Part shown: piece after piece, positions 1 through 64,000 of the stretch
Position numbering within the stretch: position 1 is the stretch's first letter
Layout of the letters: each line of letters opens with the position of its first letter
Assembly (NCBI GenBank): GCA_031412515.1
Contig: JANODD010000147.1
Coordinates: forward strand, 5,110-69,109
Source of the DNA: Planctomycetia bacterium
GTDB taxonomy: Bacteria; Planctomycetota; Planctomycetia; Pirellulales; Pirellulaceae
Direction: 5' to 3'
Length of the DNA: 64,000 nt
The notes under the pieces: model-generated
What the model saw: the letters and a program-made list of their open reading frames with translations, nothing else
What the model was told of the DNA's origin: nothing
Databases searched by the model: none
Position numbers and translations under genes: made by a program

Positions 1-41
1 AGCCCCGGCTAGTAGTGATTTAGCAAGTGCTTTTACTCTGA

Positions 42-488
42 TTGGCGCGTTTTAAAAACAGAGATGAGACGATGGCTGGCCAAGCTTATGGACTCGTTGT
101 CGACAATGAATACAGTTCGCGTCTGATCATGGCGAGGACTGTGTTTCAAGCCGGCTACACACCAATCAGTGCTTGTGATGGTCAATCAGGATGGCTGCTA
201 GCGGAGGGTTTGCTGCCAAGAGTCATTATTACCGATCTAGACATGTCACCGTGGGGAGGTCTGCAATTGATTGAAGCGATACGTAAATCCAAGAACCCCC
301 TCGTTCGCGAGACCCCTATTATTGTTTGCAGTGGCACCGATGACAGGACGGCCAAACAAGCTGCCCTCGAGGCAGGTGCTTCGCGGTTCATTTCTAAACC
401 GGTTCGGATCTTAGAACTGTGTGAACTCATTTTTCAAGTCGTGACTGAAAAACCCCACCTCTTTAAATCAAGCTCTACGTTGTATTGA
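42..488 (+). CDS. Single-domain response regulator (CheY-like receiver); true start may be the ATG at ~70
   Basis: Receiver motifs LVVDNE, VIITDLDMSPWGG (phospho-Asp), PIIVCSG, FISKP. Confidence 0.88.
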   Translation: MARFKNRDETMAGQAYGLVVDNEYSSRLIMARTVFQAGYTPISACDGQSGWLLAEGLLPRVIITDLDMSPWGGLQLIEAIRKSKNPLVRETPIIVCSGTDDRTAKQAALEAGASRFISKPVRILELCELIFQVVTEKPHLFKSSSTLY

Positions 489-743
489 CCTCTTTGTTCT
501 AGATAGTCCTACGCAGTGCAAATCCACCGACCTATTTAAGTTCGTAAGTTCGTGCCCCGCCAGTCGAGCACTGAAAACCCGTAAACGCTGTGTTGCTCGT
601 AGAGCACTCACTAGCAGCACCTTCACTGTACGGCTGCAAGCCAGACTTGTGCCCTACACCGTCATGCAGTGCATAGTTCGCTATGCAAACCGCGTTAAAT
701 TGCGGTTCATTTCCTCTCATCATTCAACAACGATCCAACCACC

Positions 744-2471
744 ATGCTTAACAGGTTTCGAAAACTTCGTGGGAAATTGATCCCACGTTTTGTGCGCCTT
801 GCAATTCCCTACTTAAATTCAGAACAGCGGTGGAAAGCCCGAGGCCTGTTTTTACTGTTGATCTGCCTGATGTTGGCGGACACATCCGTCGCTGTAATGC
901 TGAACTGGCAGACCGGCGAGTTCTCGACCGCGCTCGCTGAACAGGACTCAGACCGCTATTGGAAATCAACCTACTTTACGATTTTGCTAATCGTGATTGG
1001 CTTTCCCACTTATGGGCTGTACTACTATGTTCGCGATCGTTTGACATTGCACTGGCGAAGCTGGATGACGTCGGATTTCATGTCAAAATACTTCGGTGAT
1101 CGACGCTACTACCAACTAACCTATTCCACATCGATCGATAATCCGGACCAACGAATGTCGGATGACATCAATTCGTTCACTTCCAAGTCGATCTACTTTT
1201 TACTGATTTTCATCGAAACATGTCTGCAAATCATCGCTTTCAGTGGAGTTTTGTGGTACTTGTCGCAGACGCTGGTGTGGACTCTGCTTGTGTACGCTTT
1301 TGTCGGCACCTTCTTAACGACTTTCGTTTTTGGACGGCCGTTAGTCGCGCTCAATTTCTTCCAGTTGAGAAACGAAGCGGATTTCCGATTCAGTTTGATT
1401 CGCGTTCGCGAAAACGCTGAATCGATTGCATTTTATCGCGGCGAAAAGAAAGAGCAAAGCTATGTGAAGGATCGTCTTGTCGATGTCCTTTCGAATACCA
1501 GACGCCTTGTCAACTGGCAGTTTTTCTTAAACTCCTTTCAGTCGCTCTACACATCAGCGTCGTACGTTTTGCCGGCGATTATATTAGCGCCCTCGGTCTT
1601 GAATGGTGACATGGAAGTAGGAGCCGTTGTGCAAGCGACCGGCGCATTTGCAAAAGTCTTTGGTGCTTTGAACGTGGTTGTTAGCAAGTTCGATCAGCTC
1701 AGTTACTTCACTGCCGGAGTCGGTCGGCTCGATCGCTTCTCGAAGGCGATCCAAGATAACGAGAACGGCAATGAACCATCGGAACGCATCGAATCCAAGG
1801 AAGTGGCGGCTTCGGAACAATCCGGCTTTGAGCGAGTATCGCTTGAAACGCCTGATGGCAAGCGACGATTGGTCGAAGACCTGCAACTGGACATCGAACC
1901 AGGAACGCGACTTCTCATCGTCGGTGCGAGCGGCGGTGGAAAGAGTTCACTGCTGCGAGCTTTCGCGGGCCTTTGGACATTGGGAACTGGTTCAATTTCA
2001 CGCCCACCGCTAAGCGACGTTTTGTTCCTCCCGCAGCGACCCTATATGGTGGTCGGAACGCTCCGCGATCAGCTGATGTATCCTAACGGCAAACCGCAAC
2101 TGACCGACCAAGATCTCGCAGATGCACTAGTTACTGTGCGACTTCCGGAATTGATCAAACGATTTGGTGGTCTGGACGCTGTGTGCGATTGGAGCAAAAC
2201 ACTTTCCCTAGGCGAACAGCAGCGGGTCGCTATTGCACGAGTCTTTCTTTCCGATCAAAAGTTCATCGTGCTTGATGAAGCGACCAGTGCTCTGGATGAG
2301 GAAAATGAGTCTGAAGTCTATGAGAAACTCGCTTCTGCAGAAGTCACCTTGATCAGCATCAGTCATCGCCCCAGCGTAGCGAGGTTTCACACCGAGGTCC
2401 TACAACTTGACGGCGAAGGGGGATGGTCGCTGATCTCTTCGGAAGAGTACCAAGCCAGTTTGCAGGACTAG
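744..2471 (+). CDS. Fused ABC transporter permease/ATPase, ABCD / YddA / Rv1819c(BacA)-like family
   Basis: N-terminal TM helices with NPDQRMSDD and EADFRFSLIRVRENAESIAFY (EAA-like motif), Walker A GASGGGKSS, signature LSLGEQQR, Walker B IVLDEATSALD, SISHR. Confidence 0.9.
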   Translation: MLNRFRKLRGKLIPRFVRLAIPYLNSEQRWKARGLFLLLICLMLADTSVAVMLNWQTGEFSTALAEQDSDRYWKSTYFTILLIVIGFPTYGLYYYVRDRLTLHWRSWMTSDFMSKYFGDRRYYQLTYSTSIDNPDQRMSDDINSFTSKSIYFLLIFIETCLQIIAFSGVLWYLSQTLVWTLLVYAFVGTFLTTFVFGRPLVALNFFQLRNEADFRFSLIRVRENAESIAFYRGEKKEQSYVKDRLVDVLSNTRRLVNWQFFLNSFQSLYTSASYVLPAIILAPSVLNGDMEVGAVVQATGAFAKVFGALNVVVSKFDQLSYFTAGVGRLDRFSKAIQDNENGNEPSERIESKEVAASEQSGFERVSLETPDGKRRLVEDLQLDIEPGTRLLIVGASGGGKSSLLRAFAGLWTLGTGSISRPPLSDVLFLPQRPYMVVGTLRDQLMYPNGKPQLTDQDLADALVTVRLPELIKRFGGLDAVCDWSKTLSLGEQQRVAIARVFLSDQKFIVLDEATSALDEENESEVYEKLASAEVTLISISHRPSVARFHTEVLQLDGEGGWSLISSEEYQASLQD

Positions 2472-2487
2472 CGTGGGTTACGCCAAC

Positions 2488-2588
2488 GTGAGCCGTCGGC
2501 GCTTAGCAAGTGAGCCGTCGGCACTTAGTAAGTAAGCCGTCGGCACTTAGTAAGTGAGCCGTCGGCGCTAGCCGCGGGTGAGCGAAGT
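2488..2588 (+). repeat. REP-like family A, left arm: three 22-bp tandem partial copies followed by one full copy
   Basis: GTGAGCCGTCGGC(G/A)CTTAG(C/T)AA at 2488, 2510, 2532, then GTGAGCCGTCGGCGCTAGCCGCGGGTGAGCGAAGT at 2554. Confidence 0.9.
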
Positions 2589-2740
2589 GTGTGGCTTAGC
2601 ACGATCGAGCGACGGTCTAATGTGAACCTAGTGCGGGTAAATACCAGTCAATGGACAAACCAATCTGCCGATCCATTGCTCGCTCGCATTTCCGTGACAA
2701 GTTAAGCCGAGATGCGGTTGTCATCAATGATGAAGAGCGA

Positions 2741-2785
2741 TGTGACAGGGAAATTGATGACAGGGAAACTAATTTTTCTGTCACA
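2741..2785. repeat. Imperfect inverted repeat with a duplicated arm, nested in the family A spacer
   Basis: TGTGACAGGGAAATT (2741-2755), TGACAGGGAAACT (2758-2770), AATTTTTCTGTCACA (2771-2785). Confidence 0.6.
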
Positions 2786-2932
2786 AGTGTTTTATTTAGA
2801 GGGCAGTTAGCGATAAGTTTGTCTGAGGCGAATCACGAGTGGGAGGATGTTGGCTTCCGTGAGAAGAACAAGCAGTGCTTCTTCCGGCTAAAGAAGACGG
2901 CTTAAATTGGACTTGTGTGGTGGGTGACGATT

Positions 2933-3006
2933 ACTTCGTTCACCCGCGGCTAGTGCCGTCGGCTCACAGTACCCGCGGCTAGCGCCGTCGGCTCACAGTA
3001 CCCGCG
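2933..3006 (-). repeat. REP-like family A, right arm (inverted): full copy plus a 29-bp-period duplication
   Basis: ACTTCGTTCACCCGCGGCTAGTGCCGTCGGCTCAC (2933-2967), ACCCGCGGCTAGCGCCGTCGGCTCAC (2971-2996), partial third copy. Confidence 0.9.
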
Positions 3007-3079
3007 CGGGTAAATCCGTACAAGCTCACACGGTCACACTCGGCAAGAGTGCCCCGCTTCAACATCAATGGGGACCGCT

Positions 3080-3592
3080 TCAATAATTCAACGATCGGCT
3101 TCTGTTCTGGCCTCCGAAGTCGGCGATGATCTGTTCGGCTATTTGGACTCGGTCGCGGGCATCTACGGTTACAATGACTCGCCCGCCCGAGAATTCAGTT
3201 TCGTAGTAACTCATATCTTCTTCGCTGACACCCATGCCTAGCAACGCGCCGCCCAAAGTACCAGCGGCTGCCCCGGTGGCCGCACTACCGACTAAAGCGG
3301 CCAAAGTTCCGCCGGCTATCACTGGACCAATGGCTGGTAAAACGCCCGCCATGATTCCCAGGCCCCATAGCGTTCCAGCTCCAACGCCCAATGCGGCTCC
3401 AGTGGCTGCACCTTCTGAAGTCAAATCGGAGGTATCTGTAGGCGCCGCCGAATGCGGTAGCTGGCCACGTTTGGAAACAAGTCCAATCTGCGATTCCGCA
3501 AATCCGCGATTTCGAAGTTCATTGACGGCTGCTTGCGCTTGACGATGAGACTCGAAAACTCCAATGACTGTACCCTTTGTTGCAGTGGTCAT
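3080..3592 (-). CDS. General stress protein, YflT-like N-terminus with glycine-zipper membrane segments
   Basis: VIGVFESHRQAQAAVNELRNRGF, G/A-rich hydrophobic hairpin, GVSEEDMSYYETEFSGGRVIVTV. Confidence 0.75.
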   Translation of the reverse strand: MTTATKGTVIGVFESHRQAQAAVNELRNRGFAESQIGLVSKRGQLPHSAAPTDTSDLTSEGAATGAALGVGAGTLWGLGIMAGVLPAIGPVIAGGTLAALVGSAATGAAAGTLGGALLGMGVSEEDMSYYETEFSGGRVIVTVDARDRVQIAEQIIADFGGQNRSRSLNY

Positions 3593-3674
3593 TTCTTCAC
3601 CTGCTTTCCTTAACGAATACTACTGTTGGTACCAGTCCCAATAGTCATAGGACTCATTCTCGATTTTTGCATCA

Positions 3675-3690
3675 TGCAAATGTGATTCCA
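3675..3690 (-). promoter_or_regulatory. Candidate sigma54 (-24/-12) promoter for the YflT-like gene
   Basis: Minus strand TGGAATCACATTTGCA: GG-N10-GC with TTGC, about 80 bp upstream of the start codon. Confidence 0.6.
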
Positions 3691-3740
3691 ATTGATTGAT
3701 CGCAAGTTGGAGGGAAAGGCAATGTAATTAGAGGTAATTG

Positions 3741-3870
3741 ATCGCAAGCTGGAAGCATACGCCACAATCGCAAACTGGAAGCATACGCCACAATCGCAAG
3801 CTGGAAGCATACGCCACAATCGCAAGCTGGAAGCATACGCCACAATCGCAAGCTGGAAGCATACGCCACG
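3741..3870 (-). repeat. REP-like family B: five tandem 26-bp copies
   Basis: ATCGCAAGCTGGAAGCATACGCCACA at 3741, 3767, 3793, 3819, 3845; degenerate start at 3699; reverse complement recurs at 54357. Confidence 0.9.
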
Positions 3871-3925
3871 TGAAGTGATCAAAAATGGTTCAGTCTGATC
3901 GTTCGGCTTGCTAGTGTGCAATTTG

Positions 3926-6900
3926 TCACACTTTTACGTTTTTGCAGTTGGCGAGCAATCTCTTTAGCTCAGAAGGGTCTACGGGTTTAACGAGATGGTA
4001 ATTGAAGCCGGCTTCGCGCGAGCGACGTTTGTCGTCGTCTTGCCCCCAACCAGTCAGTGCGATAAGAACGAGCCCTTCGGCCCATGGATTCTCACGAATG
4101 CGGCGACAAGCTTCGTACCCGTTGAGCTTAGGCATACCGATATCGAGCATGACTACTTCAGGTTGAAACACTGCCCCTGTTTCCACTGCTTCTAATCCAT
4201 CGTGGGCTGTGCGAACTTCGTTGCCCATAATCCGAAGCATCATTGCAAGGGTAGTGGCTGCATCTTTGTTGTCATCCGCAACCAAAATACGTCGTCGACT
4301 AGGCGCGGTAGCTGGACTGACTTTGTCGACTGGTTTGCCTTCCATTGAAGAAGTTTTCTCGATAGGTAGGCGCACAATGAACTCACTCCCTTGCCCCTGA
4401 CCTCCACTACGGACTTCGACGTTTCCGGCGTGTAATTCGACTAGCCGCTTGACTAGCGAGAGACCGATGCCCAGGCCGCCTTGCGATTTCTCAAGCGATC
4501 GGTCGACTTGCGTGAACATGTCAAAGATTGTGGGAATCATTTCTTGCGGGATGCCGATTCCGGTATCCTTGACACTGACTGCTACAACGTCACCTTGCAG
4601 TACGGCGGTCAGCCCAATGTGTCCGCCGCGTTCACTGTATTTGGCGGCGTTGTTCAATAAATTGGAGAACACTTGGCCAAGCCGAGTCACATCCGCGTTC
4701 AAGAAAATCGGCTTGGGTGGCAGGGTGACGCTGAGCTTATGGCCGCTGGTCGCGATGAGTGTTCGACTGGTTTCGACTGCGCTGTTGAGGACCGACGTTA
4801 GTTCGATCCGTTGTTTTCGCAATTCCAATTTCCCTCGACTGATTCGACTTACATCGAGCAAGTCATCTACTAGATGTACCATCTGTCCGAGTTGGCGTTC
4901 CATCATGGTTCGAACTTCGTCGATAGTTGCCTTATCGTTCGAAGAGCCCATGATTTGGAGACCGTTTCGAATCGGAGCTAAGGGATTGCGCAGTTCATGA
5001 GCGAGCGTCGCCAGGAACTCATCCTTGCGCCGATCAGCTTGCGAAAGTTCGGCGGCCAGTCGGCGTAGTTCTTCCTCAGCATGTTTGCGTTCAGTAATAT
5101 CGAGGTTTGTCCCTACGACCCATTCAACCTTGTCTTGATCGTTCACACGAACCGTTTCAACAGCGGCGACGTGACGGCATTCACCATCGTTGCGTCTACG
5201 GATACGGAAGGTGCGGCTGCTCTTTCCAAGCTGCTTTACAGTATCCTTTAAGATCGCCTCATTCTGGGCTAAATCTTCCGGTAGCACTGCATCACGCCAG
5301 TCGTTGTAATCGACGAAGCCGTCTGGAGTCGGTTCGAAGCCGTAAATGCGAAACATTTCAGCATCCCATCGGATGGAATTGGTAAGGACGTTCCATTCCC
5401 AGATACCGACTTGAGTCGCCTCCGTAGCCAGACGCATCCGTTGTTCACTTGCTCGTAACGCTTCCGTGGCTCGCGTTCGTTCGGTTACTTCGTGAAAATA
5501 GCAGGCTACACCATGTTTACCATCAGGGAGGGTCACACGCTGCGTTTCCCATTCATAGGTCTGTTGGATACCCAGATCCTGTCGCCGCTCGGTGAAAGGA
5601 GGTGAAATGTAGCGTTCACCGGTTTCCAACGTTTGCAGAAAAACCTTTGCAACCTTTCCGCCAACTTCCGGCCCCCATACGATTTCAATCACTTCTTTAA
5701 AGTCGCGACCGATCAGTGGTCGTACCGACTGGAAGACGGGCATCGCCACGGCGTTCACTTGCTGCAGACGGAAACCTGAATCGATAACATAAGTCCCCAT
5801 CGGCGCCTGTTCAATCAACGTAGAAAACAAGGCAGCGTTCTGACGAAGTCCTTCTTCAGCCCATTTTCGATCAGTGATTTCGGATGCAACCCCAATGTAC
5901 TGTCGCACCTCACCATTAGCGGCCCGTGAGAAGACGGCATCGCGAGACTCGAACCAACGCCATTGACCCGATTTGTGCAGCATTCGAAACTCGAACGAAG
6001 CGGTCTCGCTCGAATCGAGGTTGCGTATGCATTCGAGGTGTTGATCGAGGCGTTGCGGATCGGCGGGATGCATCAAAATTCGTCCTGCCTCCATTCCGAA
6101 CTCCGCAACCTCTGCAGGGCTATAGCCAAGCACTGCCGCAATGTTTCGATTCATGTAAAGAGGACGCCTGGATTGCAGATCGACGACTGACAGAACTCCG
6201 GGCATGACGTCCGCAATGCGCTCAAGGAAATGTGCTTTTTCGCGGAGCTCATTTTCAATTCGGATTCGCTCAGTAATGTCCAGCACGACTGCGATCAGTC
6301 CTAGGAATTCACCCGATGGTGACCGCAGGGGAGTCAAATTACTTTGGGCGCTCAGAACAGATCCATTTCTGCGGCAGTAAGACTTCTCTACTTGAAGATC
6401 GGGTCCTGATACGGCCAGCCGGGCGAAAGCCTCCTTCGTTATTTTCGCGCTCGAATCGTGCGTAAACTCCAAAACACTTTTGCCAAGCAGTTCGGCTTCG
6501 GTGTACCCCAGCATGTCGCACCATCGCTGGTTGACAAGCGTCATGCGGCCAGCGGCGTCAGTTTGCACAATCCCTGCCGGCGAGCGCCTCAGGATGCCGC
6601 TCAATCGCGCCTCGCTCTCACGGAGAGCTTCTTCGGCTTGCTTGCGTTCCGAGATATCGCGGACGGCGGCGACGGTGCCGATGCGAGTGCCGTCGGGAGC
6701 ATGTAAGTGGGTAACTGTGGATTCGACGTGCAGATTACGACCATCGTGGGTGTGCTGGAGAATTTCTCCGCGCCACTTTCCATGGTCGTGCATGGCCTTC
6801 TGCGATGCCGTTTGTTCTGCCAAGGTTGACCAGTGAGAGGTATACAAGTCGGAAAGCTTGCGGCCCAGTAAGTCGCTTGAGTGAACGCGATACTGTTGCT

Positions 6901-7174
6901 CGGCAGCAGCATTCATGAAGGTGATGCGATCATCCAAATCGACTGCGATCACAGCATCGTTGACCTGAGCGAGCATCTCGCCGCGGAAGCGATTCTCCTG
7001 TGCATCGAGTCCTTGAAGCGTGAATAGCTGAGGGCCAGCCTCCGCTTCAACCACGATCGCATCGACCTCGCCCGCCCGAATCGCTCGCAGTAGTTCTTCT
7101 GCTTCCTCCAGCCGCGCGCGGAGGTCCGCGTTTTCCAAAAGGAGCGAATGGTTGGTAAGCGATTTCGATTCCAT
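3926..7174 (-). CDS. Multi-PAS hybrid sensor histidine kinase with C-terminal receiver
   Basis: N-terminal coiled coil RARLEEAEELLRAIRAGEVDA, about five PAS/PAC domains, H-box FLATLAHELRNPLAPI, N-box NLLNNAAKYS, G-boxes DTGIGI and GLGIGL, receiver VMLDIGMPKLNG. Confidence 0.95.
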   Translation of the reverse strand: MESKSLTNHSLLLENADLRARLEEAEELLRAIRAGEVDAIVVEAEAGPQLFTLQGLDAQENRFRGEMLAQVNDAVIAVDLDDRITFMNAAAEQQYRVHSSDLLGRKLSDLYTSHWSTLAEQTASQKAMHDHGKWRGEILQHTHDGRNLHVESTVTHLHAPDGTRIGTVAAVRDISERKQAEEALRESEARLSGILRRSPAGIVQTDAAGRMTLVNQRWCDMLGYTEAELLGKSVLEFTHDSSAKITKEAFARLAVSGPDLQVEKSYCRRNGSVLSAQSNLTPLRSPSGEFLGLIAVVLDITERIRIENELREKAHFLERIADVMPGVLSVVDLQSRRPLYMNRNIAAVLGYSPAEVAEFGMEAGRILMHPADPQRLDQHLECIRNLDSSETASFEFRMLHKSGQWRWFESRDAVFSRAANGEVRQYIGVASEITDRKWAEEGLRQNAALFSTLIEQAPMGTYVIDSGFRLQQVNAVAMPVFQSVRPLIGRDFKEVIEIVWGPEVGGKVAKVFLQTLETGERYISPPFTERRQDLGIQQTYEWETQRVTLPDGKHGVACYFHEVTERTRATEALRASEQRMRLATEATQVGIWEWNVLTNSIRWDAEMFRIYGFEPTPDGFVDYNDWRDAVLPEDLAQNEAILKDTVKQLGKSSRTFRIRRRNDGECRHVAAVETVRVNDQDKVEWVVGTNLDITERKHAEEELRRLAAELSQADRRKDEFLATLAHELRNPLAPIRNGLQIMGSSNDKATIDEVRTMMERQLGQMVHLVDDLLDVSRISRGKLELRKQRIELTSVLNSAVETSRTLIATSGHKLSVTLPPKPIFLNADVTRLGQVFSNLLNNAAKYSERGGHIGLTAVLQGDVVAVSVKDTGIGIPQEMIPTIFDMFTQVDRSLEKSQGGLGIGLSLVKRLVELHAGNVEVRSGGQGQGSEFIVRLPIEKTSSMEGKPVDKVSPATAPSRRRILVADDNKDAATTLAMMLRIMGNEVRTAHDGLEAVETGAVFQPEVVMLDIGMPKLNGYEACRRIRENPWAEGLVLIALTGWGQDDDKRRSREAGFNYHLVKPVDPSELKRLLANCKNVKV

Positions 7175-7180
7175 GATGAC

Positions 7181-7600
7181 TTAGCTATTTGCTCCCCGAC
7201 ATTGATCCACACAGGAAACTTCTTGAGAGGGAATTTCTCGGGAAGGAATTTCGCAAGCGGTTGATAACTGCAAATCGAGACCGCGGAGGATGCGTTCAGT
7301 GTGGGACATATCGCCGACAAAGCGTCGCGATGGAAGCGGAAGTTTTTTGATCAATGTTGGCGCAGCGATGATCTGCTCCACTTTTGCGATTGAAGGCTGC
7401 AGTGAAATATCGATGACGTCTAAGTCGTAGCGTCCGGACAAGTACTCTTCGCATATTTTACGGATGTTCGCGACCGCAGCCAACGATCGGGGAGCGGTTC
7501 CGGTGACATACAGGCACAGGACGTATCGGACCTTGTCACGCGCGGCAGCCACCGCATCATATGCGGATAGGCTGTCTGTGACGTTTTTGCTTTCGATCAA
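7181..7600 (-). CDS. kaiB: KaiB-family protein; probable TTG start at 7600 (ORF track extends to 7669)
   Basis: YVLCLYVTGTAPRSLAAVANIRKICEEYLSGRYDLDVID...IIAAPTLIKKLPLPSRRFVGD; GAGGTG RBS-like sequence upstream of the TTG. Confidence 0.85.
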   Translation of the reverse strand: MIESKNVTDSLSAYDAVAAARDKVRYVLCLYVTGTAPRSLAAVANIRKICEEYLSGRYDLDVIDISLQPSIAKVEQIIAAPTLIKKLPLPSRRFVGDMSHTERILRGLDLQLSTACEIPSREIPSQEVSCVDQCRGANS

Positions 7601-7604
7601 AGTC

Positions 7605-7778
7605 TCACCTCTTCGCAGGTTGCACGTCGAGGCCGACCAGAACACGTTCTTCATTCGAAAGGTCGCCAATAATTTTTTTGATTGACTCTGGTAGTCGTCG
7701 CACTAAAGTAGGGACAGCTAGTATCTGGTCACCAGCGGCAAGCGCGGGCGTCTTGATGAGATCAATAATCTCAATAAC
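7605..7778 (-). pseudogene. kaiB: 5'-truncated second kaiB-like gene (C-terminal half only)
   Basis: [51 protein letters not shown] is KaiB-like; the in-frame upstream sequence lacks the LRLYVAG...CEE half. Confidence 0.8.
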
Positions 7779-8547
7779 GCTCCAGGGTCGAGAAGTTACG
7801 GTTCCATTCGTCTCGTACAAGCGGCCCCAACTAAGTCCGATTATTCCATGATTTTTACTAAAAAGCGACCAAACCATTTGACACTCTAAAAACATCATTT
7901 CTTTACACCCAAAAGCAGGAGTCAGTGCATCTTTACGCGTTGCCTGCAATCGCTTCCTTCCGACCGCCTGCGAAATCTATCACCCTTCAAAAGAAAAGAA
8001 ACCGCGAGTTGGCTGCACTTTTCCGAGCCTAAATTGTTTTGCGTATGGCAGTTGCGGTGAAATCGAGGGTAGAGCAAATCGTTTCTGGCACTGAACTGAT
8101 TGGCTTTCGAACAGCAATCACGCATGTAAAGGTCTGCGAGAGATTCTGCAATGCAACTTCCGTTTTGCGTGTAGACATTGAAGCAAACCGCGAGCCACCC
8201 CTGGCCGCTTGCATTTCACCTGAGCGGAATTGGCAGTAAACTGTCAAGTTTGAACGCGCAGCTCGATTAGCTTTCACATGGCGTGCTTGAGAGAGACTGA
8301 TTGAACATCAGTGTGTATTTAATTCATCCGTCCCGCTCGGCTTTCAGCCATGGGAAGTAAGCACTGACACAAGAATGTGAAGTAGGAAGTGCGCAGAAGG
8401 TTTGTTGGTTTAATCGCTCACCTAATAGCAGACCCTTTCCATCATGGCTAAACTTGTTCCTATATAGCAAAGGCGAGACGGCTTGCCGCAGTTTCGCTCT
8501 TTTTAGTGCTGTAATAACAATTTCGTTAGGAACGATGCGGTGACGAA

Positions 8548-10878
8548 TTGACCGAATATAAATGGAGTGCCGCTGAAAAAACTGTCAGCGAGCGCCTTGC
8601 CGTGGCCGCAGTATTAATGCTCCTAGTTGCAAGCGGTTTGGTCGCCTTCTACCAAATCCGGCAGCTTCGTTCGCATTCCGAGAGTGTAGAAACGTCCTAT
8701 AAGCTTTTAAGCAAGTTGGGCGAACTGGAATCGACGGTCAATTTGGCTGAATCGGAGCAGCGGGGTTACCTCATCACGGGCGAAGAATCGGCTACGGGCG
8801 ATGACTCGTACCTTGAACCTTTCAAAAAGGCAGTCTCAAATGTCGATGCATTGCTTGCAGACCTCCGTCCGCTCACACAAGATGACGCCCAGAAAAGCGA
8901 AAAGCTTGCACAACTAGCTCGCTTGATTGACGAGAAGTTCAAGGAGCTTTCAAACGAGATCGCCATTCGCCGTAATCAGGGACTGGATGTGGTTCAAGAA
9001 CTGGTCAAAGGGGTGCCAGGAAAGCAGAAGATGGCCTTCGTTCGTCAAGCGGTCGACGAGCTGCGGAATATCGAGAACGCCCTGATGGCCGACCGCGAAT
9101 TTGTCGCTGCGACCACTTACTGGACCGCACTGCTGACCGGATTGATTTCAACCGTATGTGGACTCATTCTGGTTGTGACAGTCCTCTATCTTGTTCAGCA
9201 CAATCGTCGCCGGGCAGAACATGCTGCACAAGCAATTCGCGAAGAACATGATCGACTGCGCGCCAGCCTTGATCGCAACACGCTGCTGGAGATTGAAAAC
9301 CGGCGCATGGACCAGTACATGCGGACGATCATCGAACAGGTCCACGATTATGCCATTTTTGGTATGGACGCAGAGTGCCGTGCCACGACCTGGAACGAGG
9401 GCGTGCGGCAAGTGTTAGGATTCGACGAATCGGAGTTTATTGGACAAGACATACGCAAGCTCATCTTTACCCCCGAGGCCCACGAGCATGGGATCCCCGA
9501 AATTGAGTTCGAGACGGCGGCGAAAGAAGGCAGCGCGAGCGATGATCGGTGGATGATGCGCAAGTCTGGAGTGCGATTTTGGGCATCGGGCATAACGAGT
9601 GCTGTCCGAAGCGAGGACGGAAAGTTGGTGGGCTTTAGTAAAGTCATGCGAGACTTGACTGAGCAAAAGCGTGATGAGGATGAATTGGCGGAACTTGCAT
9701 CACGGCTTTCAGAAGCTAACCGTCGCAAGAATGAATTCCTTGCGACGCTGGCTCACGAACTTCGCAACCCGCTTGCACCGATTAAAACGGCAATTGACCT
9801 GATGAGTATGTCTCCGCTGAGTCAAGAGAATGAAGAGCTGCGCTCGATCATAGCTCGACAAGTTGATCAGGTCATTCATTTAATCGATGACTTGTTAGAC
9901 GTCTCAAGAATTGAACGCGGCAAGATTTCTCTCCAACGCCAAATCGTTGATCTCCGCACGGTCATTGAATCGGCGGCGGAAGCGTTACGGGCTACGATCG
10001 AAGAGAAATCTCAGACACTAGAAGTCAAACTCTGTGATAAAGAAGTACGCGTTGATGTGGACCCTGCAAGACTGACGCAAGTTTTTTCTAACCTACTTAA
10101 CAACTCATCTCGCTACAGCGATACCAATTGCCACATTTCACTTACTCTTTCCGTGGACCACAGCGGCGGAGAGAAGGGGAGCGCGGTTGTTGAGATAAAA
10201 GACAATGGAATTGGAATCCCTGCAGATCGTTTGGATGAAATCTTCCAAATGTTTTCGCAAGTACATGATTCCCTGGGACGTGGCAACGCAGGCCTTGGAA
10301 TCGGTCTGACTCTGGTAAAAACACTTGTCGAATTGCATGGTGGAAAAGTCGCGGCGTACAGCGAAGGGATAGGGCACGGCAGTAATTTTGTCGTGCACTT
10401 GCCCTTGGCTAGCAGTACTCCCGCGGAGGCTATTTCGGCACCGCTGGACACAAACTTCGAATCATTACTTTTCGCCAAACCTTTCAAGGTACTAGTAGTC
10501 GAGGACATGCGAGCTTTGCGGATGATCATGTCTCGACTGCTGGAGCGGCTCGGGAATCAAGTGAAAGTTGCTGAAGATGGCCTGAAAGCGATGGAGCTAC
10601 TGACAGAGTATGCACCCGATATCATTTTCTCTGACATCGCAATGCCCGGTATGACGGGCTATGATTTTGCGAGGAAGTTGCGTGCGATGCCAGAGTTCAG
10701 CAAAACTTACTTGATTGCTATGTCTGGTTACGGGCAGCTTTCCGATCGCAGAGAATCGCGGAAATCCGGATTCGACGAACACATGGTTAAGCCGGTTGAT
10801 TTCAACAAACTTCTCGAACTCTTTAAAAGATTGTCCTCTCAATCGAGCTTGCGCGATATCGATAACGAAGCAGACTGA
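8548..10878 (+). CDS. CHASE3-PAS hybrid sensor histidine kinase with receiver
   Basis: Two TM helices flanking AESEQRGYLITG...YLEPF (CHASE3), PAS DYAIFGMD...TWNEG, H-box LAHELRNPLAP, receiver FSDIAMPGMTG. Confidence 0.93.
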   Translation: MTEYKWSAAEKTVSERLAVAAVLMLLVASGLVAFYQIRQLRSHSESVETSYKLLSKLGELESTVNLAESEQRGYLITGEESATGDDSYLEPFKKAVSNVDALLADLRPLTQDDAQKSEKLAQLARLIDEKFKELSNEIAIRRNQGLDVVQELVKGVPGKQKMAFVRQAVDELRNIENALMADREFVAATTYWTALLTGLISTVCGLILVVTVLYLVQHNRRRAEHAAQAIREEHDRLRASLDRNTLLEIENRRMDQYMRTIIEQVHDYAIFGMDAECRATTWNEGVRQVLGFDESEFIGQDIRKLIFTPEAHEHGIPEIEFETAAKEGSASDDRWMMRKSGVRFWASGITSAVRSEDGKLVGFSKVMRDLTEQKRDEDELAELASRLSEANRRKNEFLATLAHELRNPLAPIKTAIDLMSMSPLSQENEELRSIIARQVDQVIHLIDDLLDVSRIERGKISLQRQIVDLRTVIESAAEALRATIEEKSQTLEVKLCDKEVRVDVDPARLTQVFSNLLNNSSRYSDTNCHISLTLSVDHSGGEKGSAVVEIKDNGIGIPADRLDEIFQMFSQVHDSLGRGNAGLGIGLTLVKTLVELHGGKVAAYSEGIGHGSNFVVHLPLASSTPAEAISAPLDTNFESLLFAKPFKVLVVEDMRALRMIMSRLLERLGNQVKVAEDGLKAMELLTEYAPDIIFSDIAMPGMTGYDFARKLRAMPEFSKTYLIAMSGYGQLSDRRESRKSGFDEHMVKPVDFNKLLELFKRLSSQSSLRDIDNEAD

Positions 10879-10890
10879 GTCCGTTTTTAT

Positions 10891-10997
10891 TGTCGCACAA
10901 TTGTCCCAATTGTGTCTAAATGTCCCAATTGTGTCTGAATTATCTGTCGCACAATTGTCCCAATTGCGCATGCAATAATTGAGACAATTGCGCGACA
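10891..10997. repeat. CAATTG-rich direct/inverted repeat cluster between convergent genes
   Basis: Six CAATTG (10898, 10907, 10926, 10952, 10961, 10985); TGTCGCACAATTGTCCCAATTG twice (10891, 10945); inverted AATTGAGACAATTGCGCGACA at 10977-10997. Confidence 0.8.
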
Positions 10998-11001
10998 CTC
11001 A

Positions 11002-12600
11002 CTAGCTCTGCCCGACGGAGATTGTCCGGTCCATGGAGATGCCAAAAGTCGCGATGCGGTCGCGGACTTTACCGCGGGTGATACCCAGGATCTCCGCCGT
11101 TTTGGACTGGTTGCCGCCAGTCTCTGCTAGGACACGTGCAAACAGCCGACGCTCGACTTGCTCAAGCACTTCTTCGTAAAGTTGCGTTGAACCTAACTTC
11201 AGTCGTTCAGCGATAAAGCTCTCGAGCGCAAAGCCATCGCCTCCGGAGTAGTTCTCATTCGTCCCGTTTTGAACAGGAGCACTTATAATTCCGTCCTGCT
11301 GCAGGGGATTGAAAGTGGGATTGGTATTCGCTTGAATACCCGCACTGGCATACTCGCTGACATGATCTTTGTAAACACTGGGCACGGATAAGCCGGCGGA
11401 AGGTGCAGCCCGCGGGGGGCTACCATCATAATTGCGCACAAAGTCGGGAAGGTTCTTTGGCCCGATAACCGTGCCTGTCGTATGCAGCAATGATTGACGC
11501 ACCACCGACTGGAGTTGTCGTACGTTTCCGGGCCAATCATAGTTAATCAGCAGTTGTAGCGCATCAGGAGCGATGCCCGTCAATTCGGGACGTTTCATAT
11601 CTGATTTTGCGCGAAGCAAAAAATACTGAAGTAGCGGCGGGACGTCCTCGCGTCGGTCACGAAGGGGCGGCAAGTTGATCGTGATACCGTTCAAACGATA
11701 CAGCAAGTCTTCGCGAAACTGATTCTTGCGGACCATCTCTTCAAGCGGCCGGTTGGTCGCAGCAATGATGCGTACGTCCGTGGTTATCAGTTCGTTGCCG
11801 CCAACTCGCTCAAACTTTTGTTCTTGAAGTAAACGCAGAACTTTGCCTTGAGTGACCGACGACATGTCACCCACTTCATCAAGAAATATGGTGCCACCAT
11901 CGCACTGCTCAAAACGCCCGATCCGTCGCTTTTCTGCACCTGTAAATGAACCTTTGTCGTGCCCGAACAATTCGCTTTCCAAAAGTTGATCGGGAATCGC
12001 GGCACAGTTGACCGCAACAAACGGCTTGTCACGCCGATCGCTGTGGTTCATAAGCGCTCGCGCCACCAGCTCTTTCCCAGAGCCGCTTTCCCCGCGAATG
12101 AGCACGGTAATGTTCTGAGCCGAAACACGGCCGATCGACTTGAAGACGTCAAGCATCGCTTTCGCTTTGCCGACAAATCGCTCACCTACCTCCACGACAT
12201 CGCCGACGGGCAAGGCGACGGGCTGATCCATTAATCGTCGAGCCTCAGCGGCACTGGCGGTCAAGTTGTAGAGCTGTTCAATGTTGAGTGGTTTTGAAAG
12301 GTAATCAAAAGCACCGGCTCGCATTGCCTCGATCGCAGTTTCGCTAGTTGTATCGCCGGTGATAAAAATCACGGGCAGCTTGGTGTCAAGGGCCTTAATC
12401 TTGCGAAACAGTTCCAAACCGTTGTACTCAGGCAGAAAGATATCCAGTAAGGCTACGTCCGGTCTTTCGTCGCGAACCATGTTCAAGCCAGACGTACCAT
12501 CTACCGCGGTGAGCACTTGAAAATCAGGATTCGCCGATAGCCCTGCCTTAATCAGATGCCGAATACTTCGATCGTCGTCAATGACAAGAATCTTTGTCAC
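11002..12600 (-). CDS. Sigma54-dependent Fis-family response regulator (NtrC/AtoC-like enhancer-binding protein)
   Basis: Receiver ALLDIFLP, Walker [24 protein letters not shown], Walker [16 protein letters not shown]-terminal [20 protein letters not shown]. Confidence 0.95.
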
Positions 12601-12650
12601 ATTAAGACCTTCTAATGATAGCCCCAGAAATGTTCAGTTTCCTTGCTAGC

Positions 12651-12667
12651 TGGCACAAGGCGTGCCA
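12651..12667. promoter_or_regulatory. Palindrome that fits sigma54 GG-N10-GC spacing on both strands
   Basis: TGGCAC-AAGGC-GTGCCA, about 50 bp upstream of the activator start. Confidence 0.55.
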
Positions 12668-12888
12668 AGATGACAGCTCCAATTCCAAGTTGTTTTAAAA
12701 AAACTCTTTTTAGTGATTGATGCAATTAGAATTAAGCGGAATGTGGAGGCGGGTAAGATGGGGAGTCTATCAATGCCGTGGCCCAGTTTACCTCCCGCCT
12801 TCCAGATTGGTCGATTTTCACCCAGCATGTCCGTTCATCATACACTAAGTCCGCTCCGTTGAATTCGGGAAACCGCAATAGTGAGCGA

Positions 12889-12903
12889 TGGCATGCAGAA
12901 TGC
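12889..12903 (+). promoter_or_regulatory. Candidate sigma54 promoter for the Hpt gene
   Basis: TGGCATGCAGAATGC, GG-N10-GC. Confidence 0.45.
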
Positions 12904-13033
12904 TTAACCGCTCCATCGAGAAATACGTTGTACAAGGATACGTTTGGTACAAGATACATCTGGCTTTTGCTTGATTCCAAGTGACTTGTAGTGCGGTCTA
13001 CACTAACACTAATGTCTGGCGGGCGAATAAGAG

Positions 13034-13387
13034 ATGAGTACACAGCATCTAATCGATGAAAAAGCGGCTTTGAGTGCTTTGAATGGCGACCGGCAGTTGT
13101 TGAGCGAGCTTGCCGTAATGTTCGTCGAAGATGTGCCTAATATTCTACAAGAGCTACAATCGGCCGCAGATCGCGAAGACGTAGCGACAGCTTGCCGCAC
13201 AATCCATAGCCTACGTGGACTCAGCTCAACTTTTTACGCAACGGACATCGTCGATCTTGCAAGCCGGCTCGAACAGGATGTCAAGTGCGAAAATTTGGAT
13301 TCACTTCGCAACGGTGGATTCGATTCGCTGAAACGCTCGATCGGATATCTAGTGCAGGAACTTCGCGAATCTGGCTACATCGCTTAG
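13034..13387 (+). CDS. Hpt histidine phosphotransfer protein
   Basis: IDEKAALSALNGDRQLLSELAVMF and IHSLRGLSSTF (conserved His motif). Confidence 0.88.
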   Translation: MSTQHLIDEKAALSALNGDRQLLSELAVMFVEDVPNILQELQSAADREDVATACRTIHSLRGLSSTFYATDIVDLASRLEQDVKCENLDSLRNGGFDSLKRSIGYLVQELRESGYIA

Positions 13388-13555
13388 GGCCAGTGCTCGG
13401 GTAAACGCTAGGGCATGTTATCTAGGGAATATGCTCCTGCTCACGGCGGTTGTTCGAACTTCACGTTTCAGAAGCAGTTGCATTAAAAGCATCGAAGGTT
13501 GTGAAGACGAAGGTAGTGAAGACCCCTAGAAGTAAGTCTCGCGGGTAAATAGGTC

Positions 13556-13658
13556 TGGCAAGCTAGGCACTGCCACCCTCTAGCTTGCCAAACCTCTAGC
13601 TTGTCAAACCTCTAGCTTGTCAAACTATGTGTCCTGCCAGACAAGCTGGCACGGGAAC
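13556..13658. repeat. Family D element: hairpin, three 16-bp tandem copies and a CCTGCCAG hairpin
   Basis: TGGCAAGCTAG/CTAGCTTGCCA inverted pair; CCTCTAGCTTG(C/T)CAAA at 13577, 13593, 13609; 13612-13658 resembles 18661-18710. Confidence 0.7.
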
Positions 13659-13832
13659 CTAAATGACTGGCCTGCCGCGCATGGTATGGCCGATAAGGCT
13701 CACCACAAAAATGACTAAGAAGATGAAAAAGAGAATCTTGGCAATGCCGGCCATCCCGGCAGCCAAGCCGCCAAAACCAAGTACACCAGCGATCAAAGCC
13801 AACACAAAAAATGTCAACGCCCAGCTTAGCAT
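13659..13832 (-). CDS. DUF1328 / UPF0391 (YtjA-like) small membrane protein, 57 aa; not in the ORF track
   Basis: Hand translation [57 protein letters not shown]; GAGAGG RBS upstream. Confidence 0.9.
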
Positions 13833-13912
13833 GATATTACCTCTCCCAACTTTGTAACAGTTTGTTCTTGCTCAAATTGCATTGCGCAACTTGTTTTCGA
13901 AAAGCTATCACC

Positions 13913-13927
13913 GCAAAGTACATGCCA
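13913..13927 (-). promoter_or_regulatory. Candidate sigma54 promoter for the DUF1328 gene
   Basis: Minus strand TGGCATGTACTTTGC, close to the TGGCACG-N4-TTGC consensus. Confidence 0.7.
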
Positions 13928-14006
13928 GAGCGATTCGATCCAAAGCAATTCAAGCGAGTACTTCCCGCATCGTTAGTTTTAAGGTTGTTCGAACAAAACA
14001 CGCGTG

Positions 14007-14432
14007 CTACTTTGGCTTATTGGGCAACGCATTGGTGTCGCCGCTATCGGATGTCAAACCGCTCGTCTGTGACTTAAGAAGTGCCTTGATATCCGCTAGT
14101 AGCTTGTCAAATTCAACCGGCTTGCAATGGAACGCATCGCAGCCTGCGGCTGTGGCTCGGGCTCTATCACCCTGCAGCGAGTAAGCGGTTAAAGCAATAA
14201 CCGGCAAATGTGCATACTTGTCATTTGTTCGAATGGCTGTAGTTGCGTTCCAGCCGTCGAGTCCAGGCATGTTCATATCCATCAGCACCAAGTCAATCGA
14301 ATTCGCTTTTAAGGCTTCAATCACATGGCTGCCATCGGCAACTTCAACGCAATTAAACCCATTTTTTTGTAGATGGAACCGGGAAAGTTCTCTGAGATCA
14401 TCATTGTCTTCAGCGATTAGAATTGTGGGCAT
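14007..14432 (-). CDS. Single-domain response regulator (DivK-like receiver)
   Basis: ILIAEDND, VLMDMNMPGLDG, VIALTA, FHCKP. Confidence 0.92.
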   Translation of the reverse strand: MPTILIAEDNDDLRELSRFHLQKNGFNCVEVADGSHVIEALKANSIDLVLMDMNMPGLDGWNATTAIRTNDKYAHLPVIALTAYSLQGDRARATAAGCDAFHCKPVEFDKLLADIKALLKSQTSGLTSDSGDTNALPNKPK

Positions 14433-14501
14433 ACGTCATTCCTTTGCACATATAATAAAACAGAAGAGGATTCCGTTGGGTTGCCAATCATTGGACGCTG
14501 A

Positions 14502-16478
14502 TCAGCGGGCGGTGGCAAGCAACTGAGGTGACAACCCACCAACCGCTTCGTTTGTAGTTGACTTGACGCTCGCCAGTTTGGCAGCGGTCTGGTTGAAACT
14601 TGTAGTCATGAAATTCGCCCCCGCTTTACGAAATTTGACAAACATGCGGTCGAAGTTGCGGAACCTACCACAACAACAAATGACGATTTGTCCAGGGTAA
14701 CCAGCCTTGCGGAAGCTCTTGCACATGAACCTAGCCTGAGTGAATCCGCCGGGCGGAAGAATGCAGATTAAAATCAAATCTGGATTCTCGCCGATCGCAT
14801 CAGCCGTCAGCCGATCTGGCAAGGTATGGCTATTCCCAACTTTTATATTGAACGACGAATTGATTTTGGCGAAGGCATTCAGCAGCAGTTCTTCGCTGGG
14901 ATGGTGAGCAGGAATCGCAAACACATTCAGTGCGGCTGGTGGTGCGATAACAACGCTTTCGGATTCAATCGCGGCTTCTGCTTTAGGTGCCCAAGCAACG
15001 GTAGTGACGACTTTTTCAATGGCTCGTGAAATAGCATTTGCTTGCGAGGACGTCAGCCGGTCGGCATCCCTATCAACACGAACCCTCCGCAGCGACGGAA
15101 CCAATACGTTGTCGATGGCTTGAGCACGGTCATCTTTGATGCAAGTTTCGAGCAGCTCAGTGGCACGTAATTCATTGTTCGAAAGTAATCGCTGATAGAA
15201 AAGCAACGAAGGAGCTATGTCCACTCTCTCTCCAAGCAATGTTTCAAAGATCCGAAATCGCGGAGCGTAGTGACCGAGTACGACTAAACATACGGTCATT
15301 GGAGTCGATAGCAGCAGACCGACTGGCCCCCACAGCCAAGCCCAAAACACTGCCGCGAATATGATCGCCAGGGATGACAATCCCGTGCTCGACCCATACA
15401 GCCACGGCTCAAGGATATTATTGCAAGCGAGTTCAATCACGACGATCAGCGAAATCACCGCGATCGTTACTGAGTAACCCGGAAAGACGGCCGCTGACAA
15501 TAGGATTGGAAAAGCCGCCGCGGTTACCGGGCCGATGTAAGGCACGAAACGGAGGAGCATCGCCAGCGCACCCCACAACGCAAAGTTCGGAAAATTGCCG
15601 TCGGGTGCAAAGTAGCGGCCAATGAGATAGAGGCCCAAACCAAACGTAAATCCGTAACACGTGTTTACAATCGTTTGTGCGAGCAGATATTTGCTGATTC
15701 GCCGAGAAACTTCATCGAGCGCATCGGTCGTCATGACGTAGTTCCCGCGGCTGATGACTTTGATAATCCGATCACGCATGTCTTCGCGATAGATCAGCAG
15801 GAATAATACAAAAACGGTAACCAACCCCGCCGTCCCCAGCGGCCCAAGGATAGTGCCAACGGTTCCTGCCCAAGACCTCACCGGCGACTCAGCATGAACG
15901 CTAGAGATAAACAACGGGGAATCCGGCGTCTTCCCATCATGATGCTCGCCGCTGGCACCCTTCCTGTTGCCCGGCAGAAAGCGATTCGCGAACTGCTCCA
16001 TGGGACTCAGCGACTCGTTGCCCACTGGATTATCTGAATCTGTGGAGGGTGTTACCGCAGTCTTTTCTAAGGGCACTTTCGGAGGTTCATCAATGGCTGC
16101 GGTAACTTCCTTAGTCAGTTCGGTAAAGGTCTCACCCATTCCTGACCGCAGTCCCGACAATCCTCGAGCTTTCGAAACCAACTCGGACCTGTAATGCGGA
16201 ATATCAGAAACCAATGCGGAAAGCTCGCGCCCGACAAATGTTAACGATGAAGCAAGCAGAACGAAGACGATAACAGCAGTACCTAGTACAGCGATTACGT
16301 TTCCAACTCCCAATCGCTGAATGCGATCAACTAAAGGGCTCAACAAGAACGAAAGCAGCACAGCGAGAGCCAAGGGAATAAAAACGTCGCGAGCCACGTA
16401 AAGCGCCGTGACGATAAGCATACCACCAAGCAAGGTGGCGACCGTGTTGACGGTTTCAAGATCTGACTGCCGAGCCAT
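14502..16478 (-). CDS. AI-2E family (UPF0118) transporter with C-terminal soluble extension
   Basis: DVFIPLALAVLLSFLLSPLV, LRFVPYIGP, NNILEPWLYG, WAWLWGPVGLLLSTPMTVCLVV; about 200-aa cytoplasmic tail. Confidence 0.88.
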   Translation of the reverse strand: MARQSDLETVNTVATLLGGMLIVTALYVARDVFIPLALAVLLSFLLSPLVDRIQRLGVGNVIAVLGTAVIVFVLLASSLTFVGRELSALVSDIPHYRSELVSKARGLSGLRSGMGETFTELTKEVTAAIDEPPKVPLEKTAVTPSTDSDNPVGNESLSPMEQFANRFLPGNRKGASGEHHDGKTPDSPLFISSVHAESPVRSWAGTVGTILGPLGTAGLVTVFVLFLLIYREDMRDRIIKVISRGNYVMTTDALDEVSRRISKYLLAQTIVNTCYGFTFGLGLYLIGRYFAPDGNFPNFALWGALAMLLRFVPYIGPVTAAAFPILLSAAVFPGYSVTIAVISLIVVIELACNNILEPWLYGSSTGLSSLAIIFAAVFWAWLWGPVGLLLSTPMTVCLVVLGHYAPRFRIFETLLGERVDIAPSLLFYQRLLSNNELRATELLETCIKDDRAQAIDNVLVPSLRRVRVDRDADRLTSSQANAISRAIEKVVTTVAWAPKAEAAIESESVVIAPPAALNVFAIPAHHPSEELLLNAFAKINSSFNIKVGNSHTLPDRLTADAIGENPDLILICILPPGGFTQARFMCKSFRKAGYPGQIVICCCGRFRNFDRMFVKFRKAGANFMTTSFNQTAAKLASVKSTTNEAVGGLSPQLLATAR

Positions 16479-16802
16479 TCAATTTGCCTTGATCAGATCA
16501 AGTAGGTGCCCTGTGATTCTGCCCGCTTTCTGACGCAAGTCCTGCGCCTACTTTACAGAAAAACCATAGCGATCGACATTCGATCAGGCTGGCCCTGTGA
16601 CAGGCTCCGTAACGGCGGTCTAAAGAAGCTTGTACCCCCGTTCGTGCCAGTGCATCGAAATCCGCCAGATCTTGATTTTTTTTTGAACAATAAGGAAGCG
16701 GATCAGTCAGCGAGCAACTCCCTGGTTTATAACGTAAACTTAGCAAATACCTTTGAAACCGCGGTTGCAACCGGTCGAGTCGTTAACAACTAGGGATTTT
16801 CA

Positions 16803-18596
16803 ATGTCAGCTGTCGTCGAACCAACGGTTCACCTGGGGATGGGAGCCATCCCACACGCAGAAGGCGTCGCTTTTCGAGTTTGGGCACCGTTTGCAGATTC
16901 GGTCTCAATCGTAGGCACCTTCAATGATTGGAATCCTTCGATTGATGTATGCCGAAAGGATGAACATGGCAACTGGTACGGAGATGTACTCGGCGCGAAG
17001 CCAGGTGACGAATACAAGTTCATGCTGAGTAACGGCAAGGATACATTTGGACGCATCGACCCGCGAGCTCGTGAAGTAACTAGTTCAATTGGGAATGCGG
17101 TTGTCGTCGATCCTAATTTCGCTTGGGAAGGAGACGACTTTCACATGCCATCTTGGAATGAATTGGTGATCTACGAAATGCACATCGGCACATTTAACAC
17201 AAAGAAGGGAGTTGGCACTTTCGAGTCCGCCATTGAGCGACTCCCTTACCTACGTGACCTGGGCATCAATGCTGTTGAACTGATGCCACTGGCAGAATTC
17301 GCGGGCGACTACTCTTGGGGATACAACCCAGCTCATCCTTATGCCATCGAGATGGCGTACGGCGGTCCATTAGGGCTGAAAATGTTTGTTCGCGAAGCTC
17401 ATAAGCTGGGCATTGCCGTTATTGTCGACGTTGTTTACAACCACTTCGGACCATCTGATTTAGACCTCTGGCAATTCGATGGCTGGAGCGAGAACGGAAA
17501 GGGCGGTATCTACTTCTACAACGATCACCGCTCAACAACTCCCTGGGGTGACACTCGGCCGGACTACGGGCGTGGTGAAGTCCGCCAGTATATTTTTGAC
17601 AACGCCATGATGTGGCTTGAAGAATATCGTGCAGACGGGTTACGTTACGACATGACGTTGTACATGCGTTCAATCAATGGTGACGAAAACGAACGAATTG
17701 AAGAGGGCTATAGTCTTACACAGTGGATCAATAAAGAGATTGAACACCGATTCCCAGGTAAGATTACTATCGCAGAAGATCTTCGCAACAACAGCATGAT
17801 GACGCAAGTTGCGAATTTGGGAGGAGCGAATTTTGGTTCACAGTGGGATGCGAATTTTGTTCACCCAATTCGTCAAACCATTATCGAGATCGATGATAAA
17901 AACCGCTCGATGGAGAAAGTTCGTGACGCTGTCTGTTATCGGTACAACGTCGATGCATTCGAACGAGTTATTTACACCGAATCCCATGACGAAGTCGCTA
18001 ACGGTAAGCAACGAGTCGTCTCCGAGATCGATCGCAGCGACAAGCCTGGACGTTACGCAATTAAGCGATCCACGCTCGGTGCCGCACTCGTGTTGACTTC
18101 GCCAGGCATTCCAATGCTCTTGCAAGCTCAAGAATTCCTGCGTGACAAATGGTTTGATGACGGTTGCCCCATCGATTGGGCTCGCTGCGAAGAGTTTCAT
18201 GGCATCGTTACGATGTATACTGATCTGATCAAGCTTCGCCTCAACCGCGGCTCAAGCACAGCCGGCTTGAGTGGCCAGCACATCGATTTTTACCATCTTG
18301 ACGATAATGAGAAAGTAATTGTATTCAGGCGTTGGAAAGCTGGCGGACCTGGCGATGATGTGGTCGTAGTCATGAACTTCGCCGAAGGTGAAGTGAAGGA
18401 CTATCGAATCGGCTTTCCTGCGGCCGGCCACTGGCAATTGCGTTTCAACAGCGACAATCGCATGTACAACGAATTACTCGACGAGATCCCTGTGTCAAGC
18501 GTTTTTGCCCAGGATGAAGCCTACGATGGTCAAGCTCAGTCGGCCACACTCAATGTTCCGGCCTATTCTTGCCAGATCTTTTCACAAGACAAATGA
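16803..18596 (+). CDS. GH13 alpha-amylase-family enzyme with CBM48 (glucan branching enzyme / TreZ-like)
   Basis: FRVWAPFA, IYEMHIGTF, SWGYNP, DVVYNHFG, DGLRYD (catalytic Asp), IAED, YTESHDEV. Confidence 0.9.
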   Translation: MSAVVEPTVHLGMGAIPHAEGVAFRVWAPFADSVSIVGTFNDWNPSIDVCRKDEHGNWYGDVLGAKPGDEYKFMLSNGKDTFGRIDPRAREVTSSIGNAVVVDPNFAWEGDDFHMPSWNELVIYEMHIGTFNTKKGVGTFESAIERLPYLRDLGINAVELMPLAEFAGDYSWGYNPAHPYAIEMAYGGPLGLKMFVREAHKLGIAVIVDVVYNHFGPSDLDLWQFDGWSENGKGGIYFYNDHRSTTPWGDTRPDYGRGEVRQYIFDNAMMWLEEYRADGLRYDMTLYMRSINGDENERIEEGYSLTQWINKEIEHRFPGKITIAEDLRNNSMMTQVANLGGANFGSQWDANFVHPIRQTIIEIDDKNRSMEKVRDAVCYRYNVDAFERVIYTESHDEVANGKQRVVSEIDRSDKPGRYAIKRSTLGAALVLTSPGIPMLLQAQEFLRDKWFDDGCPIDWARCEEFHGIVTMYTDLIKLRLNRGSSTAGLSGQHIDFYHLDDNEKVIVFRRWKAGGPGDDVVVVMNFAEGEVKDYRIGFPAAGHWQLRFNSDNRMYNELLDEIPVSSVFAQDEAYDGQAQSATLNVPAYSCQIFSQDK

Positions 18597-18660
18597 ATCG
18601 TTACATCAAGGGAACACTTACGTAGGGCTGCGAACTCACCAACGGTATTCTACTTCACAA

Positions 18661-18710
18661 CTAGCTCGCCAAACTGTGTTCCCTGCCAGACTTTTTCTGG
18701 CAGGGGGAAC
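18661..18710. terminator. Hairpin between convergent genes, related to the family D element
   Basis: GTTCCCTGCCAGA-CTTTT-TCTGGCAGGGGGAAC, preceded by CTAGCTCGCCAAACTGTGT similar to 13612-13633. Confidence 0.6.
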
Positions 18711-18737
18711 GTTAACTGAATAGCAAATATGGTAAAG

Positions 18738-18989
18738 CTACCAGGGCTTAATCTTCCATCCAACGTAGATACCCAACGCAAAAATCATTAGTCCAGCCAT
18801 TTCAGGCCGCTTTTCGCAGTAGGAGTGAATCGAAGTTCCAACGTCTGTAATCAGTGTTTGGAAATCTTCGCGCACATCGACATCGTTATTGCCTTTGTCA
18901 TTATCTTTATTGTCTTTTGCCGATTGGCCCTTCGAGGGTGTCGGTCCTGAACCCTGATTTGAATCAGGTCGAGTTGACGCAGAGGACAT
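18738..18989 (-). CDS. Small membrane-tail-anchored protein, ElaB/YqjD-like; probable start 18989
   Basis: Acidic linker, then YCEKRPEMAGLMIFALGIYVGWKIKPW C-terminal TM helix. Confidence 0.65.
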   Translation of the reverse strand: MSSASTRPDSNQGSGPTPSKGQSAKDNKDNDKGNNDVDVREDFQTLITDVGTSIHSYCEKRPEMAGLMIFALGIYVGWKIKPW

Positions 18990-19088
18990 AGTATTCACAC
19001 TTTCTATTTGTTTTAGGGGTAAAACACAGTACAAAACAACCGAGGTTAGGCTTAGGGCACCAAGGGTGATGCTTTAACACAAGAACAA

Positions 19089-19547
19089 TTAGCGTCGCTT
19101 GCTCATCATCGACAATCCAACTAGCAGGCCAGTCAAAACGCCACAGCCCAGTGCAATTGCGACTGATTCAAGCGGACGATTTGAAACCGTTTTAATTGTG
19201 GTTTCATATCCCCGCGAGGCTGCGTCGCTCACTTGCTCGTATCCACGTTGTGCTGCATCGCTCAACTGTTCGTAGTTGTCACGAACCACCTCTACAGCTT
19301 GGCTAGCATACTTCGACGCGTTATCAGAAATGTGCTGTCCCATATCTTTCGATGATCCAGCGGCATTGGTTAGAAACGATTCAACCCACTCGCGACTCTG
19401 ACCTGATTTGCGTTGAACGAGGCCGATGAGCTTATCCAAATTGCCTTCAAGACCAGAGAGTTCATCCCCGCTGATTTGGCTGAATTTCTCCTTTACGGCG
19501 CCGACAATCGTCTTCCAGTTTCCTTGCGCGTGTTCTTTGGTAATCAT
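19089..19547 (-). CDS. CsbD family stress protein with DUF883-like C-terminal TM helix
   Basis: QGNWKTIVGAVKEKFSQISGDEL...LIGLVQRKSG; RPLESVAIALGCGVLTGLL. Confidence 0.85.
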   Translation of the reverse strand: MITKEHAQGNWKTIVGAVKEKFSQISGDELSGLEGNLDKLIGLVQRKSGQSREWVESFLTNAAGSSKDMGQHISDNASKYASQAVEVVRDNYEQLSDAAQRGYEQVSDAASRGYETTIKTVSNRPLESVAIALGCGVLTGLLVGLSMMSKRR

Positions 19548-19613
19548 TATTTCAAACTCCTAAAAGGTGACCGGTATTGCGATTGAATTTAACCGAGGCT
19601 ACGCATGTCGAAA

Positions 19614-19628
19614 GCAAGTAAGATGCCA
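19614..19628 (-). promoter_or_regulatory. Candidate sigma54 promoter for the csbD-like operon
   Basis: Minus strand TGGCATCTTACTTGC, GG-N10-GC with TTGC. Confidence 0.7.
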
Positions 19629-19780
19629 AACAGGAGCAGTCGGCAAATTGAAGTGGTCGTTGGTTTAACAACTGGTGGATGATCGTTCGGTATGATTGCT
19701 TGCCGCGCAATGCGTGAAGTAAACAACCAAGCCCAGTTAAGAAGACTGCTCTAATTGGATTAATGTTGTAAATGAATGTT

Positions 19781-19819
19781 ACTTCGTTCACGCGCGGCCA
19801 GCTAGCGCCGTCGGCTCAC
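19781..19819 (-). repeat. REP-like family A, solo copy
   Basis: ACTTCGTTCACGCGCGGCCAGCTAGCGCCGTCGGCTCAC followed by AGTAC, the same flank as at 2968. Confidence 0.8.
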
Positions 19820-19892
19820 AGTACTGGCGGCTAGCTAGCACCGGATAACGCTGGGCGGCACGATCCAACCTAAAAGTCTCTGGACAAAATCA

Positions 19893-22800
19893 CTAAACGT
19901 CGCGAGGCTCTTGGATGCGGAACCATGCGACGTAGAGTGCAGGTAAAAACAAGAGTGTTAGAACTGTTCCAACAATAATGCCACCCATCATTGCATAAGC
20001 CATTGGTCCCCAGAAAACTTCCGAAGCAATTGGTATAAGCGCCAAACTAGCGGCGGCGGCTGTCAGCATAATCGGTCGCATCCGATGCTTCGTCGCTTCG
20101 AGCACTGCTGCCCACGCTTCCTTCCCTTCATGTCGCAACGTCTCAATCTGCACAATGAGAATCACTGAGTTGCGAATGAGAATGCCGATCAGTGCTAACA
20201 CACCAAGAATAGCCACGAAGCCGAGTGGTGCGCCTGTCGGCAGCAACGCAGCAACGACACCGATCAACCCCAGTGGTGCCACCGCTACGACTAGAAACAG
20301 GCGATGAAAGCTTTGAAGCTGGATCATCAAAATCGTAGCCATGGTGAACATCATCAAAGGCACGACAGCAATAATCGGAGCTTGCCCCTTGCCGCTCTCT
20401 TCGACCGCACCGCCCGTGACGACACTGTATCCCGCCGGCAGCGATTCAATGAACGCGTTCACGTCCGGCTCCAATTGAGTCACCACGGTCGCTGGCTGGA
20501 TTGTGCCTGGTACGCTGGCTTTAATCGTCAGCGTTGGAATTCGGCCTCGACGCCACATAGCAGGTTGCTCTAACTCGTAGCGAAATGTAGCGATAGCTGC
20601 CAGCGGTACCGTCTTGCCGTTCTTAATGGGCAGTTGGAGATTTTGAAGACTTTCGATCGATGAACGTTCACTAAGCTTGGCTCGCCCAACGACACTGACA
20701 AGGTAGATATTGTCGCGAATCTCTGTGAAGTTTGTTCCTCCAACGATGGCATTGAGGTTGCCAGCGATCGCTTCTGAAGTGATTCCTAACTGAGCCGCTT
20801 TGTCTTGCAGGATGTCAACCTTAAGGACTCGTCCCGGCTCATTCCAGTCATAAACGATGCTATCAATATTCGGATTTTCCCCAACCCTGGCGGCCAGTTG
20901 TTGCGACAGTGAACGAACCGTCTGGATGTCGGGACCGCTAACTCGATATTGAACAGGTCTGCCCACCGGCGGGCCAATATCGAGCAAGTGTACAAACGCG
21001 TCCGTACCAACAAATTCATCACTAATAATTTTTAGAAGTTTTGCACGCAAACGTTCTCGCGACTGGATGTCTTTCGTCACAATCACAATCTGACCGAAGT
21101 TCGGCGAAGGTGGCTGGACGTCGAAGGAAAGCATGAACCGCACGGCGCCTTGCCCGATGTAGGATGTCCAGCGTTCCACGTCAGAGTCACCAGCCAGCCC
21201 CTGTTGCTCGAAGCGATCCATCTCTTCTTTTGTTTGGAGAATCGATGCGTTCTGCCGAACCGTCCAATCGACGATCAGTTCGTTTCGATCTGAACTCGGA
21301 AAAAACTGCTGTTGGACGTACCCCATGCCGACCACCGAGCAAACAAACATTGCGATCGTTAGCGCGATCGTGATCCACCTCCAGCGCATGGCCGCAATCA
21401 GAATGCTTTCGAAACCTCGGGCAAACCAGCTCTTTTTATCGTGCGACTTGTGAATCGCTTTGGGTAACAGCGTTACGCCGAGAAGGGGTGCGAACAGAAC
21501 CGCAACGATCCAAGATACAATCAATGAGATGGCAATGACTACGAACAGTGTGTAAGTGAATTCGCCAGCAGCGCTGCCATTCAGTCCCACAGGAATAAAG
21601 CCAGCGATCGTTACGAGGGTTCCTGTCAGCATTGGGAAGGCGGTTGACGTATAAACAAAGGTGGCCGCTTTTTCGAGCGAGTCACCGACCTCCAAACGCG
21701 CTACCATCATTTCAACCGCGATCATCGCATCATCGACCAATAGTCCAAGCGCTATGATCAGCGCACCCAGCGAAATGCGCTGCAGCGAAATACCCAAGTA
21801 CTCCATCGCAATAAAAGTAATTGCCAACACGAGCGGAATGGTTAGCGAAACGACTAACCCAGCCCGGACTCCGAGACTGACAAAACTCACTGCCAGTACA
21901 ATTCCCACGGCTTCAAAAAGAGCTTTGGTAAAACCACCGACTGCTTCTTCGACAAGCGTAGGTTGATCTGAGACTAAATGAATACCAACTCCAATCGGCA
22001 GATCCGCTTCGATCTTGTCCATTTCCAACTCGACAGCTTCGCCAAACTTTAACAAGTTTGACTTCGGTTTCATGCCGATGGCTAAGCCGATTGCAGGCTT
22101 GCCCTTATAGCGAAACAAGGCTCGCGGTGGGTCGACATAGGCTCGGCGAATGGTAGCAACATCTCGGAGTCGAAAGAAGCGATCGTTGACCCGCAAATTG
22201 ATTGCTCGCAGGTCTTCTTCGGACGTAAACTGGCCGCTGACTCGGATGCTAATTCGTTCTCCATCGGCCTCGACGACTCCCGATGGCGTAATCGCATTCT
22301 GCGATTGAATCGCGTCGACGACGATCCCTTCGGTCAGTCCCAGAGCAGCCAATTGGCGAGTCGAGAATTCAAGGTAGACAACTTCATCTTGCGTCCCAAG
22401 CAGCTCAACTTTTCCAACATTGGGAACGGTCATGATTTTAGCTCGCGCCGTTTCAACGTAGTCGCGCAGTTGTCTTTCACTAAGTCCATCGGAGGTGAAG
22501 GCAAAGACGTTTCCAAAGACATCGCCGAAGCCATCGTTAAAAAACGGACCGACCACACCGCTTGGAAGTTGACCGCGAATGTCGCTGACCAGATTGCGAA
22601 CGCGAAGCCAAGCACCGGGTACTTCCTCAGGCTTGGTGTTCTCCTTCAGGTTTACAAATATCGTGGTTTCGCCGGGGCGAGTCAAACTACGAGCGAAATC
22701 AAACTGAGGAATCTCTTCGACCTTCTTCTCGATTCGGTCGGTCACTTGACTGACCATCGTTTCAAGCGTGGCACCAGGCCAATACGCGTAGACCACCATC

Positions 22801-22940
22801 GTCTTGATCGTAAAGTCAGGATCTTCTTCGCGGCCGAGATTGAAATACGAAAACGCTCCAAGGATGGAAGAGACAAGCATGAAGTACCAGACCAGCGAGC
22901 GATGCTTGAGCGCCCAATCGGAGAGGTTAAAGTCCTTCAC
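19893..22940 (-). CDS. RND efflux permease (AcrB/AcrD/AcrF family, TriC/MexW-like); probable GTG start 22940
   Basis: FNLSDWALKH, GREEDPDFTIK, ALGLLVDDAMIAVE, RMRPIMLTA; GTGA overlap with the upstream MFP stop codon. Confidence 0.95.
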   Translation of the reverse strand: MKDFNLSDWALKHRSLVWYFMLVSSILGAFSYFNLGREEDPDFTIKTMVVYAYWPGATLETMVSQVTDRIEKKVEEIPQFDFARSLTRPGETTIFVNLKENTKPEEVPGAWLRVRNLVSDIRGQLPSGVVGPFFNDGFGDVFGNVFAFTSDGLSERQLRDYVETARAKIMTVPNVGKVELLGTQDEVVYLEFSTRQLAALGLTEGIVVDAIQSQNAITPSGVVEADGERISIRVSGQFTSEEDLRAINLRVNDRFFRLRDVATIRRAYVDPPRALFRYKGKPAIGLAIGMKPKSNLLKFGEAVELEMDKIEADLPIGVGIHLVSDQPTLVEEAVGGFTKALFEAVGIVLAVSFVSLGVRAGLVVSLTIPLVLAITFIAMEYLGISLQRISLGALIIALGLLVDDAMIAVEMMVARLEVGDSLEKAATFVYTSTAFPMLTGTLVTIAGFIPVGLNGSAAGEFTYTLFVVIAISLIVSWIVAVLFAPLLGVTLLPKAIHKSHDKKSWFARGFESILIAAMRWRWITIALTIAMFVCSVVGMGYVQQQFFPSSDRNELIVDWTVRQNASILQTKEEMDRFEQQGLAGDSDVERWTSYIGQGAVRFMLSFDVQPPSPNFGQIVIVTKDIQSRERLRAKLLKIISDEFVGTDAFVHLLDIGPPVGRPVQYRVSGPDIQTVRSLSQQLAARVGENPNIDSIVYDWNEPGRVLKVDILQDKAAQLGITSEAIAGNLNAIVGGTNFTEIRDNIYLVSVVGRAKLSERSSIESLQNLQLPIKNGKTVPLAAIATFRYELEQPAMWRRGRIPTLTIKASVPGTIQPATVVTQLEPDVNAFIESLPAGYSVVTGGAVEESGKGQAPIIAVVPLMMFTMATILMIQLQSFHRLFLVVAVAPLGLIGVVAALLPTGAPLGFVAILGVLALIGILIRNSVILIVQIETLRHEGKEAWAAVLEATKHRMRPIMLTAAAASLALIPIASEVFWGPMAYAMMGGIIVGTVLTLLFLPALYVAWFRIQEPRDV

Positions 22941-24019
22941 TGCATATCTCCTGCGTTCCACCGAATCGATTTTCCCTCTTTAAGACTATGTACGCCAGCG
23001 GTCACTACATACTCACCCGCCTGAATTCCTTTCTCAATCTGAGCTCCACTTTCATCTCGACTAAAAACACCCACCTGTTTTCGGTGCACTTGTTTGTTTG
23101 CTTGGTCCACGACCCACACAAAGGTTTGGCCTCCTTCCTCAAGGAGAGCGGATGCGGGCACTCGAATTTGATCTTGCAGAACGACCTTCGGAATCGCTGA
23201 AATCGTGGCACCCATGCGAAAGGCTTCGGCGGGTTCGCGAAGGGCGATTCGAATGCGGCGAGTTCGGGTCGCCGCGTCCGCCTGAGGGGCAATTTCACGG
23301 ACTTCACCGGTTGTTTCAACATTAGCGCTGACTTGCAGAATGACACGGAATTCATCGCCTATCGTTAGCGCCGCGGCAACTTCCTCACCGAGATCGACGA
23401 CCGCTTCGCGGAGGTCAGGGTTGGCGATAGTGATCACTGATTGGCCAGCGGCCACAGTCTGGCCCGTCTCAGCGTACACGCCCATAACGACGCCGTTCAT
23501 ATCGGCAGTCAGCGCCGCGTAGCTGAGTTGCTCAGTGGCTTTGGCTAACGCCTCTTCAGCTCGAGTCACCTCAGCCAAAGCGGCTTCGTTGGCTTGCTTG
23601 GCCGCATCAAAAGCCGCTTGCGAAGTAATCTTCCGCTGCATCAAATCGGTTTGACGCTTTAAGTTGGTTTCTGAGTTCACTCGCTGGGCTATAGCACTCG
23701 AAAGGGTAGCCTTCTGAGATCGAACTGCGATCTCAAGTACCTCAGGGTCGAGAGCCGCGAGGCGCTGACCAGCTTTGACGAATTCACCTACGTTAACATC
23801 CCGGGTCACAATTCTCCCAAGGACTCGAAAACCGAGATCGGTACGGTAACGCGGTTCAATAGTGCCAGTGTAACTATCCGCCGGTCCGCTCTGTGGCGTA
23901 GCAATCATCGTCAGAACAGGACGAATTGGTTCGTGCTTCGCGACTGCTTTCTTCTTTTCAGTGTGGCAACCCATGAACAGGAAACACAGTCCACAGATCA
24001 ATGCAAGATAATAGATCAT
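22937..24019 (-). CDS. RND periplasmic adaptor (membrane fusion protein) 2
   Basis: Lipobox-like LFMGC, DLGFRVLGRIVTRDVNVGEFVKAGQRLAALD, LTADMNGVV. Confidence 0.92.
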   Translation of the reverse strand: MIYYLALICGLCFLFMGCHTEKKKAVAKHEPIRPVLTMIATPQSGPADSYTGTIEPRYRTDLGFRVLGRIVTRDVNVGEFVKAGQRLAALDPEVLEIAVRSQKATLSSAIAQRVNSETNLKRQTDLMQRKITSQAAFDAAKQANEAALAEVTRAEEALAKATEQLSYAALTADMNGVVMGVYAETGQTVAAGQSVITIANPDLREAVVDLGEEVAAALTIGDEFRVILQVSANVETTGEVREIAPQADAATRTRRIRIALREPAEAFRMGATISAIPKVVLQDQIRVPASALLEEGGQTFVWVVDQANKQVHRKQVGVFSRDESGAQIEKGIQAGEYVVTAGVHSLKEGKSIRWNAGDMQ

Positions 24020-25191
24020 GAATTCTTTCTTGGGATTGCATTTACTTTTTGGCCAGGCCGTATGAGTTGCACTCCATCAGTAACTACCACATCACCCTCT
24101 TTTAAACCGTCGCCGACGAGGATCATGCCAGATACGAAGCTATGAATGGTGACGGGCCGCTCTGACACAGTGCTTGAAGCGGGATCAACGACCCACACTA
24201 CAGCTTGATTCCCCTGTCGATAAAGAGCCGTCCAGGGGAGCATCACAACATTGGAAGATTGGAATCTAGCGACTCCGGTAACCGGCGCCCCTAGTGTCAT
24301 TTGAGAAGGAACTGAGCTGATGGCAACTTTAACCCGTACTGTTCCACTGGCGGGATCAATCGAAGGAGCGATTTCACGTAACAGTCCGGTTGTTTTGACT
24401 GCGGGGTTTGATACCAGCGTAATATCAATCAGATCATCAACCGGTCGCTCGGCAACGTGGGTCTGAAAGGCATCAAAGACCGCTTCGCGGTCGCCGTCGA
24501 CAGCGAGCGTGAAAACAGGTTGGGCAGGGGCAACCACTTGGCCAATTTCAGCGTAGCGAGCAATAATAACGCCGGCAGCATCGGCTTTGATCTCAGTGAA
24601 AGCGAGCTGGCTTTCAGCGGCAGATACTTGCGATTTACCGATCTCCACCGAACTTTGAGCTGCCAGGAAAGTCGCCTTAGCATCGTCATACTCTTCTTGC
24701 GAAGCGGCTCGACTGGCCAACAACAAGGCAAGGCGTTCTATATTGGCTGAGGCTTGCTGGAGTGTCGCCTCAGCCGATCGCAGGGCTGCTTTGGCGGCTG
24801 CCAGGTCGGCTTGCTGTACTTGCGTATCGAGTGTGGCCAAAACGACGCCCGCTGGAACGTGATCGCCAATATCGTATTTTCTTGAACTGATGCGACCACC
24901 CATGCGGAACCCCAAGTCGCTTTGCACGCGAGCGCGAAACTCGCCAGTCAACGAGGCAGTGCGAGCATGCGAGACGATCGTCGCTACCTGAGTTCTAATA
25001 GCCAGGGACGACTCTTGATCGGCGATGCTCTTTTTTCCACAGCCGACCAAGTTCATTCCCAAAAAAAAAGCTGCAGACCAAAACAAGGGGGACCAAAATT
25101 GGAGAGCAGGAACTGATGGCATAAGGATCGAGCAATCAAATATCAGTGGCGTGGTTGTCAAATCAAGTTTCAGCGTGGCCCTATTCAACAC
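24016..25191 (-). CDS. RND periplasmic adaptor (membrane fusion protein) 1; true start probably near 25122
   Basis: Lipobox-like LVGC, DLGFRMGGRISSR, IKADAAGVII, GLKEGDVVVTDG. Confidence 0.92.
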   Translation of the reverse strand: MLNRATLKLDLTTTPLIFDCSILMPSVPALQFWSPLFWSAAFFLGMNLVGCGKKSIADQESSLAIRTQVATIVSHARTASLTGEFRARVQSDLGFRMGGRISSRKYDIGDHVPAGVVLATLDTQVQQADLAAAKAALRSAEATLQQASANIERLALLLASRAASQEEYDDAKATFLAAQSSVEIGKSQVSAAESQLAFTEIKADAAGVIIARYAEIGQVVAPAQPVFTLAVDGDREAVFDAFQTHVAERPVDDLIDITLVSNPAVKTTGLLREIAPSIDPASGTVRVKVAISSVPSQMTLGAPVTGVARFQSSNVVMLPWTALYRQGNQAVVWVVDPASSTVSERPVTIHSFVSGMILVGDGLKEGDVVVTDGVQLIRPGQKVNAIPRKNS

Positions 25192-25579
25192 GGCCTCTCA
25201 CAATTGCACATGATAGCATATCGTAACTTCTACCCCAACAACGACGGGTGACCACCCCACTACCGAAAGATACTTTGGGCAAAAAATGGTTGGGCAATAA
25301 AAGTAAAACAAGCGTTGATGCTTGAAAGATTTGGCGCTGGCGACTGAGCCCTTGTTCGTACGGGCCTAGTATCGAAAGTAGGTCTTGTCCCATTATGTTT
25401 TTTGCACAATGACTTTTTGCCCGCTCTGTCACTTAGCAGCCACCACTCCAACAGCTCAAAGCGAGTGACACAAACGTTAGAAATCTCCCCAACAACCTGT
25501 GGTTGAGCTATAATTGCTACTCTTGACGCTCTTTTCGGCCCGTTTGTTCGGTTATTCACTTTTCTGTTGGGAAATCCTC

Positions 25580-25849
25580 ATGGCTCAAGCGATCGTTGAC
25601 CCGGAGCAATTACGCCAATTTGCTGCTTTATTGAAACGCTATAGCCAAACCGTACGCGACTCAACGACTACGCTCAACCAATCCTTGTCACGACTTTCTG
25701 AATCATGGCGTGACCAAGAGCACCGCAAATTCTCGGACGAATTCGAGGAACAGATTAAATTGGTTTCCAAACTGCTAGAAATGACCGATAAACACATTCC
25801 GTACTTGGTCAAAAAAGCAGAGATCATCGAGCAGTACCTACAACGCTAG
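25580..25849 (+). CDS. WXG100 family (EsxA/EsxB-like) protein, 89 aa
   Basis: MAQAIVDPEQLRQFA...SESWRDQEHRKF; helix-turn-helix hairpin of WXG100 size with central W-R-D. Confidence 0.85.
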   Translation: MAQAIVDPEQLRQFAALLKRYSQTVRDSTTTLNQSLSRLSESWRDQEHRKFSDEFEEQIKLVSKLLEMTDKHIPYLVKKAEIIEQYLQR

Positions 25850-25951
25850 GCCGAACATCAATCGAAGTTGTTGTAGCTGGTTTCGTGAGAAACCGGATAC
25901 TGCAAAAGTGGTCTGCTGGTTCGTCCGGCTTCTCACGAAACCAGCTACAAG

Positions 25952-26554
25952 ATGAGGGACTTAGTTATGTCGTCAGCCAATGTTCGATCTCTCGAGAGAT
26001 TAGAAGGCTTTTTAGACCATTGCCAAACAACTCGCGTGAAGTTATTGCAAGAACTGGAAAATCTCCAAATCGAATTGCAGCGGCTTACTTCGTGGTTAGA
26101 GAACGATGCAGCCCGCTACTGGGCCGGTGAACTTCAGCAAGCCCAGCGAGACTGGGTTGAATGCGAACAAGCGTTGTTGCGCTGCCGATCCGCCGTGCGA
26201 GCGAACGAACAGCGTCCGTGTACCGAACAACGCAAGCGTCTTGAACAGGCGACCGAACGACGAACTCTTTGCGAACACCAAGTTAAATTTATTCGCGACG
26301 CATCGTTGATGTGGCAACGTGAGAAGACGAAAGCCGAAGCAAAGATTTTTCGATGTCGCGATTTGGCGGATACGGATTTGACAGTTGCTATCCACAAATT
26401 GAAAGAACAACTTGGTCGACTCGAAGAGTATTCCACCATACGGTCTGGCGCGGTCACTCACATCGACGCCACGAAAGCAGATAAAGCCGTCGAAAGCGAT
26501 TCACAAAAAACGGATGAGTCAACTAACGATGCTGCACAGGATCCAACGCCATGA
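25952..26554 (+). CDS. Coiled-coil protein with W-A-G motif, T7SS-locus associated
   Basis: RYWAGELQQ, long amphipathic helices, ATGA overlap with the next gene. Confidence 0.7.
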   Translation: MRDLVMSSANVRSLERLEGFLDHCQTTRVKLLQELENLQIELQRLTSWLENDAARYWAGELQQAQRDWVECEQALLRCRSAVRANEQRPCTEQRKRLEQATERRTLCEHQVKFIRDASLMWQREKTKAEAKIFRCRDLADTDLTVAIHKLKEQLGRLEEYSTIRSGAVTHIDATKADKAVESDSQKTDESTNDAAQDPTP

Positions 26555-26793
26555 GACGCATTAGCCACGACATGTCCGGCATCTCCCAACGACTGAATCA
26601 TATTAAAGAGGCATTCAGTGAGGAAGTTGGCGAGGTATCCGAAGTTTGGTTGGACGCTAAAGGTCGCGTGTTCCTTCAGCAACATGTAGCTGCGATCCAG
26701 CCGACAATCGGCCAGTTGATTGGCGCCATCCATGAAGCGACGGAGTTGTTTGAAAACATTGCGAAGAAATTACGAGATCCGAAGAACAGTTAA
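26551..26793 (+). CDS. WXG100-like small helical protein, 80 aa
   Basis: VSEVWLDAKGRVF with central Trp; size and position between WXG100 and FtsK genes. Confidence 0.65.
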   Translation: MRRISHDMSGISQRLNHIKEAFSEEVGEVSEVWLDAKGRVFLQQHVAAIQPTIGQLIGAIHEATELFENIAKKLRDPKNS

Positions 26794-26851
26794 CGGTCGA
26801 TGAAAGAAATTTTTTAATGGGAATTGCCCCTGAATAAGTTATGCAAAGCAA

Positions 26852-27050
26852 GTGAGCCGACAGCGCTAGCTGCGGAGTGGTAAGTGAGCCGACAGCGCTA
26901 GCTGCGGGTTTCGAAGGAGTGGACTATCGCTGACCAAAGTTGTCCAATTTACAATTTCGACCGCGAGTCGTTTGCCATTAGCCGGTTGAAATTTGTGTTA
27001 CGTCGCTGACTTCGAAACCCGCGGCTAGCGTCCTAGCGCCGACGGCTCAC
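26852..27050. repeat. REP-like family A inverted pair (two + copies, one - copy)
   Basis: GTGAGCCGACAGCGCTAGCTGCGG at 26852 and 26884; ACTTCGAAACCCGCGGCTAGCG-TC-CTAGCGCCGACGGCTCAC at 27009-27050. Confidence 0.85.
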
Positions 27051-27109
27051 TATACTACGATACTAATACAAAAAAATTGAGACAATTGTTCGACACTAAG
27101 CAGGCCACC

Positions 27110-30100
27110 ATGATCGACTCCAATCCAAGATTACTGCCCCGGCAACGACTCGAAAAACTTGTTCACGGTCTGCGAGAACGACTCAGCAGCGGCGCGGAGA
27201 AAATTTCGGCTGAGGTGGACCAGATCGCCGCGACGATGAAAGAGGCTGAGGCACTGCAGCAAGAGCAAATTGCTCAGTTGCAAGGCGAACGAAGTGCGAA
27301 GGAAAAGGCAACGATTAACGATTGGGATGAAACGCTTCACTCTCGATGGGATGACGCTGAGCTTCGATCTTTCAAAGCTGTTTTCGAAACGTCGGCCCGT
27401 GAAGGACAACTCCGCCAGGATACTCGCAAACGCTCGGATCAAGTCAATATCGATGCCAAAAAACGCATCGCTGAAATTGAGCAGAGATTTCTTCGCGCCA
27501 AAGATGTACCGATCCGAAGACTGCACGAATACCGAGCCAACAATTTGAATTTCATGGGCGAACTGATCGAGGTAGAGCGTGCCGCCGATGCCGCGTTGGC
27601 TCAACATAGCCTGCGGGCTCCCAATGTTCAACCGCCTGAATTGCAGTATGAAAAACCGCAGTCCGCTGACGATTGCTTGCGAATGTTGCGAGCAGCCATC
27701 GCAGACGCCAAAGTCCATTTCGATCGCCTGACCAACCATCCATTGATTCGTTTTTTCGAGTCGATCTGGTTGTGGTTGATCGCCGCGGCTTTTTTTGTAT
27801 CCGTCACGGTTGCATTGGGACTCAGCGGTGTCGTCGTCTGGTTGTTTGCAGTACTGGGTGGCGCAGTGGCCACTGTAGCACTCATGTTGATCAGTCTGCT
27901 GGGCATTCGTCCTTGGCTCAAACGTATTGCCGCCGCCGAATATCCGCGTGTCAAACAGCAGGTGGCTCACGGTCGCGCTCTCCATGACCTCGGTGCCGAG
28001 TTGGCGACAAATGAAAACGACGCGGAACTGAAACGACTCGCAATGAAACGTGACACGCGATACAAACAAACTGAAAAGTGGCGGATTTTAGAATTAAATG
28101 AGCTGTCGCGGCGATTAGCCGAAGATCTTGAAAAGCTGCGACTGCATGCAGAACAGCAAAAGCAGGCCGCCAGTCACCAGCTAACGACCGACCGCGATTC
28201 CACCACTCAGCGTTTCACACTGCAGCTTGAACAACTCTCGCAACAAGCCCTTAGCCGCGAACAAAATCTAACCCAGGCTGGCGTCCAACGTCGCAACGAT
28301 TTTTTAGCAGCGATGGATCGCTTGAATCGCGGGGGAGTACTGCGTTTACGCACAGCAACTCAAAAGGCGATCAAAACGGTTGAACGCAGTCGCCGATGGT
28401 GCAGCGTTCACTTTCCAGACTGGCAATCTTGCCAGTGGTCGGCTGATTCGTGGCCAGAGCAACTTGATGAACCCATGTTGCCCCTCGGGAACTTGCCGCT
28501 TGATTCCCTTCTTCCTGAAAACCTTCAGGCTGATGCAGGGAATGACTTGGATGCCCCCGTCTATTTCGCACCGCTGACCGATGGCTACTTAACGATCACA
28601 GGCGATCCTAAACTGCCTATTGTTCAGCAGACGGTACGAAACCTGATACTTCGTTCGTTGACAACTTTGCCAGCCGGTCGAACTCAAGTGTGTGTCATCG
28701 ATCCGCAAGGTCTGGGGCGAGATTACGGTTGGCTGATGCACTTGGGTGACTACGACCCACAACTGGTATCGCATCGTGTTTGGACTCAACCTGGCCATAT
28801 TGCCAAACAAGTCCAAATGCTTGCGCAGGCCGCCGAGGATTTTATTCAACAATCGCTCCGCAATCAGTATCGCAATATCGTCGAATACAATCGCGACGCA
28901 GGTGCACTGGCAGAACCCTTCCGGTTGCTCGTCTGGACATCGATGCCCGTTGGCTTGGACGATCAGTCTTGGAAAGCCCTGCAGAGCCTGCTAGACACGG
29001 GCACTCGCTGCGGCATCATTCCAATTTTCTTGATCGATCCGGCCGCACCTTGGCCATCGGCAGATCACAAGAACATGGTCATGCGTCGCGGGTTGCATTA
29101 CACGGTCAGCGAAGATGGCAAATCGCTTCAACCCATGTCCGAATCAAAAGCGAAGTTGCCCATTCGTCCCATGCCATTGCCGGACGAAGCCCATGCACAA
29201 ACGGTGATTCATGAAGTCGGTCGCCGTGCACTTTTGGCAAGCCGAATCGAAGTACCACTGGACCGTATCGTTCCAGCACCTGATCAGCGCTGGCAGGCAG
29301 ATAGTTCCAAGTTCCTTGAGATTCCCATCGGGCAAAGCGGTGTTGGTCGCACGCACTCTTTGAAACTCGGCGTTGGGACAGCTCAGCATGCGATCATCGC
29401 CGGTAAAACTGGCTCCGGCAAATCTTCGATGTTGCACGCGATTATCTCCAGCGCCGTACTCAAGTATTCGCCTGAGAACCTCCGGCTGGTGCTACTCGAC
29501 TTCAAGAAAGGGGTCGAGTTCCAAGTCTACTCCGACAATCAATTGCCGCATGCGGACATCATCGGCATCGAGAGTCATCGTGAATTCGGCTTGAGTGCAC
29601 TTGAGTATGTTGACGGATGTATGCAGCGCCGGGGCGAAATGTTTCGCAGTCGTGGGGTGCAGGATATCGCTAGTTGGAATGCGGCGGTACCTGATCAGCA
29701 TCTGCCACGAATGTTGATTGTCGTCGACGAATTTCAAGAGCTTTTTGTTGAAGATGATAAACTCTCCAATCAAGTCAGCCTGATTTTAGATCGCATCGTC
29801 CGTCAAGGCCGATCATTCGGCGTCCACGCAATCCTAAGCAGTCAAACACTAGCCGGTGCGTATTCGTTGCCTCGGACAACGCTTGGTCAAATGGGCGTGC
29901 GTATTGCGCTGCAGTGCGACGCTTCGGATGCTCAAATTGTTTTCGCTGAAGACAATCCTGCCGCAGCAAGACTGAAGAATCCAGGCCAAGCGATCTATAA
30001 CGACGCGGGCGGGCGCATTGAAGGAAACCAACCGATGCAGATCGGTTGGCTGAGCAAGTCCCAGCAGCAAAAGTGGTTGGCTGAGATCGGCAACGGATAC

Positions 30101-30997
30101 ATCAACGCTGACCCAACCACTAATATTCTAGGTCGTTCGGTAGTTTACGATGGCAATCGCGCCGCAACGTGGACTGAGGAAAATGCAAATCGAGCCATCA
30201 ATGAAGCTCGACGCGACATTAATCCAGACGCCATTTGGTGCGTCGTCGGTGAGAGCGTTGCCATTAGTCCTGCGATTACATTCCCATTGACCAATCAAGC
30301 CGGACGCAATGTCTTGATCGTTGGTGGCGTAGATGCCATCGCGGCTTCAGTGATGAGTGTCATCACTGCCTCTTTTGTGCGTCATGCCAAGTCTAATCAT
30401 CGCGCGCAAGTCTTCATCGCTCAAGCCGCCAAGCCGACGGATGCAAGAGCACTGCAAATGCCCGAGCGTTTGAAGCAGTTGCCGTGTGACCTGAAGATTG
30501 CAAACGTCCGCGGCGTAGATAGCATGTTAAAAGAACTGCACCAAGTGCTTAAGCAACGCATCGACCAACCCGATGAAGCTTCGACGCAAGTGCCCGTCCT
30601 GTTGAATCTGGTCCAGCTCGGTCGATTGCGAACCCTTCGGCGTGAAGATGAATATAGCATGGGCAGTTTCGGCGAAGCGGAATTGACTCCTGACAAGCAC
30701 TTAGAAGAAATACTTCGCGATGGTCCAAGCCACAACATCCATGTGGTTGTCTGGGCGGAGAACTATTCAACCGTCAACCGCTGGCTATCGCGGACCGCAA
30801 TGCGTGAGATCGAGATTCGCTTACTAATGCAAATGGGGGCCAATGATTCGACCAACTTAATTGAATCGGTTGCCGCCAGTCGACTGGGCGAGAACGTAAT
30901 GCTCGTTCACGATGAAGCTACGGGGCAAGATCAGGGTTTCCGACCCTTTGATTTTGACACCCTAGGTGAACTCAGCCAGTGGGCATTAAATGGTTAA
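27110..30997 (+). CDS. FtsK/SpoIIIE-family ATPase, EssC/EccC-like type VII secretion coupling protein
   Basis: N-terminal coiled coil, two TM helices, three RecA-like modules; only the middle one has Walker A AGKTGSGKS and Walker B IVVDEFQE. ATG at 27110 preferred over TTG 27077. Confidence 0.85.
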   Translation: MIDSNPRLLPRQRLEKLVHGLRERLSSGAEKISAEVDQIAATMKEAEALQQEQIAQLQGERSAKEKATINDWDETLHSRWDDAELRSFKAVFETSAREGQLRQDTRKRSDQVNIDAKKRIAEIEQRFLRAKDVPIRRLHEYRANNLNFMGELIEVERAADAALAQHSLRAPNVQPPELQYEKPQSADDCLRMLRAAIADAKVHFDRLTNHPLIRFFESIWLWLIAAAFFVSVTVALGLSGVVVWLFAVLGGAVATVALMLISLLGIRPWLKRIAAAEYPRVKQQVAHGRALHDLGAELATNENDAELKRLAMKRDTRYKQTEKWRILELNELSRRLAEDLEKLRLHAEQQKQAASHQLTTDRDSTTQRFTLQLEQLSQQALSREQNLTQAGVQRRNDFLAAMDRLNRGGVLRLRTATQKAIKTVERSRRWCSVHFPDWQSCQWSADSWPEQLDEPMLPLGNLPLDSLLPENLQADAGNDLDAPVYFAPLTDGYLTITGDPKLPIVQQTVRNLILRSLTTLPAGRTQVCVIDPQGLGRDYGWLMHLGDYDPQLVSHRVWTQPGHIAKQVQMLAQAAEDFIQQSLRNQYRNIVEYNRDAGALAEPFRLLVWTSMPVGLDDQSWKALQSLLDTGTRCGIIPIFLIDPAAPWPSADHKNMVMRRGLHYTVSEDGKSLQPMSESKAKLPIRPMPLPDEAHAQTVIHEVGRRALLASRIEVPLDRIVPAPDQRWQADSSKFLEIPIGQSGVGRTHSLKLGVGTAQHAIIAGKTGSGKSSMLHAIISSAVLKYSPENLRLVLLDFKKGVEFQVYSDNQLPHADIIGIESHREFGLSALEYVDGCMQRRGEMFRSRGVQDIASWNAAVPDQHLPRMLIVVDEFQELFVEDDKLSNQVSLILDRIVRQGRSFGVHAILSSQTLAGAYSLPRTTLGQMGVRIALQCDASDAQIVFAEDNPAAARLKNPGQAIYNDAGGRIEGNQPMQIGWLSKSQQQKWLAEIGNGYINADPTTNILGRSVVYDGNRAATWTEENANRAINEARRDINPDAIWCVVGESVAISPAITFPLTNQAGRNVLIVGGVDAIAASVMSVITASFVRHAKSNHRAQVFIAQAAKPTDARALQMPERLKQLPCDLKIANVRGVDSMLKELHQVLKQRIDQPDEASTQVPVLLNLVQLGRLRTLRREDEYSMGSFGEAELTPDKHLEEILRDGPSHNIHVVVWAENYSTVNRWLSRTAMREIEIRLLMQMGANDSTNLIESVAASRLGENVMLVHDEATGQDQGFRPFDFDTLGELSQWALNG

Positions 30998-31034
30998 GCA
31001 ACTGGCTTGCAACCAAGATTGATTTAAGAATGAA

Positions 31035-34000
31035 TCATTGAAGAGTTGTAGACAAAGTGAAAGGCCCCCAGTCATAAGGTGCGCGAAAGCGGTTGTCCTG
31101 CGAGAGCTTCTTGCGCTGTGCATGTAAGATCCTTGCGTAATCCTCAGCGGACAGTTTTAGTTCTGGTCGCTGCTTAACCGCGCACATAAAGTCAGTTATG
31201 AGAGGCGTCGTCGAAAGATCATTGACCCGCCAATGCGAAGCGATGATATTCTCGGCACCAGCTACTAAGAAAGCTGTCCCCATGGCTTTGATCGTGTTAC
31301 CTCCATATCGGATTGCTTCGGTATCAACAACCTGAGTTTCGCAGGCGCTGAGGAGCACGAGTTCTGAAGGTAAACGCAAACCGTTTTTGGCTTGGAATTT
31401 TTTCAGCACATCTGCAGCCCACATTATCTCGAAAACCTCGAACATTCCACTTGAAGTAGGTCGTCTAACAAAGTGGTCGTCGTTGCTAACCTCGTCAAGT
31501 TTCCACAATTGCAAGTAAGCTCCGCCCAAGTAAGGGGCAGACTTACGCCCCGACTCGATGCCCTGATCCGCTACTTTTACACCACCATCTACATTGATAA
31601 CTCCGGATTGCCCTGTATCTTGAATCGCGCCGTGAGAACCAAAATGGATAAAGCGATAACCTCGCGTTAATTCGTCCAGTAACTTTTTCGAATCAAACCT
31701 GACATTACGCGATTCGCCAGGAAGCTCAGTCGCTTCTGGGATGCCGGTAGGGCCAATTCGCATCACATTGGCAACTCCGAATCTTTCCATCAACGCTTCC
31801 GACTCCGTTCCAATCGTTGAATCAGGTTGAACGGTAAGAAGAGCCCTATGTCTCGCCACGGTCTCAACTTGTGTATCGTTCGAACGCGCAAGCGTCGGCA
31901 AATAGATCAGAGGCGGACATCGATCGATAAGATACGTCCTAGTGTCTGGAGCGCTATCTATAGGTAAAGTGTCCAAGGGGATCTGAAAGAGCGGGCCGTG
32001 GGGAATCACATAGACACATTGATTCTGCGGAGTGTTCGCAAGAGCGTCCCGAAGCTGTATTGGCAGGAGCTTCCTCTGAAGTTTGAGAGCTTCCTGCGGA
32101 TCTTTAAGAGATGGTTGTGCTAAGTAATACTTTAAGTAATCGTGCACTGCGGCCGCGACTTCAGAACGACTTATGTCAACTCTGTGATGTCGAATCTCTT
32201 GATTCGCAATCCTCCAAAATACGTGAGTAGCTTGACTGCCAACGAAAAAGGAAATGAACTGCCGACCTTGTAGCCGGTCCGCCGAAATGGAATTTAATTC
32301 ATTTGCCTCAGACTGGTCGAATAGCTCGGCAATGGTTTGATTGGTTGTCTCAGCACCGACAAAAGCAACATCAGAAATGGTAAGGTCATCAACTGATCCA
32401 CTGGCGGCCATTTCAACGGTCAAATCAAAAGCATCGCGATATCTTTCAAATAGCGCGTTGCGATTCTCGTCAAAGTCACCATTCTTGGAAAGTTTCTTCC
32501 GTTGCTTTAAAGCAATTTTTCGCGCTTCGACCGAAATTTCTTTGAGTCCCTTAAGCTCTGGATCAACGTCATTCAACTGTGACCCAAAGTCTTCGTTCGC
32601 TGGCGATAATAGTTGCACTCGCATGGCGAGGCATAAGATGTTATAGACCAAATTGGGGTATCGGTATTCGCCCTCCGCTTTTGGGACTCGCAGATTTCGC
32701 ACCTCTTTCATCGCTTTTACACAGTAAGTATAGGCTTCATTATTACAATGTTCGTTCGCTGCCATCTCTTCACGCAACTTTGTAATTTCTTCGTGCTGCT
32801 GTAAAAGTCCCTTGTATTGCTCCTTGGTCTTAACACTGGCCTCTTCATATACATCTAACTCCTTTTTGTATGCTTGCGTTGTCTTTGCTAAGGCGTCGGT
32901 ACTTACTTTGCGTTTATCAGAATCCTGTCGCAGAAGGGCAGATGCTAACGAATAGAGTGCGCGAGCACGAATGAAGGACTTTTCGGTCCCCTCGTAGGGC
33001 AGATGCAATTTCCAAATATCAAGTGCTCTATCTAAACTCTCAGCTGAAACGTTGCCACTATCATACTTCGATAACTCGAGAGCTTGGTGGTGTTCGTTGT
33101 TCAGCTTAAGCATTTGTTCGCTTACGGCTGCAGAAAGCCTGGGCTCTTTCAGTTTCTCTCGTAAATTGCTTATAGAGGTCGAAGATACTTTGTCCTGGGC
33201 AACCGCCAGTTCGGACTCAAGAAACAATATTATCAATTCTTCACTTGATTCAGGCTCAGGCTTGTCGATTGCTGCCAGAGCTATTTCTGCCTCCCCAAAA
33301 TTTCCAGAATCCTTGTGGGCAAGACAGCGGATAACATGGGCAGCAAACTGCTTGTTCTGAACGGTATTTTCAAGTTCATCGATTGCCTTTTGATAGTCTC
33401 CATAGGTCAGATGCAAATATCCAAGTGCCGTAAGGACATCGTCTTTTCTACTTGCATGAATGTCTTCTTTAAGTTGCTTAAGTCGAGTGATCAAGTCTCT
33501 TCTAATACCTGGTAACTCCGCTCGGAACTCAGTGGGCGCCAAACCAAGATTGCGGAGCCGGATGTTAACTTTTTTCATACGCCATTGAATCCAAGCGAGC
33601 TCCAGTTCGAGGGATGCTTCCATCTCCTTTTCAAAAGAACTTTTCTCAAGCTCGATCTCGCGAAACGACCGTTTTAGTTCGTCGTCAAGAACTTGCTGAA
33701 ACTGCTTCTCGGTTGCAAGCCACTCCGTATCATCCAGTGCCACCAAAAAACGACTCCGTACCATGTCAAACAAAACACCTGCCTGTGCTAGTTGCGTATT
33801 GAGAAATTTTCGCAGTGCTTTGTTATCTTCACGGTGAATTTCAGTCATGGCCTTGAGTGCTTCAACAACGATAGAAGCGGCGAACGTTTGCCTGTAAGCC
33901 TCAATCTCGGTTCCAATATCTGCATCGGCAGATTTTTTGAAAGTTCGGTATCCGTCCAATAGAGCCGAAGCCCGAAGCTCCTTCAAAGTGTTCTCGTTTA

Positions 34001-35000
34001 GAAGTTGTTGACCTGAACTAAGGTCCTCGTTCGGTTTCAGCAAGGTGCTCGCTTCATCGCAAGCCTTCAAAAGCTGAGCAAGCAAACTGATTTTCCCTGT
34101 GGCTACAGATTGAAACTGTGACAGTTCAAACAGAATTTTGGGGAGTGCAGTCGGAAACTGAATCCTCAACCGCTGGTCTGTTGTTAACTTTAGCTCTCCC
34201 AAGCGTAGTGTTTTTTGATACTTTTCGCGCCACTTCTCGGGTGTACTCGTGTGCAGTGAACTCAATCGTTCGATCTGTATTGAAGTCAGTCCAAAATCTT
34301 CATTCAGTATATTCAACAAACGATCGCACTCTCTCACCGCAACTTCATCGTCAGGCAACCGCCTGATTTGACGGAACGCGAACTTAGAAAGCTCTGACCG
34401 GCTGACTTCAGACTGCTTGAAAGCCTTTTCCATCTTCGAAAGTCGCTTCGCCAGGTCAAGACGGATGTCTTGTTGAAGAGAACGCTTTTCTGGGGAGTCG
34501 TCGAACAGCCGCTCCAAAAGATCATTCATTGCGAACAGGATGTCGGCATCCCAGGTAGCATCCATTCGTTTGTTCCAAGCTACACGCAACCGGGTAAGGG
34601 CCACGGTGCTCATCGCATCCATGCAATCTTGTAAGGCGGCAAGCAACAGATCACGCCCATACGATTCGGCAACCGTATCTGCTGACCGATCGTTCCCAAG
34701 CAATTCAGAAACACGGCTGAATTTCGCTTCGTCCTTAGACTCAACTGCGTCAACCATAGCATGAAATTGCTCAGCCCATTTGAAATCGTAACAGCGCTGT
34801 GATTTTTCTGTGATATCATGCGACGCTGGATCGAACGGAGTCGCACCCAAGGTATCGCCCGCTAAACCGGCGGTGCTTGGGGTTTGAGCTTGTACAAATG
34901 ATACGAATAAATTGATCGAATCAATAACTGCAATAGCAAACACGATTTCCATCACGTGCTTGAACATTGTCTTCACTGAGATCTCTTCAGAGCTACTCAC
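31035..35000 (-). CDS. CHAT domain (caspase-like) protease with long helical/TPR N-terminal region
   Basis: VYVIPHGPLFQIPLDTL, FIHFGSHG (catalytic His), VLLSACET (catalytic Cys), AFLVAGAENIIASHWRVND, APYDWGPF. Confidence 0.88.
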   Translation of the reverse strand: MSSSEEISVKTMFKHVMEIVFAIAVIDSINLFVSFVQAQTPSTAGLAGDTLGATPFDPASHDITEKSQRCYDFKWAEQFHAMVDAVESKDEAKFSRVSELLGNDRSADTVAESYGRDLLLAALQDCMDAMSTVALTRLRVAWNKRMDATWDADILFAMNDLLERLFDDSPEKRSLQQDIRLDLAKRLSKMEKAFKQSEVSRSELSKFAFRQIRRLPDDEVAVRECDRLLNILNEDFGLTSIQIERLSSLHTSTPEKWREKYQKTLRLGELKLTTDQRLRIQFPTALPKILFELSQFQSVATGKISLLAQLLKACDEASTLLKPNEDLSSGQQLLNENTLKELRASALLDGYRTFKKSADADIGTEIEAYRQTFAASIVVEALKAMTEIHREDNKALRKFLNTQLAQAGVLFDMVRSRFLVALDDTEWLATEKQFQQVLDDELKRSFREIELEKSSFEKEMEASLELELAWIQWRMKKVNIRLRNLGLAPTEFRAELPGIRRDLITRLKQLKEDIHASRKDDVLTALGYLHLTYGDYQKAIDELENTVQNKQFAAHVIRCLAHKDSGNFGEAEIALAAIDKPEPESSEELIILFLESELAVAQDKVSSTSISNLREKLKEPRLSAAVSEQMLKLNNEHHQALELSKYDSGNVSAESLDRALDIWKLHLPYEGTEKSFIRARALYSLASALLRQDSDKRKVSTDALAKTTQAYKKELDVYEEASVKTKEQYKGLLQQHEEITKLREEMAANEHCNNEAYTYCVKAMKEVRNLRVPKAEGEYRYPNLVYNILCLAMRVQLLSPANEDFGSQLNDVDPELKGLKEISVEARKIALKQRKKLSKNGDFDENRNALFERYRDAFDLTVEMAASGSVDDLTISDVAFVGAETTNQTIAELFDQSEANELNSISADRLQGRQFISFFVGSQATHVFWRIANQEIRHHRVDISRSEVAAAVHDYLKYYLAQPSLKDPQEALKLQRKLLPIQLRDALANTPQNQCVYVIPHGPLFQIPLDTLPIDSAPDTRTYLIDRCPPLIYLPTLARSNDTQVETVARHRALLTVQPDSTIGTESEALMERFGVANVMRIGPTGIPEATELPGESRNVRFDSKKLLDELTRGYRFIHFGSHGAIQDTGQSGVINVDGGVKVADQGIESGRKSAPYLGGAYLQLWKLDEVSNDDHFVRRPTSSGMFEVFEIMWAADVLKKFQAKNGLRLPSELVLLSACETQVVDTEAIRYGGNTIKAMGTAFLVAGAENIIASHWRVNDLSTTPLITDFMCAVKQRPELKLSAEDYARILHAQRKKLSQDNRFRAPYDWGPFTLSTTLQ

Positions 35001-36915
35001 GATGAATCACCACACCAAAATACGAACTTGCACCTAAATCAATAAGTTCTTGTTTAAATTCTCTGTCTAATTCCAGCGTCTGGTAATCATTTGCATTGGG
35101 AGTGTTTCCTCCTCGTTCCTTGGAGTGTTTCGGGAGATTCTCAATAAACGCCGCTGACGTTGCGAAGTGAGTGTAAAAAAGTGTATCTTTGGCTTCGTCA
35201 GTGACGGTAACCCAAGGTGAGCGAAGCCTATACAGCCTAGATTCCGGGACTTTTCGGCTAAACAGACAGACTATCACAATCGTATTTTCGTCATAAAGGT
35301 GGTTGGGTTTTAGAAACTCAAAATTTGACGATGGGAAAAAAACCTTTCGGTCATGTTCACCTAGGCCGAAAGTCAAAACTACGTTGTGTTTCACAACCTT
35401 TAACCCATCCTCGCTGTTCTCCCACTTTAGCGAAAAAACATCATCCTTCTTTAGCTTTAAAACTTCGGTTTTTTTATCGAGAATGTCTTTGGCCACGGCA
35501 TTGCGTTCAACGAGCATCTTCACTTTGGTCAAAACCGCCTTTGGGAGTGACGATTGATACGTTTGCCAGGCGAAAGCTAACACCCCGATTCCTGCACAGA
35601 GCAGTACTAGAGCGAGACCCTGTACGATGTACTGACCAACTTGTGAAGGCTTTCGATCAACTGGAGATTTCTTTCCCGCAACAACTGCCTGCTCAAGGGC
35701 GTTCGCAAAGTCACCACCTGTCGAATAACGTCCCTGTGGTTCTTTAGCCATCGCTTTGAATACAACCGCTTCCAATTCGCCTGGAATGTTATCTCGAAGA
35801 CTTCGTAAAGAAGGTGGCGCCGAGAATTGTATTCTTTCGCAAATATCAAACACGCTGTTTCCAGGAAATGGTAGTTTCCCGCAGAGGACGTAATAAAGGA
35901 CGCTGCCTAACGAAAAAATGTCTGCGTATGAAGTTGCCCAGTGGGGCTTTCCACTAGCCTGCTCGGGTGGCATAAAGTGTGGAGTGCCTAGCAAGCGATT
36001 GTCGTCAGCCACATGAAAGCGATCGTCCAGCCGCGATAGACCAAAGTCTAGTAACTTTGCATTTCCGTCGTTGTCGATCATGATATTGCGAGGCGATATG
36101 TCTCGATGCACGACACCACGGCGATGCGCAAAATCGAGCGCCCTGGCAATGGCTGCGACCCATCTAATGGCTTCGTCGACTGTGTAGTTAGCCGCTTCAA
36201 CACGCTCTGCCAGTGTTTTCCCTGCAACGTATTCATAAACCAGATAGCCAAGTCCTTCGGCGGTCTCATCAACGTGCAGCAATCGAACGATGTTAGGATG
36301 GTCAAGGCGAGAGATCGCGCGCGCTTCGTGAAGAAAGGCGTCTGAGAGGCCGATCTCTCCCTTCTCTTCGTCTTGGATCTTGATTGCCACGTAGCGATTG
36401 ATTCGCGAATCCTGGGCAAGCAGGACTTTTCCAAAGCTTCCTTCTCCGAGCTCTTTCAGGATGCGATATACCCCAATGAATTCGGGCAGCTTTTCGTCTG
36501 TCGACTTCTTTGACTGGACATTTGATTCTAGGTGCGATTCTGAATTGCTTTTGGAGCGATGTTCGAGCGTTTTGTCGAGCGAAGCCTTTGAGAACATTCC
36601 CGCAGAGAGCTCACGATCTGAACGTTCTAGACGAAGAGGTAACTCACGAATGTGTTGTTCAATTTGAGAACGATGCGGGAGTAAGTCCGGGAAAATACTG
36701 ATGTACTGCTCAACGATACATTCGCGGCCAAACTTGATGGCGAGTTCACTGTCAATGAGCACCAGTTGAAGCAAGGAAGAAATCCTAGTCGCTCCTCGCA
36801 GCTGATTGCCAATGCTTCCAATTGATGACTCTCCGGAACGCCAACTTGACTTGAGTGCTTCAACTGCTTCCACTAGCAACATGCCCTGGTCTTCACTATT
36901 TGGATTGTCAGTCAT
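34993..36915 (-). CDS. Membrane Ser/Thr protein kinase, planctomycete ECF-associated type
   Basis: LGEGSFGKV, VAIK, HRDISPRN, DFG, GTPHFMPPEQ; one TM helix and a C-terminal extracytoplasmic domain; N-terminal LLQLVLIDSEL...EQYISIFPDL helix bundle. Confidence 0.92.
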   Translation of the reverse strand: MTDNPNSEDQGMLLVEAVEALKSSWRSGESSIGSIGNQLRGATRISSLLQLVLIDSELAIKFGRECIVEQYISIFPDLLPHRSQIEQHIRELPLRLERSDRELSAGMFSKASLDKTLEHRSKSNSESHLESNVQSKKSTDEKLPEFIGVYRILKELGEGSFGKVLLAQDSRINRYVAIKIQDEEKGEIGLSDAFLHEARAISRLDHPNIVRLLHVDETAEGLGYLVYEYVAGKTLAERVEAANYTVDEAIRWVAAIARALDFAHRRGVVHRDISPRNIMIDNDGNAKLLDFGLSRLDDRFHVADDNRLLGTPHFMPPEQASGKPHWATSYADIFSLGSVLYYVLCGKLPFPGNSVFDICERIQFSAPPSLRSLRDNIPGELEAVVFKAMAKEPQGRYSTGGDFANALEQAVVAGKKSPVDRKPSQVGQYIVQGLALVLLCAGIGVLAFAWQTYQSSLPKAVLTKVKMLVERNAVAKDILDKKTEVLKLKKDDVFSLKWENSEDGLKVVKHNVVLTFGLGEHDRKVFFPSSNFEFLKPNHLYDENTIVIVCLFSRKVPESRLYRLRSPWVTVTDEAKDTLFYTHFATSAAFIENLPKHSKERGGNTPNANDYQTLELDREFKQELIDLGASSYFGVVIHRE

Positions 36916-39900
36916 GGTTCACTTTCCGTGCGGTAGCAATTTGCGGCTCAACAGATTTTTCCTGGGGTGTTTGCTGCAATGAAGTTTTTTGTCGTAAGAC
37001 TGTTGGAACCGTCTGCGATTCGGGCTCTCTGTTTTTCTTACGGGGCTTTAGCAGGCTTACCGCGAGTATCGAGAGACCACTAATGAGAAGGGCGGTTCCT
37101 GCCGCGATTTCGAAGTAGGGGATCGTGTAATCATGAACAGGTGGAGGTGTTTCTTTCGGCGCCGAAGGAAGTGGCAGGACTTCGAGATCTTTCACAGCCA
37201 AGGGCTTCGCGTCGGATGCAAGTAAGCTCAGCTCTGCAAAGGACTCTTCCGCGAAAATAGCATCGAAGATCATTTCAAGTGCCACCGCTTCGTTCCGTGC
37301 TGCAGGATCGATGGGCAAGGACTCGGGTGGTTGTTGAATCCACTCGGTCGCATCAATTTCATTTTCTTGCTTGTCGTCGGAATTTACGGACGCGAGGACT
37401 ATGAAGTCCTTGGAGGTGTTCTCCGTGCTTGCCGTAAATGCGGGAGCGGTTCCTGAGTCCGGCACTGATTCGCGACCTGAGTTGGATTGATTTGTGTTTG
37501 TACCATCGCCACTTTTTGGAGCAGGCGATAACTGGTTGACGCTCAGCCGTAGTGAACTTGGCGTGAACCGTTCGCGAAGTAATGGAATGCCGTTTAAAGT
37601 TGGTAAACTGTAACTTGGACTTCCAGAGGTCGCTGAAAAGAGAATCAGATCAAAAACGTCCAGTGCGCTCGGGACATATCCATTAAGTAGCTGCACTTCA
37701 ATCTCTCCATTCAGGGCAGCCAAGCCACTCACAGCCATCTGGTCAAATTGGCTTGCTGCATTGGGCCCTGCGATTTCAAAAATCAGCTTGCTGCCGGCAT
37801 TCATGAAAAGATTGTCGACGGTCATCTTTCCGGGACTGTTCCCAGGTCGAAGCGTTCCGCCTGCAGCAACCGTCACATCACCAAGAGTTCCGTTTCCTTG
37901 CAAACTCGCACCACTCTGGATGGCAATAGCCGTTTTCGGAAAACGACCGTTAGCTTTTAGTGATCCGCCCTGAACGTCCAAGCTTCCATTAAAGTCACCG
38001 GATCCGATCAGCGCCAGTGCGCCCGCGCCCGTCTTTCGAATCGAGCCATCACCGGCAAGTGTTCCCGCGAAAAGCAGATCCTTCTCTGCTTGATCAATTA
38101 CGAGACGGCTGCTTAACAGGCGAAGTGTGCCAGGCCCTTCAAGTCCCGCTAGTGTTTGCTGACCTGACCGAAGTTCAAGCGAGCTCTCACCTTCAATAGA
38201 AACGTTTGCCGATTGCCGGAGGTTATTAACGCCGGAGAGCGCAAGTGTTCCTTGTTCAATCTTCGTATCACCCTGATAGCTATTGGCTCCAGTGAAGCGC
38301 AATGTTCCTACGCCGGTCTTGATGAATCCTCCCAAACCGCTGATGGTCCCACTGAAGGTGCTTGTTTCAGGAACTATTGCGGTCAATGTACCTGTACCGA
38401 GGAAGACCTTCCCAGCTCCATCGAAACCATTGGCCGAAATCGAATGACTGTTGAGATCGAAAATTCCGCGTTCGTTGATCAGTAATCTTTCGAGTCGTGC
38501 AATAGTCGCGGCATCGCCTACTTTCAGCGTGCCCTCTTCAATCGTGGTCGAACCGCTGATATTAAGATTACCCGACAGGACAACAGCACTGGTAGTGGAT
38601 TTTACCAGTCTACCTTGGCCGCTCAAATTTACATTGACCTCCCCATCCCGAAGATCAAACAGAGTGGATGCATTCAAGTTGCCCGTGGATCGCGAATCAA
38701 TAATCTCGCCCGCGAACAAAGCGAATTCTGCTACAGATAATTGTCGGCCATCGATATTAATCACACCGACTCTATTTTCTAACCGGTTTACTAGTTGAAG
38801 ATTACCTTCAACTAGCAAGGTCCCTGCTCCCGAATGAGTGACATTATTAAGGCTGCTACCTCCGCTGATCAGTTGTTGCGTCACACCGCTAGGACCATCA
38901 AATTCTAGCGTACCGGTGCCAGCAACAAAGTTACCTGCGTTGGCAAAGTCACCTGCTATGCGAATAGTACTAGCGCCGCTACGCAAGGTTGCGCCGGATT
39001 CGTTGGATGCCTTTCCAGTAACAACAACATTGCGAGCTCCCAATTCGAATGTTCCGGCATTGTTGGACAAGTTACCGTTGACGATCAAGTTGTTAGCAAG
39101 TTGAACAGTGCTCAAGCCAGAATGCGTTAGGTTATTGACACTGCTGTTACCCAAATTCAGTTGTTGAGTTGTGCTTGCAGGACCCGTTAGTTCAATTGTT
39201 CCAGTAATGGTTGTCAGGGTTCCCTGATTGATGAAATCACTTGCTAGACGTAGCCGTCCGTTAGTGCGCAGCGTAGCCCCGGTCGCATTGGATAAACCAC
39301 CCGTCACTGCGACCGTTCGATCACCCAAGTCGATCACGCCAGCAGTATTGGCGAGCGTTCCAAGCACTATCAGGTCGCTCTGAAGCTGCAATGTCCCGGC
39401 GCCAGAGTGCAACAGGTTGTTAAGATCGCTGCCTCCGGGACTCAGTAACTGGATTCCAAGGGGAGCGTTGAATTCGAGCGTGCCGGTGCCAGAAATAAAT
39501 GTCCCTGTGTTAGTGAAGTCACCAGAAAGTTTGATGATCCCAGAGGTTACCGCGAGAGATCCCGTCGTGATGAGAACATCGTCGAGCACGGAAAACGTTC
39601 CGCTTCCAACCGAAACCAACCCCGCGGTGGTTAGAGAGAAGACAGTTTCGTTGAAATTCCCTAGGTCCAGGCTAGCGCCACTGGCGACTGTTACGCTGCT
39701 ACTATTCGGAATCACTTCACTTGCAGTAACTCTCAGCGTGCCAGCTTGTACCACTGTCGCACCGCGATAACTATTCAGCGGATTGTTTAAAGTAACGGTT
39801 CCACCGGAAGGCGAGTTAAAGAAAACTCCAGAGGGCTGAACTGAGTCCGTTATGGCTCCTAGTAAACTCAAAACTCCAGTAGCCGAACGCTGAGTAATGG

Positions 39901-42529
39901 TCGCATTGCCGGTCAGTAAAACATCGCCAGTGATAGAGCTGCCGATGTCACCCAAAACGTTTCCTGCCAAGGTAAGTGGCGCGACCAAATTGACATTGCT
40001 CAGCAAGTCGAGGCGACCTGCAGCAGCAATAACAAGAGGCTCTCGTGCTTCGAAACCTGCAGGAGCCGCGTTGCCGCCAAACGCAAGTATACCACCGTTG
40101 ACAACCGTTCCTGCGGTTGATGTTCCGAGTGCATTCGATCCTTCAGCAACTAATATTCCGTCCGTGATTGTCGTCACTCCAGCATAGGTATTGGATGCCA
40201 CAAGAACCAATGTTCCTGTTCCAATTTTTTCAAGAGTGCCGCCACCGGCGATCACTCCATTGATGATCAAGTAACCAACTCCGCCAAGTTTCGCGACTCC
40301 GTTCAAAGAGATGTTGGACGTAATGCGAACAGTGTCGCCATTAGGTGCATTGGGCAGTTCGGTAGTTAATTCGCCTCCAGCTGCGGTGAAGGTGATTTCA
40401 GTCGCGGTGAGATTCGCATTAGCGATCAACCTTCCGGCATCAATGCGAATCGATCCAATCGCAGACGGATTGTTGAGCGTAATTCTGCCGCTGCCAACGT
40501 CCAGCAATCCATCGCCAGTTACTCCTCGAATGACGGCGGTGCTGCTGATGAGCTCGAGTTTGGCGGTAGAAGCAATCGAGACGACGGATTGGGGCGCTAG
40601 GGAGTTGTTTACACCGAGCGCGATGCTCCCTGCGGAGATGGTTGTATCGCCTGTGAAAGTATTTAGACCTCCGAGGGTTAGCGTTCCAGTGCCTACTTTA
40701 GTCAAACTGCCTGAACCGATGATCATTCCATTGAACCGATTCGATGCGTCATTTAGCCCGATAGTTAATGATCCAGGCGATTTTATTTGGACACTTCCAG
40801 TCCCGGTTATGGCCGCCAACTGACTCGATCTTTCTTCCAGATTCAGTAGAGCTCCTGCAGCGACCGTGACGGTACTGCCGGCGCGAAGTCCATTTGTCTG
40901 ACTGATCAACAATTCTCCTTGGCTGATTGTGGTGGAGCCAGAGTAAGTGTTGACAGCTTCTAGATTGAGGAAGGATGGTCCCCGCTTTTCGAGGCTCCCG
41001 CTGCCGGAGATGACTCCGCCGATAGAAAAGCTCTGCGTAGCGCTAAAGGCGACTGTGTTCGAGAGCACAATGTTATTGTCCAGACGAAGTAAGGTGCCGG
41101 AGTTTTCAACTTGGCCGCCTGAGAGTCTAAGTTCGATGTTCCCGAATGGATTGGTTACACCAAACTGCAGCAAGCCGGACGTCATCTCGAAACTGGCAAC
41201 ATCTAGAATCTGATTGGCTTTAAATGTTCCGCCATTGACAGTTACCTTGACCGATTTCCCTAAGGACGCCTGTGCAGTTACCACTCCGCCAGTTATTTCT
41301 ATTGAGGCCAATTCTGCAGGACTAGAAAAATCGAGAGTTCCACCTGTGACTTGCAAAGATGATGTGGTTGTGAAGCTTGTGAGCGTTGAATTGCTTGAGT
41401 CGTAGATAATCGACGGCAATTCTGGTTGCGCAATGACTACCTTCACTTGATTGCCTGGTCGCAGGCTGGGCACTAAGTTATTGCTCCAGTTGTTAGGATT
41501 CGACCAACGCTGGTCTCCGCCACCCGCATCCCACAAAACATCCGGCCAGTTGCCAGTGAGGTACTGATCTCCTGCAAGTCCATAGTTTACTGTTATCGTG
41601 CCCCCTAGAGTGTTGAGCCGCCATTGGCTAATCGTATTTAAACCAAAGTCCGTCGCTACTCCAAGATTGTCGGTACCGTCACCATCCCAGTCGCCTGCGA
41701 TGGGAGTATATAACAAGCCACCGGATGACTTTTGGAATGTTAATGAAGCAACGACCGGCACCTCAAGTAATGTACGGCCTGTTGGGTAATTAGCACCGAT
41801 GTTTGAAGCCAGAAGAACGTAAAATTCCAAGGTGGTTCCCGTTTCTCGCATGACCGCAAGATCAGCGCGATGGTCACCATCAAAATCACCGACGACCGGC
41901 TTATCTCCAACATCGCCGAAGAAGAATTCGGCATGCGTGGCAACTCGCGATCCGTCGGTTGGAAACGGGAGGTTTGGCATTGCCTTGGCATAAGAGAGTT
42001 GCCAGTGCAGTTTGGAATCGCCTGGCTTTACATCAGCAACTTCTACAACAGCAACGTCGTCTCCGTTTTTGCCATCAAAGTTGCCGACCAAGGGTGTGTT
42101 GCCTGGAGACCCAAACACAAACTGATACTCAGGAGTTGCATCTCGATCGGAATCTAACAGGAACTGACTCGCGCTCAACGATTGATTTGCTCTGACAGTT
42201 CCAACAAAATCGAATCCAATACCGTTCCAGTCACCTGCAATTGCAACATCGTCGGCAGCTGTATTTCCAAGGCCGCCTGGGTTCGTCGATCCTTTACTCT
42301 TGCCATAATGGAAGGCGATTTCCGGTTGATCATTTCTGACGCCAACAAGTTGCTCTGTGTCCAACAAGAACCGAAGTAGCTTGTCATTCTCAGATAAATC
42401 GGGTCTTACTGCAGCAATATTGACTGCTAGAGCAATGCGAAATTCGAGATTCTCGAAGCGAAGCCTTCTCCGGATTTGGTAGCGAGCTGATACGAACGTT
42501 GTTCGCTTGTTTCTCAGTCGAACCATCAT
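36908..42529 (-). CDS. Large surface protein: Planc_extracel-like leader, FG-GAP-like repeats, autotransporter-associated beta-strand repeats, C-terminal TM anchor
   Basis: RRRLRFENLEFRIALA; four GD(W/F)DGD-like motifs; about seven K-x-G-x-G-T-L...NTY-x-G-x-T-x-I repeats; IAAGTALLISGLSILAVSLL followed by KPRKK. Confidence 0.88.
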   Translation of the reverse strand: MMVRLRNKRTTFVSARYQIRRRLRFENLEFRIALAVNIAAVRPDLSENDKLLRFLLDTEQLVGVRNDQPEIAFHYGKSKGSTNPGGLGNTAADDVAIAGDWNGIGFDFVGTVRANQSLSASQFLLDSDRDATPEYQFVFGSPGNTPLVGNFDGKNGDDVAVVEVADVKPGDSKLHWQLSYAKAMPNLPFPTDGSRVATHAEFFFGDVGDKPVVGDFDGDHRADLAVMRETGTTLEFYVLLASNIGANYPTGRTLLEVPVVASLTFQKSSGGLLYTPIAGDWDGDGTDNLGVATDFGLNTISQWRLNTLGGTITVNYGLAGDQYLTGNWPDVLWDAGGGDQRWSNPNNWSNNLVPSLRPGNQVKVVIAQPELPSIIYDSSNSTLTSFTTTSSLQVTGGTLDFSSPAELASIEITGGVVTAQASLGKSVKVTVNGGTFKANQILDVASFEMTSGLLQFGVTNPFGNIELRLSGGQVENSGTLLRLDNNIVLSNTVAFSATQSFSIGGVISGSGSLEKRGPSFLNLEAVNTYSGSTTISQGELLISQTNGLRAGSTVTVAAGALLNLEERSSQLAAITGTGSVQIKSPGSLTIGLNDASNRFNGMIIGSGSLTKVGTGTLTLGGLNTFTGDTTISAGSIALGVNNSLAPQSVVSIASTAKLELISSTAVIRGVTGDGLLDVGSGRITLNNPSAIGSIRIDAGRLIANANLTATEITFTAAGGELTTELPNAPNGDTVRITSNISLNGVAKLGGVGYLIINGVIAGGGTLEKIGTGTLVLVASNTYAGVTTITDGILVAEGSNALGTSTAGTVVNGGILAFGGNAAPAGFEAREPLVIAAAGRLDLLSNVNLVAPLTLAGNVLGDIGSSITGDVLLTGNATITQRSATGVLSLLGAITDSVQPSGVFFNSPSGGTVTLNNPLNSYRGATVVQAGTLRVTASEVIPNSSSVTVASGASLDLGNFNETVFSLTTAGLVSVGSGTFSVLDDVLITTGSLAVTSGIIKLSGDFTNTGTFISGTGTLEFNAPLGIQLLSPGGSDLNNLLHSGAGTLQLQSDLIVLGTLANTAGVIDLGDRTVAVTGGLSNATGATLRTNGRLRLASDFINQGTLTTITGTIELTGPASTTQQLNLGNSSVNNLTHSGLSTVQLANNLIVNGNLSNNAGTFELGARNVVVTGKASNESGATLRSGASTIRIAGDFANAGNFVAGTGTLEFDGPSGVTQQLISGGSSLNNVTHSGAGTLLVEGNLQLVNRLENRVGVINIDGRQLSVAEFALFAGEIIDSRSTGNLNASTLFDLRDGEVNVNLSGQGRLVKSTTSAVVLSGNLNISGSTTIEEGTLKVGDAATIARLERLLINERGIFDLNSHSISANGFDGAGKVFLGTGTLTAIVPETSTFSGTISGLGGFIKTGVGTLRFTGANSYQGDTKIEQGTLALSGVNNLRQSANVSIEGESSLELRSGQQTLAGLEGPGTLRLLSSRLVIDQAEKDLLFAGTLAGDGSIRKTGAGALALIGSGDFNGSLDVQGGSLKANGRFPKTAIAIQSGASLQGNGTLGDVTVAAGGTLRPGNSPGKMTVDNLFMNAGSKLIFEIAGPNAASQFDQMAVSGLAALNGEIEVQLLNGYVPSALDVFDLILFSATSGSPSYSLPTLNGIPLLRERFTPSSLRLSVNQLSPAPKSGDGTNTNQSNSGRESVPDSGTAPAFTASTENTSKDFIVLASVNSDDKQENEIDATEWIQQPPESLPIDPAARNEAVALEMIFDAIFAEESFAELSLLASDAKPLAVKDLEVLPLPSAPKETPPPVHDYTIPYFEIAAGTALLISGLSILAVSLLKPRKKNREPESQTVPTVLRQKTSLQQTPQEKSVEPQIATARKVNHD

Positions 42530-42764
42530 TGATTAGTCACTTAACTAGATATGCTTACATCATTTCGTAAGTCGGAATTCAATAAATCCTTGAAGTGCTA
42601 GCTTAACTACTTCCCTATAAGGGGCAAGCAGGAAATTTCGCAACTCTGCTTTTCCAGACGCATCGCCTCACCTTCAAAGCCTCGAACCACTTCAATTTGA
42701 GTGATAAAGCAAACGCTGGAAATGCCGACCAGGGACAAGCAACACCACTGTTGGTGGGCGTACG

Positions 42765-43763
42765 TCAAGCAATTACACCTAGAAAACTCTGAAAGATTGC
42801 GATCGTTTGCTTACCTAGCCAAGGCTCTTTCAGGATCGACTCGACTCGAGCCCTCAGCTTATGGTCCTCGTCGGACGATAGGCGTCTGTCCAGCTTTAAT
42901 CGCGCGGTGGCGATTGCCAGCAGATAGATTGCAGCACAGATCATCTGAGGTGTGTCGTGGTCTTGTGCAGAACCACGCTGCTTGGCAATACTACGGATTC
43001 CATCTAGCAAGTTCTCCGCTGGCTCGCCTTGGTTAAAAACGTCAGCCAAACTGAGCTTCACCACTGGGCCATTCCCCCCACTGTCCTTCGGCAGCCACTT
43101 CGAAACGGGCTGTTTCATGCAAGCGGCGAACTGCTCCGACATGGATGGAACTTCGTCGACAAGCCACGCTGGGACGTTTGTCCCAAGTATCTCCACCGCT
43201 GCATCTCGGATCGCTTGGCCGTTGCGCTGAACCGTCTTCGTGCTAACGTCGAGTTTCTCGGCAATCTCAGCGTGCGACAAGCCATTCAGTTTTCCTAGCA
43301 AAATCTTACCTTGGACGTCAGTAAGCTTGGCCATGATTTTCTCGAGCAACTCTGAAACTTCGACGACATCGTCCGGTGTAGGTTCGCCGAGTATGCGTTC
43401 GCCTAATACGGTATCGCCGCCGGTCTCGCGTTTGGGGTCGCGTTTGCCAGCCGTTTCGCGGTCGATTCGTTTGTAGGTTTTGTTCAAGGCAACGGAAACA
43501 AGCCACTTCCAGAATCCCGTTTCATCGCGGCACCCAATATCCTGTTCGCTGGTGACGCGAAAAGCCGATTTCATGATCGACTGAACGAGCTCTTCAGGGT
43601 CAAGTCGACGACGGAGCCTATCGTTGAGACGGCCATTAACCAGAAGCAATAATCGGCTCTGGTATCGATCATACAGCCGAGTGGCAGCTTCTTGATCACC
43701 TTGGCGCCACAGCTCGACAAGTTGCAGAACGTTAACAGTCGCATCCTTAGGATCATCTTTCAT
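42765..43763 (-). CDS. ECF sigma factor with ~130-aa C-terminal extension; probable start 43763
   Basis: Region 2 GDQEAATRLYDRY...LDPEELVQS...FWKWLVSVALNK; region 4 LNGLSHAEIAEKLDVSTKTVQR. Confidence 0.88.
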   Translation of the reverse strand: MKDDPKDATVNVLQLVELWRQGDQEAATRLYDRYQSRLLLLVNGRLNDRLRRRLDPEELVQSIMKSAFRVTSEQDIGCRDETGFWKWLVSVALNKTYKRIDRETAGKRDPKRETGGDTVLGERILGEPTPDDVVEVSELLEKIMAKLTDVQGKILLGKLNGLSHAEIAEKLDVSTKTVQRNGQAIRDAAVEILGTNVPAWLVDEVPSMSEQFAACMKQPVSKWLPKDSGGNGPVVKLSLADVFNQGEPAENLLDGIRSIAKQRGSAQDHDTPQMICAAIYLLAIATARLKLDRRLSSDEDHKLRARVESILKEPWLGKQTIAIFQSFLGVIA

Positions 43764-43989
43764 GCGAGTCCGTTTCCTTTCAAACCTGCTGGAAAAAGAA
43801 TTGAGCTTAATCAGTCTATGGGGATTGTCTTCAAAGTATATCATTTCGCCGTGCCAGTAGAGTTTTACAAGATTGGTTGGCGATGCCGTGCGACCGCAAA
43901 TTCTTGCGACCAGTGCAGAAAGGCGGGGGATCTCAGCATCGTACTTAGAGATAGGTACGGAACCGTGAAAACTACTGGACAGAGCTTTT

Positions 43990-44754
43990 TCAGTTTTTCC
44001 GAAGCTGCTTCAAAAATGCTGGCGGTATCGGAAGCGACGGATCTAGACGGTTCGCTTCTTCCAGGTATTGAATCGCCAGCTCATGCTTTCCTTCTTTGGC
44101 CAGGATGACGCCCAAGTTGGAGCGGGCACTAGCAGAACTAACCACCTCTTCGAATAGAGCTAGACTCTCGTCCAGCCGATCTTGTTTGGCGCGGAGTATG
44201 GCCAGATTAACAGTCACCTTTGGGTTGTTGTCGGATAGCTCTTGGGCTGCGGCAAGTTGTACTTCTGCGTTTTCAAGATCGCCCTGCAGCAGAAAGAAAT
44301 AGCCCGCGTCGCTTCGTAATAAAGCATCCTTCGGCGTCTCGGTAATCGCCCTTTCGAATTCGACTTTTGCTTTTACTGCTTCCTTAGTCTGAGCATATAG
44401 CACAGCCAATCTTCGGGAAACGTTCGCAAGTTTTTGATCAAAACCACGAGCTCTTTCGTACAGGGCGATCGCCTCACGCGTGTGGTCTTGATTGTCGAGC
44501 TGATGTGCCGTCTTCAGGCATGCCAAGGCCCATTCTCTCGGACTCAATTCAGAGTTGACTCGAGTCTCATTGCTTAGACTCGTCAACATAACTGAAGGAG
44601 ATGAAGCCGACTGCGAAAACAGTCCGTTGGCGCAGCCGCATTGGAGGCAGAGCAAGACATACAGAACTGCGACTTTGGCTCGCAATAGAGCCTTACAAAT
44701 TGCATCACACCGAGCGGGCTGACGGCTCTTGAAAAAGGCAAGTTTCGGCGGCAT
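43990..44754 (-). CDS. TPR lipoprotein (TadD-like pilotin candidate)
   Basis: LLCLQCGC lipobox-like motif; several TPRs (RRLAVLYA, SDAGYFFLLQG, SNLGVILAKEG). Confidence 0.75.
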   Translation of the reverse strand: MPPKLAFFKSRQPARCDAICKALLRAKVAVLYVLLCLQCGCANGLFSQSASSPSVMLTSLSNETRVNSELSPREWALACLKTAHQLDNQDHTREAIALYERARGFDQKLANVSRRLAVLYAQTKEAVKAKVEFERAITETPKDALLRSDAGYFFLLQGDLENAEVQLAAAQELSDNNPKVTVNLAILRAKQDRLDESLALFEEVVSSASARSNLGVILAKEGKHELAIQYLEEANRLDPSLPIPPAFLKQLRKN

Positions 44755-45320
44755 TATCTTCCACCTATGAAAGGCCCAGGGAATCCACCAGGCGATTGTC
44801 CACCCAGAAGTCCGCCAGTTCCCGCTCCGAAAGCGTTTTGAGAGCGATTTCTCCGATTGCCCTGCATCATCTCACGAGCAACTTGGACAGATTCTTCGCC
44901 GTAAAGTACATTGCCATCAGGACACGCTAAAACGATAGACTCGGCAGAAAGTGCGAGCCCTCGGTTGTTCGCAAGGTCGAGGACCACTTGAACTCGGCGA
45001 TCATTCAGCGAAGCATCCTGCGATGGTTCAAGCGTAACAAACCCAAGTGGCACTTCGTTCGATGAGCAGACCTTCGTCAAGCGGTCAATTGCGGCAGGGC
45101 CGAGTTGGTCCGAGCCATCGATCCATGATGCTTCATAGAGCACCAGTCCGTCATTTCTTGCTTTGTCTGTTTGTGCCGATTGCCACTGCCTTGTTGTTGT
45201 ACCCGTCGGTAGGTTCATCGCTCCAGATGGATAGTAAAAATACCCATGTCGAAACGGATAGCAACCAGTCGACGCCGAAATGGCCAGCAGCATTAGCAAC
45301 CAACCTAGGTTCCGTGTCAT
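44754..45320 (-). CDS. Putative lipoprotein associated with the secretin; probable start 45320
   Basis: MTRNLGWLLMLLAISASTGC lipobox; ATGA overlap with the secretin stop codon. Confidence 0.7.
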   Translation of the reverse strand: MTRNLGWLLMLLAISASTGCYPFRHGYFYYPSGAMNLPTGTTTRQWQSAQTDKARNDGLVLYEASWIDGSDQLGPAAIDRLTKVCSSNEVPLGFVTLEPSQDASLNDRRVQVVLDLANNRGLALSAESIVLACPDGNVLYGEESVQVAREMMQGNRRNRSQNAFGAGTGGLLGGQSPGGFPGPFIGGR

Positions 45321-47056
45321 TGAAACACTCCCGGTTGAGGTCCGCAGGCAGTGTATCCGTGCGGTCCTACAATGAAGACGTCGCAAGGATTGTAAAAACT
45401 CTGCTGACGACGCAAATCGGTTCTTGCAGAACTCCTGAAATCCTCGTTGCGAGTCCCTTCCATTTGAGCTCCAAGGTAAAACTCGATGTCACCAGGTTCA
45501 AAAATGTCGGTCCCTGGAAGGCTCGGAAGTTCTTCAGGGTTGAGTGGCCGAACTAGTTCCGGTGTTACTAGAATCACCAGTTCTTGCTCACGAGTGGCGA
45601 TTTTATCGAAGGCGGCAAGACGCCCGATCAATGGAAGATCACCAAAGAATGGAACTCGATCAGCTTGGCTGATTTGATTGTTTGAGATTAATCCTGCAAC
45701 GGAAAGTGTTTGCCCTTCGCGAAGTTCCACAATCGTTTGGAATTTTCTTAGGTCTAGGCCGGGGACTGGCGTTCCACCTTTGCCGTCACTGCCACTACCA
45801 CCAATGTTAGTTACAGATCCTGTTCGATTACTAACCTCTGCCAGTACATTTAAACGAATGCGATCACGATCCGTTATGTACGGCGTAAACTCAAGGGTCA
45901 CTCCAAACGGGACGAAAGTAACGCCTTGCAAACCACCTAAAGTTTGACCCGAAACAATGGGTACCGGAAACTGACCGCCAGCTTGAAAGCTTGCCTTCTG
46001 GCCATTCAGTGCCGTCAGTGTCGGCTCCGCTAATGTCTTGGCAAGCGACATTGATCTCAGGGCGTTGATTGCCAGTTGTATCTGCCCACTATCCAGTGAG
46101 ACAGGGCAATTGCCGCCCGTCACCGCGGCGCTTCCAACGGCAGCATTGTTTGTCGTTCCCAGTAAGCTCTGAAAAACCGAGGCACCATCTTTTACACCAA
46201 AGTTAAGCCCGATCTGCCTGGCAGCATTTCGATCTACTTCGGCAACAGTTACTCGCAGAGAAACTTGCTGTTCGCCGGTAACCGTCAGCATGTCAACTAC
46301 TGTCAACTCCGGCTCTGTCGTTTGCAAGAATGACAATCCGCCAAGCGGTCCGCCACCCTGATTGATTTCCGTTGTGGTCCGCGTAGTTTCTTCCTTGGAA
46401 TTGATCTTCTTGCTCTTCGCTTCTGCGTCGATGAGCTGAATAATTCTTGAAGCCTCCACCACATCGTGAGCTTGCCCGCGCACGAGCAATTGCTTTCCGA
46501 CTGTCGACAGCCGTACGATGCTATCTGGAAACGCTTCGTTGAGCTCCTGCTCAAACTGCCGGAGAGACTGAGGGTCCCAAGAGTTCGGATCGCGTTCGCC
46601 TTGAGCGTAGATTGTATAGACGCCCGTCGTGCGATCCCGCTTGAAGAACGTGTTGCTCTGCCGCGTCAGTTCCTTCAAAGCCATGCTCGCGGTCATTTTC
46701 CGTATGCTGACTGTGACACGAAGTTTTTTGGCAGCCTCGGACGCGACGACTTGCAGTCCAGATTCGGCGCTGAAAAGCCGTAACACTTGTTCAAGCGGCG
46801 TATCGCTGAATTCAACCTTCTCTAGAAATTCGTCATGGTTAGGTCCAGGAGAAACCTGTTCAATGGGAGATTGGGAAAAGCCGGAAACCTGAGTACGACT
46901 GCGCTCGAGTTCGCCCTGTGAAAGAAATTGCTGGCCTAACAGGGAGCTACTTAGTGCAATGCCAACAAATGCAGTAGGCAACGCAGCAAACACCCATGCG
47001 GAAATGGTGCTACGAATTGAGCACAGAGTGTAGGCTGTGTTTTGAAATCCAAACAA
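45317..47056 (-). CDS. Secretin, CpaC/RcpA-like, with N-terminal STN/N0-like and BON-like domains
   Basis: QQVSLRVTVAEVDR, LAEPTLTALNGQKASFQAGGQFPVP, FGVTLEFTP, VPFFGDLPLIGRL, ELVILVTPELV. Confidence 0.9.
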   Translation of the reverse strand: MFGFQNTAYTLCSIRSTISAWVFAALPTAFVGIALSSSLLGQQFLSQGELERSRTQVSGFSQSPIEQVSPGPNHDEFLEKVEFSDTPLEQVLRLFSAESGLQVVASEAAKKLRVTVSIRKMTASMALKELTRQSNTFFKRDRTTGVYTIYAQGERDPNSWDPQSLRQFEQELNEAFPDSIVRLSTVGKQLLVRGQAHDVVEASRIIQLIDAEAKSKKINSKEETTRTTTEINQGGGPLGGLSFLQTTEPELTVVDMLTVTGEQQVSLRVTVAEVDRNAARQIGLNFGVKDGASVFQSLLGTTNNAAVGSAAVTGGNCPVSLDSGQIQLAINALRSMSLAKTLAEPTLTALNGQKASFQAGGQFPVPIVSGQTLGGLQGVTFVPFGVTLEFTPYITDRDRIRLNVLAEVSNRTGSVTNIGGSGSDGKGGTPVPGLDLRKFQTIVELREGQTLSVAGLISNNQISQADRVPFFGDLPLIGRLAAFDKIATREQELVILVTPELVRPLNPEELPSLPGTDIFEPGDIEFYLGAQMEGTRNEDFRSSARTDLRRQQSFYNPCDVFIVGPHGYTACGPQPGVFQ

Positions 47057-47193
47057 ACAAGCATTCCTTGCCGACTGTTAGCATTCCGTCGTAGTGCACA
47101 ATTATTTCCGTAATGTGCACCATTTTTCCTAAAGTTTCCGGAAGGTACGCGAATTGCTGCTTTTGCGTCAAGATCAGCGCGTTCACAAGTAAA

Positions 47194-47553
47194 TCACTGC
47201 GATTGCATTCGACAAACCTTTGGAAGATAGCCCGATTCGAATCCAAGTCGAATTTCGCGATTCTCAAAGTCGATTTCGTCAAATCGTAACCGCGTTGCCT
47301 TCGGTGCGCCTTCGAACGAGACCACTTTGTCGACTCCTTGACGAAGGATCATCGTTTGACCCTCTATTTGCAAAATCGCTGTGACTGAGCCAAATCGTTG
47401 TACGTATCCATAGAAGACCACCTTGAGTGGAAAAACCGGTTCTTTTTGGCTGACTTGGGGGATTGGAAGCGCTTCATCAGCGTACGCGTTTGATGGAGTA
47501 CAAACCGTAACGGATAATAGAATGACAGCAAAAATTCGAATTGAGGCAAAGCA
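47194..47553 (-). CDS. Small exported protein, possibly PilP/GspC-HR-like
   Basis: Signal peptide ending AYA-DE; FYGYVQRFGSVTAILQIEGQTMILRQG beta-rich segment; immediately upstream of the secretin. Confidence 0.5.
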   Translation of the reverse strand, partial: CFASIRIFAVILLSVTVCTPSNAYADEALPIPQVSQKEPVFPLKVVFYGYVQRFGSVTAILQIEGQTMILRQGVDKVVSFEGAPKATRLRFDEIDFENREIRLGFESGYLPKVCRMQSQ

Positions 47554-47810
47554 CATAATTAAGTGTCTTTCAAACCAGTGAAGCGGGCCTCCTTGCCACA
47601 CGGAATATTGCGGAGCTTTCTTGTGCCACTCAAGCCACATGACCGCACGGCGATCTACTGACTAGTGCTTCAACACAATTTAACTTTTGGTTCGTCGAAA
47701 GGACGCGGGCGGACGAGGGGCGGGCCGACGAGGTTGAACTGATATGACATAGAGTACTTTGCTCATCTAATACTTGAAAATTGCGCTTGCGACGTTCGTC
47801 GACGATGGTT

Positions 47811-48096
47811 GTGAGCCGACGGCGCTAGCCGCGGGTGAACGAAGCGGATGACTTAAACCAAAGAAGGCCTACCCAATGCCCGGAAATATTCATCAAGAGA
47901 ATTGGAACTAGATCAACTACTAGTCATGAACGACAACTACTTCGTTCACCCGCGGCTAGCGCCGACGGCTCACTGACACCCGCGGCTAGCGCCGACGGCT
48001 CACTGTCACCCGCGGCTAGCGCCGACGGCTCACTGACACCCGCGGCTAGCGCCGACGGCTCACTGTCACCCGCGGCTAACGCCGACGGCTCACTGA
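47811..48096. repeat. REP-like family A inverted pair; right arm amplified to five 30-bp tandem copies
   Basis: + copy 47811-47845; CACCCGCGGCTAGCGCCGACGGCTCACTG(A/T) at 47947, 47977, 48007, 48037, 48067. Confidence 0.92.
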
Positions 48097-48156
48097 TTCG
48101 CAAGGCACAGGCTGAGGTCATGTTGGCTGACTCCAAAGTTAAACTGTGTTGAAGCA

Positions 48157-50253
48157 CTAGTGTTCCAGTTTAGTCAGTTTTTGACTGGTCATCTGAGAAC
48201 TTCCCCATCGTTTGAGGTACCAGCATCTCCGTGGTACTTCAGATTCTGTTTCTGAATACAGCCTAAACTTGCTTTCAGTGGGTGCGAGTCCGGCCACGCT
48301 CATCTCTATCCGATGTTCCCCTTCTCGTCCGGACCAAAGGAAAGGCGTAGTTCCCACATGATGCCCATCAATCTGCACACTGGCACCATTGGGAAACGAT
48401 TCAATTACGGTCGATACCATGGGGATCGAGTCCAGTTCAAAGTTTTGTAGCTTCTCAGAATCAATTAGCCGACGCTCCGCCTTTCCTTCATAACCTTCGG
48501 CAGTTATTTCAAGCACATAGGTTCCCCAAGCTAGCTCCAAGAATCTAGGTTTCCCTTCATTAGAATCAGCAAGCACTCCATCGATTATAAGTTTTGCCGT
48601 TTCCGGTTTAATCTCAAACGGAACCTTGTAAATTTCTCTGTTCAGTCTGATGATTCGCTCGTCAGTTGATTCAGACGCAATCATGACTTCTTGATGCCAT
48701 GGTTGATAGGAAGGAGCTCGAATCTCTAGCACGATTGAGCCGACCGGACCATTAACAATGATTGGCGAATCTGATTGCTTGCGGACAAGCGTGAACGCTG
48801 CCCTGTCGGCATCAGTCTTCGAGCTGTACTGCGAAGCTTGTTCGCTTTCTGCCGGTTTGATTGCTTCAGCAGCTGCACTCTCGGTCACCCGGATCGACTG
48901 CAATTCGCCGTCAATAAAGACCTGCAGTGTGTCGAGACTCGGTCCCTTGGGATCTTTCAGCACGATCAATTTCAAAGTACCAAGCGGTAGTTGAGGCGCC
49001 TCAACCTCTTGGAGATTCAAGTCGCTGAACAGGTGATCGTATTCAAATTGCTGCGCCGACGGTTCGTCATCAGGATTCTCGACTTGCTGCACCTTTGGAT
49101 CAGCGTTTTGATTCTTCGAAGGGATCAACATCATCAGTAGTATCAACAAGCCCACAGTCGACGAAGCTAGAGTGATTGTTTTTTTGTTATTGAGTAACTT
49201 CAATTGCTTAGTTACATAAGTGCACAGTCCTTGCCACGAAGCAGACTTCTTCTCACCCTGACCTGCCACTATCGGTGAGTACAGGTTAGGGCTGTTGTAG
49301 ATTACGGTGGCACTATCAAAAGACGCTTGCTCTCCAATGCCACTCATTCGCTGAAGGCCGTTCGTTCCGCCAGAGGTTGGCGAAAACGACATAGGACAGA
49401 TTGTTCCAAGTGCTTCCGACGCAGTGGCAAAGCGCAAGCCCGCTTGTTTTTGTACAAGCCCTTCGATCAACGTGGCAAGATCAGAGGGTACATTGGGAAC
49501 GATAGTCTGTATCGACGCGACAGGTTCCGACGAGGCGTGCCAGGCCGACCAAGCGATAGGATCATTCTGCCGCTTGCGATCCATGCCCTTAAATAATTTG
49601 ATGAACTTCTCACCTGCAATCAATTGCAACGCAAGAATACCCACCGAGTAAAGGTCAGCGTTCACACCAGGTTGGCCAAAGTGCTTTGGATTCAATATCT
49701 CTGGGGCGCAGTGCAAGTTCTTTTCATCGGGGCATCGAAATTCGCCTTCATTGACTGATTCGGAAAGATTGCTCAGCCGAATGTTGCCTTGCCGATCGAC
49801 TAGCAGCGAATCCATCGGGAGTTGACCGTGGCAACGGCCCATTGCGTGAAGATAGCGCAGTCCTTCGAGAACCTGTTTGAGGATATCGCGAACACGAGCA
49901 ATTGCTAGTCCGGCCTTACCACCTTCGTTTGCTATGTTGGTTTGCATGGGTTCCATGACGACCCAGAATCGATCGCGATCGATACCATAGACGCGCAATA
50001 TATTGGCATGATTGAGACCTGCAAGAACGGTGGCTTCTCCCCAGAAGGCTTCTACAACTTCAGCGTCTTCTCGGAATTCAGGTCGAAGTTCCTTGATGGC
50101 GATGTCGCGTTTTAGCTCGTGGTCGTAACCTTCATAAATCGTCGATACCGAGCCAGAATCAATGACTCCGAAGCGTTCGTAGGTCTCGATAGTGCTTTGT
50201 GCTTGGTTCATGGCGTTTCCGCTTCGATTCTCAAGTGTAGAGTCTAGATTCAA
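48157..50253 (-). CDS. Ser/Thr kinase-fold membrane protein (probable pseudokinase) with C-terminal PEGA domains
   Basis: DIAIKEL, LNHANILRVY, APEIL, DLYSVG; HRD replaced by HGQ and DFG by NLS; TM helix; IESFPNGASVQIDGHHVGTTP (PEGA). Confidence 0.82.
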   Translation of the reverse strand: MNLDSTLENRSGNAMNQAQSTIETYERFGVIDSGSVSTIYEGYDHELKRDIAIKELRPEFREDAEVVEAFWGEATVLAGLNHANILRVYGIDRDRFWVVMEPMQTNIANEGGKAGLAIARVRDILKQVLEGLRYLHAMGRCHGQLPMDSLLVDRQGNIRLSNLSESVNEGEFRCPDEKNLHCAPEILNPKHFGQPGVNADLYSVGILALQLIAGEKFIKLFKGMDRKRQNDPIAWSAWHASSEPVASIQTIVPNVPSDLATLIEGLVQKQAGLRFATASEALGTICPMSFSPTSGGTNGLQRMSGIGEQASFDSATVIYNSPNLYSPIVAGQGEKKSASWQGLCTYVTKQLKLLNNKKTITLASSTVGLLILLMMLIPSKNQNADPKVQQVENPDDEPSAQQFEYDHLFSDLNLQEVEAPQLPLGTLKLIVLKDPKGPSLDTLQVFIDGELQSIRVTESAAAEAIKPAESEQASQYSSKTDADRAAFTLVRKQSDSPIIVNGPVGSIVLEIRAPSYQPWHQEVMIASESTDERIIRLNREIYKVPFEIKPETAKLIIDGVLADSNEGKPRFLELAWGTYVLEITAEGYEGKAERRLIDSEKLQNFELDSIPMVSTVIESFPNGASVQIDGHHVGTTPFLWSGREGEHRIEMSVAGLAPTESKFRLYSETESEVPRRCWYLKRWGSSQMTSQKLTKLEH

Positions 50254-50262
50254 ATCCGATAC

Positions 50263-51375
50263 TCAGCTTGGTGAACAGTACATTTCCGTCGAGTGAACAA
50301 CTTGATTGCCGAGTCCCATGCGAAATGGTTCGTCCGCAAAACTCGGGCGTGTTCCGCTTGCGACTAAATTCCCTCGCAAATTTCCTGAATCATCCGTGCC
50401 GTCCGCTTCAAAGCGGTATAGCTCGCGCCAGGTGTATTCATTCTTTTCATCGAGGCCACATGCTTCGGCGATCGAATGAACTCGGCGCGATCCATCGGGC
50501 AGGCGCATGATCTGAACGACGATGTGCAGTGCCGACGCCACTTGAGCGCGTGCTACGTAAATAGGCAATTCCGCATCGTTCATCAGACACAGCGTTTCCA
50601 ATCGACGTGCCGCATCGCGAGGAGTGTTGGCATGAACCGTTGTTAGTGAGCCAGCATGCCCCGATATCATCGACTGAATCAAGTCCAGCGCTTCACCACG
50701 TCGTACTTCGCCTACGATGATCCGATCTGGTCGCATGCGCAGCGAGTCAACGAACAGGTCGCGAATAGTCACCGCCTTTTGGCCGTCAACCTGCGTCGAC
50801 TGAGCTTCGAGGTAAACGGTATGTTTCTGGTTGAGTTGCAATTCCGAGCTATCTTCAATAACAATGATTCGCTCGTTCTCTGGGATGGCCGTAGACAACG
50901 CGTTCAGTAGCGATGTTTTACCGGTGCCTGTCCCACCTGATATCACGATATTCTTGTGCATTTGAACGCACAGCGACAGGAACTCAGCGGCGCTACTGCT
51001 CATTGAACCTCGTTCGACCAGTTTTGCCAGGTCAAAGGTCGATTTCTGAAATTTGCGAATTGTGAGACATGGTCCAACTCGAGAAGCAGGCGGCACGATT
51101 GCATGAACCCGCTCGCCGCCCGGCAGGCGACCATCAATGCTGTGATTCACATCAATGCGTCGGTTCGAATATTCTGCGATATTCCGAATCGCCGCCATTA
51201 ACGACGACTCCGCTGCAAAGGCCGCATCGGCCAAGTGAATCCGCCCAGCCCGCTCAAAGTAAACTTGGTCATGTCCAACCACCATCACCTCTGTGACAGT
51301 CGCATCATCAAGAAGTCCCTGAATTGGCTTTAGGAAATGCTTCAGCGTTTTTTGGTAAATCTCTGGGGCACTCAC
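50263..51375 (-). CDS. cpaF: CpaF/TadA family pilus assembly ATPase
   Basis: LLDDATVTEVMV, DGRLPGGERVH, GGTGTGKTSLL, LRMRPDRIIVGEVR, GHAGSLTTVHAN. Confidence 0.9.
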   Translation of the reverse strand: MSAPEIYQKTLKHFLKPIQGLLDDATVTEVMVVGHDQVYFERAGRIHLADAAFAAESSLMAAIRNIAEYSNRRIDVNHSIDGRLPGGERVHAIVPPASRVGPCLTIRKFQKSTFDLAKLVERGSMSSSAAEFLSLCVQMHKNIVISGGTGTGKTSLLNALSTAIPENERIIVIEDSSELQLNQKHTVYLEAQSTQVDGQKAVTIRDLFVDSLRMRPDRIIVGEVRRGEALDLIQSMISGHAGSLTTVHANTPRDAARRLETLCLMNDAELPIYVARAQVASALHIVVQIMRLPDGSRRVHSIAEACGLDEKNEYTWRELYRFEADGTDDSGNLRGNLVASGTRPSFADEPFRMGLGNQVVHSTEMYCSPS

Positions 51376-51795
51376 AGCTAGGGTACTCTTTTTGATGACG
51401 AATTTATGCGGGTTCTTTTTTTAAATTACAGTCGACGTCACTCGCAAACGGGTGGCAAGAATACGTCCCTCACTGAAGAGATACGGAACTAAAGAAAACG
51501 CTGGACAGCGAACATTCCGATATTGCCTGTCCTTGATAATTCTTGAAACAAGCCGCCCTCGGTGGTGTTCTGGCCGATTGTGAGAGTGGTTAATTAGAGC
51601 TGCCGGACGGTACTTGAGTCCCATCCTACGTTTGCTAGCAACATGATTCCTTGCAATAGGCCTGATCTGCCCTACCGCTGAAAGGCGGATATCTGCTACG
51701 ACTCCATTTGCTGATAGGTCAAAGTTTGCGCATCAGGCAATTCTCGATAGAGCCCTACCAGTAAAGATACTAGCTCGACTTTATTTATTGCTGAC

Positions 51796-54357
51796 ATGGA
51801 CGTCGCAGTTATGAAGAATTTTAACGTCAGACTTTCCGCGATCGGTGGTTTCTTACTACTCGTTTCAATCGCTTTTGCACTTGCACAGCATGACTCGAGA
51901 AAAAACAGTCGAACGGTTGAAAGTGCGGTTCAAGCACCGACCCAACCTGCTTTACCGATCGCTATGGATATCGAGGATATCGATTGGCATCAAGCATCGG
52001 CTAAACAGCACGTCGACGTGAAGGACCCGCCTCCTAGAGTGCGCGGCAACGACAATCAATCGTATACCGCTGACTCTGCACCTATCCCACCCAATGACGA
52101 ATCCTACGAGAATCCACTTCGAGGTAGCGCGCAAGCTTACGCAGTTGTCACTGCGTCAGGTGAAGGTCCAGCTACTCAAACCAATTCGCCGTCATCACTT
52201 CCTGGGCCTCCTTCATGGTTGACAGAAAGTCAGCCTGCGGTGGCCTCTCAGGCCCCGCCGCCGAACAAGCCAGCCGTAGGTAAGTTATCACCTGGACTGC
52301 AAGCTGCAACCATTCCGCCGCTTCCATCCACAGCACAGCTACCCAGTACAAACACACCCAGCGTCCCTTCTAATGCTGGCCCAGGTTTTCCGGCGTTTCC
52401 GATTAACGCCGGCACAGCCACGCCGCAAGAATCGCTCGCAGCCCCGTCCACATTGCTGCCCTCCGCATCAGCCCCTGGCTTGCTACCTACTGAAGACACA
52501 ACATCGAACTTTCCATCTCAGCCGTTTCCACAAAATTCTGCTCAACAAAACTCGCCTCCTCGAAACTTAAATCCACAAAACTTAACGCCCTTTCCAAACA
52601 GTAGTGCAAACCCGACTGGCTTACCTGCAGCGCCGGTGAACTCTTCGATGTCGGATACACAACGCGGGGCAATGTCTCCGACGACGTTTCCGCCGCAAAC
52701 AGCTTCGCCACTCAATAGCCCTGCGCGGATGAATGAACAACCGACTTCGTCCAATCAAGGACTCCCTACGAACGATCGTTCCGCGCCCAGTGGTTATCCT
52801 CCATCGAACAACACTTTGCCACGAGGTACGCCAGTCTCAGCGACTCGCGATAACCCAGCACAAAACAACTATGGTCAATCCAGTTTTAATCCCTTGCCAA
52901 CGCAGAATACGAGCTCTCGAACGCCAGCAGCACTTACGTCGCTAGTTAGCAACGAACCAGGCAGCCGCTATCTCGATGGCTCACAGAATCCGATCATGCT
53001 GATTCAAAAACGCGGACCGGAAGAAGTTCGCGTCGGCAAGAAAGCAACGTTTGTGATCACTGTCCGCAACGCAGGCAACTCAACCGCACACGATGTAATC
53101 GTCGTTGATAGTGTTCCGCTCGGTATGCGATTCAGCGAAGCGAACCCTCAAGTCAATCCAAGCGCCGAAGGCATTTTGACTTGGAAGCTTGGCGAAATGC
53201 CTGCCGGAGATGAACGCACGATCAACTTGCAAATGATCCCTGAACGCCAAGGCGAATTGGGCAGTGTAGCCACCGTTCACTTCACTGCGCAAGCATCACT
53301 TCGGACTGTCGCAACTCAACCCAAACTCGAAATCCAAATCGAAGCCCAACAAGAGTCTTTGATCGGCGATTCGCAGTTGATTGCGGTGATCGTAAAGAAT
53401 GTTGGAACCGGTGTGGCCCGCGGCGTTCGATTGGAAGCCGATTTGCCCGGTCAATTGCGCCATGAAAGCGGTGATCAACATCTCGAAGCGATCTTTCCGA
53501 ACGAGCTCGGCCCCAATCAAAGCCAACGCATTGAACTCCGCTCGACAGCCGCCCAGCCAGGCGATGCCACTTGTGTTATCCGTGCACTCACCGAAGACGG
53601 CACAGAAGCCCAACAGCAAGTTCCCATTACTGTCCTATCACCAGCTCTCGCGGCTCAAATTGAAGGACCACGCCTGCGGTATCTTGATCGACAAGCAACC
53701 TATAAATTTAAAATCCAGAACAACGGAACCGCACCGGCGACCAACTTGAAATTTGTGGTGAGGCTGCCGGGTGGCCTGCGATTCAACGCTTCGGACAACA
53801 ATCTCGCCGACTACAATCCGTCCGACCACACCGTATCACTCGGATTGCAGGAATTGCCTATCGGTCAACCTGCCGTATTTGAATTGACGGTCCTGCCCGT
53901 TGAACGAGGCACTCAAGTGTTGACTCTGAACGCTACAGCGGATCTTGGTCTATCAGCAGAAGCCAAGGGGCAAGTTGTTGTCGAAGGCCTTGCCGAATTG
54001 GCGTTCACGATCGGTCAAGACAACGGCACCATCGAAGTCGGCTCTTCATCTACCTATACAGTGCAAGTCACCAACATTGGGAACAATCCGGATAAAGATG
54101 TAAAGCTGGCTGTTCAGTTGCCTCCCGGTGCGCAAGTCCTGAAGGTCGATGCGCCGGTACGATATCGCGCTGAAGGCAATCAAATTGTATTCGAGCCGAT
54201 TCCGGAAATGCGCAACAAAGATCAATTTACGTTCCGCTTCACCGTTCAACACACCAAAGCCGGTTCGTTGATCGTTCGCACGCAATTGACCAGCGTCAAC
54301 TGGCCAGTTGCCGTAGTGAAAGAAGAAGGCACACTTGTCTATGACGATCAAAACTAG
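51796..54357 (+). CDS. DUF11 repeat exported protein with long Pro/Ser/Asn-rich linker
   Basis: Signal peptide ending ALA-Q; four repeats of the type ATFVITVRNAGNSTAHDVIVVDSVPLG. Confidence 0.82.
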   Translation: MDVAVMKNFNVRLSAIGGFLLLVSIAFALAQHDSRKNSRTVESAVQAPTQPALPIAMDIEDIDWHQASAKQHVDVKDPPPRVRGNDNQSYTADSAPIPPNDESYENPLRGSAQAYAVVTASGEGPATQTNSPSSLPGPPSWLTESQPAVASQAPPPNKPAVGKLSPGLQAATIPPLPSTAQLPSTNTPSVPSNAGPGFPAFPINAGTATPQESLAAPSTLLPSASAPGLLPTEDTTSNFPSQPFPQNSAQQNSPPRNLNPQNLTPFPNSSANPTGLPAAPVNSSMSDTQRGAMSPTTFPPQTASPLNSPARMNEQPTSSNQGLPTNDRSAPSGYPPSNNTLPRGTPVSATRDNPAQNNYGQSSFNPLPTQNTSSRTPAALTSLVSNEPGSRYLDGSQNPIMLIQKRGPEEVRVGKKATFVITVRNAGNSTAHDVIVVDSVPLGMRFSEANPQVNPSAEGILTWKLGEMPAGDERTINLQMIPERQGELGSVATVHFTAQASLRTVATQPKLEIQIEAQQESLIGDSQLIAVIVKNVGTGVARGVRLEADLPGQLRHESGDQHLEAIFPNELGPNQSQRIELRSTAAQPGDATCVIRALTEDGTEAQQQVPITVLSPALAAQIEGPRLRYLDRQATYKFKIQNNGTAPATNLKFVVRLPGGLRFNASDNNLADYNPSDHTVSLGLQELPIGQPAVFELTVLPVERGTQVLTLNATADLGLSAEAKGQVVVEGLAELAFTIGQDNGTIEVGSSSTYTVQVTNIGNNPDKDVKLAVQLPPGAQVLKVDAPVRYRAEGNQIVFEPIPEMRNKDQFTFRFTVQHTKAGSLIVRTQLTSVNWPVAVVKEEGTLVYDDQN

Positions 54358-54441
54358 TGGCGTATGCTTCCAGCTTGCGATGAGTGGCCTAAGCTTCCAG
54401 GTTGGAAATTTGATTCCCCCCAGGCTAGAAGCCTAGGCTAC
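54357..54441. repeat. REP-like family B inverted pair (GTRG-type)
   Basis: GTGGCGTATGCTTCCAGCTTGCGAT (25/25 with the reverse complement of 3845-3869), GTGGCCTAAGCTTCCAGGTTG, inverted CAGGCTAGAAGCCTAGGCTAC. Confidence 0.85.
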
Positions 54442-54465
54442 GAGCAAGCAGGATGTATACCCCAC

Positions 54466-55218
54466 TTATAGATCTTGAATGGTCTTCTCAAGTCTTCGAA
54501 TCTGAACACGCACGGGTTCGAGGTCTGGATAGACGTCGATCGCTTGGCGGAACCAAAATAGGGCTTCGAGCAAATCGCCTCGCTCAGCGTGGCAATGTCC
54601 TAAGCCGATCATGGCCGCGTAATGATACGAGTTCAGCTTCAGAGCCTTGCGGCAGTCCTCTATCGCTAGCTCAATCGAATCAAGCTGAAACAGGGCCAAT
54701 GATCGTTGGTGATACAGTTCCGGCGAACCATCAGAAGCCGCGATCTTTTCACTTGCCAGTTCAACGACGCTTTCAAATTCACCGCATTCGTTTAGCCGCA
54801 CGATTCGCTCGAGCAGCTGTCGGTCTTGAATCGAACCTTCACGCAACCAAATGGATCGCAGTGCGTCGTCCACCACCAGTCGCAGCTTTCGATCTGCACT
54901 CCGCAGCAAGGGACCGAGAACTAAGTTGCTGCGTCCATCGCCGACCAAACCTAATGCCAATGCCGATGCGCGTCGCGCATAGGTATCACCAGACTGCACC
55001 AATCGCTCTAAGGTCGCTTGTGAGTACCGACCCGACACCGAAGCAATAAAGCGTGCAGTGTCCGAATCACTCAAATAGCGATGATAAAATCGGAGCAGTA
55101 ATGAATGGCGAGTTGCTCGCTCCTCCACTGGTATGACCCTTCGCTGTTCTTCTCGTGGTATAATTCTATTGGTTCGCGAACAAGTCGCACGGTCCAGTAT
55201 AATCACACAATGCTCCAC
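54466..55218 (-). CDS. HEAT-repeat plus TPR protein
   Basis: ARRASALALGLVG (HEAT); ELYHQRSLALFQL, YAAMIGLGHCH (TPR). Confidence 0.8.
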   Translation of the reverse strand: MEHCVIILDRATCSRTNRIIPREEQRRVIPVEERATRHSLLLRFYHRYLSDSDTARFIASVSGRYSQATLERLVQSGDTYARRASALALGLVGDGRSNLVLGPLLRSADRKLRLVVDDALRSIWLREGSIQDRQLLERIVRLNECGEFESVVELASEKIAASDGSPELYHQRSLALFQLDSIELAIEDCRKALKLNSYHYAAMIGLGHCHAERGDLLEALFWFRQAIDVYPDLEPVRVQIRRLEKTIQDL

Positions 55219-55348
55219 GGCAATTCCTTACATTTTCATTCATTAGCCAGCATATGCACTGCATCGCGTTCAACCTTACAAGCGATTCGTTAGAACCCTC
55301 GCAATCAGCCCAGACTGAAACGCCTAGTCACCCCTGTTTATCTAAGGT

Positions 55349-56530
55349 GTGCTAATGGTGCGACCAATTAGCAATGAAAATCGCAATACCTTTTGTTGGA
55401 CACTTCGTCTAACGCTTGCCTTAACATTGGCTTCCCTCCCGGTGCAGCCGCTTGTTGCGCAAGAGTCACTGAAGATTGAGTTTAATCTCCTTACTCTGCC
55501 TAGTTGCCGTCAAACCCTCATCGCACTCAATTCACCTGCGTTAGCAACCTTTGAAAAACGGCCGCTTGGTGAGTGCTTTAGGACACTTGGCGACGCGTAC
55601 CGTGTTCCGATTTGGGTCGACCGACGCGTGGACCTTAGTCGACTGGTGACGGTCGTTGGCGTTCAAGCGAATGAACCACCTGAGGCTAGGACAACTTTGG
55701 GTCGACTGACAGCGGTCGCAAAGCTCGGTGGGGCCGATGCAGGTCTGGTCGAGAACGTTGTTTACGTTGGCCCAGCGGATCAAATTGGTTCAATTCAACG
55801 AGCGGCGGTTCGGTTACATAATGAGATCATGACAAGTCGCAAAGGAGCATCAAAAACTGCGCAGGTCGAATCTCGCTCATTGAGCTGGAAGGATATAACG
55901 ACACCCGCCGAGTTGCTTGAGGATATTCAAAAGCAATGGTCAATAGAAGTCAGTTCCGATTTACCTCACGATCTCATGCACGCCGGTGAGCTGCCTTCAT
56001 CAACACTGGCAACGCAATTGACGCTTTTGCATGCGGGGTTCGGTCGACAGGTCGAGTGCAGCAGCGGGGTATTTACTACCAGCCCGCTAGTACAAGAGTC
56101 CGTTTGGCAAGCCGAGTATGCAGATAACGAACTGCAGAATGAGCGACTAGCGGCCGCGCGTAAAGAATTTCCTAGTGCGACCTTGCAAGTCAAGGGTAAA
56201 GTGTCGACTGTTACTGGCCCAACAGGATTTCATTTGCGATTGCTGGCCCTTCGTGTTCCAGCCTCTCGCGTACCGAACTCTCGCAATGTAGAACCGAAGT
56301 ATAAGATCCCAGAAATTCGTGCGCCGCTCGAACGTGTCATTGGCGAGTTAGCGAGGAAACTAGGCATGGAGGTCAAGTGGTCTAATGACATTCCAGAAAT
56401 CAAAAGACTGACGGTCATAACTTTCGGTGTTTCAAAGGATAAGACCGTGGATGAAATACTCAAACAAATCGCCGATGAGAACGGCTTGAATATCCAGAGA
56501 CAGCAGCAGACAATTGAAGTCTCGCCATAA
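55349..56530 (+). CDS. Exported hypothetical protein with STN/N0-like domains
   Basis: Signal peptide ending LVA-Q; IPIWVDRRVD-like segment; C-terminal APLERVIGELARKLG...TVDEILKQIA. Confidence 0.6.
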   Translation: MLMVRPISNENRNTFCWTLRLTLALTLASLPVQPLVAQESLKIEFNLLTLPSCRQTLIALNSPALATFEKRPLGECFRTLGDAYRVPIWVDRRVDLSRLVTVVGVQANEPPEARTTLGRLTAVAKLGGADAGLVENVVYVGPADQIGSIQRAAVRLHNEIMTSRKGASKTAQVESRSLSWKDITTPAELLEDIQKQWSIEVSSDLPHDLMHAGELPSSTLATQLTLLHAGFGRQVECSSGVFTTSPLVQESVWQAEYADNELQNERLAAARKEFPSATLQVKGKVSTVTGPTGFHLRLLALRVPASRVPNSRNVEPKYKIPEIRAPLERVIGELARKLGMEVKWSNDIPEIKRLTVITFGVSKDKTVDEILKQIADENGLNIQRQQQTIEVSP

Positions 56531-56834
56531 CCCCTGTGAGCCGACGGCGCTAGCCATAACCCCTGTGAGCCGACGGCACTAGCCTTAACCCCTGTGAGCC
56601 GACGGCACTAGCCTTAACCCCTGTGAGCCGATGGCACTAGCCGCGGGTGAACGAAGTGGTTAACTTCACATCATCCACTGACTGCCATATGCCGAACGAT
56701 TCTCAAGACTATGAACCATCTGAACATACGACTATGAGCAAAAAATAACTTTGGTGAGACATTAACTTTCGAGTGATAGTCGAACGATCAAAGCGGCTGA
56801 CTTCGTTCACCCGCGGCTAGCGCCAACGGCTCAC
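56524..56834. repeat. REP-like family A inverted pair; left arm amplified to four 29-bp copies
   Basis: GCC(A/T)TAACCCCTGTGAGCCGA(C/T)GGC(G/A)CTA at 56524, 56553, 56582, 56611; inverted copy at 56800-56834. Confidence 0.92.

Positions 56835-64000: not shown

Follow-up and report, generated by a model that had tools for sequence, protein, structure and literature searches.

Type VII secretion systems (T7SS) comprise T7SSa/ESX of Actinomycetota, T7SSb/Ess-Yuk of Bacillota, and the variants T7SSc-j, and two parts, a WXG100 protein and an EssC/EccC ATPase, are common to all of them (PMC11217815). Where tested, WXG100 proteins paired with this ATPase are secretion substrates (PMC11217815, PMC10765036). 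Comparative genomics reported stripped-down systems of this type in two-membrane bacteria already in 2012 (PMC3482391). [quoted passage not shown] Planctomycetes and verrucomicrobia are explicitly among the lineages listed, and the class was named 'mobile versions of T7SS' (PMC3482391). Secretion has been demonstrated for no member of this class (PMC10765036).

The cassette described here, three small genes (sp1, sp2, and sp3) followed by an ATPase gene, is a stand-alone, membrane-anchored member of the class that combines a solo WXG protein with a three-module, middle-active YueA/EssC-like ATPase. It pairs ESAT-6-like helical proteins with the ATPase and is unremarkable within a class already in the literature. 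It shares with the solo WXG systems a stand-alone WXG100 protein with no toxin fusion, a three-module ATPase with Walker A and B in the middle module only, and the lineage. However, the one-sentence description of those systems omits sp2, sp3, the two-transmembrane (two-TM) anchor, and the fixed four-gene order, and it calls them 'mobile', whereas the cassette is single-copy, widespread in its genus, and under strong purifying selection. The idea that the system is new was ruled out by the account of the class in Zhang et al. 2012 (PMC3482391).

Organization and inheritance of the cassette

The host is a Pirellulaceae planctomycete with a 100%-complete genome, and the window is the whole stretch of DNA that was analysed (64,000 nucleotides). 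The earlier note described three small helical proteins followed by a membrane FtsK ATPase, and all four open reading frames (ORFs) are indeed present on the + strand at the positions in Table 1. The sp2 and sp3 genes overlap by 4 nt in the host, and the median distance between them is -4 nt across 42 cassettes.

Table 1. Features of the cassette and their positions in the window.
Feature	Position	Strand	Description
sp1	25580..25849	+	89-aa WXG100-family protein; W43-R-D45 hairpin motif; Pfam WXG100 above cut-off
sp2	25952..26554	+	200-aa two-helix hairpin; likely start M6 at 25967
sp3	26551..26793	+	80-aa divergent, N-terminally short WXG100-like protein; W33-x-D35
REP/MITE-like palindromic repeat	26794..27076	.	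between sp3 and ATPase gene
EssC/EccC/YueA-like FtsK-family ATPase	27077..30997	+	1306 aa; probable start ATG 27110
Two-TM hairpin of ATPase	27743..27919	+	aa about 223-281; hydrophobic block
ATPase module 1	28544..29251	+	aa about 490-725; degenerate P-loop-like domain, without Walker A lysine
ATPase module 2	29252..30076	+	aa 726-1000; Walker A and B kept
Walker A GKTGSGKS of ATPase module 2	29402-29425	+	
Walker B DEFQE of ATPase module 2	within 29720-29740	+	
ATPase module 3	30077..30994	+	aa 1001-1306; degenerate FtsK-like, Walker A lost

The four genes form a self-contained operon that is inherited as a unit across Planctomycetota and is also found in Verrucomicrobiota. The cassette is single-copy, and 23 of the 24 sampled genomes of the host's genus have it. 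An orthologue of the ATPase occurs in 33 of 41 relatives, in 58 of 401 Planctomycetota genomes, and in 10 of 301 Verrucomicrobiota genomes, and the sp1 motif was present at at least 586 loci. Sufficient downstream sequence was available for 59 loci, and 42 of them carry the complete cassette, as does the isolate Haloferula sp. BvORR071. In the Pirellula clade, sp1 and sp2 remain paired and the ATPase gene lies 2.8 Mb away. All four genes are under strong purifying selection (dN 0.005-0.11 with dS saturated). Because dozens of genomes share this gene order, and dN is low where dS is saturated, the four-gene arrangement is far beyond chance. The constraint on sp1 is roughly ten times that on the ATPase gene, sp1 having a dN of 0.005 against a relative whose ATPase dN is 0.048.

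The repeat between sp3 and the ATPase gene is a REP/MITE-like insertion outside the conserved cassette. It holds direct and inverted repeats, its RNA hairpin reaches -94.6 kcal/mol (z -6.35), and it has at least 63 matches elsewhere in the genome. A relative with a 95% identical ATPase lacks it, and the sp3-ATPase gap there is 28 nt.

The earlier note saw no other T7SS genes and no LXG genes nearby. No other T7SS part was found near the cassette in the window, and a genome-wide search for the accessory parts EccB, YukC/EssB, and YukD gave no match. Likewise, the genome has no credible LXG gene, the sole match being spurious (20 bits, in an MCE-like protein), and no credible second WXG100 or second sp2-family protein. 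Toxin, immunity, nuclease, VWA, and McrBC-like genes are absent from the cassette and its sides in the window, as are relaxase, integrase, and other conjugation genes from its vicinity. No flanking gene family was conserved across 10 comparison loci, whose neighbours were compared by clustering, without annotation. A nearby Ser/Thr kinase gene belongs to another operon and lies within 6-8 kb of the cassette in 0 of 10 related loci.

The small proteins and the ATPase

The W-R-D, W-A-G, and W-L-D triplets of the small proteins were initially read as WXG motifs and all three proteins as WXG100. This reading holds for sp1 and, as a divergent member, for sp3. The Pfam WXG100 model scores sp1 at 38.1 bits (cut-off 27.3), the sole WXG100 match in the host genome. 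W43 and D45 are invariant in 24 orthologues, and the C-terminal tail is conserved (K79, A80, Y86, L87). The closest solved relative of sp1 is Helicobacter pylori HP0062, with the W-R-D hairpin bend in both: the sp1 profile matches HP0062 (3fx7) end to end with an E of 4e-12, sWRD..KF included. Evidence for sp3 comes from profile matches to S. aureus EsxA (2vs0, E 2.4e-5) and to sp1 (hhalign, E 6e-5, WxD motifs aligned). Pfam WXG100 matches 8 of 56 sp3 orthologues, and W33 and D35 of the W33-L-D35 motif are invariant in all 56.

The reading fails for sp2, which was ruled out as a WXG100 protein by its length, the absence of a family, and an unconserved, mid-helix W-A-G. Of the three residues of W57-A-G only W is conserved. 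In the AlphaFold model (pLDDT 88; helices 11-81 and 91-182), W57 sits in the middle of helix 1, away from the turn (82-90), so W-A-G does not count structurally as a WXG motif. The hairpin is about twofold longer than that of a WXG100 protein. No Pfam family was found in any of 65 orthologues and no sequence relative in the PDB, and Foldseek returned generic long hairpins only, every E above 1e-3. W48, W57, and Y160 are conserved, the tail is variable and of low complexity, and the N-terminal helix weakly resembles helix 1 of sp1. The sp2 gene is single-copy in the host genome. L039, an sp2 orthologue, has a fused Imm33-like immunity domain (42.6 bits, cut-off 27). When the sequences were read directly, no N-terminal signal peptide was recognisable in sp1, sp2, or sp3.

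The ATPase consists of an N-terminal helical region, the TM hairpin, a helical stalk, and three P-loop modules, the hairpin being flanked on each side by long helical regions. The two-TM hydrophobic block is kept in 40 of 41 orthologues. One planctomycete orthologue (L069) was seen without any TM helix. The presence of three modules, as first proposed, is supported by hhalign between modules (module 3 vs module 2, probability 97%, E 5e-11, 219 columns; module 1 vs module 3, 82%, E 1e-5) and by three alpha/beta domains in the AlphaFold model. However, the middle one alone keeps Walker A and B. Its Walker A is invariant and its Walker B nearly so in 41 aligned orthologues; the motif columns of module 1 read IDPxGLG, without the lysine, and the lost Walker A of module 3 reads LLVGxxEEAxxG. 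Module 2 is predicted to be the only catalytically competent module of the three.

The HMM check suggested in the earlier note gave the WXG100 hit to sp1 and an FtsK_SpoIIIE hit to the ATPase (aa 739-925), its only Pfam domain over threshold. A sequence search of the PDB with the ATPase found EccC (4nh0, 5e-30), the same three-domain structure was the best Foldseek match of its model (E 6e-28), EccC and EssC ranked ahead of FtsK, and the best sequence match of module 2 was EccC D1. The homology first proposed, that of a minimal WXG100 plus EssC/EccC-like ATPase locus in a diderm planctomycete, with no accessory T7SS membrane proteins or toxins, is correct. Curated EccC/EssC models score the ATPase far under their cut-offs (TIGR03924 EccCa, 120.8 bits, cut-off 509). 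PADLOC matches (SspH, mad8) involve the generic P-loop module only and score below EccCa. A genuine FtsK (212 bits) is encoded separately on another contig (C85), so the cassette ATPase is not the chromosome translocase.

Comparison with described systems

Like a canonical T7SS, the cassette pairs a WXG100 protein with a membrane, multi-domain ATPase of the EccC/EssC type that has a two-TM anchor and whose predicted module folds match EccC D1-D3 best. It differs in lacking the parts searched for in the genome (EccB, EssB/YukC, YukD) and LXG, PE/PPE, or toxin substrates, in an invariant Asp in place of the Gly of WxG, in a single active ATPase module between two dead ones, in long helical regions where FHA domains would be, and in its low scores with curated EccC/EssC HMMs. 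Furthermore, the outer membrane of the host is of the ordinary kind, and the cassette has no component for it.

HP0062 (PDB 3FX7, 2GTS) forms a homodimeric four-helix bundle, and a role as chaperone or adaptor has been suggested for it (PMC3397514). The cassette is related to the H. pylori locus of HP0062 and the FtsK-like HP0066. Both hosts are diderms, and the W-R-D bend of HP0062 is followed by KF as in sp1. The FtsK-like ORF of H. pylori shares 32% identity with module 2 (150 bits, E 2.5e-39), whereas T. curvata EccC (4nh0), the one solved actinobacterial structure aligned for this comparison, scores 107 bits over the whole protein and 55 bits in its best domain. On these alignments, the cassette ATPase is closer to the H. 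pylori partner than to T. curvata EccC. The cassette and H. pylori ATPases are very far apart in the tree (branch length about 10). The H. pylori locus also differs in having a 490-aa protein, a WHH toxin-domain gene, and a SUKH immunity gene, in showing no detected sp2 or sp3 homologues, and in an ATPase region split into ORFs of 247, 88, and 485 aa (one strain).

Further relatives of the ATPase are encoded within TerY-P and Type III-A CoCoNuT defence loci and have no TM helices (2024, PMC11090510); a TerY-P/CoCoNuT-type operon is also described as stand-alone (Anantharaman et al. 2012, as cited in PMC11090510). The likeness includes a three-module ATPase with the central one alone active, a long N-terminal helical/coiled-coil region, two WXG100-type proteins of which one lacks a true WxG, and a coiled-coil protein. 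In contrast, the TM hairpin is conserved in the cassette ATPase, sp2 has no nuclease domain whereas the coiled-coil protein of those loci is fused to a D-ExK nuclease, and the cassette has no linked VWA/TerY, kinase-phosphatase pair, or McrBC-like genes.

Export and its alternatives

What would such a cassette do? The earlier note offered a stop in the periplasm, an unknown outer-membrane route, or a role other than secretion, and sequence alone cannot choose among these. The proposal preferred here, with about an even chance of being correct, is that the cassette uses ATP to export helical-hairpin dimers and carries them no further than across the inner membrane. Cassette synteny, the WXG100 identity of sp1 and sp3, the EccC-like ATPase with its TM anchor, the absence of signal peptides, and purifying selection on all four genes were counted for export. 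Against it stand the scores far below the cut-offs of curated models, the distant sp1-sp2 pair of Pirellula, the 12 TM helices that are all a hexamer would supply, and the further membrane proteins that every characterised T7SS needs, none of those searched for having been found. Furthermore, the TM-less relatives (PMC11090510) and the TM-less orthologue L069 indicate that membrane translocation may not be the core activity, and the strong constraint on sp1 is no harder to reconcile with a structural partner inside the cell than with export. The accessory membrane proteins not found in the genome, the TM-less relatives and orthologue, the sp1-sp2 pair apart from the ATPase, and the constraint on sp1 also speak for a tentative, somewhat doubtful alternative, a non-secretory machine whose ATPase remodels, assembles, or switches hairpin proteins on the cytoplasmic face, for example by putting together or taking apart a helical-bundle scaffold or a signalling complex. 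The proteins sp1-sp3 would never cross the membrane, and the TM hairpin would merely localise the complex. The proposed chaperone or adaptor role of HP0062 (PMC3397514) is consistent with this, and the sp2 hairpin, with modelled helices of ~70 residues, could pack on the helical regions of the ATPase beside the TM hairpin. However, WXG100 proteins with an EssC/EccC ATPase are secretion substrates wherever tested (PMC11217815, PMC10765036), the membrane anchor is nearly always kept, and in fold the ATPase matches secretion ATPases in particular.

It is unlikely that the cassette is a mobile defence or antagonism module that exports or activates effectors encoded elsewhere, or answers phage infection. 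The name given to the class (PMC3482391), the defence loci of the relatives (PMC11090510), the WHH nuclease-toxin domain and SUKH gene beside HP0062, the Imm33-like fusion of L039, the generic PADLOC matches, and flanking genes that vary between genomes all point that way. Yet no conflict gene of the kinds searched for lies in or beside the cassette in the window, the flanking families of the 10 clustered loci are unconserved, the PADLOC matches are confined to the generic module, and neither an LXG protein nor another WXG100 or sp2-family protein is credibly encoded in the genome; single-copy presence under strong purifying selection is a housekeeping-like pattern. Already disfavoured, and very improbable, is the view that the gene encodes an additional DNA pump of the FtsK/SpoIIIE or TraB type, used in segregation or conjugation, and that the small proteins are unrelated accessory factors. 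FtsK_SpoIIIE is the sole Pfam domain over threshold and FtsK motor domains match single modules well in structure, but the best sequence and fold matches over all three modules are EccC and EssC, only one module of the three is catalytically competent, the gene is coupled to a WXG100 gene, a genuine FtsK is encoded elsewhere, and conjugation genes were not found near the cassette.

How would the inner-membrane exporter work? The ATPase, anchored in the cytoplasmic membrane by its two-TM hairpin and presumably hexameric like other FtsK-family motors, would confine ATP turnover to module 2. Modules 1 and 3 would form a scaffold and dock substrates, as suggested by the D3 domain of EccC, which binds the signal. 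Its clients may be pre-folded helical-hairpin dimers, either an sp1 homodimer (as in HP0062) or an sp1-sp3 heterodimer, recognised via their conserved C-terminal tails, and sp2 may be a longer hairpin client or an adaptor. They would be transported across the inner membrane or inserted into it, with the periplasm as the end point; the cassette has no outer-membrane step. Since the cassette encodes no toxin cargo, the hairpins would be exported as the functional product in their own right.

Gene content of the cassette

The earlier note had claimed a locus in which three small helical proteins (sp1, sp2 and sp3) are followed by a membrane ATPase of the FtsK type, and this four-gene WXG100 and FtsK-ATPase locus was confirmed as an observation. 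The genes form a self-contained cassette of ~5.4 kb. Sp1 passes the Pfam WXG100 model PF06013 (38.1 bits against a cut-off of 27.3; 37.2 bits in the genome scan) and is the sole match to that model in the whole genome. It has the size and shape of a WXG100 protein, a helix-turn-helix hairpin of roughly 100 aa, and consists of the WXG100 domain alone with no toxin fusion, which is the "solo" arrangement of Zhang et al. 2012 (PMC3482391). At the bend, the strict W-x-G motif is replaced by W-R/Q-D, with Asp invariant at the Gly position. W43, D45, E47 and F51, as well as L76, K79, A80, Y86 and L87 of the C-terminal tail, are invariant among 24 orthologues. The sp1 family profile aligned end to end with the Helicobacter pylori WXG100 protein HP0062 (3FX7/2GTS; E 4e-12), whose bend also reads WRD, and Bacillus EsxB and S. 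aureus EsxA ranked behind it. Orthologues of sp1 are annotated as "WXG100 family type VII secretion target" by NCBI and as "YukE" by JGI. Judged by its sequence, sp1 is a bona fide WXG100 protein.

Sp3 of the window scored only 13.1 bits against PF06013, which is under the cut-off, and 8 of 56 sp3 orthologues matched the model. The sp3 family profile matched S. aureus EsxA (E 2.4e-5), and an hhalign comparison of sp3 with sp1 (E 6e-5) aligned a common W-x-D...F motif, of which W33 and D35 are invariant in sp3. On these profile matches, sp3 is probably a shorter, divergent WXG100 protein. In the Aureliella/Pirellula-type clade, sp3 has a distinct C-terminus that reads LQDPD rather than ...ReC.

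What kind of protein is sp2? Its AlphaFold model (pLDDT 88) consists of two helices (residues 11-81 and 91-182) joined by a turn (82-90), with a variable low-complexity tail behind them. At about 70 and 90 residues, these helices exceed the ~45 residues expected of a WXG100 hairpin. The W-A-G pointed out in the earlier note lies in mid-helix, as do the conserved Trp residues, not at the turn, and of this motif the W alone is conserved. None of 65 orthologues gave a consistent Pfam match, and the likeness to sp1 is weak and confined to the first helix. Profile searches of the PDB returned spurious MHC helix matches only and no sequence relative, and Foldseek returned only generic long hairpins (chemoreceptors, SMC and BAR domains, all E > 1e-3). 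As predicted and modeled, sp2 therefore falls outside the WXG100/LXG family. It also has no nuclease domain. In a single orthologue (L039), of 330 aa, the C-terminus forms an Imm33-like domain (PF24719; 42.6 bits, cut-off 27). The Imm33 family provides immunity in polymorphic toxin systems, and this one fusion is a hint that cargo can be attached to the sp2 tail or that the cassette has some contact with conflict systems.

Coordinates of the cassette, of the ATPase modules and of features in comparison loci (L numbers; G and C numbers are genome and contig handles)
Feature	Sequence	Position	Strand	Description
sp1	window	25580-25849	+	89 aa
sp2	window	25952-26554	+	200-aa ORF; orthologue alignment puts the real start at M6 (25967)
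sp3	window	26551-26793	+	80 aa; 4-nt overlap with sp2
REP/MITE-like palindromic element	window	26794-27076		283 nt, between sp3 and the ATPase gene
ATPase gene	window	27077-30997	+	1306-aa ORF; orthologue alignment puts the real start at ATG 27110, N-terminus MIDSNPRLLP
Module 1	ATPase	aa 490-725		hhalign with module 3: 82%, E 1e-5; no P-loop lysine
Module 2	ATPase	aa 726-1000		Walker A GKTGSGKS/T invariant; Walker B DEFQE nearly invariant
Module 3	ATPase	aa 1001-1306		hhalign with module 2: probability 97%, E 5e-11; no P-loop lysine
sp1-sp2 pair of SH467	L081	7001-7745		split cassette
ATPase gene of SH467	L132	4617-8573		split cassette
Divergent gene, ~590 aa	L014	14439-16187
Divergent gene, ~590 aa	L015	14251-16011
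Divergent gene, ~590 aa	L016	2198-3970
Divergent gene, ~590 aa	L017	13633-15435
sp2 orthologue with Imm33-like domain	L039 (G412:C11)	5238-6230
ATPase orthologue lacking a hydrophobic segment	L069	1643-5593
H. pylori HP0062-orthologue locus	L134	8422-14242		CP122955.1
MCE/MlaD-like protein	G000:C158 (L133)	23342-24478 (3342-4478)		378 aa

The small genes are separated from the ATPase gene by a REP/MITE-like element made up of two direct 26-nt copies and inverted arms of 19-21 nt, with a predicted RNA hairpin of -94.6 kcal/mol (z -6.35). The element has at least 63 matches across the genome and is missing from the related locus L044, whose ATPase is 95% identical and whose sp3-ATPase gap is 28 nt. 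It could uncouple expression of the ATPase from that of the small genes. A promoter and terminator scan gave nothing above shuffled expectation. Upstream of the cassette lie RND efflux genes on the opposite strand, and downstream, convergent with it, lie genes for a CHAT protease, a Ser/Thr kinase and a giant protein. None of these accompanies the cassette in 10 related loci, so a functional link was rejected and the adjacency is regarded as coincidental; for the same reason the kinase is not a TerY-P-type partner. No gene family is common to the flanks of related loci, and no integrase or transposase adjoins the cassette in the window. Four genomes of the genus have, upstream of the cassette, a divergent gene of ~590 aa that is absent from the window and from locus L013.

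A membrane-anchored, three-module ATPase

Pfam detects one FtsK_SpoIIIE match in the ATPase (aa 739-925). The best score against a curated model was to TIGR03924 (EccCa) at 120.8 bits, far under its cut-off of 509.15, and TIGR03928 gave 79.7 bits against a cut-off of 778.4. In other words, the EccC/EssC equivalog thresholds are not reached. The best sequence match in the PDB was EccC of Thermomonospora curvata (4nh0; 5e-30, 107 bits overall and 55 bits for the best domain). A search for a defence identity with PADLOC returned generic P-loop matches only (SspH 78 bits, mad8 65 bits), lower than the EccCa score of 121 bits, and was rejected.

The membrane anchor is a two-TM hairpin, a hydrophobic block at aa ~223-281 that is conserved in 40 of 41 orthologues. 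Some 220 poorly conserved helical residues precede it and another ~150 follow, both with only weak coiled-coil-type matches in Pfam. The C-terminal part consists of three P-loop-type modules, and conserved Walker A and B motifs are confined to module 2. This is the architecture of three HerA/FtsK domains, with the middle one active, that Zhang et al. 2012 described for YueA-like ATPases accompanying solo WXG proteins, and the module analysis arrived at it independently. The AlphaFold model of aa 440-1306 (pLDDT 83) likewise contains three alpha/beta domains. Its best Foldseek match was the three-domain EccC structure 4nh0 (E 6e-28, 963 columns), followed by EccC/EssC D2-D3 structures and then by single FtsK motors. 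With its two-TM hairpin and three modules, the protein has the form of the membrane-bound EccC/EssC ATPase with tandem FtsK-like domains found in canonical type VII secretion systems (T7SSs). One planctomycete orthologue (L069) lacks any hydrophobic segment within the first 470 aa (maximum KD19 0.93); it may be a variant with no anchor, or its start may have been called wrongly.

Three further T7SS parts were searched for across the genome, which is 100% complete by marker genes, and none of them was found: EccB (PF05108), YukC/EssB (PF10140) and the ubiquitin-like YukD/EsaB (PF08817). In the window there is no EccB/EccD/EccE/MycP or EsaA/EssA/EssB gene. The genome holds neither a second WXG100 gene nor a second gene of the sp2 family. 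The earlier note was also right that no LXG toxin or immunity gene lies nearby: no toxin or immunity gene is present near the cassette in the window, and the only LXG match in the genome is sub-threshold (20 bits), falls in a coiled-coil region and was dismissed as spurious. The protein concerned, encoded on contig C158, combines a TM helix at its N-terminus with an MCE/MlaD-like region and a long helical tail.

Distribution and conservation

Full-length relatives of the ATPase make up well over 100 protein clusters; wherever a source is named, it is Pirellulaceae or another planctomycete. An orthologue is present in 33 of 41 relatives, including 23 of the 24 sampled genomes of the genus. Over the phylum its occurrence is patchy, at 58 of 401 Planctomycetota genomes sampled, and it is also present in 10 of 301 Verrucomicrobiota. 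Both lineages are among the Gram-negative ones given for the solo-WXG class by Zhang et al. 2012. The sp1 motif W[RQ]DQE[HQN]x[KR]F was found at at least 586 loci, including Pirellulaceae, Planctomycetaceae, Thermoguttaceae, Gemmataceae and Haloferula. Among the 59 sp1-motif loci with sufficient downstream sequence, 42 have the full order sp1-sp2-sp3-ATPase, with median gaps of 21, -4 and 25 nt. At fifteen loci, those of the Pirellula type, sp1 and sp2 alone are present, as an overlapping pair; a gene for an HU/IHF-like protein adjoins the pair in these genomes. In the complete genome of Pirellulaceae SH467 (CP197412.1), the ATPase gene lies 2.8 Mb from the sp1-sp2 pair with no small partner gene alongside, and no sp3 was detected at either of these two sites. 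Besides SH467, where it is split, the cassette occurs in the cultured isolates Aureliella helgolandensis and Haloferula sp. BvORR071.

The cassette is single-copy in the genome, and its flanks vary among genomes. Varied flanks and a patchy occurrence in the phylum would suit the mobile behaviour ascribed to the solo-WXG class; the single copy and the presence in 23 of 24 genomes of the genus speak against it. Against the closest relative, dN was 0.005 for sp1, 0.046 for sp3, 0.048 for the ATPase and 0.111 for sp2, a comparison that rests on dN because dS is saturated even at this distance. Low dN together with saturated dS indicates that purifying selection acts on all four genes, by far most strongly on sp1. 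The ATPase tree has no resolution at its base, places H. pylori at the end of a very long branch and gives no direction of transfer between Verrucomicrobiota and Planctomycetota. In this tree, built from modules 2-3, the Aureliella/Pirellula-type clade of the window is set apart from all other planctomycete orthologues by a very long internal branch (2.2 changes per column).

Relation to known systems and possible functions

HP0062 forms a homodimeric four-helix bundle and clusters with an FtsK/SpoIIIE gene (PMC3397514). In H. pylori CP122955.1, the locus of its orthologue consists, in order, of a 187-aa gene, HP0062, a gene for a 490-aa protein, a WHH toxin-domain gene, a SUKH immunity gene, a 115-aa gene and FtsK-like ORFs. 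The FtsK-like gene is split into ORFs of 247, 88 and 485 aa, is not called as a gene and may be a pseudogene. Its 485-aa ORF shares 32% identity with module 2 (150 bits, E 2.5e-39), a higher score than that of T. curvata EccC (4nh0; 107 bits overall, 55 for the best domain), the one EccC alignment used in this comparison. No homologue of sp2 or sp3 was found in this locus. The N-terminus of the 490-aa protein resembles a WXG-type helix.

TM-less relatives of the ATPase occur in Type III-A CoCoNuT loci together with two WXG100 proteins and a coiled-coil-nuclease fusion (Bell et al. 2024, PMC11090510), and Bell et al. cite Anantharaman et al. 2012 for a stand-alone form of such an operon. The cassette differs from the CoCoNuT/TerY-P operons in three respects. 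Its ATPase has a TM hairpin; it has no VWA or McrBC neighbours, whereas the ATPase of those operons lies between the VWA genes of a McrBC-type system; and sp2 lacks the D-ExK nuclease to which their coiled-coil protein is fused. A passage in PMC10765036, citing Sutcliffe 2011 and Unnikrishnan 2017, notes WXG100 genes adjoining an FtsK/SpoIIIE gene in a few Gram-negative species, with function unconfirmed, and a 2024 survey of T7SS variants covers Bacillota and Actinomycetota only (PMC11217815). The literature searched yielded no experimental study of WXG100 or EssC-like genes from planctomycetes or verrucomicrobia.

How might the cassette work? The earlier note had interpreted it as a reduced type VII system, and this is supported in part: sp1 is of the WXG100 type and the ATPase is EccC/EssC-like, whereas sp2 is not a WXG100 protein. 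An ATPase-driven exporter of hairpin dimers across or into the inner membrane is about an even prospect. The observed basis consists of homology, architecture, the membrane anchor, the single active module and tight operon coupling, and from it we infer the rest of the mechanism. The ATPase would assemble as a membrane-anchored hexamer that hydrolyzes ATP in module 2, and the dead modules would provide docking surfaces, on the analogy of EccC D3. Pre-folded hairpin dimers, sp1-sp1 or sp1-sp3, would be moved across or into the inner membrane, with sp2 acting as a long client or adaptor. The cassette encodes no outer-membrane step.

The main rival to such an exporter, a non-secretory machine working close to the membrane, is possible and the less likely of the two. 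The lack of a channel partner, the existence of TM-less relatives, the persistence of the sp1-sp2 pair apart from the ATPase and the extreme constraint on sp1 all point in its direction. A role in conflict or defence is unlikely: the contexts of relatives, the toxin and immunity genes of H. pylori and the one sp2-Imm33-like fusion speak for it, but the pattern in PVC bacteria is housekeeping-like. The genome has a separate, genuine FtsK (212 bits) on contig C85, and it is very improbable that the cassette ATPase pumps DNA.

T7SSs are regarded as systems of Gram-positive bacteria and mycobacteria. A more speculative extension of the exporter model, which we consider quite improbable, is that the cassette serves PVC bacteria in housekeeping, as a "half" type VII system confined to the inner membrane. 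It would send sp1/sp3 and 10-nm-long sp2 bundles to the unusually large periplasm, where they would play a structural role on the envelope or on membrane invaginations instead of acting as toxins. If this were true, the cassette would be the first exporter of the T7SS type to have a function in the cell biology of a classical diderm, and an EssC-like hexamer with a two-TM anchor alone would suffice for translocation.

The locus itself belongs, as an ordinary member, to a class that computational work pointed out in 2012, and it adds no new principle. Its interest comes from a tractable biological question, not from novelty of the locus. The cassette is small, self-contained and present in cultured isolates, and the question is therefore experimentally approachable. 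Many Planctomycetota and some Verrucomicrobiota have retained this stripped-down T7SS relative, itself related to a locus of H. pylori, as a fixed unit of four genes. It poses the question of whether an EssC-like ATPase with a TM hairpin alone can move folded helical bundles, and what use a cell with two membranes makes of them.

Follow-up and report, generated by a model that had tools for sequence, protein, structure and literature searches.

The window analysed here, a stretch of 64,000 nucleotides from a planctomycete genome, carries four co-oriented genes on its minus strand. They encode an ECF sigma factor with a C-terminal helical domain of ~145 aa (42765..43844; 359 aa in the ORF), a giant PATR/β-helix surface protein (36908..42529; 1873 aa), a bitopic Hanks-type Ser/Thr kinase (34993..36915; 640 aa) and an exported, separase-like helical-repeat/CHAT cysteine protease (31035..35000; 1321 aa in the ORF). 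The coordinates given in the initial annotation are exact, and its domain calls for the four products are borne out by Pfam and NCBIfam matches. Overlaps of 8 nt had been claimed at both the PATR/kinase and the kinase/CHAT junctions; the former is real (ATGACTGA), while the latter requires a GTG start for the CHAT gene. In the database (P0005, 1310 aa), the gene begins instead at an ATG 33 nt downstream of this GTG (34967), probably the true start, which leaves 25 nt after the kinase gene and gives the protein a normal signal peptide. As the corresponding junctions in orthologous loci are gaps of 14-26 nt or overlaps of 1-8 nt, the two genes are tightly packed whichever start is used. A leader of 235 nt (42530..42764, minus strand), one less than had been stated, separates the sigma gene from the PATR gene. 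The impression of an AT-rich block holds for the kinase and CHAT genes (GC 0.476 and 0.471, compared to 0.506 for the window and 0.514 for the genome), but not for the sigma and PATR genes (0.519 and 0.506); since the same dip recurs in all orthologous loci, it reflects the genes themselves rather than recent transfer.

A conserved ten-gene cluster

As had been noted, the block is situated between FtsK/T7SS-like and Tad-like genes. The latter accompany it everywhere, whereas the FtsK locus does not. On the side of the sigma gene, all on the minus strand, lie genes for a short CpaF/TadA-like T2SSE ATPase of 370 aa that has no FHA domain (50263..51375; Pfam T2SSE, 8e-51), a kinase-fold pseudokinase of 698 aa with a TM segment and a C-terminal PEGA domain (48157..50253; Pkinase, 2e-25; PEGA, 3e-12), a small conserved protein of 148 aa (47194..47640; syntenic orthologs with 27-37% identity), a secretin of 579 aa (45317..47056; Secretin, 1e-37; orthologs 58-71% identical), a conserved hypothetical protein of 210 aa with no Pfam match (44754..45386; syntenic orthologs with 44-57% identity) and a TPR protein of 254 aa (43990..44754; Pfam TPR families; syntenic orthologs with 47-63% identity). 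The pseudokinase, which has CHGQ in place of HRD and SNL in place of DFG, is syntenic across all loci, and orthologs of the ATPase, 79-90% identical, are equally placed in six further loci (L036, L037, L038, L040, L047 and L048). In these six, as in the window, the order ATPase, pseudokinase, secretin, TPR precedes the sigma gene, which in turn precedes the PATR gene. The four-gene block thus follows the secretin/ATPase genes in 7/7 loci whose upstream side is visible. This constancy rules out a free-standing four-part module between two unrelated loci; judged by gene order, the block forms the downstream half of a ten-gene cluster that is conserved and spans ~20 kb.

A neighbourhood search for co-occurrence gave the same picture from the other end: the kinase gene lies directly 5' of the CHAT gene in 9/10 lineages of the CHAT family (the window, L031/L047, L035, L043, L044, L045, L046, L050 and L143), the exception being a CHAT homolog that occurs alone (L034 in G778). 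PATR genes precede the kinase in seven of the nine, and every locus long enough to show all four genes has the full order sigma, PATR, kinase, CHAT. This sample of ~10 lineages, probably all Pirellulaceae, is small because the CHAT family is very rare; only 22 of 1.84 billion proteins represent its N-terminal family, and all full-length members whose context was checked have the kinase upstream. The four genes remain syntenic even where CHAT identity between lineages has fallen to 21-47%, which supports a conserved unit. Planctomycetota are rich in ECF sigma factors, kinases and giant PATR proteins, ECF-kinase pairs being frequent among them, and such common gene types might have become neighbours fortuitously, without a joint function. 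Identical gene order in ~10 lineages at 21-60% identity, together with the kinase upstream of so rare a protease, already contradicts this explanation, to which we attach almost no probability.

Domain architecture of the four products

The sigma factor (Pfam Sigma70_ECF, 4e-17) probably starts at M28 (43763), giving a protein of 332 aa. Its Sigma70_ECF/r4_2 region spans residues 38-214, and Foldseek matches it to SigE, SigW and AlgU. The C-terminal domain (residues 235-358) is all-helical in the model (pLDDT ~90) and has neither a Pfam nor a PDB match; being kept in 14 homologs at 41-77% identity, it is a candidate for an additional control element. No close paralog of this sigma factor was found elsewhere in the genome, and the cluster contains no anti-sigma gene, nor was an anti-sigma domain detected in any of its proteins. 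The σ2.2 motif, DPEELVQS, retains the acidic residues of its RpoE counterpart DVPDVVQE, ruling out an ECF43-like identity. Ser89, which replaces the Glu of 'QE', is invariant; as a candidate phosphosite it is a lead only.

The kinase (Pfam Pkinase, 1e-46) consists of a conserved N-terminal domain of ~95 aa, a kinase domain (150-400) with the G-loop at 157-162, K179, HRD at 270-272 and DFG at 290-292, a single TM helix (429-450) and a periplasmic domain of ~190 aa; Pfam matches neither the N-terminal nor the periplasmic domain. With catalytic residues invariant across 13 homologs, it is by sequence catalytically intact and bitopic. Transmembrane Hanks kinases are known to activate ECF43 sigma factors in PknS/EcfK of Xanthomonas citri, a pair that is embedded in a T6SS cluster and turns the T6SS on, and in PknT/EcfP of Vibrio parahaemolyticus. 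Like these pairs, the block encodes an ECF sigma factor that lacks an anti-sigma partner together with a bitopic Hanks kinase bearing a periplasmic sensor domain. It differs from them in the additional conserved ~145-aa domain of the sigma factor, in the giant adhesin gene between sigma and kinase, in the exported CHAT protein following the kinase, and in its predicted output, a secretin and Tad pilus regulon. Above all, ECF43 proteins have an uncharged S/T motif where the block sigma factor has an acidic DxxE. The analogy to EcfP/PknT drawn in the initial annotation therefore lacks its defining feature and the proven EcfP mechanism is inapplicable; if phosphorylation controls this sigma factor, it works otherwise.

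The CHAT protein (Pfam CHAT, 1e-21; domain at residues 973-1317) has a signal peptide at residues 12-39, and signal peptides are present in all orthologs. Its predicted catalytic dyad, His1123 (codon 31632-31634) and Cys1220 (codon 31341-31343), is invariant, as is a GGNT motif, in seven orthologs at 21-47% identity, marking it by sequence as a protein exported to the periplasm with its dyad kept. In the AF2 model, which is of moderate quality (pLDDT 67), an all-helical region is followed by the CHAT domain, and the best PDB matches in Foldseek are separase (2e-10), Csx29 (5e-8) and DdvA (8rot_A, 7e-8). Separase and the type III-E CRISPR protein Csx29 (craspase) likewise consist of a long α-solenoid and a CHAT caspase-like domain, at a sequence identity of ~10-13%, but they reside in the cytoplasm or nucleus, under the control of securin/phosphorylation or of Cas7-11/RNA, whereas the block protease is exported and accompanied by neither Csx30/Csx31 nor a Cas partner. 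The periplasmic location makes the proposed parallel to Csx29 and Csx30 topologically wrong.

A closer precedent is DdvA of the DdvA/DdvS system of Myxococcus xanthus, a transmembrane anti-sigma factor with the only characterised periplasmic TPR-CHAT, whose self-cleavage has been proposed to free the ECF sigma factor. Both proteins combine separase/craspase-like helical repeats with a periplasmic CHAT domain, a His/Cys dyad and a genetic tie to an ECF sigma factor. The exported TPR-CHAT might accordingly act as a site-1 protease on a membrane-bound sigma inhibitor, whose cleavage would set the sigma factor free, phosphorylation being dispensable; this inhibitor could be the kinase, serving as a scaffold that sequesters the sigma factor through its own N-terminal domain and the sigma C-terminal domain. 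Apart from the structural grouping with DdvA, the intact acidic σ2.2 motif fits this scheme, as such a sigma factor should be intrinsically active and require an inhibitor, and the conserved cytoplasmic domains of sigma factor and kinase could dock to each other. However, DdvA unites a cytoplasmic zinc anti-sigma domain, a TM helix and the TPR-CHAT in one polypeptide, while the block CHAT is a separate protein with a cleavable signal peptide alone, neither a zinc anti-sigma domain nor a stable TM anchor, and the membrane-spanning partner is the kinase. The invariance of the kinase's catalytic residues argues for the importance of phosphotransfer, and the predicted regulon consists of adhesion and pilus genes rather than CBASS/CRISPR. 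Together with the lack of a detectable anti-sigma domain in the cluster, this leaves a DdvA-type proteolytic mechanism improbable in our judgement.

The PATR protein (Pfam PATR, 2e-28; NCBIfam autotrns_rpt, 3e-37) begins with a planctomycete export motif (residues 20-35), followed by FG-GAP-like DxDGD repeats, PATR repeats, a PGNSPG...YDQ module (from 1562) and a linker. It ends in a TM helix (1805-1827), a basic stretch and a predicted cytoplasmic tail of ~40 aa; this C-terminal arrangement is kept in six orthologs, and Pfam and NCBIfam profiles detect no autotransporter barrel. The logic recalls the adhesin-release system LapA/LapG/LapD of Pseudomonas fluorescens, in which the periplasmic domain of LapD, a degenerate GGDEF-EAL c-di-GMP receptor, can hold LapG, a BTLCP/transglutaminase-like protease, and the giant adhesin LapA uses a T1SS. 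By this comparison, CHAT would mature or shed the PATR protein at its juxtamembrane stalk, the kinase ectodomain would be a receptor or inhibitor of CHAT, and the sigma factor would provide co-expression only, under the control of neither protein. The genes for the giant adhesin, the inner-membrane signalling protein and the periplasmic cysteine protease indeed stand back to back with (near-)coupled translation, and the stalk between β-helix and TM helix is conserved in all PATR orthologs. PATR and CHAT also evolve faster than the other members, which would be expected of two exposed proteins that interact. There is, however, no homology to the Lap proteins: the CHAT protease is unrelated to LapG-type BTLCP enzymes, the kinase lacks GGDEF/EAL and LapD-like domains, and the surface protein is C-terminally TM-anchored and accompanied by a secretin. 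Adhesin processing as the main task of the protease, which would leave unexplained the constant pairing of a Hanks kinase with an ECF sigma factor that has a special C-terminal domain and no anti-sigma factor, seems rather unlikely to us, although it is compatible with the broader circuit proposed below and does not exclude it.

A predicted promoter motif common to the cluster and a Tad/Flp locus

The motif TGTCCA-N13-TTCCGTA, whose geometry (TGTCCA, 16 nt, CGTA) is ECF-promoter-like, occurs without mismatch only twice in the 8.9-Mb genome, each time between genes and in the correct orientation. The predicted promoter P1 (TGTCCAGCGTTTTCTTTAGTTCCGTA; 51482..51507, minus strand) lies 106 nt 5' of the ATPase gene, and equivalent sites precede this gene in L036, L047 and L048. 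P2 (TGTCCAGTAGTTTTCACGGTTCCGTA; 43956..43981, minus strand) lies 5' of the sigma gene, directly after the TPR stop codon. Using a PWM, we found the P2 element equally placed in L036, L047 and L048, which had contributed training sites, and in L038 and L040, which lay outside the training set (27-30 bits); the counterpart in L037 is a motif with N14. An ECF-type motif is therefore found directly 5' of sigma in 7/7 sigma loci and in none of them 5' of PATR, kinase or CHAT, and PWM matches in the cluster-carrying loci fall on the expected promoter sites only. This distribution fits the earlier suggestion that the sigma factor drives the operon. The leader between sigma and PATR has no PWM match to the motif, no Rfam family and no convincing terminator, and ORFs called in it in other loci have no homology among themselves; it could hold a promoter of a different type.

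Five of the ten one-mismatch copies fall within a 21-kb Tad locus on a second contig (C28), where they are intergenic and face flp, the cpaF unit, tadBC, a PATR-like protease and one further gene; the remainder lie inside ORFs. Two further genomes, G779 and G787, have these Tad sites at the orthologous positions. This locus encodes a Flp pilin, a prepilin peptidase, a TadE-like protein, FHA-CpaF, TadB and TadC and has no secretin of its own; the ATPase in the window is a short second paralog with 43% identity to its FHA-CpaF. The closest FHA-CpaF orthologs are found in G000, G779 and G787 (100, 86 and 76% identity), the only genomes with the block sigma factor; in genomes of the same genus that lack it, relatives reach only 50-54%. 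Judged from position and geometry, we infer that the sigma factor recognises this motif, and the predicted regulon would reach the Tad/Flp pilus locus. Characterised Tad/Flp systems (CpaF/TadA ATPase, CpaC/RcpA secretin, TadB/C, Flp, TadV) likewise have a TadA-family ATPase and a secretin, both present in the window; here, however, two separate loci are involved, and a PEGA pseudokinase is wired behind a short second-paralog ATPase. We know of no characterised Tad system to which a dedicated ECF sigma/kinase/CHAT unit is attached.

Caspase-like proteins next to kinases may also call to mind a conflict, defence or programmed-death module that adjoins adhesion genes by chance. CHAT proteases and Hanks kinases do occur in several defence systems, and the kinase domain matches the PD-T4-6, Mad6 and PglW kinase models. 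These matches, however, span only the generic kinase domain, PADLOC has no match for CHAT, sigma, PATR or secretin, and NTPase, nuclease, CRISPR and gasdermin partners are all absent. As the CHAT protein is moreover exported rather than cytoplasmic, and the block is in strict synteny with adhesin, secretin and sigma genes and has a promoter motif in common with Tad genes, we regard a defence role as very unlikely.

A possible circuit for surface attachment

On balance, we consider it somewhat probable that the four genes are the regulatory and cargo operon of the ~20-kb cluster and control a surface-attachment programme. If the sigma factor recognises the motif, it would positively autoregulate the sigma-PATR-kinase-CHAT operon as a single transcript and at the same time induce the secretin operon and the Tad pilus genes. 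With no anti-sigma factor encoded, the co-transcribed membrane kinase is proposed to set sigma activity, via either the sigma core or the conserved helical C-terminal domain. On the outer side of the cytoplasmic membrane, the periplasmic kinase domain, the CHAT protease and the juxtamembrane PATR stalk would come together, and CHAT may there serve as an input or processing element. In the most likely logic, it would cut the adhesin stalk or the kinase ectodomain according to the state of the surface fibre, thereby altering kinase output; the outcome would be a feed-forward switch for the production of adhesin, secretin and pilus. The conserved operon and the promoter motif it has in common with Tad genes thus point to a circuit, undescribed so far, by which envelope signalling would govern surface attachment.

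Gene order and extent of the cluster

The four open reading frames singled out by the initial annotation are indeed present, all on the minus strand: an ECF sigma factor (42765-43844), a giant protein of 1873 aa with PATR beta-helix repeats (36908-42529), a Hanks-type Ser/Thr kinase (34993-36915) and a CHAT protein (31035-35000). A neighbourhood check found them together elsewhere as well, in an order that is nearly fixed despite the rarity of the family. Full-length homologs of the CHAT protein number three among 5.8 billion clustered proteins, and a search of 1.84 billion representatives, for which the profile was confined to the CHAT N-terminal region, yielded 22 matches to its solenoid. 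The sigma factor was not found in any of 400 genomes of the class, same-genus genomes included; 185,579 species genomes yielded it in two Pirellulaceae MAGs only, apart from the window's own genome.

The kinase gene lies directly 5' of the CHAT gene in the window and in the related loci L031/L047, L035, L043, L044, L045, L046, L050 and L143, the last of which encodes the most divergent full-length CHAT member among those whose context was checked. The sole exception is an N-terminally truncated CHAT copy in L034 of genome G778 (G778:C690:6998-10237), which aligns from residue ~250 onwards and is surrounded by unrelated housekeeping genes, so that it may be a relic. The PATR gene is found 5' of the kinase gene in each of the seven loci whose sequence covers this region, and the sigma gene 5' of the PATR gene wherever the contig extends. 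This sample covers about ten lineages, probably all Pirellulaceae; a metagenome scan with the kinase alignment returned mostly generic kinases, with L049 and L050 as the only relevant loci. A coincidental gene neighbourhood is contradicted by this synteny, and the four-gene arrangement is more than chance. The operon also comes in variants, with L038/L043 (10001-12097 of L038) and L048 (10504-12579) among the loci concerned: one has two tandem sigma paralogs (334 aa, with 57% identity to the sigma factor of the window, and 327 aa, with 41%), and another has an extra 691-aa kinase and a 177-aa ORF between sigma and PATR.

While the proposed four-gene module thus holds as a conserved unit, the unit is larger than initially assumed and takes in the six genes of the window's "Tad-like" locus (43990-51375), located 5' of sigma. 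The same six genes, coding for a short CpaF-like ATPase, a kinase-fold PEGA protein, a small protein, a secretin, a hypothetical protein and a TPR protein, precede sigma in 7 of the 7 loci with upstream DNA (the window, L036, L037, L038, L040, L047 and L048). As for a complete Tad/Flp system, the window encodes its ATPase and secretin only. The PEGA protein (48157-50253, minus strand), which is conserved and follows the short ATPase at every locus, retains a VAIK-like Lys, but CHGQ takes the place of HRD and SNL that of DFG; lacking both aspartates, it is therefore a pseudokinase. On the other flank, an FtsK/T7SS-like locus (27077-30997, plus strand) runs towards the CHAT gene, from which 37 bp separate it. 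These genes are not syntenic, as no related locus has them beside the cluster; a transposase, sulfatase or epimerase gene is found 3' of CHAT instead.

The 8-nt overlap ascribed to the kinase and CHAT genes exists if CHAT translation starts at a GTG, but becomes a 25-nt spacer if it starts at the ATG at 34967. A GC comparison located the supposed AT-richness of the block in the kinase and CHAT genes, not in the rest. The same dip is present in every orthologous locus and hence is intrinsic to these two genes; recent horizontal transfer, which the dip had suggested, was discarded on these grounds. A small anti-sigma gene in the gap between sigma and PATR was likewise dismissed, since the 53-105-aa ORFs of the window, L031 and L038 are mutually dissimilar; the ORFs found there in L037 are pieces of a frameshifted PATR gene. 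This leader contains no conserved ORF and no convincing terminator, and no Rfam family was found at E<=1 over 30500-52000.

Sigma factor, kinase and extracytoplasmic proteins

The sigma core (residues 38-214) matches Pfam Sigma70_ECF (4e-17) and r4_2, and TIGR02937 above its cutoff. With sigma2 and sigma4 only, and without sigma3 or sigma1, the protein is an ECF (group 4 sigma70) factor; Foldseek retrieved SigE, SigW and AlgU, the matched region being the core only. Fused to sigma4 is a C-terminal extension of ~145 aa, longer than the minimum of 50-100 aa that marks the ECF sigmas with regulatory extensions, which is kept in 14 homologs (41-77% identity) with W250, Y307, S323 and W342 invariant, and of which residues 235-358 are predicted by AlphaFold (AF2) to form a helical domain (pLDDT ~90). 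This domain had neither a Pfam match at E<=10 nor a PDB sequence match, and the described extension folds (SnoaL-like in ECF41, TPR in ECF42, Cys-rich in ECF238 CorE) did not match it. Translation probably begins at M28 (43763), the start given in the database. The 27 codons 5' of it (43763-43844, minus strand) are open in five homologs, with a common RFERxRxRM-like ending, and disordered in the AF2 model; an alternative start codon and a conserved leader are both possible.

The initial annotation had likened the sigma-kinase pair to EcfP. In ECF43 factors, to which EcfP and EcfK belong, the acidic DAED/DxxD of sigma2.2 is replaced by uncharged residues and a phospho-acceptor Thr (QTTA/STTA). 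The sigma2.2 motif found here, DPEELVQS, aligns with DVPDVVQE of E. coli RpoE and keeps the acidic residues: across 15 sequences, D82 does not vary, position 85 is usually acidic (E, D or N), and the last Glu alone is replaced, by an invariant Ser89. Because of this acidic motif the EcfP/EcfK rule is inapplicable, the analogy fails and ECF43 membership is ruled out. Another ECF43 trait is present, in that a Hanks Ser/Thr kinase is encoded in the same operon at all loci and no anti-sigma Pfam domain was found among the cluster proteins. Sigma control could instead proceed via Ser89, the unusually conserved linker between sigma2 and sigma4, or the C-terminal domain. The kinase itself has all Hanks catalytic motifs, with GEGSFG (157-162), K179, HRD (270-272) and DFG (290-292) invariant in 13 homologs; it consists of a conserved N-terminal domain of ~95 aa, the kinase domain, a single TM helix (429-450) and a periplasmic domain of ~190 aa.

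The PATR protein combines a planctomycete N-terminal export motif with FG-GAP-like DxDGD repeats and the beta-helix repeats. At its C-terminal end, a PGNSPG...YDQ module is followed by a linker, a TM helix (1805-1827), a basic stretch and finally a tail of ~40 aa, an arrangement kept in six orthologs. The C-terminal beta-barrel of type V autotransporters is absent, and only the passenger repeats match.

In the CHAT protein, the Pfam domain (1e-21) has the caspase-like His-Cys dyad of clan CD: H1123 (HFGSHG), C1220 (SACETQ) and a GGNT motif are invariant in seven orthologs, despite pairwise identities of 21-47%. In the window's protein, an insertion of ~25 aa, VSNDDHFVRRPTSSGMFEVFEIMWA (residues 1171-1195; 31416-31490, minus strand), lies between the catalytic His and Cys; it is absent from all six orthologs. 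The N-terminus consists of a 28-aa peptide alone, predicted as a Sec-type signal peptide in 7 of 7 orthologs. Sequence searches were uninformative, with nothing beyond the final ~110 residues of unrelated CHAT proteins in 400 genomes of the phylum and no match in the PDB, and a fold search was therefore needed. The AlphaFold model (pLDDT 67) predicts an all-helical, TPR/ARM-like alpha-solenoid of ~780 residues, followed by the CHAT fold. Its closest PDB folds are separase (2e-10), DdvA periplasmic TPR-CHAT (7e-8) and Csx29 (5e-8), all with probability 1.0 and with low TM-scores, as the arrangement of the solenoid is uncertain.

A defence module is rejected: the CHAT protein is predicted to be exported, and PADLOC had no match for sigma, PATR, CHAT or secretin, its kinase matches being generic and limited to the kinase domain. 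DdvA offers the nearest likeness to the protease and thereby a rival explanation, proteolytic release without phosphorylation; however, the CHAT chain lacks the N-terminal cytoplasmic zinc-binding anti-sigma domain and TM helix of the DdvA type, and Pfam found no anti-sigma domain in it. Alternatively, the protease could process the adhesin in a Lap-like manner, given an adhesin-protease-receptor trio that resembles LapA/LapG/LapD, although in logic only. The sigma2.2 motif, the missing anti-sigma domain and the missing autotransporter barrel each rule out one family, and the cluster belongs to none of those compared.

A predicted promoter motif links sigma, secretin operon and Tad genes

Comparison of intergenic regions yielded the motif TGTCCA-N13-TTCCGTA, which matches the ECF promoter hallmark of a -35-like element and a 16-nt spacer followed by CGT. 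The only two perfect N13 copies in the 8.9-Mb genome are those of the window, both on the minus strand: one (43956-43981) follows directly on the TPR stop codon, upstream of sigma, and the other (51482-51507) lies 106 nt upstream of the ATPase gene. When 13 loci bearing parts of the cluster were scanned on both strands with a PWM, matches of at least 20 bits fell exclusively at predicted promoter positions, upstream of sigma in L036, L047, L048, L038 and L040, and upstream of the ATPase gene in L036, L047 and L048. L038 and L040 were outside the training set, yet they scored 27-30 bits. In L036, the gene that precedes the ATPase gene also has a strong site in front of it, the third in this locus, and the remaining matches are two weak ones in L037 (18.9 and 15.6 bits). 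No match was obtained upstream of PATR, kinase or CHAT in the 13 loci, and none of at least 14 bits, as a promoter of this type, 5' of PATR. The simplest reading of this pattern is one autoregulated transcript from sigma through PATR and kinase to CHAT, and a co-regulated ATPase-secretin operon.

Ten N13 copies in the genome have one mismatch, and five of them lie close together, in 21 kb of a single contig, C28; other spacings gave a background of 1-14 such copies, which were scattered. All five C28 copies are intergenic and aimed at genes, the remaining copies being inside ORFs. They belong to a Tad/Flp locus (C28:9600-36500) encoding a Flp-like pilin (C28:9806-10021), an A24-type prepilin peptidase-like protein (C28:10124-10813), FHA-CpaF (C28:16368-18236), TadB (C28:30307-31164), TadC (C28:31181-32095) and TadE-like proteins. 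No secretin was found in this locus. By gene content, C28 has what the window lacks, and the window in turn has the secretin that is absent from C28; the motif would join two separate loci into one machine, which would explain why the window's "Tad-like" locus looks incomplete. In addition, 53 nt downstream of a motif copy and divergent from tadB, C28 encodes an exported protein of 794 aa (C28:27704-30088, minus strand) with the zinc-metalloprotease motif HEVGHSLGLQHDG; its FG-GAP-like GDWxxDGxDD repeats are similar to the N-terminus of the PATR protein.

The same link recurs in the other sigma-bearing genomes. G779, the genome of L047, has six exact motif copies versus none for the reversed control, and exact copies as well as further PWM matches occupy orthologous sites in its Tad locus, where they precede flp, the cpaF unit and tadB; in G787, the genome of L048 and of the same genus as the window's, PWM matches precede flp and the cpaF unit. 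Close FHA-CpaF orthologs (100, 86 and 76% identity) occur only in the three sigma-bearing genomes, and same-genus genomes without the sigma factor have relatives at 50-54% only. The window's genome contains no close paralog of the sigma factor. Phylogenetic footprinting of the motif thus links sigma, secretin operon and Tad genes at the sequence level. Two further gene pairs in this genome, a short CpaF-like ATPase (53% identity) beside a PEGA-kinase-like gene (29%) on contig C115 (~25.2-27.5 kb), and, on contig C323 (~33.3-37.9 kb), a weak ECF sigma match ~2.4 kb away from a paralog of FHA-CpaF (43-45% identity), suggest that Tad-like loci with regulators of their own recur in this genus.

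Possible mechanism and significance

Comparative analysis establishes that co-linearity and catalytic residues are conserved, that the proteins carry signals for export and topology, and that a specific promoter motif is present. We regard the cluster as ECF-kinase signalling combined with a putative periplasmic CHAT protease; its in silico regulon is well supported. Literature searches did not find a description of this cluster. The most similar regulatory logic is that of PknS/EcfK, which switch on a T6SS cluster. From these features we infer that the sigma factor reads TGTCCA-N13-TTCCGTA, that the kinase controls it, no anti-sigma being encoded, and that the target of the exported CHAT protease is either the stalk of the adhesin or the kinase ectodomain.

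One could go further and imagine a proteolysis-gated contact sensor, in which cleavage of the stalk by CHAT signals through kinase and sigma to Tad pili, a scenario we regard as rather unlikely. Here, the C-terminal helix would keep the beta-helix protein anchored in the cytoplasmic membrane, while the protein is threaded to the surface via the secretin, assisted by the short ATPase and the pseudokinase. As soon as the fibre comes under load or engages a surface, periplasmic CHAT would cut the conserved stalk; the kinase ectodomain would sense the leftover stub, the kinase would phosphorylate the sigma factor or its C-terminal domain, and sigma would then start Tad pilus assembly. If true, this would be a bacterial Notch-like mechanosensory pathway.

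ECF-kinase pairs are the dominant and least understood signalling devices of Planctomycetota, and the ECF43 mechanism is the only one demonstrated. The cluster represents a compact, strictly conserved case, with a sigma factor that departs from the ECF43 rule and has a novel C-terminal domain, and with a separase-like CHAT protease on its extracytoplasmic side, a type otherwise studied in the periplasm only in DdvA. A sharp promoter motif points to its likely outputs, the secretin operon, the giant adhesin and the Tad pilus locus. The cluster yields testable hypotheses on how a bacterial caspase-family protease may operate outside the cytoplasm, and on how planctomycetes may decide to attach.
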